Of a DNA stretch of 32,000 bases, positions 1-32,000 are shown one piece after another (within the stretch, counting starts at the first letter, position 1; each line of letters opens with the position of its first letter). The notes under the pieces are model-generated. The model had not been told where the DNA came from. It made no database searches and saw only the letters and a program-made list of their open reading frames with translations. This DNA comes from Desulfobulbus propionicus DSM 2032 (lineage in GTDB: Bacteria; Desulfobacterota; Desulfobulbia; Desulfobulbales; Desulfobulbaceae). A program made the translations under genes and the position numbers. The stretch is taken from positions 3,720,001-3,752,000 of the forward strand of contig NC_014972.1 in NCBI RefSeq assembly GCF_000186885.1. The letters run 5' to 3'.

Positions 1-1
1 C

Positions 2-1021
2 GGCGGGGTCGATTCCACCATGGCCGCCTCCCTGCTGCAAGAGCAGGGGCACGACGTCCACGGGTTTTTCATGCTCCTGCCCCTGGCCAATCTGGAGGTC
101 CAGCGACAGCGGGTGCGCGAGGTGGCCGACAGGCTGTCGATCCCCCTGACCGAGGTGGACCTGCGGCAATCCTTTGCCGAGCAGGTCATCGGCTATTTCA
201 ACCGCAGCTATCGCGCCGGGTTGACCCCCAATCCCTGCATCCACTGCAACCGGTCCGTCAAATTCGGCCTGCTCGCCGACACGATGCGCCACCAGGATCT
301 GGAACGGATCGCCACCGGCCACTACGCCCGTGTCCAGAGCGTAGGTGACCGTTGTTTTGTGGCCCGTGGAAGCGACCGGACCAAGGATCAGTCCTACTTT
401 CTCGCCCGGCTCGCCGCCGACCAGGTGAACACGCTCCTGTTTCCGCTTGGTGACTGGACCAAACAACAGGTCTATGCGCGGGCCGCTGCCCTGGGGTTCC
501 ACTTCAGCGGCGAGGAGAGCCAGGATGTCTGTTTTCTCAGCCAAGGGCTGGCCGCCTTTCTTAGCGAGCAGGGGATCGGCGATCTGTGCGGGCCGGTGGT
601 GACTGCGGACGGCCGCCAAATCGGCGAACACCGGGGGGTCTGGCACTACACCATCGGCCAGCGGCGGGGTCTGGGGCTGCCGGATGTTACCCCCTGGTAT
701 GTGGTCGGGTTGGACGGTCCCGGCAACCGCGTCATCGTCGGCAAGCAGGACGATCTCTTCGCCACGCGCTGTACCGTGCATGCCTTGCGCTGGACCCACC
801 AACCACCCGCCCTGCCTTGGCGAGGCTTGGTGCAACTGCGCTCCCGTCATACTCCGGCGATGGCTGCACTGGCCCCCAGCGGCCCGGAGCAGTGGTCGCT
901 TGTCTTCGACACCCCGCAACGTGCCATCACCCCCGGCCAGTTCGCGGTCTGCTACGAGCATGATCGGGTGGTGGGCAGCGCGGTGATCGGAACGGGAGCC
1001 GACCTGGAGGAACGAACATGA
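2..1021 (+). CDS. mnmA: tRNA 2-thiouridine(34) synthase MnmA, 5' end cut by the window edge
   Basis: The frame is open from nt 2. GGVDST directly precedes the first Met, which is the PP-loop SGGVDS motif, so the true start lies upstream. NPCIHCN and ATGHYAR motifs are present. The stop overlaps the next start (ATGA at 1018-1021). Confidence 0.9.
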   Translation, partial: GGVDSTMAASLLQEQGHDVHGFFMLLPLANLEVQRQRVREVADRLSIPLTEVDLRQSFAEQVIGYFNRSYRAGLTPNPCIHCNRSVKFGLLADTMRHQDLERIATGHYARVQSVGDRCFVARGSDRTKDQSYFLARLAADQVNTLLFPLGDWTKQQVYARAAALGFHFSGEESQDVCFLSQGLAAFLSEQGIGDLCGPVVTADGRQIGEHRGVWHYTIGQRRGLGLPDVTPWYVVGLDGPGNRVIVGKQDDLFATRCTVHALRWTHQPPALPWRGLVQLRSRHTPAMAALAPSGPEQWSLVFDTPQRAITPGQFAVCYEHDRVVGSAVIGTGADLEERT

Positions 1022-2352
1022 AACGGATCGCCATCACCACCCTGGGCTGCAAGGTCAACCAGTTCGAATCCGCAGCCTTTGCCAGCGGCTTTGAGGCCCG
1101 GGGCTGCACCTTGGTGCCCTTTCAGGCCGAGGCCGATGTCTATGTGATCAACACCTGCACGGTCACCGCCAAGGCCGGCCAGCAGTCGCGGCAGCTGATT
1201 CGCCGGGTGCTGCACGAGCATCCTGGCGCACGGGTGGTGGTCACCGGCTGCTATGCCCAAATGGACCCGGAGGCGGTGTTCAGTCTCGCCGATCAACCTG
1301 TGGCCATTGTCGGTAACGGCAACAAGCATCTGCTGGTGGAGGCCGCCCTAGCCGAGTCCTCTCCCGATCTGGTGTTGCTCATGGGCCGGATTCGCGAGAA
1401 GAAGGAAATCTGCGACCTGCCGGTGACTCGTTTCCGCGGTCGCACCCGCGCCTATCTCCGCATCCAGGACGGCTGCGACAACTTCTGCTCCTACTGCATC
1501 GTGCCCTACACCCGGGGCCGCAGCCGCAGCCTACCCCTGACCAAAATCCTGGCACAGACAGCGGTCTTTGTCGACCAGGGCTACCGCGAACTGGTGATCA
1601 CCGGCATCAATGTCGGCAAGTACGGGCTCGACCTGGACGAGGGCGAAACCATCTACAGCCTGCTGGCCCGGCTTTGTCGTGATTTTCCCGGCCTCCGCTT
1701 GCGGCTCAGTTCCATCGAGCCCACCGAGGTCAACGATCAGTTGCTCGACCTGATGTCCGGCTCCCCCAACTTCATGCCCCACCTGCACATTCCCCTGCAG
1801 AGCGGCGACGACCAGGTCCTGGCGCGGATGAACCGGCGCTACACCCGCGCCGAGTTTGCGGCGGTGATCGAGCGGGTGCACCAGGCCTTGCCGCTCGCCA
1901 CCATCGGCTGCGACGTGCTGGGCGGTTTTCCCGGCGAAACCGAGGCCGAGGCCGACAACACCTACCGGTTGCTGACCGATCTGCCGGTCCACTATCTCCA
2001 TGTCTTTCCCTACTCCCGCCGTCCCGGCACCCTGGCCGCCTCGCTGCCGCAGCAGCTGCCAGGCCCGGTCAAGGAGGCGCGGGTGCAGCGGCTGCGTGGT
2101 CTCGATGCGGCCAAACGGCAGGCCGCCTACCAGGCCAACTGCGGGCGCACCCACCAGGTGCTGGTGGAGCGGCGGCAGGCGAAAACCGGTCTGTTGCAAG
2201 GCTTCTCCGAAAACTATGTACCGATCCTCTTTGCCGGCGGTTCAGGCCTGATCCGTCAGGTGGTGCCGGTGCGCCTTGTTGCGGTCGAGGACGGTCAACC
2301 CAGGGGAATGATTGCCGAAGACCTGCTTGAGGAAAGTCGCCAAACCAGGTAA
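1018..2352 (+). CDS. mtaB: MiaB-family radical-SAM methylthiotransferase, MtaB-like
   Basis: N-terminal MTTase motif TLGCKVNQ and INTCTVT. Radical-SAM cluster CDNFCSYC (CxxxCxxC). GGAGGA RBS upstream. The MtaB versus MiaB/RimO subtype is called from N-terminal similarity recalled from memory. Confidence 0.8.
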   Translation: MKRIAITTLGCKVNQFESAAFASGFEARGCTLVPFQAEADVYVINTCTVTAKAGQQSRQLIRRVLHEHPGARVVVTGCYAQMDPEAVFSLADQPVAIVGNGNKHLLVEAALAESSPDLVLLMGRIREKKEICDLPVTRFRGRTRAYLRIQDGCDNFCSYCIVPYTRGRSRSLPLTKILAQTAVFVDQGYRELVITGINVGKYGLDLDEGETIYSLLARLCRDFPGLRLRLSSIEPTEVNDQLLDLMSGSPNFMPHLHIPLQSGDDQVLARMNRRYTRAEFAAVIERVHQALPLATIGCDVLGGFPGETEAEADNTYRLLTDLPVHYLHVFPYSRRPGTLAASLPQQLPGPVKEARVQRLRGLDAAKRQAAYQANCGRTHQVLVERRQAKTGLLQGFSENYVPILFAGGSGLIRQVVPVRLVAVEDGQPRGMIAEDLLEESRQTR

Positions 2353-2382
2353 GGTGCGCCCTCAACCTGTGAGGAGACTCCC

Positions 2383-3638
2383 ATGATCGGAGAGATCATC
2401 GCCATCGGCGACGAGCTGACCTCGGGCCGCATCACCAACACCACCAGCGGCCATGCGGCGCGGCAACTATTCCTGCTCGGCCACCGGATCCGGGCCATGC
2501 ATACCATCGGCGATGACGCGGAGTTGATCGGCGCGACCCTCAAGGCAGCGATCGCCCGCTGCGACTTTGTCCTGGTCACCGGCGGCCTGGGGGCCACCAC
2601 CGATGATCTGACCAACGAGGCGGTGATCGCGGCCCTGAACCTCAAGTCCGCCATCCATCCCTGCGTCCAGGCCAATATCGAATCGCGCATGGCCAAGACC
2701 GAGGGCAAGGCCGCGGTGTCGCTCGCCAAACTGGCCCATTTGCCCGAAGGCGCCGAGGTGCTGGACGACGACTGCCGGATGGCCGGCTACCTGCTCCGCT
2801 TTCAGGGCAAGCCCATCTATTTCCTCCCCGGCGTGCCGCCGCAGATGGAGATCCTGCTGCGCGACAAGGTTCTGCCTGGGTTGCAGCGTTTCGACGGTGG
2901 CCGTGCCGTGCCCGTGTGCCAACGGGTCTACCGCACCTGCGGCCTGTACGAGATCGAGATCAACCAGCGGTTGCACACCTTGGAGCGCAACGGGGTGCAG
3001 ATCGGCTACTACCCGGTGGGCGCCGAGGTCCATGTCAGCCTGACCGGCCACCACCTGGAAGGCGGCATGGACGATCCGCTGTTTCGCCAGGCCGACGCCC
3101 TCATCCGCGAAGCCCTGGGCGAGCACATCTACGGCATCGATGAGGAGACCCTGGCATCGGTCACCGGACGGCTGCTTCAGGAGCGGGACCTGCTGCTCGC
3201 CACCGCCGAGTCCTGTACCGGCGGTCTGATCGGTGCGACCCTCACCGAGGTACCGGGCAGCTCCCGGTGGTTCAAGGGCGGGGTGATCGTCTATGCCAAT
3301 GCGCTCAAGGAAAACCTGCTCGATATTGCCCCCGATCTGCTCGGCCGCCATGGGGCGGTGAGCGCGGAGACGGCCCGGGCCATGGCCAGCGGGGCTCTGC
3401 AAAGATTGGGTTGCGACATCGCGGTGGCCGTCACCGGCATCGCCGGCCCCGAGGGCGGCACCCCGGACAAACCGGTGGGGACGGTCTACCTGGGACTGGC
3501 CTACGGCAACACGGTGATCGACCGGCTGTGCCGTTTCCACGGCTCCCGCCGACAGATTCAGGAAAAGACCGCGCAGACGGCAATGGATATGGTCCGCCGG
3601 GCGTTACTTGCGAGTGAACAGAGTGAAAGGAGAATGCG

Positions 3639-3642
<4 letters not shown>
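2383..3642 (+). CDS. cinA: CinA family protein (MoCF-like N-domain plus PncC nicotinamide-nucleotide amidohydrolase C-domain)
   Basis: [17 protein letters not shown] start and [11 protein letters not shown] motif. C-terminal AESCTGG and VTGIAGP motifs. GAGGAG RBS. Classic cinA-recA order with an ATGA overlap. Confidence 0.9.
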
Positions 3643-4673
<1,031 letters not shown>

Positions 4674-4698
4674 GCCGGTTCCACGCCGCGTTCCTCTC

Positions 4699-4741
4699 CG
4701 GGATCGTCCGCCCCCGTGGCGTGGGCGGTCCCGTTTTTTTT
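4699..4741 (+). terminator. Rho-independent terminator downstream of recA
   Basis: cggga(4699-4703) pairs with tcccg(4729-4733) and ccgccc(4708-4713) pairs with gggcgg(4723-4728). The stem is followed immediately by a run of 8 T (4734-4741). Confidence 0.7.
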
Positions 4742-4778
4742 ATTTGCGGAGGAAAGCCAATCTGGGCCTGCCTGCTGA

Positions 4779-5516
4779 TTAGCCCTGAAAGTCGGAGCGC
4801 AGGTCGCGGGTGATCTTGCCCCGGCTGTCCGTATCCTGGTTGCGCACCAGCTCCGGCAACCGGCCCCACAGGCCGATCTTGCCGTTTTTGACCGCCAGGA
4901 TGCCGTCGATGCCGGCAATGGCGCCGACATCGTCCAGCACCGGGGTCAGATCCTTTTCGGTCTTGATCAGGTTGCACACCAGGGTGACCGCCGAATCGGC
5001 CAGGGCCGCGTCCTTGGCGACAACGGTGGCCAGATCGCAGCGGCCGAAACTGAGCGAATGGCCCATCTTGGAGGAGGAGGAACAGAGGGCGAGAGGCAGG
5101 GTGGCGGGATCGAGGCGGAAGGCCAGCTTGCCGGCGATGGCATTGTCGCCGGCATAGATGCCAATGGTGACGGGCGAGTCGGCGTGGATGTAGATGTCGC
5201 CGCCGTTCTCGACGATGGCCTCGGGGCAACCGATGGCCATGGCGGCCTCGGCGCCCATCTGCGCCAGGGTGCCGGCCACGGCGGCCATGGGGCCCAGCCC
5301 GGTCAGCGCGCTGGCCGCAGCCATGCGCTGCGCCACTTCGGGGGCATCGTCCAGCAGGACCACCGGCACCAGCGAGGTCAGGAAGTCGGGGTGACGAGCG
5401 ATGTAGCGTTCGAGCCTGCGGCGCTCGTCGATCACGGTGCGGGTAATCAGGTCAAAGGCCGGGCTGGCGACCCGCAGGTTGGTGTCCTTCCAGGCGAAGG
5501 AGCGATAGACGCGCAT
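4779..5516 (-). CDS. UPF0280 / COG2122 ApbE-like protein
   Basis: 245 aa. GPMAAVAG and ENGGDIY motifs are typical of UPF0280. It lies directly downstream of the COG1900 and NIL-ferredoxin genes on the same strand. Confidence 0.7.
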   Translation of the reverse strand: MRVYRSFAWKDTNLRVASPAFDLITRTVIDERRRLERYIARHPDFLTSLVPVVLLDDAPEVAQRMAAASALTGLGPMAAVAGTLAQMGAEAAMAIGCPEAIVENGGDIYIHADSPVTIGIYAGDNAIAGKLAFRLDPATLPLALCSSSSKMGHSLSFGRCDLATVVAKDAALADSAVTLVCNLIKTEKDLTPVLDDVGAIAGIDGILAVKNGKIGLWGRLPELVRNQDTDSRGKITRDLRSDFQG

Positions 5517-5544
5517 CGGAGATCAGGCGTCGCCGCGCCCGGCC

Positions 5545-5955
5545 TCAGAAGTTTGAGGAGCAGGCGCCGAAGGGACAGGCGGCAACGCAGGCCAGACACT
5601 CGATGCAACTGTCCTCGTTGAACGCCACCTGCCGGGTGGCCCGGTCGACGATCGACAGCGCCCCGGTGGGGCAGTGCACCACGCAGGCCCCGCACTGGCC
5701 GCAGCGGCCCGCATCCCAGAGCATGCCCTTGTTGCCGGCATGGATGTCGACATCAAACCCGCCCAGAAATTCAAAGGCGCGGTCGATGTTCTCCTGGGTG
5801 CCGGTCACCTCCAGACTGAGGTAGCCCTCCTCCTCGCTGGTCACCTTGGCGCGGAAGATATTGACGATCAGGTCGAACTGCTTAACTAACTGATAGACGA
5901 TCGGCTTCTCGGTTTCGCTCTTGGGAAAGTAGAGATAGATTTTTTTGGTGATCAT
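5545..5955 (-). CDS. NIL-domain / 2x[4Fe-4S] ferredoxin protein (MA1822-like homocysteine-synthesis partner)
   Basis: N-terminal NIL-like domain (KPIVYQLVKQFDLIVNI). Two CxxCxxCxxxCP motifs (CGQCGACVVHCP and CIECLACVAACP). Its start overlaps the upstream gene's stop by 4 nt. Confidence 0.8.
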   Translation of the reverse strand: MITKKIYLYFPKSETEKPIVYQLVKQFDLIVNIFRAKVTSEEEGYLSLEVTGTQENIDRAFEFLGGFDVDIHAGNKGMLWDAGRCGQCGACVVHCPTGALSIVDRATRQVAFNEDSCIECLACVAACPFGACSSNF

Positions 5956-7145
5956 CGCGCCGGTCCTGTGATGTTCAATGGTTGCATGGACTGGTTCAGC
6001 GGCAGCCGCTGGCTGGGCTCGGCCAGCAGGAAGCGGCCCGCCTCGATCTCGGCCTTGAGCAGGTTGCAGATCCTGAGCGCCTTGTTGTAGGAGGAGAGCG
6101 AGGTCACCGGCACCTTCTTGCCCAGCAGTTCCACCTCGCCCGAGCGCAGTTCCTCGTAGTTGTAGCGGGCCAGCACCTTACCGGTCTTCTGCGGGTAATC
6201 GGTGGAGTAATCGATGACGCAAGCCTGGATATCGCGGTCGCGCACCGTGGTTCGCCGGAGGATCTCCGCGTTGAGGATGGGGATGGGGATGCCCACGCCC
6301 AGGGCCAGCGACACGCCGTAGCCCTTGAAACTGACCCCGCGCACGAACTCGGGCAGCATCTCCTTCATGTTGCCGGTCAAGGCCAGGGTACCCGCCCCCT
6401 CCACTGGCACATCGTTGTCGCCGCGCTCCACCAGCGAGCAGTGCTGGGTGCCCTGGCTGTAAACCAGACCGCGCGCCCCGGCCAGCCAGATGGCGGTGCC
6501 CACGCCGATGGTCTCGTAGAGCGGGTCGTTCAACAGCGGCGACAGCTGCCCGGCCGAGCAGTAGGTCATGTTGCGCATCTTGGCGCGGAGGATGCCCAGA
6601 TAGGTATAGATGCGTTTATCCGAGCAGTTGACCGCCACGTTGTAATTCTGGTAGCAGTTGCGCGGATTGACCATGATCGCCTGGTTGAGATCATGAATAT
6701 CGAACAGGGTGCGGATCTCGCGGCGCGGATAGTCGTCGGTGCCGTAGGAGAGGCCGAAGAGCTGCAGCTTCTTGCCCGCCACCAGATCCTCGATCACATG
6801 GCCGCCGCCGTAGCGGAACTCGCCGGGGTGGTACATGTTGGCCGGGTCGTTGTGGCGCAGTTGGGTGGCGCCCATATAGACGTCGACCGCGGCGATGCCG
6901 CAGTAGGCCATGACATCGTTGATCCAGGCCTCGGAGATGCGCATTTTGGGCTTGCTGTGCCCGAAGTTGAGGAAACAGCCGGAGGAGCACATCGGCCCGA
7001 AGGTGGCGGTGGTGACCACATCCACCTCCTTGGCGGCGGCTTCCAGGCCGCGTTTGTCCACATACTCGATCACCTCTTCGGCGGTCAGCACCACCGCCTT
7101 GCCCGAGGCAATCTTGTCGTTAATTTCCGCGTAGGTCTTGCTCAT
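5952..7145 (-). CDS. COG1900 / DUF39 homocysteine biosynthesis protein (MA1821-like)
   Basis: 397 aa. N-terminus INDKIASGKAVVLTAEEV....VDVVTTATFGPM is typical of COG1900a. It is paired with a NIL-ferredoxin gene. GGGAGA RBS. Confidence 0.8.
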   Translation of the reverse strand: MSKTYAEINDKIASGKAVVLTAEEVIEYVDKRGLEAAAKEVDVVTTATFGPMCSSGCFLNFGHSKPKMRISEAWINDVMAYCGIAAVDVYMGATQLRHNDPANMYHPGEFRYGGGHVIEDLVAGKKLQLFGLSYGTDDYPRREIRTLFDIHDLNQAIMVNPRNCYQNYNVAVNCSDKRIYTYLGILRAKMRNMTYCSAGQLSPLLNDPLYETIGVGTAIWLAGARGLVYSQGTQHCSLVERGDNDVPVEGAGTLALTGNMKEMLPEFVRGVSFKGYGVSLALGVGIPIPILNAEILRRTTVRDRDIQACVIDYSTDYPQKTGKVLARYNYEELRSGEVELLGKKVPVTSLSSYNKALRICNLLKAEIEAGRFLLAEPSQRLPLNQSMQPLNITGPAR

Positions 7146-7193
7146 AGCGCATTCTCCCAGGTAAGGGCCTTACATGTTCGCCGCAAAGCGCCT

Positions 7194-7222
7194 ACTATAG
7201 GACGAATGGCCCAAAACAGCAA
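7194..7222 (-). promoter_or_regulatory. Candidate sigma70-type promoter for the COG1900 operon
   Basis: On the minus strand: TTGCTG (7222-7217), a 17-nt spacer, then TATAGT (7199-7194), about 50 nt upstream of the ATG at 7145. This is a pattern match only. Confidence 0.4.
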
Positions 7223-7359
7223 GTTGGCGGAGCAGGGAGGACCAAAAAAGAACACTGCCGAGCGCTGCGCAAAAACCAGCGCGTGCCTTGTGCGCTGTGG
7301 GCAACATCGTGTACAAAGAGTCATTCTCACCATTGGCCCATCATTCGGAGGAAGACCCC

Positions 7360-10041
<2,682 letters not shown>

Positions 10042-10210
10042 GCCTGGAGCCGGACAGGTAGATCAAAGGATCGCTCCAGGCTATCAAGATGCGGGCAAGG
10101 CGCAGCAACGCCAAAGTTGCTGCGCCTTTTCTTCTGATATCGCGACAAGCAGGCGACATCTCCACCCCCAAGAGGTCAACCACTTCGACCATCCAGTTCT
10201 GACAGCGCTC

Positions 10211-11764
10211 ATGTCCTCCATCATCCTCACCACCATCAACGCCCGCTATATCCATGCCAGCCTCGGCCTGCGCTGGCTGTACGCCAATATGGGCGATCTG
10301 CAAGCCCAGGCGCGCATCCAGGAATACTGCCTCACCGACCACATCGCCGACATGGCCGAACGCATCCTGGCTTCCGCTCCCCGGGTGGTGGGGATCGGCG
10401 TCTATATCTGGAATGCCGCCCCGGTGCGGCAACTGGTGGGGGTGCTCAAACGGGTGGCGCCGGAGACGATCGTGGTGCTCGGCGGCCCGGAGGTCAGCCA
10501 CCTGCCGCTGCGGGTGGATCTGCGCGAGGCCGACTACCTCATCCAGGGCGAGGGCGAGCAGGCTTTTCGTGAACTCTGCCAGGCAATTTTCGCGCACCAA
10601 CCGCCTGCAAAACGGATCATCCAGGCCGAGCCGGTGACGGTCGAAACCCTGGCCTCACCCTATCCCTTCTACACCAACGACGACGTGGCCCACCGCCTCA
10701 CCTATGTCGAGGCCTCGCGCGGTTGCCCCTTCCGCTGCGAATTCTGCCTCAGCTCGATCGACCGACGGGTGCGGCCCTTTGCCGTAGATTGGTTTCTGGC
10801 CGAGATGGAGGCCCTCTGGCAGCGGGGGGCACGGACCTTCAAGTTCGTCGACCGCACCTTCAACGCCAATCCGGCCACGGCCGCGCGGATTCTCGACTAT
10901 TTCCTGGCGAAAACGCCACCCTTCCACGTGCACTTCGAGGTCATTCCGGACCATTTTCCGCAAGCGATCAAGGAACGGTTGGCCCGATTCCCGGCCGGGA
11001 CCCTGCAACTCGAGATTGGCATCCAGACCATGGATGCCCGAATCGCGGCCAACATCAGCCGGCGACTCGATGTCGACCGCATCCGGGAGAATCTCCGTTT
11101 CCTTGAACAAGAGACCGCGGCCCACCTCCATGTCGATCTCATCGTCGGCCTGCCCGGCGAGCCGATCGAACAGTTTGGCCGCAACCTCAACACCTTGGTC
11201 GCCCAGACCCAGGGCGAGATCCAGATCGGCATCCTCAAGAAACTCTCCGGCACGGCCATCACCCGCCACGACCAGGTCCACGGCATGGTCTACGCGCCCG
11301 ATCCGCCCTACGAGATCCTCAAGAACGACCTGATCAGCTTCGATCAGATGCAGGCAATGAAACGGCTGGCCCGCTTCTGGGACCTGGTCTACAACAGCGG
11401 CAATTTCCGCCGCACCGCGCCGCTGCTCTGGCCGGACGGCGACGTTTTCGCCGGCTTTGCCGCCTTCAGCCGCTGGCTGTACCGCCAAACCCTGGCCACC
11501 TGGCAGATCGGCCTGCCGCGCCTGAGCGAACTGTTGTTCGGCTATCTGACCGAGGAAAAGGGACAGAAAAAAAGCGTGGTCGCGAACGCGCTGGCCGCCG
11601 ACATCCTGGTGATCAAGGGCAGAGTGCTGCCGAAGACGGTTCAGGAGAATGTCACCTGCCTGCCGGAAGAACGGCGGGCGTTGGGGGAATCGCTGACCAA
11701 GCGGCAGAGCCGCCACCGGGAGGGGCGGATCGTTCCTGAGCGGGGACGCCTTCCCGAATCATGA
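10211..11764 (+). CDS. B12-binding-domain radical-SAM protein with DUF4080-type C-terminus
   Basis: Family-typical N-terminus MSSIILTTINARYIHASLGLRWLYAN. Radical-SAM cluster CPFRCEFC. Start set at the ATG at 10211; the upstream part of the track ORF overlaps acnA and has Arg/Gln-rich junk composition. Confidence 0.75.
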   Translation: MSSIILTTINARYIHASLGLRWLYANMGDLQAQARIQEYCLTDHIADMAERILASAPRVVGIGVYIWNAAPVRQLVGVLKRVAPETIVVLGGPEVSHLPLRVDLREADYLIQGEGEQAFRELCQAIFAHQPPAKRIIQAEPVTVETLASPYPFYTNDDVAHRLTYVEASRGCPFRCEFCLSSIDRRVRPFAVDWFLAEMEALWQRGARTFKFVDRTFNANPATAARILDYFLAKTPPFHVHFEVIPDHFPQAIKERLARFPAGTLQLEIGIQTMDARIAANISRRLDVDRIRENLRFLEQETAAHLHVDLIVGLPGEPIEQFGRNLNTLVAQTQGEIQIGILKKLSGTAITRHDQVHGMVYAPDPPYEILKNDLISFDQMQAMKRLARFWDLVYNSGNFRRTAPLLWPDGDVFAGFAAFSRWLYRQTLATWQIGLPRLSELLFGYLTEEKGQKKSVVANALAADILVIKGRVLPKTVQENVTCLPEERRALGESLTKRQSRHREGRIVPERGRLPES

Positions 11765-13152
11765 CCACCCTCTCCCTCATCCTTCACGAGGCCCGTGCCC
11801 TGCTCCGCCTGACCGGGCCGCTGCTCCTGGCCCAGCTGGCGCAGACCGCCATGGGTTTTGTCGACACGGTCATGGCCGGCCGCTATTCGGCGGTCGATCT
11901 GGCGGCGGTGGCGGTGGGTTTTTCGATCTTCATCCCGGTGTATGTGTTTCTGCTCGGATTGCTCAGCGCCGTCACCCCGTTGGTGGCGCAGGCGCACGGC
12001 CGGGGCGATGGCAAGGCGGTGCGGCGGGCGATCCGGTTGGGCATGGGCATCGGCCTGGTGGCCGGGTTGCTGCTGATGCCGCTGTTGTGGTGGACCGATC
12101 CGTTCATGATGTGGATGGGGGTAAGCCCCGAGGTGATCCCGATCACCGGCCGCTACCTGTTCGCCATCTCCTGGGGCCTGCCGCTGGGCGGAATCTTTTT
12201 CGCCCTCAAGGGCGGCGGCGATGGCCTGGCCCTGCCCCGGTTGTCGATGTTCGCCGGTTTCTTCGGTTTGGGCGTCAACATTGTCGCCAACTACGTGCTG
12301 ATCTACGGTAAGCTCGGCCTGCCGGCCCTGGGTGGGGCCGGTTGCGGTTGGGCGACCTCGTTCTCCATCCTGGCCATGCTCGGGTTCATGGCCCTGCTCC
12401 TGGGTCGCAGCAGGATCGATGGCACGGCACGGCTTTTTGCCCTGCACCCCGACCAAGCCGCGACAACCTCGGTGGCCGCCTTCCTTCGTCTGGGCATGCC
12501 CATTGGCCTGGCCCTGTTCATCGAGTGCTCGATCTTCACCATCATCGCCCTGTTCATCGCCAAATTCGGCGCCCAGGTGGTGGCCGCGCACCAGATCGCC
12601 CTCAACTTCGCTTCCCAGGTCTATATGCTGCCCTACAGCCTGTCCACGGCGCTGACCGTGCGAGTGGGGTTCACCATCGGCAGGAAACGGATTCGGCGGC
12701 TTCGGCGCATTGCCGGCACCGGCCTGGGCATGGCCCTGATCGGCGCCGTGCTGACCTGTGGGGGCATCCTGCTCTTTTCCCCTCAAATCGCCGCCCTGTA
12801 CACCGCCGACCCGGCGGTCCGGCAGTTGGCCGTGGTCCTCCTGGGCTACGCCGCCCTTTTCCAGCTGCCGGATGCAATGCAGGTCAATGCCGGCGGCATT
12901 CTCCGCGGCTGCAAGGACACGCGGGTGCCGTTGCTGCTGATGCTCTGCGCCTATTGGGGGATTGGCCTGCCGTTGGGCTACGGCCTGGGGTTGGAACGCC
13001 TGGGGAACCTGGAACCGGGCCCCCAGGGCTTTTGGGTGGGGTTGATCTGTGCGCTCGTGGTCGCCGCCCTGCTGCTCGGCGGCCGGGTGCGGATCATGCT
13101 GCGCCGGCTGGAACGGCAGGCGGGACAGGGGGTCAGAGCAGACCGTCCATGA
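11761..13152 (+). CDS. MATE family efflux transporter (NorM-like)
   Basis: 463 aa and polytopic-hydrophobic. N-terminus LAQLAQTAMGFVDTVMAGR and internal repeat FASQVYMLP....LRGCKDTR are typical of MATE. ATGA overlap with the upstream gene. Confidence 0.9.
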   Translation: MTTLSLILHEARALLRLTGPLLLAQLAQTAMGFVDTVMAGRYSAVDLAAVAVGFSIFIPVYVFLLGLLSAVTPLVAQAHGRGDGKAVRRAIRLGMGIGLVAGLLLMPLLWWTDPFMMWMGVSPEVIPITGRYLFAISWGLPLGGIFFALKGGGDGLALPRLSMFAGFFGLGVNIVANYVLIYGKLGLPALGGAGCGWATSFSILAMLGFMALLLGRSRIDGTARLFALHPDQAATTSVAAFLRLGMPIGLALFIECSIFTIIALFIAKFGAQVVAAHQIALNFASQVYMLPYSLSTALTVRVGFTIGRKRIRRLRRIAGTGLGMALIGAVLTCGGILLFSPQIAALYTADPAVRQLAVVLLGYAALFQLPDAMQVNAGGILRGCKDTRVPLLLMLCAYWGIGLPLGYGLGLERLGNLEPGPQGFWVGLICALVVAALLLGGRVRIMLRRLERQAGQGVRADRP

Positions 13153-14005
13153 CCTGCAGACACATGTCCGCCTTGTTGAGGGTGTAGAGATGGACACCGG
13201 GGGCCCCGCCGGCGAGCAGCCCCTTGACCTGTTCGCGCGCGTAGGCCACGCCGATCTCGTAGACCGCCTCGGCCCCGCCCTCGTCGTGGGCCTTGATCAG
13301 GGCGTTGATCAACCGGCCCGGAATGCGGGCATTGCACATCTCCAGGACAAAACGCAGCGAACCCAGATTGCGGATGGGCAGGATGCCCGGCACGATGGGC
13401 ACGTTCACGCCCCGGACCCGCAGCCGTTCCACATAGTCGAAGTAGGTCCGGTTGTCGAAATACAGCTGGGTGATGACGAAATCGGCCCCGCACTCCACCT
13501 TGCGCTGCATGACTTCAAGGTCCGCCGCAAAGGAGGGGGCCTCGGCATGGCCTTCGGTGAATCCGGCCACGCCGATGGCCAACCGCGGATGATGGCTGCG
13601 GATATAGGTCACTAGGTCCGAGGCATGGGGGAAGGCGGCGAACAGTTCTGCATCGCTGCCGGTGAAGCCGGTCGGCCGGTCGCCGCGCAGGGCAAGCACG
13701 TTGTCGATACCCAGGGCCTTGATGGCCTCCAGGAAGCCGTCGATTTTCTCCGGATTGGCGGTAACCCCGGTCAGGTGAGGCATGACCTCAAAGCCGCAGC
13801 TGGTGATCAGCCGCTCGCAGATCTCCAGAGTGTTGCTTTGGGTGGAACCGCCGGCGCCGTAGGTCACCGAGGCGAATAGAGGGTGCAGTTGCTTGAGTTC
13901 CTGGGCCACTTCGAGGAAAGCCGGCCACTCTTCCTGCTTTTTCGGCGGGAAAAATTCGAGGGAAACAAACGGCCTGCGTTCTTTGATCAGTTGCGGAATC
14001 TGCAT
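13133..14005 (-). CDS. metF: 5,10-methylenetetrahydrofolate reductase
   Basis: FVSLEFFPPK, SVTYGAGGST, VMPHLT, LALRGD and ITQLYFD motifs. AAGGAG RBS. Confidence 0.9.
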   Translation of the reverse strand: MQIPQLIKERRPFVSLEFFPPKKQEEWPAFLEVAQELKQLHPLFASVTYGAGGSTQSNTLEICERLITSCGFEVMPHLTGVTANPEKIDGFLEAIKALGIDNVLALRGDRPTGFTGSDAELFAAFPHASDLVTYIRSHHPRLAIGVAGFTEGHAEAPSFAADLEVMQRKVECGADFVITQLYFDNRTYFDYVERLRVRGVNVPIVPGILPIRNLGSLRFVLEMCNARIPGRLINALIKAHDEGGAEAVYEIGVAYAREQVKGLLAGGAPGVHLYTLNKADMCLQVMDGLL

Positions 14006-14174
14006 TCTCGTACTCCTTGTCCATGATCCTGACGGTCAGATGGCGTTACGCACCGTCGGGCCGTCAGGGTGAAATCGACCTCTGGTCTTTTTGTCTAGAC
14101 GACTCTCTCAGGTTCCACCAATCACCTGGCCATGCAGGGATACGCCTGCTGTAACAGGGCCATCCCCATGGCGG

Positions 14175-14507
14175 TTACCGTCGCCGGGTTTTCTTTCCGC
14201 TCCACACCGGGTCCTGACCGAACCGGGCCTGCCACCAATCCTCGGGGTCGTAGATGTCGCGTTCATCGCTGCCGGCATCCTCCCGCCTGAGGGGAAACCG
14301 GTAGTCGGCGCAGTAGTGCATCAGCCGCTCATAGGCGGCGGTGATCCGGTACATCTGCTCGCCGCCCTGCTCACCGGGGGCCGTGTCCGGATGATGGACC
14401 TTGCTCAGGCGATGATAGGCCCGCTTGATCTCGGCCAGCGTCGCCCGCTCGCCGAGCCCCAGCACCTTGGCCGCCTGCTCGATGGCCTGCCACTGTTTGG
14501 CGTTCAC
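14175..14507 (-). CDS. Small J-domain (DnaJ-like) protein, about 110 aa
   Basis: LGLGERATLAEIKRAYHRLSKVHHPD carries the HPD tripeptide. The only in-frame start after the plsY stop is a GTG that overlaps that stop (GTGA). The remainder of the 322-aa track ORF is a shadow frame across plsY. The start coordinate is inferred. Confidence 0.6.
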   Translation of the reverse strand: MNAKQWQAIEQAAKVLGLGERATLAEIKRAYHRLSKVHHPDTAPGEQGGEQMYRITAAYERLMHYCADYRFPLRREDAGSDERDIYDPEDWWQARFGQDPVWSGKKTRRR

Positions 14508-15121
14508 GTCTCGGCCTCGACCTTCCGTTTCCACGATTTTTCCGTGCCCTTGAGCAGCCGGCCGATGTTCTCCCGGTGCTTGGTCCAGATCATCGCCACG
14601 ATGAACGCCGCCAGGCCCAGCTTCCAAGCCGGGGCATGCAGCAAGGGCAGCCAAAGCAGGATCGAGAGCGAGCCGAGCAGGGAGCCCAGGGAGACAAAGC
14701 CGGAAAGGAAGACCGAGGCAACGAAGACCAGCACACAGCCAAACACCGCCACCGGGGCAAGGCAGAGAAAGGCACCCAGGGCGGTGGCCACGCCCTTGCC
14801 GCCCTTGAAGCGCAGATAGACCGGAAACATGTGGCCCAGCACCGAGGCCGCACCGCACAGGGCGATGATCAGGTCGCGATGCGGGGCGTTCTGGAAGAGC
14901 ATGGCGGTGAGAAACATGGGCACATAGCCCTTGGCGACATCCAGGACCAGGGTCAGGGCGCCCATCTTCTTGCCGAGCAGGCGGGTGACGTTGGTCGCGC
15001 CGATGTTTTTGCTCCCCTCGGTGCGGATATCGATGCCGCTGCGCCGGGACAGCAGCAGGCCAAAGGGAACAGCCCCCAGCAGATAGGACAGAACTATACA
15101 GATAATGGCAAGGCTGTTCAT
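14504..15121 (-). CDS. plsY: Glycerol-3-phosphate acyltransferase PlsY
   Basis: YLLGAVPFG, GSKNIGATN and FKGGKGVAT motifs. 205 aa and hydrophobic. Confidence 0.9.
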   Translation of the reverse strand: MNSLAIICIVLSYLLGAVPFGLLLSRRSGIDIRTEGSKNIGATNVTRLLGKKMGALTLVLDVAKGYVPMFLTAMLFQNAPHRDLIIALCGAASVLGHMFPVYLRFKGGKGVATALGAFLCLAPVAVFGCVLVFVASVFLSGFVSLGSLLGSLSILLWLPLLHAPAWKLGLAAFIVAMIWTKHRENIGRLLKGTEKSWKRKVEAET

Positions 15122-15161
15122 ACGCGTTTGTTATGCGGGTCAAAAAATGACAGGCAAGGCA

Positions 15162-16022
15162 TTAGGCCTTGTTGTGCCGAAAGATCATTTCCAGTTCGCA
15201 GGCCGCGGCATAGGCGCCGATCTCCTCCTGGAGCAGGCGGACATAGGGACAGTCCACCACCGCCAGGAGGGATTGGCGCAGCCGCAGGGCTGGCTGTCCT
15301 TGGTGTTCGACCGATTCGACCACATAGGGAAAGATCTGCGGTCGGCGGCAGACCTCGGGACGGTGCGGGTAGACCCGGCAGCGGCCCGACAGCTCCAGGT
15401 TGGGACAGCGGCTGGCCGTGGGCAGGATCACGCTCCAGCCAGGCTGCCAGTGGATCAGCAGCGGGTCGGTGCGATCGTAAAACTCGCCGTTCGCCACCTG
15501 CAGCGGCGGTTCGTCCCCTGGCCGGCAGGAGCGGGAGGCCGACGTGTCAACCCGCGTGAGCGGGAACAACTCGTGTTCGCCCGGCCGCAGCGGAATCTCA
15601 AACCAGGTCTGGGCCATCTCCGCCTCCGGTCCGACACAGCACAGGACGCAGCCGCAGGGCGCGCACAGCAGGCTGTTGATTCGTTCCAGCTCGCGGGTGA
15701 GCACGCGTTGCGCCACCAGGGCCGTGGTCGCGCTCAGAGCCTCCAACGGCTGGCCGTCGATGTCGATCACCCGTTCCCGGGGCGGCTGGCCGGCCTTGAA
15801 CGCTGCCAGGGGTTGGAGCAGATCGCTGTAGGGCGCCAGGATCGTCGCCGCGTCGGCATAGCAGGCAAAACCGGTCTCGATCTCCGCTGGCAGCTCGGCA
15901 ATCACCTCGTCCACGGTGGCAAAGTCGCCGGTCAGGAACAAGAACTGAACAATCGAGACCAGGGGCAGGACCGGCTGCCGCAACAGGGCACATCCTTCCG
16001 TCAACGCTTCTTTTTCGACCAT
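15162..16022 (-). CDS. YkgJ-family (UPF0153/COG0727) cysteine-cluster protein with a long N-terminal extension
   Basis: CAPCGCVLCC (CxxCGxCC-like) at aa 120-129, then CPNL...GRCRVYPHRPEVCRRP (C.IY..RP..CR..P pattern). GGGAG RBS. The first ~110 aa match nothing I recognise. Confidence 0.55.
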   Translation of the reverse strand: MVEKEALTEGCALLRQPVLPLVSIVQFLFLTGDFATVDEVIAELPAEIETGFACYADAATILAPYSDLLQPLAAFKAGQPPRERVIDIDGQPLEALSATTALVAQRVLTRELERINSLLCAPCGCVLCCVGPEAEMAQTWFEIPLRPGEHELFPLTRVDTSASRSCRPGDEPPLQVANGEFYDRTDPLLIHWQPGWSVILPTASRCPNLELSGRCRVYPHRPEVCRRPQIFPYVVESVEHQGQPALRLRQSLLAVVDCPYVRLLQEEIGAYAAACELEMIFRHNKA

Positions 16023-16205
16023 GTCGCTCCCAGGAAAAGTTTGGCCCGCACCCTACACAAAAAACCGCCGAAAAACAAGCCGCCAGCTCGCCAACCCCGG
16101 CCACGGGGCGCAGACGGCTTTACTTTGGCCCGCAAACTGATTACATAAAAAAACAACTTTCCACCACCCGGAACGGTGCCGCGCACCACCAACCCATCAC
16201 AGAAA

Positions 16206-16712
16206 ATGGCTATTCGAGAGATTATCACCTATCCGCATCCGGTGCTCCGGCAAAAGGCGGAAAAAATCACCGTCTTTGACCAGGAACTGGCAACCCTGAT
16301 CGAGGACATGGCCGACACCATGTACAATGCCCCCGGTGTCGGCCTGGCGGCCAACCAAATCGGCGTGGCCAGGCAGTTGGTGCTGGTGGACCGCTCCACC
16401 AAGGACAACGAGCGGAACTACCTCGTCCTGATCAATCCGGAGATTTCCGCTGGTGAGGGGTCGGTCACCGACGAGGAGGGCTGCCTGAGCGTGATCGAGT
16501 GCTACGACAAGGTCAAGCGCTTCAAAAAAATTCACGTCACTGCGCTGGACAGGGAGGGCAATCCGCTGGAATTCGACGCCGAAGACCGTTTTGCCCGCAT
16601 CATCCAGCACGAGGTCGATCACCTGCTCGGCACCCTGTTCATCGACCGGCTCAGTTCGCTCAAGCGCGCCCTGTACAAGAAAAAGCTGAAAAAAATCCTC
16701 CAGGACACATGA
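16206..16712 (+). CDS. def: Peptide deformylase
   Basis: GVGLAANQIG, EGCLS and HEVDH motifs. Start set at the ATG at 16206 (MAIREIITYPHPVLR), which is the canonical Def N-terminus. Confidence 0.95.
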   Translation: MAIREIITYPHPVLRQKAEKITVFDQELATLIEDMADTMYNAPGVGLAANQIGVARQLVLVDRSTKDNERNYLVLINPEISAGEGSVTDEEGCLSVIECYDKVKRFKKIHVTALDREGNPLEFDAEDRFARIIQHEVDHLLGTLFIDRLSSLKRALYKKKLKKILQDT

Positions 16713-17653
16713 TGGACCTGCCGCTGCGAATCGTGTTCATGGGCACGCCCGATTTTGCCGTGCCCTCGCTCCAGGCCCTGATCGACGGACCGGAGCAGGT
16801 GGTGGCCGTGGTCTGCCAACCCGACCGCCAGCGCGGCCGGGGCAAGGTGCTCAGCCCGCCGCCGGTCAAGGTGCTGGCCGAACGCCATGGCCTGCCGATA
16901 CTGCAACCGGACTCGGTGCGTACCGAGGTCTTTTTGACGCAGATGCGGGAATTGGCGCCGGATCTGGTGGTGGTGGTGGCCTACGGCAAGATCTTGTCTG
17001 AGAGCCTGTTGCAACTGCCCCGCCTCGGAGCGATCAACGTTCACGGTTCGCTTTTGCCCCAGTATCGAGGTGCGGCGCCGATCCAATGGGCGGTGATCAA
17101 TGGCGAGGCCGAGACCGGCGTCACCATCATGCAGATGGATGCAGGCATGGACACCGGCGACATCCTCCTGATCGTGCCGACACCCATCGGACCGCAGGAG
17201 ACGGCGGGCGAACTGTTTGACCGGTTATCCCAGCTCGGCGGGGCGGCCTTGGTCACGGCCGTCGAGCAGCTCAAGCAGGGCCAGTTACCCCCACGCCCCC
17301 AGAATCACGCCCTGGCCAGCATGGCGCCGATGCTGCGCAAGGAGATGGGCCATCTCGACTGGAACCTGCCCGCCGCCCGGTTGCACTGTCTGATCCGGGG
17401 ACTCGACCCCTGGCCTTCGGCCTACGGCTTCATCGATGGCACGCGCTATCGCTTTTTCTCGCCCGAAATCGTCCCGGTCCGCCCGGCTGATCCGCCCGGT
17501 ACCCTTTGCCGCGTTGACAGCCAGGGCCTGTTGATCGCCACCGGCGAAGACTGCCTGCTTCTTCGCGACATTCAGCCCGAGGGCAAGAAACGGATGCCGG
17601 TGGCCGCCTGCCTGCATGGCATTCGCCTGCAGCCCGGCATGGTTATTACCTGA
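16709..17653 (+). CDS. fmt: Methionyl-tRNA formyltransferase
   Basis: RIVFMGTPDFAVPSL and HGSLLPQYRGAAPIQ. The ATG at 16709 overlaps the def stop (ATGA). The upstream part of the track ORF lies inside def. Confidence 0.95.
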   Translation: MMDLPLRIVFMGTPDFAVPSLQALIDGPEQVVAVVCQPDRQRGRGKVLSPPPVKVLAERHGLPILQPDSVRTEVFLTQMRELAPDLVVVVAYGKILSESLLQLPRLGAINVHGSLLPQYRGAAPIQWAVINGEAETGVTIMQMDAGMDTGDILLIVPTPIGPQETAGELFDRLSQLGGAALVTAVEQLKQGQLPPRPQNHALASMAPMLRKEMGHLDWNLPAARLHCLIRGLDPWPSAYGFIDGTRYRFFSPEIVPVRPADPPGTLCRVDSQGLLIATGEDCLLLRDIQPEGKKRMPVAACLHGIRLQPGMVIT

Positions 17654-18846
17654 TGCTGACCGCCTATCTCGATTGCTTTTCCGGGGTCAGCGGCGACATG
17701 CTGCTCGGCGCCCTGATCGATAGCGGAGTGCCCGAGACCGTGCTGCATCGGGTGGTGGCGGCCCTGCACCTGGACGGTGTCACCCTGCGGGTGGAGCATC
17801 CGATTGTTCAAGGATTTGCCGCCACCCGGGTCAGCGTGGTCTGTCAGCACCGCCACGATGCTCATCACGACCATCACCCGCATCGTCATCTGGCCGAGAT
17901 CAGCGCCCTGCTCCACCGGGCCGACCTGTCGCCACGGGTCCGCGATACCTCCCTGGCCGTCTTCACCCGCCTGGCCGAGGCCGAAGCCGCGGTGCACGGC
18001 ACCACCCTCAACCGCATCCATTTCCACGAGGTCGGCGCGGTCGATGCCCTGGTCGACATCGTCGGCACGGTGGCCGGGATTGAGGCGCTCAACATCGGTC
18101 GTCTGATCTGCTCGCCCCTGCCCCTGACCCGGGGCTGGGTAAACTGCGCCCACGGCGACATTCCCCTGCCCGGACCGGCGGTGTGCCGGCTGCTGGAAGG
18201 GGCGCCGGTCTATGGCGAACACCTGGAACAGGAACTGGTCACCCCGACCGGCGCGGCCCTGGTGGCCGAACTGGCCGACGATTTCGGGCCCATGCCGCCG
18301 ATACGGCTGACGCACACTGGATACGGCGCCGGTTCCCTGCAGCGTGCCGACGGCCGGCCCAACCTGTTGCGCCTCCTTCTCGGCCAAGGCGTCGAGGTGG
18401 CCGAGGTCCAGCAAGTCGAGGTGATCGAGACCCATGTGGACGACTGGAATCCGGAATTCTGGCCCCATGTCAGCGCCCGCTTGATGGCCGAAGGCGCCCT
18501 GGATGTCTGCCTGATCCCCATGCAGATGAAGAAGGGGAGGCCCGGCTTTCTGCTACGGGTGATCGCCGATCCGGCCAGCCGCGATGCCCTCACCACGGTG
18601 CTGTTCAGCGAAACCAGCGCCATCGGCCTGCGCATGCGGCGCGAGCAACGGATCACCCTGCCCCGCGAGACGGTCAGCGTGACCACCCCCTGGGGTGAAT
18701 TGACGGCCAAGAAGATCGTCACCCCCGGCGGCACGGTCATCGCCCCGGAATACGAGGTCTGCCGCCAGGTCGCGGAAGCCCATCGGGTGCCGCTGCGCGA
18801 GGTCTATGCCGCCGTGGAGCGGCACAGTTCTCCGAGGCAGGTCTGA
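17653..18846 (+). CDS. larC: LarC family nickel-insertion protein (DUF111)
   Basis: YLDCFSGVSGDMLLGALID, His-rich HRHDAHHDHHPHRH and FHEVGAVDALVDIVG. The start overlaps the fmt stop by 1 nt (TGATG). Confidence 0.85.
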   Translation: MLTAYLDCFSGVSGDMLLGALIDSGVPETVLHRVVAALHLDGVTLRVEHPIVQGFAATRVSVVCQHRHDAHHDHHPHRHLAEISALLHRADLSPRVRDTSLAVFTRLAEAEAAVHGTTLNRIHFHEVGAVDALVDIVGTVAGIEALNIGRLICSPLPLTRGWVNCAHGDIPLPGPAVCRLLEGAPVYGEHLEQELVTPTGAALVAELADDFGPMPPIRLTHTGYGAGSLQRADGRPNLLRLLLGQGVEVAEVQQVEVIETHVDDWNPEFWPHVSARLMAEGALDVCLIPMQMKKGRPGFLLRVIADPASRDALTTVLFSETSAIGLRMRREQRITLPRETVSVTTPWGELTAKKIVTPGGTVIAPEYEVCRQVAEAHRVPLREVYAAVERHSSPRQV

Positions 18847-18849
18847 GCC

Positions 18850-19308
18850 GTGGACCGCCTGCTGATGTTCATCGCCACCGGAGCCTACAGCGGCTATCTG
18901 CCCAAAGCGCCCGGCACCTGGGGATCGGCGGTGGGCGTGTTGCTCTGGTTGGTCCTTTGTCGCCTGCAGCCGACTTCCTATTGGTCGATCCTGGGCATTC
19001 TGTTCGTGATCGGCGTGTTCAGCGCCGGCGCGGCGGAAAAGATTGTCGACCGGGGCGATCCAAGCCTCGTGGTCATCGATGAGATTGTCGGCCAGTTGCT
19101 TGCCCTCAGCCTGGCTCCCGCGCATCCGGCCGCCGCACTCGCCGGGTTTGCGCTCTTTCGCCTGTTCGATATCCTCAAGCCTTTTCCGGTCGGTTGGGTC
19201 GATACCCATCTCCACGGTGGATTGGGCATCATGCTCGACGATGTGGTGGCCGGACTGTATGCCCTGGCGGTCCTCCAACTCGGTTTGTGGCTGGTGCGGA
19301 TGATGTAG
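18850..19308 (+). CDS. pgpA: Phosphatidylglycerophosphatase A
   Basis: GYLPKAPGTWGS, VIDEIVG and FRLFDILKP motifs. GTG start at 18850; an alternative ATG is at 18865. Confidence 0.85.
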   Translation: MDRLLMFIATGAYSGYLPKAPGTWGSAVGVLLWLVLCRLQPTSYWSILGILFVIGVFSAGAAEKIVDRGDPSLVVIDEIVGQLLALSLAPAHPAAALAGFALFRLFDILKPFPVGWVDTHLHGGLGIMLDDVVAGLYALAVLQLGLWLVRMM

Positions 19309-19455
19309 GGCAGGATGCACGCGGAAAAATTCAGGATAACCGAGGCCATTCCTGGCATCTCCAACATCCTCCGCCCTTGCCCTTTTTGCCCTGACCAAGG
19401 ATGCATCGATGCTCAGGTCGGAGCGATATAAATATACTGTCCCCTGAATTCGCTC

Positions 19456-19495
19456 GACAAACAAACGAGCCCCTTGCGGGAAAGCAAGGGGCTCG
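19456..19495 (-). terminator. Rho-independent terminator downstream of pckG
   Basis: Perfect 12-bp stem: cgagccccttgc (19466-19477) pairs with gcaaggggctcg (19484-19495), with a 6-nt loop. On the minus strand it is followed by TTTGTTTGT. It may also stop pgpA readthrough. Confidence 0.75.
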
Positions 19496-19515
19496 CGGAA
19501 GGTTTGAAAAAATGG

Positions 19516-21450
19516 TTACAGATCCTGTGGTTTGACGATCCCGCCTTTGGCGGCCTTGAGTGCCAGCAGACCGGCCTTCTGTTCGGCATAGACGGCAAAC
19601 AGCCGTTCGGACGCGCCCTGTTCCTTGCGCCAGGCGGCTTCCTGCAGATCGATACGCGCAACCACGTTGTCGATGTAGAGGGAGAACTGCATGGTGTAGA
19701 GTGATTCGGGATATTCCTTGTTGATCTTGTCCGTGAACAGCTTCTTCAGATCCTGGTATTGGGGAATCAGGCCGATGGGCGTTTCAATGGCCTGGACATC
19801 GCCATGGGCATACAGTTCGAGCCACCCCAGCCACACATGGACATCCCGCTTTTCCCCGAGCAATCCCGTGCCGCTCCCGCCCCGCGCCTCGTGGGTCAGG
19901 AAGTAGTTGAGTCCGGCCATGACCGGCTTGCGGGTCATCTTGGGGTTGCCGTAAAAGGCCAGCTGGGCATCGAGGTAATCGGTCAACGGCCCGGCGACAA
20001 AGGGGGTATTGGCCCAAGGCTGACGATTGACACCGCTGGCCCCGATCTCGGCGGCCGTGGCCTTGGAAACGATCGAGGCACCGATGGCCACCCCGGCATC
20101 CATGTTTTTCGCCACCCAGATCGGCGGCATGGTGTTGCTGTCGCGACCGGAGTAGGTGATGACCTCGATCACAAGCCCCTTGGGGTCGGCATTGGCGGCC
20201 CTGTTATGGTTGCCCACGGTCTCCGCCCGCAGGGTGCAGCGCGAATTGGGATGGGACATGGGCACGCCGGTCATGTCCTTGGTCCATTTGCCTTGGAAGT
20301 TGACCCCGCTTTCGGCAAGCGGCTCGCCGTCGCCGGTCCACCGCGGCTTACCCTGCTCGTCGATGAGGACGTTGGAAAAGATCACTTCGGCACCGGGCTG
20401 GCGCAAACATTTCATCAGGTAGGGGTCGCCGTCCTGGTTGACATCCTCGATGATGCCGAAGATGCCAATCTCCGGATTGACCGCCCGCAGGGTGCCGTCG
20501 TGCTCGATCCACATCTGGGCGAGGTCGTCGCCGATAAAATCGCTGCCGACCATGGCGGTGGTGGTCTTGCCGCAACCCGAGGGCGCGGCGCCGGCAAAGT
20601 AGGTCTTTCGACCTCCGGGGCCGGTCATGCCGGTGATGAACATGTGCTCGGAAAGTTCCTCACCGTTGCGCTTGTACATGGCGCAGTCGGAGGCAAAACG
20701 GTGATTGCCCTTTTTCATCAGCAGGGTGTTGCCGGCATAGGTGCAGAGAAAGGAAAAGGTGGTCTGCCAGCTGCGGTCCATGTAGATACGGGCCCGGGGC
20801 ACATCCTCGGAACGGTTTGTCCCTTCGGAGTGGACGTTGGTGAAAAATTCGCCCCTGCGAGCCACCTCGGCGTCAAAGTCGGCAAAACAGTTGCGGTAGA
20901 GCAGCTCGGCGGAATGCATCACATAGGTGGAGCTGGAGATCTCGATGGCCGGGATGGAGGCCTGGGCACCCACGGGCCCGCGGCTGTAGAAGCCGACGAA
21001 CATGGTCTTGCCGCGCATGATGCCGCGCATGGTGTCGCGGATGTATGCATGCGACGTTTCCCGCAGCTCTTTTTTGGCCAGGGAGGAAACCTGTTCGTCG
21101 TCATTGACGATATAGAAGGTCTGGTCAACCATACGGCCTTGGTCTTCGGGCAGGTCGAAATGGATGGTGTGGCCGGGGAGAGCCAGCGGTTTTTCCTCTC
21201 CCTTCTCCAAACTCATCCGCCGCACGGTCGCGCAATCCTCTTCGCTGCCGGTATGGATATACACCTGATCAGGATCACACATGGCAATGGCGTTGGCAAC
21301 CTTGAGCAGCGCCTCTTCATTCTTGATCATGGCGAGCCGGCCGCGATGTTCGTTGTCGAGTCGCTGCTCGAACAGTTTCCTGGCCTCATTGATGGACGTA
21401 ACACCGCCAACCGTTGATAAAATATCAACGCCCTTCTTAAACTCCAACAT
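19516..21450 (-). CDS. pckG: Phosphoenolpyruvate carboxykinase (GTP)
   Basis: P-loop GAAPSGCGKTT and FIGDDLAQM. The length matches GTP-PEPCK. Start set at the ATG at 21450, preceded by GGAGGCAGG; the track start at 21504 lies further upstream in an AT-rich leader. Confidence 0.95.
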   Translation of the reverse strand: MLEFKKGVDILSTVGGVTSINEARKLFEQRLDNEHRGRLAMIKNEEALLKVANAIAMCDPDQVYIHTGSEEDCATVRRMSLEKGEEKPLALPGHTIHFDLPEDQGRMVDQTFYIVNDDEQVSSLAKKELRETSHAYIRDTMRGIMRGKTMFVGFYSRGPVGAQASIPAIEISSSTYVMHSAELLYRNCFADFDAEVARRGEFFTNVHSEGTNRSEDVPRARIYMDRSWQTTFSFLCTYAGNTLLMKKGNHRFASDCAMYKRNGEELSEHMFITGMTGPGGRKTYFAGAAPSGCGKTTTAMVGSDFIGDDLAQMWIEHDGTLRAVNPEIGIFGIIEDVNQDGDPYLMKCLRQPGAEVIFSNVLIDEQGKPRWTGDGEPLAESGVNFQGKWTKDMTGVPMSHPNSRCTLRAETVGNHNRAANADPKGLVIEVITYSGRDSNTMPPIWVAKNMDAGVAIGASIVSKATAAEIGASGVNRQPWANTPFVAGPLTDYLDAQLAFYGNPKMTRKPVMAGLNYFLTHEARGGSGTGLLGEKRDVHVWLGWLELYAHGDVQAIETPIGLIPQYQDLKKLFTDKINKEYPESLYTMQFSLYIDNVVARIDLQEAAWRKEQGASERLFAVYAEQKAGLLALKAAKGGIVKPQDL

Positions 21451-21588
21451 CCTGCCTCCGTGGGATTTTCTCTCTGAATTAATAGGGGGGAACTGTTGTA
21501 CCACAGTTGATTACAAGTTTGTAAAATATAATATTTAGCTCGATTTTCCTGAATACGCAAACAAGAATACGCTATTTTTGAGCTTTTC

Positions 21589-21616
21589 CAAAAAAAGACA
21601 GCCGTCCTTTGACGGC
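21589..21616 (-). terminator. Rho-independent terminator downstream of pyk
   Basis: Minus strand reads GCCGTC-AAAG-GACGGC (21616-21601), then TGTC, then a run of 7 T (21596-21590). Confidence 0.55.
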
Positions 21617-21655
21617 AAGAAACTGGGCACAGGGCGGCACACGCACGGCGCTCTC

Positions 21656-23101
21656 TCAACGGATCTCGCGGAGATCGATAATCTCCATCTTGTGGTTCCG
21701 GTGCGGGTTTTCGGGTGACGGCCCTTCAGTCTGGATGATGCAGCTTCCCTTGAGATTGTATTTCAAGGCGTAATCACGGGCAAAATCGGTCCAGTCCGCC
21801 GGGTGATTGATCTCGTAGAGGGGAAAGACCCCGTAGGAAAAGAGCAATTCCCGGCAGGTCTTCTTGTTGGCACTCACCGCCAGAACCCAAGTGGGCAGCT
21901 TGTAGCGCGACAACCGCCGGGCGGTGAGGCCGCTGTCCGTGGGCGCGAGGATGGCGGCCACGGTATCGTTGTGGCTGACGATGGCATTGACGCTGGAGGC
22001 GATGTAATCCACCTCCCGAATCTCGGTATACACCGGGTGTTCGGGCATCTTGCGGTAACTGTGGCGGGTGCGGTGCGGTTCGGTGGCCACGGCGATCTGC
22101 ATCAGCATGCGCACCGCCTCCAGTGGATAACGGCCCATGGCCGACTCCTCGGAGAGCATCACACAGTCGGTGCCGTCGAGAATGGCGTTGGCCACGTCGG
22201 TGGCCTCGGCCCGGGTCGGTCTGCGGTTGTTGGTCATGGATTCGAGCATCTGGGTGGCGGTGATGACCGGCTTGCCGAACAGGTTGGCGCGGGAGGTGAT
22301 CAGCTTCTGCATGATGGCGATCTCCTCGATCGGCAGTTCCACCCCGAGATCGCCCCGGGCCACCATCACGCCGTCCGCCTCGTCCAGGATCTGGTCGATC
22401 TTCTCCAGGATCGAGGCGCGCTCGATCTTGGCAATGACAAAGGGCTGGTAACCCATTGCGGCCGCCGCCTCGCGCACCGCGCGGATGTCGGCGGCATCGT
22501 TGACAAAGGACTGGCTGATGGCGTCCACCCCGTTCTCCAGGGCAAAACGCATGCAATTCCGATCGTGCTCGGTGAAGGCGGAGATGCCCAGATCGATCCC
22601 CGGCAGGTTGAGGCCCTTTTTCGAGCGCAGCTTGCCGCCGACCAGCACGCGGCAATGGACCCGTTCCTCCTCGACCTCTTCCACCCGCACCTGAATCAAG
22701 CCGTCATTGATGAACAACACATCACCGGGCCGCACCGCCTGGGGCAGTTCCTTGAGGGTCACCGAAACCATCGATCGATTGCCCGCCACCTCTTCGGTGG
22801 TCAGGGTGAAACAGTCGCCGATGACCAGCTCGACCGGTTCCACGGCCAGGGTACCGATGCGGATCTTGGGTCCGGGCAGATCGGCCATGATCGCCACCGG
22901 CCGGCTGACCCGCTCCGCTGCCTGGCGAATGCGGCGAATCACCTCGCCGTGCACCCGGAAATCGCCGTGGGAGAAATTGAGCCGGGCAATATTCATCCCG
23001 GCCTCGAGCATTTTCTCCAGCATCTCCGGCGAATCCGAGGCCGGACCGATGGTGCAGACCAGTTTGGTTTTACAGGCGGGCAGAATGGGCGTGTTGTACA
23101 T
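21656..23101 (-). CDS. pyk: Pyruvate kinase
   Basis: KTKLVCTIGPAS, RLNFSHG and MVARGDLGVE motifs. Start set at the ATG at 23101 with GGAG upstream. Confidence 0.95.
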   Translation of the reverse strand: MYNTPILPACKTKLVCTIGPASDSPEMLEKMLEAGMNIARLNFSHGDFRVHGEVIRRIRQAAERVSRPVAIMADLPGPKIRIGTLAVEPVELVIGDCFTLTTEEVAGNRSMVSVTLKELPQAVRPGDVLFINDGLIQVRVEEVEEERVHCRVLVGGKLRSKKGLNLPGIDLGISAFTEHDRNCMRFALENGVDAISQSFVNDAADIRAVREAAAAMGYQPFVIAKIERASILEKIDQILDEADGVMVARGDLGVELPIEEIAIMQKLITSRANLFGKPVITATQMLESMTNNRRPTRAEATDVANAILDGTDCVMLSEESAMGRYPLEAVRMLMQIAVATEPHRTRHSYRKMPEHPVYTEIREVDYIASSVNAIVSHNDTVAAILAPTDSGLTARRLSRYKLPTWVLAVSANKKTCRELLFSYGVFPLYEINHPADWTDFARDYALKYNLKGSCIIQTEGPSPENPHRNHKMEIIDLREIR

Positions 23102-23154
23102 GGCGTCTCCGTGTAAACAATGGATGGAATACAAATCAACCAGAAGCAGACGAA

Positions 23155-23568
23155 TCAAAACCGCTGGGTCAAGTCGCCCAGCGACTGGTCCATGGAGGCG
23201 CGCAGCCGTTCCTCGATGGGGCTGGCATTGCCCTGGGCATCGATCTTGACATAAACCATCCGAGTCGAGCAGACCAGTTCCTCAAGATCTTTTTCAAAGT
23301 CAAAGCGCCGCGCCTCGACGTCGATGGTCAGCGAGGTGGTGCCGACCTTGTATACCCGGGCGTAGATGCGCACATGGTGACTGATCTTGACCGGCCGCCG
23401 GAACAGGACCTCTTCCATCTTGAGGGTTACCATGTTGGGGGCGCGGCAGAGATAGCCGGCAAAGGCCGCCCCGGCCTCGTCCAACCAGGACAGCAAGGTG
23501 CCGCCGAAGAGGTTGCCGTTGAGGCCGATTTCGCTGGCCCGACAGATTTTGGTGGCCACATAGTGCAT
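23155..23568 (-). CDS. Hotdog-fold acyl-CoA thioesterase (YciA-like)
   Basis: 137 aa. N..G.LFGG.LLSWLDEAG motif. AAGGAG RBS before the ATG at 23568. The upstream 190 aa of the track ORF overlap radA antisense and are Pro/Arg/Ser junk. Confidence 0.75.
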   Translation of the reverse strand: MHYVATKICRASEIGLNGNLFGGTLLSWLDEAGAAFAGYLCRAPNMVTLKMEEVLFRRPVKISHHVRIYARVYKVGTTSLTIDVEARRFDFEKDLEELVCSTRMVYVKIDAQGNASPIEERLRASMDQSLGDLTQRF

Positions 23569-23797
23569 GGCGAACTCCTTGCTGCCGCCAGAAGATGGAG
23601 CGCGGCAGGAAGGCGCCTCGTCTTCGGGTCGGCAAACGGGTCGTGATCGATGGAAGAAGAGCCCGGGCGAACGTCTTGCGCCGCCTGGCGGGCCGGGGTA
23701 TAAGGCTACGATAAGAAAGCTCTGAAAAATTTCACGGAAAAACAGGCAGGCCCTCCGGTCTTTTCCACCCATCCATCCTCTTTCTCGCATAACGCGC

Positions 23798-25165
23798 ATG
23801 GCCACCCCGAAAAAAGACACCCTGCTCTTCGTCTGCGGCCAGTGCGGTTTTGAAAGCCGCAAATGGCTGGGACGCTGCCCCGACTGCGGCGCCTGGGACA
23901 GCCTGGGCGAACAGCAAAAACCGCTCGTCCTCCGCCCCGGCCGCAAGGCGGCGACAGCCCAGCCGCTGGCGGCTGCCGGGGAGGAAGAGACCGCCCGCCT
24001 GGTGACCAGCATCGGTGAGATGGATCGGGTGCTCGGCGGCGGCATCGTGCCCGGCTCCCTGGTGCTGATCGGCGGCGATCCGGGCATCGGCAAGTCGACC
24101 CTGATCCTGCAGCTGCTCTCGTCGCTGGCGGCCAAGGGGCTCAAGGTGCTCTACGTCACCGGCGAGGAATCGGTGCGCCAGATCCGCATGCGGGCCAACC
24201 GCCTCAACATCGAGGATCCGGCGATTTCCGTGTCCACCGAGAACTGCGTCGAGGCCATTGTCGATCTGGCCGGGACCATGCAACCGGCCCTGCTGGCGGT
24301 GGATTCGATCCAGACGGTGTATAGCGAGGAGGTCGGGTCGGCGCCCGGCTCGGTCACCCAGGTGCGCGAGGCCACGGCCAGGCTGCTGGCCCTGGCCAAA
24401 TCGAGCCATCTGCCGATTCTGCTGGTCGGCCACGTGACCAAGGACGGGGCCATCGCCGGTCCGCGGGTACTGGAGCATATGGTCGATACGGTGCTCTATT
24501 TCGAAGGGGATCGCGGCCAGGTGTTCCGTATTCTACGGACGGTGAAGAACCGGTTCGGCTCGACCAACGAGATCGGGGTGTTCGAGATGCAGGAGAGCGG
24601 CTTGGTCGGGGTGGACAACCCCTCGGCCCTGTTCCTCGCCGAGCGGCCGGTCAATGTGCCGGGGTCGGTGGTGTTGCCCAGCGTCGAGGGCACGCGGCCA
24701 ATCCTGGTCGAGGTCCAGGCCCTGGTCAGTCGCTCCAGTCTGGGCACGGCCCGGCGTACCGCCATCGGCGCCGATCCGCAGCGGCTGGCCCTGCTCACCG
24801 CCGTGCTGGAAAAAAAGCTCGGGGTGACGCTGTTTGATCACGACATCTTTCTCAACATCGCCGGCGGCATCCGCATCATCGAGCCGGCCCTGGACCTGGG
24901 GGTGGTGGCGGCCCTGCTGTCCAGTTTTCTTGAGAAACCGATCGATCCCGGGACCGTGGTCTGCGGCGAGGTCGGCCTGGCCGGCGAGGTCCGGGCCGTG
25001 GGCCAGATGGAGATGCGGCTGCGCGAGGCCGGCCGGCTTGGCTTCAAGACCTTTCTCATGCCGGAATCCTCGACGCGCCAACTGCAGTCCAAGGCCAGGG
25101 AAGGATTGCACCTCCTGCCGGTGCGGACGGTGGCGGAGTTGGCCGACAGCCTGTTTCGCGCCTGA
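23798..25165 (+). CDS. radA: DNA repair protein RadA/Sms
   Basis: N-terminal zinc finger CGQCGFESRKWLGRCPDCGAW, Walker A GDPGIGKST, the KNRFG motif and a Lon-like C-domain. Confidence 0.95.
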   Translation: MATPKKDTLLFVCGQCGFESRKWLGRCPDCGAWDSLGEQQKPLVLRPGRKAATAQPLAAAGEEETARLVTSIGEMDRVLGGGIVPGSLVLIGGDPGIGKSTLILQLLSSLAAKGLKVLYVTGEESVRQIRMRANRLNIEDPAISVSTENCVEAIVDLAGTMQPALLAVDSIQTVYSEEVGSAPGSVTQVREATARLLALAKSSHLPILLVGHVTKDGAIAGPRVLEHMVDTVLYFEGDRGQVFRILRTVKNRFGSTNEIGVFEMQESGLVGVDNPSALFLAERPVNVPGSVVLPSVEGTRPILVEVQALVSRSSLGTARRTAIGADPQRLALLTAVLEKKLGVTLFDHDIFLNIAGGIRIIEPALDLGVVAALLSSFLEKPIDPGTVVCGEVGLAGEVRAVGQMEMRLREAGRLGFKTFLMPESSTRQLQSKAREGLHLLPVRTVAELADSLFRA

Positions 25166-25246
25166 TCGACCCTCGGCATCCGCCCCCCTGCTCCTCCCGA
25201 TGTTCCGCGAGGAGAGGTTCCCGCTGCAACCGCGCCAGCAGTCCGA

Positions 25247-28200
25247 TCACCGCCGGTAGATGCGCACCTCGATCCCGGGTGTGCTCTGCATCTGATTCCA
25301 GCGGCCATCGGCGATATGGACCTTGGCCCGGATCTCGTCACGGGAGCGGAACGGCCGTTCCCGAAGAATGGCATCGGCGAGTTCCTCACCGATGCCGGAA
25401 AGGCCGATCAGTTCGGCGCGGGACATCTCGTTGAGATACACCACCCGTTTGGGGATGGCCCGGGTGGCGTAATGGTCGAGCTGGGTATCGATTTCATTGT
25501 CCACCGTATGCCGTGCCACGCTGGAACCGGCGGCCCCCGAGGACAGCACCTCGTGGGCCGCGCAGTCAAGGGCGACCGGAATGGCCTGCTCGCCTTCGAT
25601 GATGTCGGCCTTGTCCTCGGCATCGGGATTGCCCAGGGCACGCAGGTAGGTGATGTCCGCCTGCCGCGACGGCTGCCCGTAACGGGCCGTGACCACAAAA
25701 TTGACGGTTTTCAGGTTGCGCGCCTGGGCCTGGGCCGCTGTCGGCGTACTGTAGGCCCCCTCGGTGCCGTTCACCGCCAATTTGACGAATTTTTCGAACC
25801 GGTTTTTATGGTCGCTGTTGGCGGCCTGGGTCAGCGGAGTAAGGTTGTCCCAGGTGTTGCCCGGACCGCCGAGATTGTCGTTGAGCAGATGCCCCTTGAT
25901 GTAGTAGACCCCTTCCCCCTGCTTGCGTTTGCTGATCTTGCCCCACAGGGGATTGCCCATGTCGCCGGAAGAGGGGGAACTGCCATTGGCATGGATCGGG
26001 GTCAGACGCATGACGCTGGCCGAGCCGCCGAAGCCGTTCACTCTGCCGCCGTACACCGGTGGAGTGGAAGCGGTGATATCGACCGGCATGAACCGTGCCG
26101 TGGCATCGGCAAGACGGGCCAGCAGACCGTCAATGATGTCGGCGTGGTTGGTGGTGGCGGCCGGACCTCCTCCGGGTCCCGGGGTGGGGTTGTCGGTGCT
26201 GGCGGTGACGATGGCGGCATCCAATTCGGTGGCGACCTGGACAGCCTGCTGCTTGTCACCCTGCTTGTCCGGCGGCACCTCGACCGTGCGAAGGAAATCC
26301 TGATACGGTGTCGGCGCGGAAGCCATCATCACCCTGGCAGAGCGGCCGCTGCCCTGAATATAGAGGCTGTGCCGTCCGCCGCCCGCCTGAAACTCGCGTC
26401 GTGCCCGCCACCAGTCCCGGAGACGGGCCACGCCCCGCCGAACCGCCGCCGTGCCCCGCCGCACCATGGCGATCACCGCCCGCCCCAACCGCAGGGCCCG
26501 GTCGATCAGCCAGTCGACCGCTCCGGTCACCCGCTCCCTGAGCCCACCGAGAATCTCCCGCAGCCGCTGCGACAGTCGGCCCAGACCGGCCTGGTTGGCG
26601 AGAAAACCGATGGCGATCGGCAGGGCGCTTGCCAGGGCGCTCTCGACAAAACCGGCCGCCTCGCCGATGGCGCCCCGGGCGATGCCGCCGATGCCGTCCA
26701 GCACCCGGGAGACGATCTCCAGCATCTGCCGCAGGTACTGCATGAACGACTCGATGGCCCGATAGATGGCGATCAGGGTATTGATCACCGGCATGATGCC
26801 GGTGACGTCGAGCAGGGAGAGCAGCCAGCGACTGGCCCAGCCGATCACCCGCTCGGTGATGAAGCCGGTCACGCCCTGCACGACCGTGTCCCACAGGTTG
26901 GACAACCGCTCGCTCACCTCCCGCCACAGCCCGGCCGGGCCGTCATTGATCAGGGTGGCGACAAACGACCACACCCCGGTGGCGATCTCCAGCATCGAGC
27001 GCAGCCGGGCAACGATGGCCGGATCGATGCGCCGTTCCAGGCGGGCAAAGATGGTGTCCCGGGTCAAACCAAGGACATCGAGGACAAAGCCCAGGACCGA
27101 GCGCAGGGAAAAGTCGGCCGGCGGGTTGATGCCCGCCTCGCGCACGGTGGCGAACAGCCAGTTGGTGAAGCCGGCCAGCAGATGGGTGCCGATATTGCCG
27201 AAGAAGCGGGTGAACCCGGCCCCCATGGCGCGCAGCAGGTTGGCGAGAAACCCGAGCGGATCGGTGAGGATGGCGCCAATGGCGCCGGCGGCCTTAGCCA
27301 AAATCTGCACCACCAGTTGCGCCGGCACATTGAAAATGCGCAGCACCGCCTGGAAAAAGGCCCAGGCCGCAGCGGCGAGGTCACCGTCGACAAAGATGCG
27401 GCGCAGGATGCCCAGCGCGGTCTGCTGCACCCGGGGCCAGAGCTCGGGGTCGGAGAAGAACTGACCGAACACCGGAATCCGGGCCAGGATCTGGTTCTTG
27501 ATGAAATTTTCCACCGGCTCGCGGATGCAGCGCGGCACCCGCTGCCAGATCGAATTGAGCACCAACAGCGGCAGCTGCAACAGGTCGCCAAAGATGGTGA
27601 TCACCTTGCGCACCGTGTCCAGCACCAGTTCCAGAAAGGGGGTGAGCGCATCGAAGCCCTGCACCAGCCAGGTGAACAGCACCGCCACCTTGTCGCGCGC
27701 CCAGGCGAGCAGGCTGGTGATTCCCTCTTCCAGCCAGGTGAAGGCCCCGGCCAGCCAGGACAGCAAATCGCTGGCCCGCAAGCGCCCGATTAGACCACTG
27801 ACCAAGGCGCCGACCCCGGCGATCCGTTCGCCCAGCCACTGGCCGGCGCCGACAATGATCCGCCGCACCGTGGCGATGATGTTCTGCACCGACGGCAGCA
27901 CCGAGGCCAGGGTGTCGCGTGCCGCCGGTACCCCGTCGCCGCCGTCCATGCCCGAGGCGGCGGTGTCCAGTTCGCCTGAAAGCTGCTGGGCTTGCTCGCC
28001 CATCTCGCGGACAAAGGCGGGTGGAATCAGTTCGGCCACCCGTCCGGCAAACTCAGCCACCGGCTGCCACACCGGCCGCGTTTGCGTTTTGACCCAATCC
28101 CAGGCCTCGCCCGCCTTGCGGCTGATCCAGCCGAGCACCCCGCCCTGGCTGCCGGTGCTGTCCTCACCCTCGGAGGAGCCGAACAGCAGGTCCTTGAACC

Positions 28201-29371
28201 AGTTCCATACCCGCGCGGCTGCCTCGCGCACCGGCCGGATCCATTCCCAGAAACGGCGACCCAGATCCTGAATCCCTTCCCAGACCGCGCCGCCAAATTC
28301 GCGCAGCCACTGCACCGCCGGGGCACCGAAGTTGGCCCACAGGTCGCGGAAGAAATCCCCCACCGGCTGGAGGAACTCGGTCAACTTGTTCCAGGCCACG
28401 CCGGCGGTCTCGACCACAAAGGTCTTCATGTCGTTGATGGCGGCCATCAATGGCTCGCACCGGCCCGAGGCCAGGCCGCTGGCGATGGCGGCGGCGCGCT
28501 CCACCAGGCCGGCGAAGAAATCGATCAGCTGGCGCGGCCCGTCAAAGGGCACCAGGGCCCGCAGGGTGCCGATGAACCCGTCCCAGGCCCGGGCCACCTG
28601 GCGGCCGAGCCAGGTGAGGATGCCCTCGTCGACGATGGCGCGCACGGTGCGGGCAAATTCGGGGGAAATGGTTTCCAAGAGCCGCCAGCCGAACTCGCGG
28701 ATCTTGTCCACCGCCCAATCGGCAATGTCGCCCAGGGTCTCGACCGCGCCATGGTAGAGATCGCTCCAGAAGCCGCGCCGCACCGGCTGCTGTTCGACAC
28801 TGCTGGTCTCGCCGCGTTGCTGGGCCACATGGGCCAGTTCGTGGGCAAGGAGAAAACGGCCGGCAGCGGTTTCGGGTTGATAGTATCCCCGGTTGAAGGC
28901 GATATGGTCGCCGATGGTGAAGGCTTGAGCGTACAGGGTTTCGTTGAGCCTGATGGCGCGCGGATCGGTATGCAGGCGGATCGCGCCCAGATCCATGCCG
29001 AAACGGGCCTCCATGTCGGTGCGCAACGGCGGCGGCAGGGGATCGCCGCCACTTTGCAGGGCCGTGATCTCGCGCTCGATGGATTCGGGCAGGGATTGTT
29101 CTTCTTCGGGAGGATGATGCACCCCCTCGTGATCCCCCGAGGGTGAGAGGGCGCACCGGATCGCCGCACGGTTGACGGAGGCGGTTGCAGTCCCACTGGC
29201 CTCCCCGGCCGCCGCCATCTTCCGGCCTAGGGCTTTGGCGGCAATGCGGTCGGCCTGCTGCTCGGCCTCGTCATGCGCGGCGCCCAGCTTGAGTTTGGGC
29301 CGCACGCCGGCGGGCACACGGACCGGCGGCCTATGGGCCGGCTGTTTCTGGACGAGCGCGGCGGTCAGCAT
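25247..29371 (-). CDS. 1374-aa multidomain DUF4157 (HExxH) protein with an HNH/EndoVII-like motif and a ComEA-like HhH tail; putative toxin/effector
   Basis: DUF4157 signature at aa ~108-186: PLPPPLRTDMEARFGMDLGAIRLHTD...AFTIGDHIAFNRGYY...GRFLLAHELAHVAQQ (HELAH at nt 28829-28843). YYIKGHLLNDNLGGPGNTWDNLTPLTQAANSDH at nt 25808-25894. LNEMSRAELIGLSGIGEELADAILRERPF at nt 25352-25435. The ATG lies 17 nt after the upstream stop, with a GAGGGGG RBS. Confidence 0.8.
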   Translation of the reverse strand: MLTAALVQKQPAHRPPVRVPAGVRPKLKLGAAHDEAEQQADRIAAKALGRKMAAAGEASGTATASVNRAAIRCALSPSGDHEGVHHPPEEEQSLPESIEREITALQSGGDPLPPPLRTDMEARFGMDLGAIRLHTDPRAIRLNETLYAQAFTIGDHIAFNRGYYQPETAAGRFLLAHELAHVAQQRGETSSVEQQPVRRGFWSDLYHGAVETLGDIADWAVDKIREFGWRLLETISPEFARTVRAIVDEGILTWLGRQVARAWDGFIGTLRALVPFDGPRQLIDFFAGLVERAAAIASGLASGRCEPLMAAINDMKTFVVETAGVAWNKLTEFLQPVGDFFRDLWANFGAPAVQWLREFGGAVWEGIQDLGRRFWEWIRPVREAAARVWNWFKDLLFGSSEGEDSTGSQGGVLGWISRKAGEAWDWVKTQTRPVWQPVAEFAGRVAELIPPAFVREMGEQAQQLSGELDTAASGMDGGDGVPAARDTLASVLPSVQNIIATVRRIIVGAGQWLGERIAGVGALVSGLIGRLRASDLLSWLAGAFTWLEEGITSLLAWARDKVAVLFTWLVQGFDALTPFLELVLDTVRKVITIFGDLLQLPLLVLNSIWQRVPRCIREPVENFIKNQILARIPVFGQFFSDPELWPRVQQTALGILRRIFVDGDLAAAAWAFFQAVLRIFNVPAQLVVQILAKAAGAIGAILTDPLGFLANLLRAMGAGFTRFFGNIGTHLLAGFTNWLFATVREAGINPPADFSLRSVLGFVLDVLGLTRDTIFARLERRIDPAIVARLRSMLEIATGVWSFVATLINDGPAGLWREVSERLSNLWDTVVQGVTGFITERVIGWASRWLLSLLDVTGIMPVINTLIAIYRAIESFMQYLRQMLEIVSRVLDGIGGIARGAIGEAAGFVESALASALPIAIGFLANQAGLGRLSQRLREILGGLRERVTGAVDWLIDRALRLGRAVIAMVRRGTAAVRRGVARLRDWWRARREFQAGGGRHSLYIQGSGRSARVMMASAPTPYQDFLRTVEVPPDKQGDKQQAVQVATELDAAIVTASTDNPTPGPGGGPAATTNHADIIDGLLARLADATARFMPVDITASTPPVYGGRVNGFGGSASVMRLTPIHANGSSPSSGDMGNPLWGKISKRKQGEGVYYIKGHLLNDNLGGPGNTWDNLTPLTQAANSDHKNRFEKFVKLAVNGTEGAYSTPTAAQAQARNLKTVNFVVTARYGQPSRQADITYLRALGNPDAEDKADIIEGEQAIPVALDCAAHEVLSSGAAGSSVARHTVDNEIDTQLDHYATRAIPKRVVYLNEMSRAELIGLSGIGEELADAILRERPFRSRDEIRAKVHIADGRWNQMQSTPGIEVRIYRR

Positions 29372-29388
29372 GGCGCCCGATCACCCCC

Positions 29389-30555
29389 TCAGGTCCGATA
29401 ACCGAAAAAGTAGTACAGCAGAACGCCGCACCAGGCGCGGGTAAACTCGGTTTTGCCGTTGTCGTTCCAGAAATTGGCCATGATATCGGTTTCATAACCC
29501 GGTAGATCGATACTGCCGAGCGAGGGCACGTCGATATACTTGTCGTCCAGCCCCATCATGTGCCCCACTTCGTGGGCAACCACCAGCGGGGCGGCATCCG
29601 CGGCCCAGCGGCCCGTGCTCCAAGGATCGCGTCCCCAGCCGGAATATTGGACAACAGAACGAAATCCATTCTGTTCGACAAAGACCGCATTGGATTCAGG
29701 CACCATGGCCTGCATGAGTCGGCTGTCGGCAAAAAGCGGATAGGCCTTGGCCGTGACGTGGATCTTGGCGTCGATGGTCATCCCTTTGAGTTTCAGCTGC
29801 CGGTTCCACTGCTTTTCGATATCGCTCGCCCATTTCGAAGCCAGGGTGGCACTGGATCGGGAACCATACAGGCCGAGACTGAAATACAGGTCAATCCCGC
29901 TTTTTTTCACGGTGATCCGATCGATCTTCCGTTTGAGCTCCTCCCGTCCCTGTTCCTGCTGCACCACATGCGCCAGTTCATGCGCCAGCAACCGCCGCCC
30001 TTCCTGGGAATGGGGACGGTATTCCCCCGCGCCGAAATAGACCTCGCCGCCGGTGGTGAAGGCCCGGGCCGAAAGACCGGCCGCCAACCGCGCCGCCGCG
30101 TCATCGGTATGGACGCGTACCCGGCTCAGGTCGGTACCGAGTCGAGGTTCGAAAAAGGCCCGTTCGCGGCCGGGCAGCGGATGACCGCCACCGCGACCAA
30201 GCGCGAGGGGCTGGCCATCGGCAGAGGTGGCCGTTGTTCCCGGCACGGCCTTGCGGCGCACCTCTTCCTCCTGGTCGTTTTCCGCCCCGGGCCGCTGCCG
30301 CTCTTCCTCGTCGATCGGCACCGTGTCCGCCGCCTTGCGTTGGATCGGTCCATCGTGCATGGCCAGCACCCGGTCGGCAACGCTATCGGCCTCGTGCTCC
30401 AGGTGGTCATCGGTGGAACCGATGCGCAACTTGGTCTGCACCGGACTCTCGAGGGCCTCGCGCAGACTGGTGCGGTTGACCTCGATTCGGGTCGGCCGGA
30501 TAACCGCCAGACGGCGGGCTCGGTGCTGCCTGCGGATATGCTGGAAGGATTTCAT
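29389..30555 (-). CDS. 388-aa DUF4157 protein with a second, metzincin-like zinc-peptidase domain; putative toxin/effector
   Basis: DUF4157 signature: HPLPGRERAFFEPRLGTDLSRVRVHTD...AFTTGGEVYFGAGEY...GRRLLAHELAHVVQQ (HELAH at nt 29968-29982). C-terminal VVAHEVGHMMGLDD (nt 29542-29574), then TDIMA 25 aa later. AGAGGAGG RBS. Confidence 0.8.
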   Translation of the reverse strand: MKSFQHIRRQHRARRLAVIRPTRIEVNRTSLREALESPVQTKLRIGSTDDHLEHEADSVADRVLAMHDGPIQRKAADTVPIDEEERQRPGAENDQEEEVRRKAVPGTTATSADGQPLALGRGGGHPLPGRERAFFEPRLGTDLSRVRVHTDDAAARLAAGLSARAFTTGGEVYFGAGEYRPHSQEGRRLLAHELAHVVQQEQGREELKRKIDRITVKKSGIDLYFSLGLYGSRSSATLASKWASDIEKQWNRQLKLKGMTIDAKIHVTAKAYPLFADSRLMQAMVPESNAVFVEQNGFRSVVQYSGWGRDPWSTGRWAADAAPLVVAHEVGHMMGLDDKYIDVPSLGSIDLPGYETDIMANFWNDNGKTEFTRAWCGVLLYYFFGYRT

Positions 30556-30591
30556 GGCGACCTCCTCTTTATCCTAATGAATCGTGCACGG

Positions 30592-32000
30592 TCAAAACGG
30601 TAGCGGCACCAGCTCGATCAGCACGTTGCCGGTCGAGGCCAACCGATTATGTCTCACCGTGCTGGCAAGCACATCATTGCTGGTGTAATTCTCAAGCAGA
30701 TTGCCCGTGAAGGTGGCCCGGTCGCCGATGACCGATCCCATCCAGTCGGCATCCAAGGCGGCGCGAAACCAGGTATTGCCCTGACCGATAAAGACGGCCG
30801 CCACCACCGTGGTGCCATACCCGCTAAAGCTGTTGCCGGTCAGCATCAGCCGGGCGTAACCGTTCACCCGCTGGTTGAGCACCCGGTTGGTGCCCACCGA
30901 GCCTGGCGGCAGATTGGCCTTGATCGCCGTGATCCGGTTGTGGTCGATGTGCAGGTCCTCGCCGCCGCTGAGGACCGCGTTGCCCTCCAGGGAGAAGTTG
31001 ACCACCCCCGCGTCGGGGTTGCGGTAGCCGGACACGCCGTTGGCGAGCAGCAGCCAGCCGTCGATCTCGCTCCCGGCCAGCACGCCGCCAACCTTGGCGC
31101 TTTCCAGGCGCAGGGCATAGTCGGGCTCGTAGCTGATCCAGTTGGCGACCAGATCCTCAATGGCCGCCACCGCCTCGTTGACGGTGATGCTATCGGCGGC
31201 CAGGACCTCGGACATGGTGGCGGTCGTCGGCTTGGGCGCCCGCATGGCTACCGCCTTGGGTGAGGCCACCTGCTCGAGCTTGGTCCGCCAGGTGGTGCGG
31301 ATATCCTTGGGCAGGACGATGATCTGCTTCGCTACCTTGACCAGGGCCTCGTCAAAGGCGACCTTGTTGTCCAGCAGTTCCTCCTTGCTCAGACCAAGCA
31401 GGGCCTCGCTGATGACGTTGTTGCCCACCACCTCGACCCCGACCCACTCATTCCCACTTGACGAGACAACCTTCCGCTGAGCATAGAGCTGATTATTTTG
31501 CCAATCGAGACGGCAGACCGTGTTGCCCCGACCGCCGAGACTGATCATCGCCGGGCCGTTCGCCGTGGTGCTGGTGCGGGCGATACGGCAACCGGTGGTG
31601 CGGGAGAGGGCGGCCCGGATCGCCAACTGCCCGGCACGTTTGGCGAAGTCGAGCGTCAGGTTCTCCAGGATCACCTCATCGGCCTCGATACGCCAGGTGT
31701 CGCCGCCAAACAGAATGGTCACCGATTCAGGTCCCTGACCGCTGATCCGCAGGCTGCGCTTATCGGTGATCGCCGGCAGATCGCCCAACGCGTAGACGCC
31801 GCCCCGAAGGCAGAGCCACAGATCACTGGCGGTGGATTGGGCAAATTCCTCCAGCAGCACCGCCAGATGACCGGGGGAGGTCACCATGACCGCGCAGCCG
31901 CCGGCCGCCTTGTCGCACAACACCTTGAGCGCATCCTGGACCGTGACCACCGATTCGGGCAGCAGATCGCTGCACAGGCCGATGTCGCCCTTGTCGAGCG
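30592..32000 (-). CDS. Hypothetical protein with parallel-beta-helix-like GN repeats; 5' end probably beyond the window
   Basis: The track starts at a GTG (31950), but the frame stays open to nt 31998 (LDKGDIGLCSDLLPES precedes it). A recurrent [LF/V]xGNx[VLF] motif appears at least 6 times: GRGNTVC, VVGNNVI, LEGNAVL, LTGNSFS, FTGNLLE and STGNVLI. It lies 36 nt upstream of the DUF4157 gene on the same strand. Confidence 0.6.
   Translation of the reverse strand, partial: LDKGDIGLCSDLLPESVVTVQDALKVLCDKAAGGCAVMVTSPGHLAVLLEEFAQSTASDLWLCLRGGVYALGDLPAITDKRSLRISGQGPESVTILFGGDTWRIEADEVILENLTLDFAKRAGQLAIRAALSRTTGCRIARTSTTANGPAMISLGGRGNTVCRLDWQNNQLYAQRKVVSSSGNEWVGVEVVGNNVISEALLGLSKEELLDNKVAFDEALVKVAKQIIVLPKDIRTTWRTKLEQVASPKAVAMRAPKPTTATMSEVLAADSITVNEAVAAIEDLVANWISYEPDYALRLESAKVGGVLAGSEIDGWLLLANGVSGYRNPDAGVVNFSLEGNAVLSGGEDLHIDHNRITAIKANLPPGSVGTNRVLNQRVNGYARLMLTGNSFSGYGTTVVAAVFIGQGNTWFRAALDADWMGSVIGDRATFTGNLLENYTSNDVLASTVRHNRLASTGNVLIELVPLPF

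Follow-up and report, generated by a model that had tools for sequence, protein, structure and literature searches.

The three genes that end the analyzed window (a stretch of 32,000 nt from Desulfobulbus propionicus DSM 2032) lie on the same strand and encode, in the order of transcription, a tail fibre and two putative cargo proteins, a small and a large one (Table 1). Re-reading of the sequence gave the same frames, the same two gaps, and the same two ribosome-binding sites as the initial annotation had listed. The fibre frame, ending at 30592, is free of stop codons to nt 31998 and is therefore cut by the window edge; it had been described as still open at nt 32000, and the full gene is found in contig L001, which is 100% identical to window positions 24065–32000 (7936 nt) and extends the window upstream. 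No sigma-70-like promoter was found across positions 24900–32000. No immunity-like ORF fits the 81-nt gap between the large cargo gene and radA, and no immunity gene was found adjoining either putative toxin. The radA junction recurs in two other Desulfobulbus genomes (three in all). The rest of the window is housekeeping, as first noted: mnmA, recA, cinA, aconitase, PEPCK, pyruvate kinase, and radA.

Table 1. Features at the distal end of the window (window coordinates).
Feature	Position	Strand	Details	Source
radA	23798..25165	+	convergent with the predicted eCIS operon; chromosomal end of the locus	
Large cargo gene (Despr_3259)	25247..29371	-	1374 aa	ORF listing
Small/large-cargo gap	29372..29388	-	17 nt; RBS GAGGGGG before ATG	sequence reading
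Small cargo gene (Despr_3260)	29389..30555	-	388 aa	ORF listing
Fibre/small-cargo gap	30556..30591	-	36 nt; RBS AGAGGAGG before ATG	sequence reading
Tail fibre gene (Despr_3261), 3' part	30592..32000	-	C-terminal 468 codons in the window	

Directly upstream of the fibre gene, L001 encodes Tail_P2_I (Pfam match, E 4e-8), Baseplate_J (989 aa, E 1.6e-8), a second gp6-like protein, gp25 (GPW_gp25, E 2.3e-13), and a Phage_base_V spike; L001 ends within the spike, whose full match (E 2.7e-22) is seen in L009, a strain with 99% identical proteins. L009 also encodes the gpD-like hub, gpX, a CIS_tube protein, and an AAA+ ATPase of the Cis15 type (AAA, E 2e-24). Relatives with equal gene order and the radA neighbour (L010 and L091) further add a Pvc16_N (DUF4255) cap (E 6.6e-16 in L010), the tube (Phage_T4_gp19), and the sheath (Phage_sheath_1/1C); sheath, tube, and cap are seen in these relatives (67–86% identity), not in DSM 2032 DNA. 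The composite order is sheath, tube, Pvc16_N cap, AAA+ ATPase, tube initiator, gpX, gpD-like hub, gpV spike, gp25, two gp6/J-like proteins, P2_I, fibre, small cargo, and large cargo. A low-complexity protein of 331–358 aa with a conserved C-terminus follows the tube and p263; a histidine kinase, an HDOD protein, and GroEL are encoded upstream of the sheath in L091 and L094.

An upstream search for such genes, suggested in the initial annotation, thus turned up the sheath, tube, baseplate, spike, AAA+ ATPase, and cap, and its reading of the three genes as the distal cargo end of an injection locus is supported by the baseplate and spike genes in L001, the ATPase in L009, and the cap, tube, and sheath in the relatives. 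[quoted passage not shown] The genes for the sheath, tube, and baseplate come from phages, as they also would in a defective prophage tail or in an R-type tailocin, which has no protein cargo and kills through depolarisation; however, such an origin is scarcely credible here, as the eCIS-specific Pvc16_N cap, Cis15-type AAA+ ATPase, DUF4157, and DUF6519 are all there, the radA-adjoining chromosomal site is kept in the three Desulfobulbus genomes, and no head genes are seen in ~4.7 kb upstream of the sheath in L091 and L094. Portal, terminase, and T6SS membrane-complex genes are likewise not found adjoining the locus (~4.7 kb upstream in the relatives; radA downstream).

The full fibre has 1042 aa (6836–9964 of L001), and its gene comes right after the Tail_P2_I gene. 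Residues 1–165, which lie outside the window, match PF20129 (DUF6519, E 8.7e-18); DUF6519 fibres are catalogued as eBAP5 (PMC12923769). The part of the protein within the window was initially called a beta-helix protein. It has no Pfam match for a beta-helix, but the AlphaFold2 model and the fold matches agree with the claim: the C-terminal half is beta-rich (pLDDT 80–95 over residues 611–1042, with residues 430–610 poorly modelled), and the best fold matches are pectate-lyase-type beta-helix lyases, epimerases, and phage tailspikes. By its N-terminal domain and modelled fold, the fibre is a DUF6519/eBAP5 baseplate anchor joined to a beta-helix as the putative receptor-binding half. Similarly, eBAP5 fibres have an N-terminal DUF6519 and, in many cases, a C-terminal beta-helix of the pectin-lyase-like fold (PMC12923769); unlike in that description, the modelled beta-helix of Despr_3261 is broken by a helical insertion of ~100 residues (757–858).

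Both cargos begin with a three-part module: a helix with the motif D..E.EAD..A, a disordered linker, and a zincin-like DUF4157 domain, which precedes the enzymatic domain, the genes being located at the 3' end of the eCIS operon. The N-termini of the two proteins are 36% identical (BLASTP, E 1e-20), and the helix motif is present in 68 of 84 other DUF4157 proteins and in 83 of 102 members of the large-cargo family. The early assignment to DUF4157 holds, since both complete proteins strongly match PF13699 (eCIS_core): residues 126–203 of the small cargo (E 3.7e-32, 110.8 bits) and 111–188 of the large cargo (E 3.1e-28, 98.2 bits), against a cut-off of 22. The HExxH motif of this domain is HELAH, at position 192 of the small and 177 of the large cargo; in the latter, H177, E178, and H181 are invariant across the family. 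Such invariance, and a maturation or chaperone role speculated upon in the literature, would suit DUF4157 proteins that act as processing or chaperone metallopeptidases of the machine and are not delivered as toxins. We consider this very unlikely: in AlgoCIS (Algoriphagus machipongonensis), it is the DUF4157 proteins Cgo1 and Cgo2 that occupy the tube lumen, from which they disappear upon contraction (PMC8894135); DUF4157 is dispensable for AlgoCIS loading, which requires the N-terminus and the AAA+ protein Alg15 (bioRxiv 10.64898/2026.05.27.728243); and both D. propionicus cargos bear separate C-termini predicted to be toxin-type enzymes, that of the small cargo being found also on RHS proteins.

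In the small cargo, the conserved helix motif (residues 39–65) lies in the disordered N-terminus; the AlphaFold2 model shows the latter as disordered save for a helix at 51–65, with pLDDT below 50 at residues 1–48 and 74–121. The C-terminal domain (~210–388) contains a second motif, HEVGHMMGLDD at 328, and a Met-turn (M359); H328, G331, H332, D338, and M359 are invariant in 34 relatives, of which 16 carry eCIS_core and two carry RHS repeats. Fold matches are to metzincins (probability 0.97–0.99), albeit with weak E-values (2e-3) and low whole-chain TM-scores. The motif, the five invariant residues, and the fold matches agree with the initial description of this protein as peptidase-like, and the C-terminus of the small cargo is, as modelled, a metzincin-like protease domain. 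Still, toxicity may not stem from the protease, because AlgoCIS Cgo1 is toxic independently of its HExxH motifs.

The large cargo has the conserved N-terminal motif at residues 23–49, followed by the disordered linker, DUF4157, and a Trp-rich, helical, tape-measure-like region (~200–1000) with four hydrophobic segments (19-mers with Kyte–Doolittle hydropathy of at least 1.6). It matches the PHROGs tape-measure families phrog_58, phrog_305, and phrog_1272 (E 2e-9 to 2.5e-8) and the tape measure of Bacillus phage B13 (tblastn, E 7e-5); these matches may be due in part to its helical, Ala/Gly/Leu-rich composition. Relatives are found in Proteobacteria, Desulfobacterota, Chloroflexota, Planctomycetota, and Bacteroidota; by itself, the middle domain (residues ~685–970) is present also in Actinomycetota and Cyanobacteria, with homologues in the actinobacterial CIS loci L028 and L034.

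Further toward the C-terminus, a putative His-Me-type nuclease region (~1140–1260) shows the pattern GH1161...N1164...N1176...N1185, where G1160, H1161, N1164, N1176, and N1185 are invariant among relatives, and a ComEA-like HhH tail follows at residues 1310–1358. The initial annotation called this protein nuclease-like, which stands insofar as PF13930 is detected in 15 of the 17 family members aligned (lowest E 1.2e-8), a Chloroflexus homologue scores 41.7 bits, above the cut-off, and the GH...N...N...N residues are invariant; on the large cargo itself, however, PF13930 scores 19.6–24 bits, below the Pfam cut-off of 27. A search for PDB sequence matches to the nuclease region gave none. The C-terminus of the large cargo is predicted to be a His-Me DNA/RNA nuclease with an HhH DNA-binding tail.

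Given the tape-measure matches, the 1374-aa protein might primarily be the eCIS tape measure, that is, a length ruler belonging to the structural core rather than an optional cargo, with the nuclease as an add-on. It is the sole protein of the locus to match tape-measure families and the largest ORF of the cluster (1374 aa vs. [quoted passage not shown] MS-G occupies the classical tape-measure position, flanked by the gene for the AAA+ ATPase and those for the tube initiator and hub (Tme-type position). Nevertheless, we regard this reading as unlikely. The 331–358-aa low-complexity protein occupies the P2-type tape-measure slot and could thus be the ruler; AlgoCIS has a separate identified tape measure, Alg14 (526 aa), beside its 1228-aa DUF4157 cargo; a 1374-aa ruler would imply an unusually long particle of ~315 nm (0.229 nm per residue); and the many invariant Trp, Pro, and Gly residues suggest a folded domain, not a simple ruler.

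A bolder proposal, likewise unlikely, is that the large cargo and its relatives across phyla are one bifunctional core part of this CIS clade, a single chain that sets the tail length, inserts into the membrane as a conduit, and is injected as a DNase. If true, the ruler of the machine would double as a weapon, the conserved middle domain would be a delivery module common to Tme, Sle1-type, and possibly Cgo2-type effectors, and the shift from the tape-measure slot in Chloroflexus to the operon end in Desulfobulbus would show that the gene position is free. The two cargos differ in their conservation: the large one is conserved over its length across the whole eCIS lineage, while the small one differs in its C-terminal domain from relative to relative, through exchange of the domain, which would befit a variable toxin. 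The rule for the lineage is then that the large nuclease protein is kept like a structural gene, and the small C-terminal domain is exchanged like a toxin.

The domain combinations were initially held to match nothing characterised; in fact, both have counterparts, Cgo1/Cgo2 of AlgoCIS (PMC8894135) and Tme (BN159_7576) of the Streptomyces davawensis CIS (PMC11126660). The small cargo copies the architecture of Cgo1 (disordered N-terminus, DUF4157, and a domain with a second HExxH), the first HExxH lying in DUF4157 and the second in the C-terminal domain, a putative metalloprotease, in both proteins. Both AlgoCIS and D. propionicus have adjacent genes for a small and a large cargo (Cgo1, 498 aa; Cgo2, 1228 aa; PMC8894135), with similarly disordered N-termini, DUF4157, and then differing C-terminal domains, and both loci encode a Cis15-type AAA+ ATPase. 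The two systems belong to different phyla and eCIS lineages, and the comparison of their cargos is one of architecture; Cgo2, unlike the large cargo, has no reported nuclease; and the gene order seems to differ, being large, small, and AAA+ in the Bacteroidota loci L019 and L022 (not AlgoCIS itself).

The large cargo, again compared by architecture, copies that of Tme. Tme is an endonuclease that binds the spike and the tube initiator, and its clade spans Actinobacteria, Chloroflexota, and Proteobacteria (PMC11126660). Both proteins have an N-terminal DUF4157, remote tape-measure homology, and central hydrophobic helices; Tme has a C-terminal His-Me type endonuclease (DRGH / H-N-N-like), to which the candidate nuclease of the large cargo would correspond; each is the largest ORF of its cluster, and both clusters contain two Afp11-like genes and tail fibres. 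The differences are in size (1374 aa vs. 2247 aa in Tme); in gene position (3'-terminal after the fibre vs. between the sheath/tube and baseplate genes); in the motif at the histidine (KGH in this strain vs. RGH); in the HhH tail, extra in the large cargo; and in the best match, PF13930 here, whereas Tme was compared with EndA. More generally, the cargos resemble eCIS-associated toxins (EATs; Geller et al. 2021, PMC8213781; Danov et al. 2024, PMC11297309), which have an N-terminal DUF4157 and a C-terminal toxin domain, a linker sometimes exceeding 1000 aa, nuclease and peptidase among the reported activities, and often no immunity gene.

Tme, the closest characterised analogue of the large protein, attacks the producer's own DNA (PMC11126660), and the D. 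propionicus locus shows kinship with the clade that carries Tme (55% identity to the Chloroflexus counterparts in the sheath C-terminus, 58% in the tube). Together with a predicted DNase and protease lacking an adjoining immunity gene, this would fit a system directed at the inside or surface of the producer itself, for autolysis, for the release of eDNA, or for developmental cell death as in Streptomyces CIS, and not a released particle that attacks other cells. We give this little credence: the conserved fibre, with its baseplate anchor and tailspike-like beta-helix, argues for external surface binding, and many experimentally toxic eCIS effectors likewise have no immunity genes (PMC8213781).

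For a particle acting on other cells, AlgoCIS, PROCIS, and S. davawensis Tme suggest by analogy a course of events. The AAA+ ATPase would assist in recognising the cargos by their disordered N-termini, and the cargos would be fed into the lumen of the tube, to lie behind the spike; the fibre would bind a surface polysaccharide of the target cell; sheath contraction would drive out the tube, spike, and cargo; the hydrophobic helices of the large cargo may engage the target membrane; and its nuclease would degrade nucleic acid, while the small cargo would work as a protease.

The fibre and two cargos are a real but fairly ordinary new example, the cargo types having already been studied elsewhere, and the current understanding of eCIS is unchanged by this locus. 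With it, a complete and apparently intact eCIS is on record for the type strain of a cultivable, strictly anaerobic sulfate reducer, and a Cgo1-like and a Tme-like cargo, the two designs with DUF4157 that are best characterised, stand together in one predicted operon. The conserved large and the exchanged small protein make two questions testable, in the setting of a proteobacterial-type system: whether Tme-like proteins serve as tape measures, and which part of the cargo is the loading signal. Sulfate reducers are a group in which no eCIS is known to have been studied before; in the accessible part of the supplement of Geller et al. (2021; PMC8213781), D. elongatus is the only entry for the genus.

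The three minus-strand ORFs that the initial annotation placed at the end of the window hold on re-reading of the sequence, with the coordinates listed below, intergenic gaps of 36 and 17 nt, and the ribosome-binding sequences AGAGGAGG and GAGGGGG preceding the two start codons. An exact-sequence look-up assigns them to the locus tags in the table and RadA to ADW19385; the RefSeq names are "eCIS core domain-containing" and "DUF6519 domain-containing" proteins (eCIS, extracellular contractile injection system). The remainder of the window is, as annotated, housekeeping: mnmA, a MiaB-like enzyme, cinA, recA, aconitase, PEPCK, pyruvate kinase, and radA. Searches for tRNAs and Rfam families find nothing within the window, and there is no sigma-70-like promoter in 24900–32000 and no convincing terminator between radA and the operon (z = −1.0); we infer that the operon genes are co-transcribed. 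Many long ORFs lie opposite to real genes, e.g., at 25316–27793 (+), reaching up to 825 aa; such ORFs are expected at 64–68% G+C and are not genes.

Operon genes at the end of the window
Feature	Locus tag	Position	Strand	ORF
Large protein	Despr_3259	25247–29371	minus	1374 aa, complete
Small protein	Despr_3260	29389–30555	minus	388 aa, complete
Fibre (edge ORF)	Despr_3261	frame ends 30592	minus	still open at nt 31998

A public contig (L001), 100% identical to window positions 24065–32000 and extending 8.5 kb further, contains the full 1042-aa edge ORF followed, away from the window, by Tail_P2_I, a 989-aa Baseplate_J protein, a second gp6-like protein of 399 aa, gp25, and a Phage_base_V spike. 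Further genes come from L009, a strain whose proteins are 99% identical: a gpD-like hub, a Phage_tail_X protein, a CIS_tube protein, a 78-aa ORF, and a 448-aa WHD+AAA ATPase. An uncultured Desulfobulbus (L010), with identical gene order and a likewise convergent radA, contributes a Pvc16_N cap, a low-complexity protein of 331 aa, a zinc-ribbon/DUF6760 protein of 263 aa, a tube of the gp19 type, and the sheath; the operon's sheath, tube, and cap genes were read in such relatives. In two metagenomic relatives (L091, L094) the sheath gene comes first, preceded by a long gap and signalling genes or groEL, and no head genes are found in the roughly 4.7 kb upstream of it. The combined gene content of these contigs therefore defines an 18-gene eCIS operon, whose last three genes are those of the window. 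The sheath, tube, cap, AAA, and baseplate genes upstream in L001 and its relatives bear out the earlier placement at the cargo end of an injection locus, and the interpretation as a cargo module is supported. A prophage or tailocin was rejected in view of the gene content adjoining the locus; a T6SS was set aside on the components found, all of the phage-tail/eCIS type. The eCIS adjoins radA here, as it does in L010 and L011, two further genomes of Desulfobulbus, and this common junction suggests inheritance within the genus.

The 263-aa protein (L010, 1093–1884), encoded directly after the tube gene, carries two CxxC..CxxC-like zinc-ribbon motifs and a weak C-terminal match to DUF6760; its C-terminal 50 residues are kept as far afield as the CIS loci of actinobacteria and Chloroflexus. 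Judging by where it is encoded, it may be an assembly chaperone.

The edge ORF is an eCIS tail fibre. The full-length protein contains DUF6519 (E 8.7e-18, L001), also termed eBAP5, the N-terminal baseplate anchor of eCIS tail fibres, whose C-termini are often pectin-lyase beta-helices (PMC12923769). The whole protein was modelled with AlphaFold2 from 34 aligned homologues; pLDDT is 80–95 for residues 611–1042, essentially the in-window part, which shows short regular strands broken by a helical insertion. Of solved structures, this part best matches AlgE6 epimerase, RbmB lyase, NosD, polygalacturonase, and the HK620 tailspike, all with weak E-values; of viral models, pectate-lyase-superfamily and tailspike proteins (E ~5e-4, probability ≤0.99). 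Neither the Pfam beta-helix models nor a PDB sequence search yields a significant match for the fibre; the predicted fold nevertheless supports the beta-helix originally proposed for this ORF, here its C-terminal half.

Both complete proteins match DUF4157 (eCIS_core, PF13699), as had been claimed, far above the Pfam cut-off (E 3.1e-28 for the large, 3.7e-32 for the small protein). They have about 175 N-terminal residues in common (36% identity, E 1e-20), which run from a short motif, V.xKLxxG...D..E.EAD..A, through a linker of variable sequence to DUF4157 with HELAH. The short motif is present in 68/84 unrelated DUF4157 proteins and 83 of the 102 large-family members, at a median of ~150 residues before HExxH. 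In the small-protein model the N-terminus is disordered save for this motif, a confident helix (residues 51–65), while DUF4157 (122–203) and the C-terminal domain are well modelled. AlgoCIS cargo is described with this same architecture, a disordered N-terminus followed by DUF4157; there, loading into the tube lumen needs the disordered N-terminus and Alg15 (AAA+), and DUF4157 is dispensable (bioRxiv 10.64898/2026.05.27.728243; PMC8894135).

[quoted passage not shown] An exhaustive search of 1.84 billion representatives yields only 84 relatives of this domain; a query that joined the small protein to the fibre fragment brought up homologues of the fibre and matches to DUF4157 alone, and did not recover full-length relatives of the small protein. 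W317, H328, G331, H332, D338, Y340, and M359 are invariant in 34 relatives, 16 of which contain eCIS_core and two RHS repeats; by sequence, these residues form a metzincin signature, HExxHxxGxxD with a Met-turn. The Pfam peptidase models M6, M10, M12B, and M7 match weakly; the top fold-search matches, led by fragilysin-3 and ADAM17/TACE, are all metzincins (E 2e-3, probability 0.97–0.99), and a PDB sequence search gives no significant match. Cgo1 of AlgoCIS has the same design, with one HExxH in DUF4157 and another in the C-terminal domain. In close loci the N-terminal half is kept and the C-terminal domain replaced, for example in 505–579-aa proteins with unassigned domains or, in Chloroflexus, by DUF922, as expected of an exchangeable toxin. 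Its HExxHxxGxxD core also occurs in giant proteins of 2400–7300 aa (P0363, P0375, P0377, P0380), one of which, of 3719 aa, has 22 matching stretches. Given these and the two RHS-bearing relatives, its use as a putative warhead extends beyond eCIS.

The middle of the large protein (residues ~200–1000) is helical and Trp-rich; many of its Trp, Pro, and Gly residues are invariant, and four segments are strongly hydrophobic. PHROG searches give tape-measure families (best E 2e-9), and tblastn gives the protein annotated as the tape measure in Bacillus phage B13 (E 7e-5); the locus encodes no other protein that matches a tape-measure family. Aromatic-residue periodicity is a hallmark of some tape measures; the helical region has no clear period. 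Residues ~1140–1260 score 24 bits with PF13930 (Endonuclea_NS_2), just below the 27-bit cut-off; 15/17 relatives match over this region (best E 1.2e-8), and Chloroflexus (41.7 bits) and Planctomycetota homologues exceed the cut-off. In the motif YY[VI]xGHLLNxxLGGPGxxWxNLTPLxxxxN, G1160, H1161, N1164, N1176, and N1185 are invariant, as expected of a putative His-Me finger nuclease; PDB sequence searches with the whole-protein and nuclease-only profiles give no significant match. Beyond the nuclease region comes a ComEA-like HhH motif (HHH_3, E 1.3e-4 here, 1.2e-6 in L010), and this tail varies, being absent or replaced in many family members. An HExxH (HEGVH) at residue 81 (window 29131–29119), in the disordered N-terminus, was discarded, as it is not conserved in the family alignment, and is probably a chance occurrence.

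Full-length homologues of 1300–1540 aa form >100 clusters, in Desulfobulbus, many Beta- and Gammaproteobacteria, Verrucomicrobiales, and Fibrobacteria, and in each case they follow the fibre and small protein. Middle-domain homologues, whether or not they include the nuclease, are found in the CIS loci of Chloroflexota, Planctomycetota, Bacteroidota, Cyanobacteria, and Actinomycetota. The large protein is the sole tape-measure-like protein of the locus and is conserved like a structural gene, and its homologue fills the tape-measure slot in Chloroflexus; even so, it is unlikely to be the tail-length ruler as well, since a disordered 331–358-aa protein with a conserved C-terminus occupies the P2-type tape-measure slot after the tube and 263-aa genes, and AlgoCIS combines a separate ruler (Alg14, 0.229 nm per residue) with a large DUF4157 cargo. 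The 331–358-aa protein (L010, 1887–2882; L091, 7904–8977), encoded between the tube/263-aa genes and the cap, is Ser/Pro/Glu/Gln-rich and apparently disordered, ends in a conserved hydrophobic stretch, ..IGRIDVVVVS..NYLKRL, and matches no family; the actual tape measure of the lineage may be this protein.

As a cargo protein, the large protein matches the published Tme of S. davawensis in design. Tme, encoded by the largest ORF of its cluster, combines DUF4157 with remote homology to tape measures, predicted transmembrane helices, and an endonuclease at its C-terminus, binds the spike and tube initiator, and belongs to a clade spanning Actinobacteria, Chloroflexota, and Proteobacteria (PMC11126660). 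The two differ chiefly in gene position, as Tme and the homologue from Chloroflexus are encoded between the sheath/tube and hub genes, whereas the D. propionicus gene is last. In Chloroflexus sp. MS-G (L026, 7634–12922), a 1438-aa DUF4157-nuclease homologue and a small DUF4157-DUF922 protein lie between the AAA+ ATPase and tube-initiator/hub genes. Tape measures classically hold this slot, and the pair has thus moved together from lineage to lineage. In actinobacterial CIS loci (L028, 8273–11686 and 11951–12709; L034, 9776–14319), the middle domain (residues ~685–970) is found in a protein without DUF4157, adjoined by a separate small DUF4157 protein, a layout resembling the published Sle1/Sle2 pair of S. 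lividans.

To the observed gene content, domain architectures, and conservation patterns, a mechanism may be added by analogy with AlgoCIS, PROCIS, and Tme. Both cargo proteins would be loaded via their N-termini into the tube lumen, with help from the AAA+ ATPase; the fibre would bind a polysaccharide on the target; contraction would expel the cargo; and the nuclease and protease would act in the target, where the hydrophobic helices of the large protein might assist by inserting into the membrane. Neither cargo protein has an adjoining immunity gene, as radA lies 81 nt away. It would also allow a role directed at the producer, as with Tme, although a missing immunity gene is common for eCIS toxins (PMC8213781).

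The cargo designs, fibre class, and loading logic are already published. The literature search found no mention of the D. propionicus locus, which may be uncatalogued, having perhaps been missed by the eCIS catalogues (PMC8213781 and PMC12923769, supplements). Among the matches listed there for Desulfobulbus, the only entry is D. elongatus DSM 2908 (1/11 Desulfobulbus genomes), with an eBAP4-type locus.

What the first reader, a model, noticed from the sequence alone, without database searches (positions are those of the whole stretch)
25247..29371. 1374-aa protein with DUF4157 head, ~900-aa helical/hydrophobic body, nuclease-like domain and HhH tail
The order seen in the translation is as follows. 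First a ~100-aa low-complexity leader, then DUF4157 (aa ~108-186). Next comes a very long Ala/Leu/Gly/Trp-rich region with no recognisable enzyme motif, which contains several long hydrophobic stretches. Examples are AKAAGAIGAILTDPLGFLANLLRAMGAGFTRFFGNIGTHLLAGFTNWLFA, VTGIMPVINTLIAIYRAI and ALASALPIAIGFLANQAGL. A putative nuclease and a DNA-binding tail follow. The hydrophobic stretches could be membrane-insertion or translocation segments, as in self-translocating toxins. I know of no characterised protein with this full architecture.
Basis: partly seen in the sequence, partly recalled or inferred. Interest (0 to 1): 0.75.

Follow-up and report, generated by a model that had tools for sequence, protein, structure and literature searches.

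The report
Injection-system nuclease toxin with tape-measure-like body
This 1374-residue protein is the last gene of a phage-tail-like contractile injection system in a Desulfobulbus genome and is most likely the DNA-cutting cargo that the machine carries in its tube, an architecture already described in Streptomyces and Algoriphagus, so it is a new member of a known kind and not a new type of toxin.

Summary
The ORF and its domain order are real. It has a disorder-prone leader (aa 1-107), a DUF4157/eCIS_core domain (aa 111-188), an all-alpha body of about 830 aa, an EndA-type nuclease (catalytic H1161, N1176 and N1185 conserved) and a ComEA-like helix-hairpin-helix tail.

The gene closes a complete contractile injection system (CIS) operon, of which the window holds only the last 2.5 genes. 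It is paired with a 388-aa DUF4157-zincin protein that shares its head.

This architecture is published. Examples are Tme of Streptomyces davawensis (DUF4157, tape-measure-like helices, EndA-like nuclease), the AlgoCIS tube-lumen cargos Cgo1/Cgo2, and the "very long linker" toxins of Geller 2021.

The body is not a linker:
- It is a conserved module found in about 4,800 protein clusters.
- Its length barely varies.
- It evolves as slowly as a baseplate protein, while the C-terminal toxin is swapped or diverges.

Its match to phage tape-measure HMMs largely survives sequence reversal, so homology to tape measures is unproven. Its hydrophobic helices are amphipathic and are not membrane-grade.

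The most likely mechanism is that the protein is loaded through its N-terminal head into the tube lumen, lies there as extended helices, and is ejected to degrade DNA. A double role as the system's ruler remains open.

The parts
25247..29371 (-). Whole ORF, 1374 aa: CIS cargo/effector and last gene of the CIS operon.
   Evidence: One search lists the ORF. One search finds the exact protein on a contig downstream of baseplate genes. One search shows the full cluster in a strain whose copy of this protein is 98% identical over the first 320 aa compared.
29051..29371 (-). N-terminal leader, aa 1-107. It is disorder-prone and carries the conserved motif KLKLGxxxDEAExQADRIA. Inferred loading signal.
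   Evidence: Composition is. The motif is conserved in the family consensus and shared with the neighbouring 388-aa protein. In AlgoCIS the equivalent NTD is required for loading.
28808..29041 (-). DUF4157 / eCIS_core domain, aa 111-188, with an intact HELAH motif (H177, E178, H181).
   Evidence: Pfam E 3e-28. Residues checked. H, E and H are nearly invariant in the family.
27392..28804 (-). Body part A, aa ~190-660. Long Trp-rich amphipathic helices (up to 73 residues) modelled with low confidence. Tape-measure-like texture.
   Evidence: AF2. An 11-residue hydrophobic periodicity has z 7.3, and W-W spacing of 11 has z 4.2. PHROG tape-measure hits are, with the reversed-sequence caveat.
26312..27391 (-). 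Body part B, aa ~661-1020. Conserved helical domain ending in a small beta element.
   Evidence: pLDDT is 70-85. It aligns with Erythrobacter P0109 at E 5e-42 and with Streptomyces P0108. Length between aa 489 and 749 is 260-261 in all 51 homologues.
26060..26311 (-). Pro/Gly/Thr-rich linker with two helices, aa ~1021-1104.
   Evidence: Sequence. It has the lowest pLDDT of the C-terminal model and is poorly conserved.
25487..26059 (-). Beta-beta-alpha-Me non-specific nuclease domain, aa ~1105-1295. Family-invariant residues are R1149, G1160-H1161, N1164, N1176, N1185 and E1193.
   Evidence: Model pLDDT 90. Foldseek matches EndA 3owv, NucA 4qgo and EndoG. Invariant columns are and residue numbering.
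25250..25474 (-). ComEA-like helix-hairpin-helix DNA-binding tail, aa ~1300-1374. Present only in the Desulfobulbus clade and a few other homologues.
   Evidence: Matches 2duy with TM 0.74, rmsd 1.8 A and 30% identity. HHH_3 E 2e-05.
29389..30555 (-). Partner gene, 388 aa. It has the same leader motif and DUF4157, plus a C-terminal zincin-like HEVGH motif (Cgo1-like).
   Evidence: Pfam. The shared head is 36% identical over 175 aa, E 7e-22.
30592..32000 (-). C-terminal 469 codons of the 1042-aa DUF6519 protein that follows the baseplate genes. The frame is open to the end of the window.

Best explanation
The protein is the large cargo/effector of a contractile injection system (CIS), a phage-tail-like machine.

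Shown:
- The gene is the last in a CIS operon. The order is sheath, tube, cap, AAA+ ATPase, tube initiator, spike, gp25, baseplate, DUF6519, a small DUF4157-zincin protein, then this gene.
- It shares its N-terminal head with the small partner.
- Its C-terminus has an EndA-type nuclease fold with conserved catalytic residues, plus a ComEA-like DNA-binding tail.
- Its ~830-aa helical body is a widespread, length-constant module that evolves at the pace of a baseplate protein.
- In the wider family the C-terminal domain is exchanged for deaminases, Ntox15 and other nucleases.

Inferred by analogy with AlgoCIS Cgo1/Cgo2 and Streptomyces Tme:
- The disordered leader is recognised with the help of the operon's AAA+ ATPase.
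- The protein is threaded into the inner-tube lumen.
- The body lies there as extended helices, possibly tethered to the spike complex through the DUF4157 head.
- On sheath contraction the protein is expelled into the target, or released from the producer. There the nuclease, held on DNA by the HhH tail, degrades DNA.
For: Context:
- The exact protein lies downstream of the 399-, 989-, 571- (Tail_P2_I), 1042- (DUF6519) and 388-aa (DUF4157) genes.
- The full cluster, with sheath, gp19 tube, Pvc16_N cap, AAA, CIS_tube, Phage_base_V and gp25, is seen in a strain whose copy of this protein is 98% identical over the first 320 aa compared.
- The Desulfobulbus homologue P0005 is likewise preceded by gp25, baseplate, Tail_P2_I and DUF6519 genes.
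- The homologues examined in Alkalilimnicola, Erythrobacter and Streptomyces, and three metagenomic relatives, all lie next to CIS genes.

Head:
- It is shared with the neighbouring protein.

Body:
- It is found in 4,810 representative clusters at E<=1e-3 and matches as one stretch of about 800 aa.
- Length between aa 237 and 1019 is 775-807 in 51 homologues.
- Mean pairwise identity is 65.7% for the body, 68.4% for the co-encoded baseplate protein and 44.7% for the nuclease.

C-terminal exchange:
- 140 tails fall into 35 clusters, including APOBEC-like, Ntox15 and NS_2 domains.

Literature:
- DUF4157 as an eCIS toxin marker with long linkers (PMC8213781).
- Cgo1/Cgo2 fill the tube lumen (PMC8894135).
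- The NTD and the AAA+ ATPase are needed for loading (bioRxiv 10.64898/2026.05.27.728243).
- Tme architecture and nuclease activity (PMC11126660).
Against: - There is no experimental data for this protein or for any Desulfobulbus CIS.
- The window contains only the last 2.5 genes of the cluster. The rest is inferred from contigs that carry the identical or a near-identical protein.
- The body model has low confidence (pLDDT 63.5, pTM 0.38) and matches nothing in the PDB.
- DUF4157 is dispensable for loading in AlgoCIS, so its role here is unknown.
- No immunity gene follows the nuclease. There is an 81-nt gap and then convergent radA. This is unusual for an antibacterial nuclease, though common among eCIS toxins.
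Confidence: 0.72

Rival explanations
1. The protein is the system's tape measure as well as its toxin. The helical body sets tube length during assembly, as a phage tape measure does, and the nuclease is a passenger on its end.
For: - No other long helical protein is encoded in the cluster. The unassigned proteins are a 341-aa Pro/Gly/Ser-rich disordered protein, a 263-aa Zn-ribbon/DUF6760 protein and small ORFs, and none hits a tape-measure PHROG.
- The body length is nearly invariant, and the body evolves like a structural protein.
- In Erythrobacter a distant homologue (E 5e-42 over body part B) sits between the AAA+ gene and the tube-initiator and baseplate genes. That is where Tme sits, in a cluster otherwise syntenic with the Desulfobulbus one.
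- There is an 11-residue hydrophobic and Trp periodicity.
- Tape-measure PHROGs and BFVD tape measures are the nearest things found.
Against: - The PHROG matches largely survive sequence reversal (1e-8 versus 1e-10) and the BFVD matches are not significant (E>=0.18). Homology to tape measures is therefore unproven.
- AlgoCIS has both a separate tape measure (Alg14) and DUF4157 cargos.
- With the published eCIS coefficient of about 0.22 nm per tape-measure residue, 830-1374 residues would predict unusually long particles of 180-300 nm.
- In this locus the gene is not in the tape-measure position.
- eCIS tape measures are poorly conserved, so one could be hidden among the unassigned ORFs.
Confidence: 0.22
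2. The body, especially part B, is a membrane-insertion or translocation device. After ejection its amphipathic or hydrophobic helical hairpins enter the target's membrane and carry the nuclease across.
For: - The most hydrophobic segments (aa 684-702, 849-869, 906-925) are conserved across the family and lie in the best-folded part of the body.
- The body is strongly amphipathic (hydrophobic moment z 10.7).
- A nuclease delivered to a diderm target must still cross the inner membrane.
- Sle1-C and Tme are predicted to have TM hairpins, and Sle1-C partly localises to membranes (PMC13277306; PMC11126660).
- Phage tape measures are proposed to form channels.
Against: - No window approaches the hydrophobicity of an inserting helix. 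The best is +4.8 kcal/mol on a crude scale, there is no charge-free 17-mer, and conserved D, K, E and N lie inside the segments.
- There is no fold match to pore formers. The SmhB and ExbB matches have E>=5 and prob<=0.04.
- No dedicated TM predictor was available.
- The same helices could simply be the buried core of a helical bundle.
Confidence: 0.25
3. The DUF4157 domain is an active zinc protease that cuts the protein, or its partner, to release or activate the nuclease after delivery.
For: - The HExxH motif is intact and nearly invariant (H177, E178, H181).
- Geller 2021 proposed roles in toxin maturation or release.
- A flexible Pro/Gly-rich linker precedes the nuclease.
Against: - In AlgoCIS the toxicity of Cgo1 was independent of the HExxH motifs, and DUF4157 was dispensable for loading.
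- No protease activity has been shown for any DUF4157 domain.
- No solved structure relative was found by sequence.
Confidence: 0.15
4. It is a free-standing secreted polymorphic toxin unrelated to the CIS, and lies next to it by chance.
For: The architecture, a conserved N-terminal part with a variable C-terminal toxin, is that of polymorphic toxins in general.
Against: - Every context examined is CIS-linked, across Desulfobulbus, Gammaproteobacteria, Alphaproteobacteria, Actinobacteria and metagenomes.
- The gene is operonic with CIS genes, with 17- and 36-nt gaps and no promoter-like site.
- DUF4157 is highly specific to eCIS loci.
Confidence: 0.03

Closest known systems
Tme (BN159_7576), the tape-measure-related effector of the Streptomyces davawensis CIS (Nagakubo et al. 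2024, PMC11126660)
   Same: - N-terminal DUF4157.
- Long helical region with predicted hydrophobic helices and tape-measure-like character.
- C-terminal EndA-like beta-beta-alpha-Me nuclease (RGH/KGH plus Asn residues).
- Largest ORF of its CIS cluster.
- No immunity gene described.
   Different: - Tme is 2247 aa, sits immediately upstream of the baseplate genes, and belongs to a different host phylum.
- This protein is 1374 aa, sits at the 3' end after the baseplate and DUF6519 genes, has an extra HhH tail, and is paired with a small DUF4157-zincin protein.
- Direct sequence homology to Tme was not tested.
- A distant homologue in Erythrobacter does occupy the Tme-like position.
AlgoCIS cargo proteins Cgo1 (498 aa) and Cgo2 (1228 aa) of Algoriphagus machipongonensis (Xu et al. 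2022, PMC8894135; PROCIS preprint 10.64898/2026.05.27.728243)
   Same: - A tandem pair of one small and one large DUF4157 protein that share a disordered NTD and DUF4157 but differ in their CTDs.
- The small partner has a metalloprotease-like CTD.
- An AAA+ ATPase is encoded in the same cluster.
   Different: - AlgoCIS is a subtype Ib eCIS with its own tape measure (Alg14).
- The function of the Cgo2 CTD is unknown, and its homology to this body and nuclease was not tested.
- Lumen location is shown there and only inferred here.
Sle1/Sle2 of the Streptomyces lividans SLP (PMC13277306)
   Same: - An effector with a long coiled coil and a helical globular domain with predicted hydrophobic hairpins.
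- It depends on a DUF4157 protein.
- It is packaged in the particle.
   Different: - In Sle1/Sle2 the DUF4157 is on a separate protein (in trans), and Sle1 has no nuclease.
- A Streptomyces relative of body part B (P0108) with DUF4157 in trans was found. It could not be equated with Sle1, because the published Sle1 peptide is not conserved in it.
eCIS-associated toxins with N-terminal DUF4157 and a very long linker (Geller et al. 2021, PMC8213781; Danov et al. 2024, PMC11297309)
   Same: - DUF4157 at the N-terminus and a toxin domain at the C-terminus.
- More than 800 aa between them.
[quoted passage not shown]
- Often no immunity gene.
   Different: Those papers treat the middle as a linker. 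Here it is a conserved domain family, length-constant and slowly evolving.
Phage tail tape measure proteins
   Same: - Long all-alpha, Ala/Gly/Leu/Trp-rich sequence with 11-residue periodicity.
- Nearest PHROG and BFVD matches.
- Likely location inside a tail-like tube.
   Different: - No Pfam or NCBIfam tape-measure domain.
- The HMM matches largely persist when the sequence is reversed.
- Not in the tape-measure gene position in this locus.
- Carries a DUF4157 head and a toxin.
EndA (S. pneumoniae) and NucA (S. agalactiae) DNA/RNA non-specific endonucleases; ComEA HhH domain
   Same: - Fold of the C-terminal 270 aa.
- Catalytic His and metal-binding Asn.
- HhH DNA-binding module.
   Different: - Sequence identity is only 13-14% to the nucleases.
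- Pfam scores are below the gathering cutoffs.
- Here the domain is fused to a CIS delivery scaffold and is not a secreted or membrane-anchored enzyme.

Membership tests
DUF4157-type eCIS-associated toxins (EATs) | Pfam PF13699 (DUF4157/eCIS_core) domain near the N-terminus | tested here: met
   aa 111-188, E 3e-28, 98.2 bits against a cutoff of 22.
DUF4157-type eCIS-associated toxins (EATs) | Encoded within or next to a CIS operon, typically at its 3' end | tested here: met
   It is the last gene after the baseplate, DUF6519 and small DUF4157 genes, on a contig carrying the exact protein. The full cluster is seen in a strain whose copy is 98% identical over the first 320 aa.
DUF4157-type eCIS-associated toxins (EATs) | C-terminal toxin domain | tested here: met
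   EndA/NucA/EndoG fold. H1161, N1176 and N1185 are invariant.
DUF4157-type eCIS-associated toxins (EATs) | Toxicity on expression, or delivery by the particle | not testable with these tools
   Needs experiments.
Tme-like tape-measure-related CIS effectors (Nagakubo 2024) | Largest ORF of the CIS cluster, with DUF4157 at the N-terminus | tested here: met
   1374 aa against the next largest genes of 1042 and 989 aa.
Tme-like tape-measure-related CIS effectors (Nagakubo 2024) | Conserved synteny: gene immediately upstream of the tube-initiator and baseplate genes | tested here: not met
   Here the gene is at the 3' end, and the slot between the 78-aa ORF and the CIS_tube gene is empty. A distant homologue in Erythrobacter does occupy that slot.
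Tme-like tape-measure-related CIS effectors (Nagakubo 2024) | Remote homology of the middle region to phage tape measures | tested here: inconclusive
   PHROG tape-measure hits reach E 1e-10, but the reversed sequence scores 1e-8 and shuffles score nothing. BFVD hits are not significant.
Tme-like tape-measure-related CIS effectors (Nagakubo 2024) | C-terminal EndA-like nuclease with DRGH and H-N-N motifs | tested here: met
   The top fold hit is EndA 3owv. The motif is IKGH here and VRGH in the family consensus, with invariant Asn residues.
Tme-like tape-measure-related CIS effectors (Nagakubo 2024) | Sequence homology to Tme itself, and a sheath in the same clade | not tested
AlgoCIS Cgo1/Cgo2-type tube-lumen cargo | Disordered NTD followed by DUF4157 and a variable CTD, with the pair of cargos sharing NTD and DUF4157 | tested here: met
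   The leader is 68% disorder-promoting residues. The head is 36% identical over 175 aa to the 388-aa neighbour.
AlgoCIS Cgo1/Cgo2-type tube-lumen cargo | AAA+ loader (Alg15/Pvc15-like) in the same cluster | tested here: met
   A 448-aa WHD+AAA protein is encoded in the cluster. More distant relatives sit directly after the AAA+ gene.
AlgoCIS Cgo1/Cgo2-type tube-lumen cargo | Physical location in the inner-tube lumen and release on contraction | not testable with these tools
   Needs cryo-ET or mass spectrometry of particles.
Phage tail tape measure proteins | Match to curated tape-measure models (Pfam or NCBIfam) | tested here: not met
   No such hit for the whole protein or for slices, even at E<=5.
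Phage tail tape measure proteins | Protein length determines tube length | not testable with these tools
   Body length is conserved, but particle lengths are unknown.
DNA/RNA non-specific endonuclease (beta-beta-alpha-Me; PF13930/PF01223) | Pfam score above the gathering cutoff | tested here: not met
   19.6-22.6 bits against a cutoff of 27. Several homologues do pass in the precomputed annotation.
DNA/RNA non-specific endonuclease (beta-beta-alpha-Me; PF13930/PF01223) | Fold, with the catalytic His and metal-binding Asn in place | tested here: met
Integral membrane or self-translocating toxin | Segments hydrophobic enough to insert as TM helices | tested here: not met
   There is no charge-free 17-mer and the KD19 maximum is 1.79. 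The best 19-residue window scores +4.8 kcal/mol on a crude Hessa-type scale taken from memory. A dedicated predictor was not available.

The most novel reading that the evidence does not exclude
The ~830-aa body is a previously undefined domain family present in thousands of CIS loci. It acts as the tape measure or lumen scaffold of a whole lineage of injection systems that lack a separate ruler. These machines would then build their tube around their own toxin, and the conserved part B would act after ejection as the device that takes the variable toxin across the target membrane.
Probability: 0.15. Interest if true: 0.65.

Novelty: new member of a known kind. Interest (0 to 1): 0.4.

Why it matters
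The protein is an uncharacterised representative of a very large family of CIS cargo proteins, found in sulfate reducers, Betaproteobacteria, Gammaproteobacteria, Verrucomicrobia, Acidobacteria and Actinobacteria.

The useful point beyond classification is that the "linker" between the DUF4157 head and the toxin is a conserved, length-constant module with no Pfam model. It evolves like a structural part of the machine. That makes it the obvious candidate for whatever couples large toxins to the tube, whether as a lumen scaffold, a ruler or a translocator.

Because the C-terminal domain is naturally exchanged, the module could also serve as a chassis for loading engineered payloads into CIS particles.

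Tried and rejected
1. PHROG tape-measure hits as proof of homology. Rejected after a control: the reversed sequence hits the same families at E 1e-8, while two shuffles hit nothing. The signal is sequence texture.
2. Pfam and NCBIfam on the whole protein and on four slices. Nothing was found for the body.
3. PDB sequence searches with the C-terminal region and with a family profile. No relatives were found.
4. Foldseek of the body model against the PDB gave nothing with E<2.8. Against BFVD tape measures rank first but with E>=0.18. The model itself has low confidence.
5. Classical TM helices. Not supported by the hydropathy measures.
6. Looking for another tape measure in the cluster with Pfam and PHROGs and by reading the ORFs. 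None was recognised, which is not proof of absence.
7. Equating the Streptomyces relative P0108 with Sle1 through the published antigen peptide. No match, so it was left open.
It was replaced by local HMMs and clustering and a scan of 10 tails.
9. Cluster-member names for ten representatives added little beyond Acidoferrales and Streptomyces labels.

Full report
**Observation.**
The ORF at 25247..29371 on the minus strand is real and encodes 1374 aa. It has a good ribosome-binding site and lies 17 nt after the stop of the upstream gene.
- The leader, aa 1-107, is disorder-prone: 68% disorder-promoting residues and no Trp.
- DUF4157, now named eCIS_core in Pfam, covers aa 111-188 at E 3e-28.
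- The body of about 830 aa has no Pfam or NCBIfam match, whole or in slices. AlphaFold2 predicts it as almost entirely helical.
- The C-terminal region is weak by sequence: Endonuclea_NS_2 scores 19.6-22.6 bits and HHH_3 22.4-24.9 bits, both against cutoffs of 27. It is clear by structure. A model with pLDDT 90 matches EndA of S. pneumoniae (3owv, prob 1.00), NucA, EndoG/CPS-6/EXOG and, for the last 70 aa, a ComEA-related HhH protein (TM 0.74, rmsd 1.8 A).
- In an alignment of 36 homologues, R1149, G1160-H1161, N1164, N1176, N1185 and E1193 are invariant. The beta-beta-alpha-Me active site is therefore intact.

Positions 1-25165 of the window hold housekeeping genes: mnmA-like, radical-SAM enzymes, cinA, recA, aconitase, MatE, MTHFR, fmt, larC, pgpA, PEPCK, pyruvate kinase and radA. 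The last 6.8 kb hold three co-directional genes.
- The first is the C-terminal 469 codons of a DUF6519 protein whose frame runs off the window.
- The second is a 388-aa protein with DUF4157 and a zincin-like HEVGH motif.
- The third is the 1374-aa protein.

A contig carrying the identical 1374-aa protein shows, upstream, genes of 399, 989 (Baseplate_J), 571 (Tail_P2_I), 1042 (DUF6519) and 388 aa.

A strain whose copy of this protein is 98% identical over the first 320 aa shows the whole cluster. That contig also carries Despr_3264 of Desulfobulbus propionicus DSM 2032. The gene order is:
- sheath
- gp19 tube
- a DUF6760 protein
- a 341-aa protein
- Pvc16_N cap
- AAA+ ATPase
- a 78-aa protein
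- a CIS_tube-like initiator
- a Tail_X-like protein
- a 383-aa protein
- Phage_base_V spike
- gp25
- baseplate genes
- DUF6519
- the two DUF4157 genes
.

The protein is therefore the terminal gene of a contractile injection system operon. Convergent radA starts 81 nt after its stop, so no immunity gene follows.

**Comparison with the literature.**
- Geller et al. defined DUF4157 as an eCIS core domain found at the N-terminus of toxins, "in many cases" with a linker of more than 1000 aa, at the 3' end of operons and often without immunity genes (PMC8213781).
- In AlgoCIS, two tandem DUF4157 proteins fill the inner-tube lumen and are released on contraction. They are Cgo1 (498 aa, metalloprotease-like CTD) and Cgo2 (1228 aa) (PMC8894135). 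Their shared disordered NTD and the AAA+ ATPase Alg15 are required for loading, and DUF4157 is dispensable (bioRxiv 10.64898/2026.05.27.728243).
- In S. davawensis, Tme has DUF4157, predicted TM helices, coiled coils, a tape-measure-like region and an active EndA-like nuclease. It co-purifies with the spike and tube initiator (PMC11126660).
- The window's pair mirrors Cgo1/Cgo2. The two heads are 36% identical over 175 aa, including the leader motif KL(K/R)(L/I)G...D..E.(Q/E)AD. The large protein mirrors Tme in architecture.

The claim that no characterised protein has this architecture therefore does not hold.

**The body.**
Four results show it is a domain family and not a linker.
1. A phmmer search of 1.84 billion cluster representatives finds 4,810 relatives at E<=1e-3 and 2,532 at E<=1e-30. 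Each typically matches as a single stretch of about 800 aa, down to 30% identity.
2. Among 51 homologues at 44-92% identity, the distance between aa 237 and 1019 is 775-807 residues, and between aa 489 and 749 it is 260-261 in all.
3. The body is the best-conserved part of the protein. In 120 genome pairs its mean identity is 65.7%, against 68.4% for the co-encoded 399-aa baseplate protein, 56% for the head and 44.7% for the nuclease. The genome pairing rests on equal contig lengths and is therefore inferred.
4. In the wider family the C-terminal domain is exchanged. 140 tails fall into 35 clusters, including APOBEC-like deaminase, Ntox15 and other NS_2 nucleases. Only 72 of 146 representatives keep this nuclease and 9 keep the HhH tail.

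The body splits in two.
- Part A (aa ~190-660) has very long, Trp-rich helices with low model confidence.
- Part B (aa ~661-1020) has shorter helices at pLDDT 70-85 and a small beta element. Part B is what the most distant relatives share.

**Is the body a tape measure?**
The evidence is mixed. Tape-measure PHROGs are the top hits (E 1e-10, 12 of 16 families). BFVD tape measures are the top structural neighbours but are not significant. Hydrophobic residues and Trp show an 11-residue periodicity (z 7.3 and 4.2).

The control is sobering. The reversed body hits the same PHROGs at E 1e-8, while shuffles hit nothing. The HMMs are therefore reading amphipathic-helix texture and not residue order, and I do not claim homology.

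Gene context gives an independent hint. In Erythrobacter donghaensis a distant homologue (E 5e-42 over part B) lies between the AAA+ gene and the tube-initiator and baseplate genes. This is the position reported for Tme, and the cluster is otherwise syntenic with the Desulfobulbus one, where that slot is empty. Three other distant relatives also sit directly after the AAA+ gene. No other helical tape-measure candidate is visible in the Desulfobulbus cluster.

Against a ruler role, AlgoCIS has both a tape measure and DUF4157 cargos. The published coefficient of about 0.22 nm per tape-measure residue would also predict very long particles.

**Is the body a membrane translocator?**
Hydropathy peaks are modest. 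A crude insertion-energy sum, using scale values from my own memory, gives +4.8 kcal/mol at best. The region is strongly amphipathic. This fits soluble helices that might become membrane-active, as proposed for Sle1-C and Tme. It fits the core of a helical bundle equally well, and no fold match supports a pore former.

**Verdict.**
The finding is a correct description of a real, large protein, but the interpretation needs reframing. It is a CIS-delivered nuclease effector of the DUF4157 class, closest in architecture to Tme and in gene arrangement to Cgo1/Cgo2. It is a new, uncharacterised member of that kind. Its particular features are a ComEA-like tail, a 3'-terminal position in the operon and no immunity gene.

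The part worth further work is the conserved body module. Its role as lumen scaffold, ruler or translocator is open and directly testable.

Noticed in passing
window 29389..30555 (-): A 388-aa protein with the same leader motif and DUF4157 as the large protein, plus a C-terminal zincin-like HEVGHMMGLDD motif. It is the likely Cgo1-type small cargo partner.
   Followed up: partly
window 30592..32000 (-): The C-terminal 469 codons of a 1042-aa DUF6519 protein that always sits between the baseplate genes and the DUF4157 genes. Its function is unknown, it may be fibre-like, and its frame is open to the window end.
   Followed up: partly
L003 2248..4066 (+): Between the tube and cap genes lie a 263-aa Zn-ribbon/DUF6760 protein and a 341-aa Pro/Gly/Ser-rich, apparently disordered protein. 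Neither resembles a helical tape measure, so the cluster has no obvious ruler.
   Followed up: partly
L005 14357..14734 (+): In Alkalilimnicola ehrlichii a 125-aa ORF follows the homologous nuclease protein by 10 nt on the same strand. It is a candidate immunity gene. Nothing equivalent exists in the window, where convergent radA starts 81 nt after the stop.
   Followed up: no
L006 10001..14803 (+); also L008, L009: More distant relatives of the body module sit directly downstream of the CIS AAA+ ATPase gene. In Erythrobacter the gene lies between the AAA+ gene and the tube-initiator gene, which is the tape-measure-like slot.
   Followed up: partly
L007 8984..13879 (+): A Streptomyces relative (P0108, 1292 aa) has a Lys/Ala-rich coiled coil, body part B and a deaminase-like C-terminus (HAE...PCxxC) but no DUF4157. 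A separate 242-aa DUF4157 protein is encoded just upstream, so DUF4157 is supplied in trans.
   Followed up: partly
PHROGs tape-measure families (phrog_58, 305, 1272, 1535, 4200): These HMMs match the reversed body sequence almost as well as the forward one (E 1e-8 versus 1e-10). Tape-measure annotations based on such hits alone should be treated with caution.
   Followed up: yes
window 21001..22000: GC content dips to 0.54, against about 0.65 elsewhere, around the interval between the PEPCK and pyruvate kinase genes.
   Followed up: no
window 4779..5516 (-) and 15105..16148 (+): ORFs of 245 and 347 aa in the housekeeping part of the window have no Pfam match.
   Followed up: no
window 24900..32000: The scan found 10 terminator-like hairpins against 3.8 expected. 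Most lie inside coding sequence, so they are probably a composition effect of this GC-rich DNA and not signals. No sigma-70-like promoter was found in the interval.
   Followed up: no

Follow-up and report, generated by a model that had tools for sequence, protein, structure and literature searches.

A probable exchangeable nuclease toxin with a ComEA-like helix-hairpin-helix tail at the C terminus of an eCIS cargo protein of Desulfobulbus propionicus

What does the C terminus of the 1374-residue protein encoded at this locus do, and by what route would it reach its target? Extracellular contractile injection systems (eCIS), which are phage-tail-like machines, are being engineered for protein delivery, yet few of their native cargos have an assigned activity; DUF4157 is found on more than half of the predicted eCIS toxins, most of which carry no other annotated domain (PMC11297309). 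The gene lies in a stretch of 32,000 nucleotides from Desulfobulbus propionicus DSM 2032 (GCF_000186885.1 NC_014972.1:3720001-3752000), referred to here as the window, and all positions are counted from its first letter. A sequence-only reading had placed an HNH/EndoVII-like signature and a ComEA-type helix-hairpin-helix (HhH) at 25352–25894 and argued for a DNA-targeting toxin; the carrier, a DUF4157 eCIS cargo protein, was absent from it. The protein is best explained as a loading region, an eCIS_core (DUF4157) domain, a helical region of ~800 residues and, after a junction motif, ~390 residues of exchangeable cassette. This cassette is probably the toxic C-terminal part of an eCIS cargo, comprising a predicted Serratia/EndoG-type DNase and a ComEA-like double HhH.

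The gene, as defined by the ORF list and by translation, occupies positions 25247–29371 of the minus strand, with its stop codon at 25247–25249, and a 3.85-Mb contig as well as Logan contigs encode exactly the same 1374-residue protein. An ORF of 825 residues on the plus strand (25316–27793), which overlaps the cassette, was rejected because homology, domains and synteny all lie on the minus strand; it is regarded as a shadow ORF of a gene with 64% GC. The N-terminal region (NTD; residues 1–110, minus strand, 29042–29371), presumed to be the eCIS loading sequence, contains the motif PKLKLG..HDEAEQQADRIA, and its KL+(L/I)G..D..E.EAD motif is common to the neighboring cargo protein (BLASTP E=4e-23 over NTD and DUF4157). 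It is followed by the eCIS_core (DUF4157) domain (residues 111–188, minus strand, 28808–29041), which scores 98.2 bits with Pfam PF13699 (cut-off 22, E=3.1e-28); it lies near the N terminus of the protein and has HExxH in the form HELAH at residues 177–181. The next ~800 residues (189 to ~975, minus strand, 26447–28807) form an all-α, Trp-rich "linker" with 34 Trp residues and four moderately hydrophobic segments. This helical region is the best-conserved part of the protein (50–99% identity over 94 full-length relatives); a Pfam scan gave no match for it, and the AF2 model of residues 189–1010 consists entirely of helices at low confidence (pLDDT 61, pTM 0.36). The junction, or pre-toxin segment (residues 976–1100, minus strand, 26072–26446), begins directly after the recombination breakpoint described below, and the motif WWRxR..F..G..HxLY..G..A.LM.AS.P..Y..F is seen in every cassette aligned. 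The remainder comprises the nuclease domain (residues 1101–1305, minus strand, 25457–26071), with a predicted DNA/RNA non-specific endonuclease fold and a ββα-Me core at residues 1157–1201 (25769–25903) that includes H1161, N1176, N1185, E1193 and K1197, and a C-terminal add-on (residues 1306–1374, minus strand, 25250–25456) identified as a ComEA-like HhH from Pfam HHH_3, Foldseek and DSSP. The two peptides named in the sequence-only reading are real and lie on the minus strand, in a range that clips both by 12–21 nucleotides: YYIKGH...SDH spans residues 1156–1188 (25808–25906) and LNEMS...DEI spans residues 1313–1347 (25331–25435). The translation bears out both the distance of ~125 residues from the nuclease motif to the HhH and the numbering of H1161.

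The toxin is encoded at the 3′ end of an eCIS operon, in which the gene order is Baseplate_J, Tail_P2_I, DUF6519, a 388-residue DUF4157 protein and, last, the toxin. The DUF6519 gene (1042 residues, assigned by Pfam on the full protein), of which the 3′ part lies at 30592–32000 of the minus strand before it leaves the window, closes the operon's series of structural-type genes ahead of the cargo genes. The companion cargo gene (minus strand, 29389–30555) encodes the 388-residue eCIS_core protein (PF13699, 110.8 bits), whose C-terminal HEVGHMMGLDDKY is metzincin-like (Peptidase_M10, E=0.0096; NCBIfam M6 domain, E=2e-4). Intergenic gaps of 17–36 nucleotides tie the toxin to the eCIS genes, with 17 nucleotides separating it from the companion gene. 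A sequence identical to the window over 7936 nucleotides (L001) extends it and gave the upstream Baseplate_J and Tail_P2_I genes. The relative L086 is collinear, encodes a nuclease 94% identical to that of the window and adds, upstream, genes for sheath, gp19 tube, Pvc16_N, AAA ATPase, CIS_tube and gp25; the source genome was read to 10 kb upstream, and the sheath, tube and ATPase genes are known from this relative alone. The same synteny was found at 8 further loci, and DUF4157 fusions, 1200–1850 residues long, make up 54 of the 81 genomic homologues. [quoted passage not shown] In AlgoCIS, Cgo1 and Cgo2 are DUF4157 cargos inside the tube lumen (PMC8894135), and loading needs the cargo NTD (preprint 10.64898/2026.05.27.728243). 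That the operon position is incidental, the protein being delivered by a T6SS or released, independently of Sec, as a soluble exonuclease, is highly improbable: DUF4157 has occasionally been reported on T6SS effectors (PMC11297309), and PF13930, the nuclease family discussed below, also occurs on carriers of the Rhs, T7SS and CDI kinds, but the short gaps to the eCIS genes, the recurrence of the gene order in more than eight unrelated genomes and in a complete cluster, and the absence of a T6SS or Rhs marker from the Pfam scan of the protein all argue for delivery by the eCIS.

The AF2 model of residues 1090–1374 is confident (pLDDT 92.7, pTM 0.80). When it was compared with the PDB by Foldseek, the best 27 matches were all non-specific His-Me nucleases (Sda1, NucA, CPS-6/EndoG, EXOG and Spd1), with prob up to 1.00, E values of 1e-3 to 0.2 and TM scores of 0.38–0.49; structural matches of the cassette in BFVD were EssD-like, EndoG/NUC1 and ComEA. 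In the DSSP assignment of the model, a strand at residues 1157–1161, a strand at 1177–1181 and a helix at 1182–1201, together with further strands, constitute a ββα-metal unit in a larger sheet. Pfam, proposed with the sequence-only reading as a check of the C-terminal region, gave a nuclease family and HHH_3: in the scan of the whole protein, PF13930 (Endonuclea_NS_2) aligns with residues 1149–1197 (profile positions 48–95 of 132) at 19.6 bits (E=1.1e-3), which is below the gathering cut-off of 27 bits. There are 46 homologues with E values down to 1e-105, many of which have precomputed matches to PF13930 and/or PF12836. Sequence searches of the PDB with the C terminus, with a 46-sequence profile and with a 77-sequence profile gave no nuclease match, only a weak one to ComEA (E=0.099) and noise, and the link to solved nucleases is made by fold comparison alone; a PHROGs scan gave nothing for the C terminus. 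The predicted structure and the profiles support the assignment of the domain as a Serratia/EndoG/Sda1-type nuclease of His-Me finger group 5, Pfam Endonuclea_NS_2. Of the earlier HNH/EndoVII-like label, the ββα-Me fold stands, and the HNH and EndoVII families proper give way to Endonuclea_NS_2, as indicated by Foldseek and Pfam.

The residues of the signature are spaced as H1161-x14-N1176-x8-N1185-x2-H1188, one residue shorter at the first step than the H-x15-N read previously. The codons are at 25889–25891 (H1161), 25844–25846 (N1176), 25817–25819 (N1185) and 25793–25795 (E1193). A bare H/N/N/H spacing carries little information, and support comes instead from profiles and structure. H1161 is invariant among 77 genome homologues from many phyla, and N1176 and E1193 are likewise present in 77 of 77, N1185 and K1197 each in 76; N1176, E1193 and N1185 lie outside the scan pattern with which the 77 were collected. 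The last His of the proposed signature, H1188, is present in the window toxin but is kept in only 67 of these relatives, as compared with all 77 for E1193. The N-x8-N-x7-E spacing of the 1374-residue toxin is identical to that of N110/N119/E127 in Serratia nuclease (steps of 9 and 8 residues), and, by register rather than superposition, N1185 in the core helix corresponds to the metal-ligand Asn (N119) and E1193 to the Glu eight residues further on. When the active-site fragment of Serratia nuclease was aligned with the family profile by hhalign, DNLTPLTQAANS fell on SNITPQKSDLNQ in the expected register, with a probability of only 1.2%; this result serves as a consistency check only, and the residue equivalences are those of the motif register. 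The DRGH motif is not kept: the toxin has Y-I-K-G-H and the family consensus is Y-(V/I)-(K/R/Q)-G-H, so that G-H alone is retained. On the basis of these sequence motifs, the catalytic set most likely consists of H1161 as general base, N1185 as Mg ligand and E1193 as a second-shell residue, and N1176 is proposed to be the structural Asn.

Conservation of these residues bears on the view that the nuclease fold is dead or harmless and that the C terminus is a DNA-binding or adhesion module, tethering the particle, for example, to extracellular DNA. Invariant H1161, N1176 and E1193, with N1185 in 76 of the 77, would be unexpected in a dead enzyme, and the AlgoCIS model puts cargo in the tube lumen and not on the surface. 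The sub-threshold Pfam score, the non-canonical DRGH and the absence of an immunity gene would fit an inert module, and some candidate eCIS toxins were expressed yet proved non-toxic (PMC8213781). We consider a dead or harmless domain extremely unlikely, and the conserved residues argue for an active nuclease.

The tail, isolated as a 90-residue segment, scores 28.1 bits with Pfam HHH_3 (PF12836; cut-off 27, E=2.3e-6); this pass is marginal because the whole-protein scan gives only 22.4 bits (E=1.3e-4). Foldseek aligns the tail with the ComEA-related structure 2duy over 60 columns with an rmsd of 2.0 Å, a TM(target) of 0.72, 30% identity and a prob of 0.99, and the two results together uphold the earlier description of a ComEA-type HhH. 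The tail is laid out as a strand (VVYL), an HhH (RAELI-GLSGIG-EELADAILRE), a second HhH (RDEIRAKV-HIADG-RWNQMQ) and a final strand (IEVR); in the DSSP assignment, helices 1318–1322 and 1329–1338 lie around GLSGIG, and helices 1344–1351 and 1355–1362 lie around HIADG. Of the two hairpins, the first has the canonical GIG and the second, HIADG, is degenerate. The tail is no ComEA orthologue because the NCBIfam comEA model scores 16.6 bits on it against a cut-off of 152. About one fifth of the family members carry the tail, and in a rough NJ tree the tail-bearing sequences comprise one main clade of 16 and scattered lineages. The sequence-only reading had not seen HhH tails described on nuclease toxins, and no discussion of such a tail on a toxin was found in the literature searched; proteins with the three domains are, however, already in databases.

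By analogy with ComEA-type modules, the tail would grip the sugar-phosphate backbone of duplex DNA irrespective of sequence. A ComEA-type (HhH)2 tail confers salt-tolerant activity in a natural DNase and in DNase I fusions (PMC4777378). The same tail weighs on the alternative that the enzyme acts mainly as an RNase, or has no sugar specificity and kills through the cleavage of RNA, and that the HhH serves, for example, contacts with structured RNA or protein. His-Me enzymes of group 5 do degrade both DNA and RNA, and YxiD, a member of the group, has cytotoxic RNase activity (PMC5714182). However, ComEA-type (HhH)2 modules bind the duplex-DNA backbone and the tail matches 2duy structurally; the only natural nuclease-HhH fusion that has been studied has its DNase activity raised (PMC4777378); and the characterized PF13930 toxins RhsA, EsaD and YeeF have DNase activity (PMC9990079). 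RNA as the principal target is thus quite improbable, and the cassette is discussed below as a predicted DNase.

Comparison of the window toxin with its relatives P0080 and P0082 gives identities of 94% and 91% in the helical region and of 29% and 33% in the nuclease, respectively, with a sharp breakpoint at residues ~960–1000 where identity falls from ~95–100% to ~30%. Cassettes that are ~30% identical on carriers that are >90% identical as far as residue ~970 amount to polymorphic-toxin behavior. The HhH tail is missing from the swapped cassettes of P0080, P0082, P0083, P0085 and P0100. No cognate immunity gene adjoins the toxin in the window, in L082 or in L083: on the 3′ side in the window there is an 82-nucleotide gap and then the convergent radA, and in L082 and L083 there are unrelated convergent genes. 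Three ORF families occur 3′ of the toxin in subsets of loci, one of them, at 8 loci, encoding a protein with 3–4 TM segments, and none of the three has a counterpart in the window or its closest relatives. An ORF of 183 residues on the minus strand (24838–25389) was considered as an immunity gene and rejected; it overlaps both the 3′ end of the toxin gene and radA, has no Pfam match and does not resemble the ORF family that lies downstream of the toxin at related loci. A cytoplasmically synthesized, non-specific DNase would ordinarily have an immunity gene beside it, and the lack of one, which bears on self-protection, counts against the toxin reading.

An explanation for this absence would be at hand if the nuclease acted in the producer, as part of a cytoplasmic or lysis-coupled CIS, and destroyed the cell's own genome in programmed death or particle release. 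Streptomyces CIS are reported to be cytoplasmic and tied to cell death, and short DUF4157-PF13930 proteins were found in Streptomyces by the homologue search. Many EATs lack immunity genes, and it has been suggested that they may be made just before lysis or contribute to it (Geller et al., PMC8213781). However, a DUF6519 gene lies ahead of the cargo genes, the Pvc16/AAA-ATPase set, as seen in L086, is typical of released eCIS, cassette swapping among near-identical carriers is a mark of conflict with other organisms, and AlgoCIS particles, once released, expel their DUF4157 cargo (PMC8894135). Action in the producer is therefore judged unlikely, and a toxin delivered to other cells is the reading that we prefer.

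Profiles, homologues, predicted structure and genomic context agree in supporting the earlier proposal that nuclease and HhH together form the warhead of a polymorphic toxin. Profiles and the predicted fold identify the domains, and the analysis further shows that the catalytic residues are conserved, where the gene stands in the operon and that cassettes are swapped. How the toxin is loaded and delivered, that it acts as a DNase, what the HhH contributes and what the target is, we infer as follows. The toxin would be loaded into the tube lumen, probably unfolded by the AAA+ ATPase, alongside the 388-residue metalloprotease-like cargo, and contraction of the sheath would expel it into a target cell. 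There the nuclease would refold and degrade chromosomal DNA in a Mg2+-dependent and sequence-non-specific manner, and the HhH module would raise its affinity for DNA and keep it active at physiological or high ionic strength. In the two-domain model (pTM 0.80), strands VVYL and IEVR appear to bracket the (HhH)2 and to dock it rigidly on the nuclease. It is conceivable, if doubtful, that the docked (HhH)2 makes the enzyme a clamp-like, processive or salt-proof DNase and that cassettes of this kind are swapped at the fixed junction WWRxR without adjacent immunity. If so, producers would be protected without an immunity gene, either by ATPase-coupled unfolding or by autoinhibition through the 800-residue helical region or DUF4157; alternatively, target-side inhibitors and not kin immunity would drive the diversification of the cassettes.

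PF13930 toxins are already known, as are fusions of a nuclease with a ComEA-type HhH in secreted DNases (PMC4777378), and the window toxin is a modestly new form of a familiar type of bacterial weapon that leaves the general picture of nuclease toxins unchanged. Its value is that of a testable case, in which a nuclease cassette is defined and its predicted catalytic residues are named. The near-identical carriers provide a natural comparison with and without the HhH, the mapped recombination junction could guide the swapping of cargo, and the unexplained absence of an immunity gene bears on how a producer survives its own non-specific DNase.

Among toxins, the closest in kind are EsaD/EssD of the Staphylococcus aureus T7SS, Bacillus subtilis YeeF-CT and Dickeya RhsA-CT, with which the window toxin shares a PF13930 nuclease (a weak match here and a clear one in the homologues), a C-terminal toxic domain on a modular carrier and exchangeable cassettes. 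EsaD, YeeF-CT and RhsA-CT come with an adjacent cognate immunity gene (EsaG and others). They also differ in that delivery is by T7SS or T6SS/Rhs and that an HhH tail has not been described for them. The nearest non-specific nucleases, which are secreted or mitochondrial enzymes, are Serratia nuclease (1G8T), Streptococcus pyogenes Sda1/Spd1 (5FGW, 2XH3), group B streptococcal (GBS) NucA (4QH0) and EndoG/CPS-6/EXOG, which, like the predicted window domain, have the ββα-Me finger in a larger sheet with the catalytic His ending strand 1. Identity with them is 10–14%, DRGH in these enzymes is replaced by (I/V)(K/R/Q)GH here, and 14 residues separate the His from the first Asn in the window toxin as compared with 20 in Serratia-type nucleases. 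These enzymes are stand-alone proteins that lack an HhH and are not injection-system cargo, whereas the window nuclease is part of an eCIS cargo.

Among injection systems, AlgoCIS of Algoriphagus machipongonensis has, as here, two adjoining DUF4157 proteins at the end of the eCIS cluster, one small and metalloprotease-like and one large (1228 residues for Cgo2, 1374 here), with an NTD common to the pair. The comparison with Cgo2 covers size, order, NTD and DUF4157; the AlgoCIS reports give a predicted metalloprotease for the Cgo1 CTD and no nuclease function for Cgo2. Pne1 of the MACs of Pseudoalteromonas luteoviolacea is, as cited in PMC8213781, an eCIS-delivered nuclease that kills target cells; Pne1 lacks DUF4157 (preprint 10.64898/2026.05.27.728243), which the window toxin has. 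For the tail, 2DUY and ComEA share the fold, and the window tail differs from them by its degenerate second hairpin, its flanking strands and its fusion to an enzyme. DNaseTA of Thioalkalivibrio sp. K90mix also joins a nuclease to a C-terminal ComEA-type (HhH)2 (PMC4777378); it has a DNase I/EEP fold and not a His-Me fold, and it is a secreted housekeeping enzyme rather than a toxin cassette. Its tail preserves activity at high salt (PMC4777378), and in function it is the closest analogue of the tail of the window toxin.

The window, a segment of bacterial chromosome with ~64% GC, includes housekeeping genes (mnmA-like, recA, aconitase, PEPCK, pyruvate kinase and radA). The ORF list and translation place the toxin, a 1374-residue ORF, on the minus strand (25247..29371), and both peptides that the sequence-only reading had flagged are present at its C terminus: a nuclease-like YYIKGH...SDH (residues 1156–1188, nt 25808–25906) and a helix-hairpin-helix (HhH) peptide, LNEMS...DEI (residues 1313–1347, nt 25331–25435). 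The H-x15-N spacing given for the former is one residue too long; the actual arrangement is H1161-x14-N1176-x8-N1185-x2-H1188. The Pfam search proposed in that reading returned both Endonuclea_NS_2 (residues 1149–1197, E = 1.1e-3, below the cut-off) and HHH_3 (residues 1310–1358, E = 1.3e-4) in the whole protein, together with eCIS_core/DUF4157 (residues 111–188, 98 bits), a domain of extracellular contractile injection system (eCIS) cargo. Two other ORFs, one across the toxin gene (25316..27793, plus strand) and one over its 3' end (24838..25389, minus strand), were set aside as shadow ORFs of a GC-rich gene because they have no domains and no homology support.

The AlphaFold2 model of residues 1090–1374, built from an alignment of 46 relatives retrieved with residues 1091–1374, is confident (pLDDT 92.7, pTM 0.80). 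It has a strand at 1157–1161 with H1161 at its end, a strand at 1177–1181 and a helix at 1182–1201, and this strand-strand-helix unit (residues 1157–1201) is, as modeled, a beta-beta-alpha-metal finger within a larger sheet. The top 27 Foldseek matches in the PDB are all DNA/RNA non-specific nucleases, including Sda1, GBS NucA, CPS-6/EndoG, EXOG and Spd1 (probability up to 1.00, E from 1e-3, TM 0.38–0.49), and a viral library gave fold matches to an EssD-like protein, an EndoG/NUC1 protein and ComEA-like HhH proteins. That RNA is the main target, which neighbors of such dual specificity would allow, is quite improbable; the PF13930 domains of RhsA, EsaD and YeeF are well-established toxins with DNase activity (PMC9990079). 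Jablonska et al. (PMC5714182) place Endonuclease_NS and Endonuclea_NS_2 in His-Me finger group 5, to which the nuclease domain belongs; the HNH/EndoVII class proposed earlier holds for the finger but not for the HNH or EndoVII families proper.

In an alignment of 77 genomic homologues, N1176 and E1193 are invariant, N1185 and K1197 are each kept in 76, and H1188 is kept in 67; that GHLLN.NLGGPG is invariant is in part an ascertainment effect, the same peptide having served as the scan pattern. The Serratia nuclease segment DRGH...SNITPQKSDLNQGAWARLE, confirmed in 1G8T, has the spacing N110-x8-N119-x7-E127, identical to that of N1176-x8-N1185-x7-E1193 in the toxin, and hhalign aligned DNLTPLTQAANS onto SNITPQKSDLNQ at low probability. 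From this motif register we infer that H1161 is the general base and putative equivalent of Serratia H89, N1185 a putative Mg ligand equivalent to N119, E1193 the putative equivalent of E127, and N1176 probably the structural Asn. Across the family, I/V-K/R/Q stands in place of the D-R of the canonical DRGH; that the toxin is a dead enzyme is nevertheless highly improbable.

The tail comprises, in the same model, a strand (1309–1312), four helices that form two HhH motifs and a final strand (1367–1370). In isolation it passes the HHH_3 cut-off (28.1 bits against 27), and it matches ComEA-related 2duy over 60 columns at 2.0 Å (Foldseek, PDB; TM(target) 0.72, 30% identity), which bears out the ComEA-type HhH read after the nuclease. 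Nuclease and tail are common to several of the 46 relatives, on which there are precomputed PF13930 and/or PF12836 matches; the same search returned Streptomyces eCIS_core-PF13930 proteins that lack the tail. Tail-less variants stop right after the last nuclease strand, and therefore the strand-HhH2-strand module (residues 1306–1374) is an addition carried by some nuclease subtypes. BLAST found it in 16 of 94 carriers, iterated search in 43 of 235 proteins and Pfam in 8 of 56 tails; a rough NJ tree has one main HhH clade of 16 and scattered lineages. A distant relative with PF13699, PF13930 and PF12836 (P0188) is labelled "dolichol kinase" at source, likely a mis-annotation.

The region between DUF4157 and the C-terminal cassette (residues 189–975; 26447..28807, minus strand) is all-alpha, ~800 residues long, and contains 34 Trp residues and four segments of moderate hydrophobicity; its AlphaFold2 model is of low confidence (pLDDT 61). 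With 50–99% identity among 94 relatives it is better conserved than any other part of the protein, DUF4157 and the toxin domain included. Speculatively, ~800 helical residues would, if extended, roughly span the eCIS tube length. A query with residues 189–1010 retrieved 110 proteins, mostly of 1300–1400 residues, from Desulfobulbus and many Betaproteobacteria; the closest named relatives of the toxin are from "uncultured Desulfobulbus sp." The 90% cluster of RecA likewise includes "Desulfobulbus sp.", and the window is probably from a Desulfobulbus. A nuclease of the same family is present in 90 of the 94 relatives of at least 1150 residues, and divergence is very uneven between regions: two relatives, P0080 and P0082, are 94 and 91% identical to the toxin in the helical region and 29 and 33% in the nuclease, and a third, P0081, is 93 and 92% identical, respectively. 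Sliding identity and alignment place the breakpoint at residues ~960–1000, just ahead of WWRxRxxF..G..HxLY..G..A.LM.AS.P..Y..F (residues ~985–1030, ~26280..26420, minus strand), which is seen in all cassette variants aligned and may, by analogy with VENN in CdiA, be a demarcation or processing motif of a polymorphic family. Scanning one genome per species located the nuclease at 80 loci; when L001, a contig overlapping the window, is added, 54 of the 81 ORFs are DUF4157 fusions of 1200–1850 residues. In metagenomic contig L082 (L082:5603–5794 and L082:5672–6081) the toxin gene is called at 1224 residues, and the region ahead of its called start still matches the N-terminal domain (NTD) of the window toxin in another frame or position (tblastn, 5672–5872 and 5974–6081), which points to a frameshift or a wrongly called start.

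Over 7936 nt L001 matches the window exactly, and it continues past position 32000. Directly upstream of the toxin is a 388-residue eCIS_core protein (29389..30555, minus strand; Pfam, NCBIfam), preceded by a 1042-residue DUF6519 protein (3' part 30592..32000, minus strand) and, beyond the window, by Tail_P2_I and then Baseplate_J genes; gaps between the toxin and upstream genes are 17–36 nt. The 388-residue protein carries in its C-terminal part HEVGHMMGLDDKY, a metzincin-like zinc-protease motif (Pfam M10, E = 0.0096; NCBIfam M6 domain, E = 2e-4), and has an NTD motif in common with the toxin. Metagenomic contig L086 has the full collinear order (sheath, gp19 tube, Pvc16_N, AAA ATPase, CIS_tube, gp25, Baseplate_J, Tail_P2_I, DUF6519, small DUF4157, toxin), with 74% identity in Baseplate_J and 94% in the toxin nuclease, and the 3'-end synteny is repeated in at least eight other genomes. 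The locus fits the published pattern of eCIS-associated toxins, with N-terminal DUF4157, a linker sometimes of >1000 residues, a C-terminal toxin and a position at the operon 3' end (PMC8213781; PMC11297309). Export by another route is very unlikely.

The gene convergent with the toxin is radA/sms (23798..25165, plus strand; zinc ribbon, KaiC-like ATPase and Lon_C); 82 nt separate the stop codons (intergenic 25166..25246), and a simple scan found no terminator-like hairpin there. In the window, L082 and a further contig, L083, the toxin is not followed by any gene in its own direction. Three ORF families lie downstream in subsets of other loci, one of them a translationally coupled 3–4 TM protein, often overlapping the toxin stop, at eight loci (L005:10878–11558, L006:10832–11443, L011:10890–11270, L013:11181–11540, L014:7930–8337, L015:10935–11330, L023:2786–3190 and L027:4576–5082). 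It is small and conserved, has the pattern FAFALLTWPA...AYGRG.GFGN...GLHAA and no match within the window, and is a possible, if unusual, immunity or lysis protein. How a producer tolerates its own toxin is a puzzle raised for many eCIS toxins by Geller et al. (PMC8213781); that the nuclease acts inside the producer is unlikely. The toxin is rather predicted to be eCIS cargo that would be injected and then act as a Mg-dependent non-specific DNase, the ComEA-type tail contributing sequence-independent duplex binding.

Nuclease toxins of this family, DUF4157 eCIS cargo and nuclease-HhH fusions are already known, and public databases hold proteins with the exact three-domain architecture, annotated only "DUF4157 domain-containing." The claim that HhH tails are undescribed on polymorphic toxins therefore survives only in that no paper discussing one on a polymorphic or eCIS toxin was found in the literature covered, which is incomplete. 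The sequence-only reading was a correct one of an ordinary-to-moderately interesting predicted toxin; more unusual are cassette swapping at a fixed junction without an adjacent immunity gene and an 800-residue helical region that outdoes the rest of the protein in conservation. The pair of small and large DUF4157 proteins mirrors AlgoCIS Cgo1 (small, protease-like) and Cgo2 (large), which fill the tube lumen (PMC8894135); AlgoCIS cargo needs a disordered NTD to be loaded but can do without DUF4157 (preprint 10.64898/2026.05.27.728243). For the tail, the best functional precedent, by analogy, is the Thioalkalivibrio DNase, which stays active at high salt through its natural ComEA-derived HhH2 domain; when transferred, this domain confers high-salt activity on DNase I (PMC4777378).
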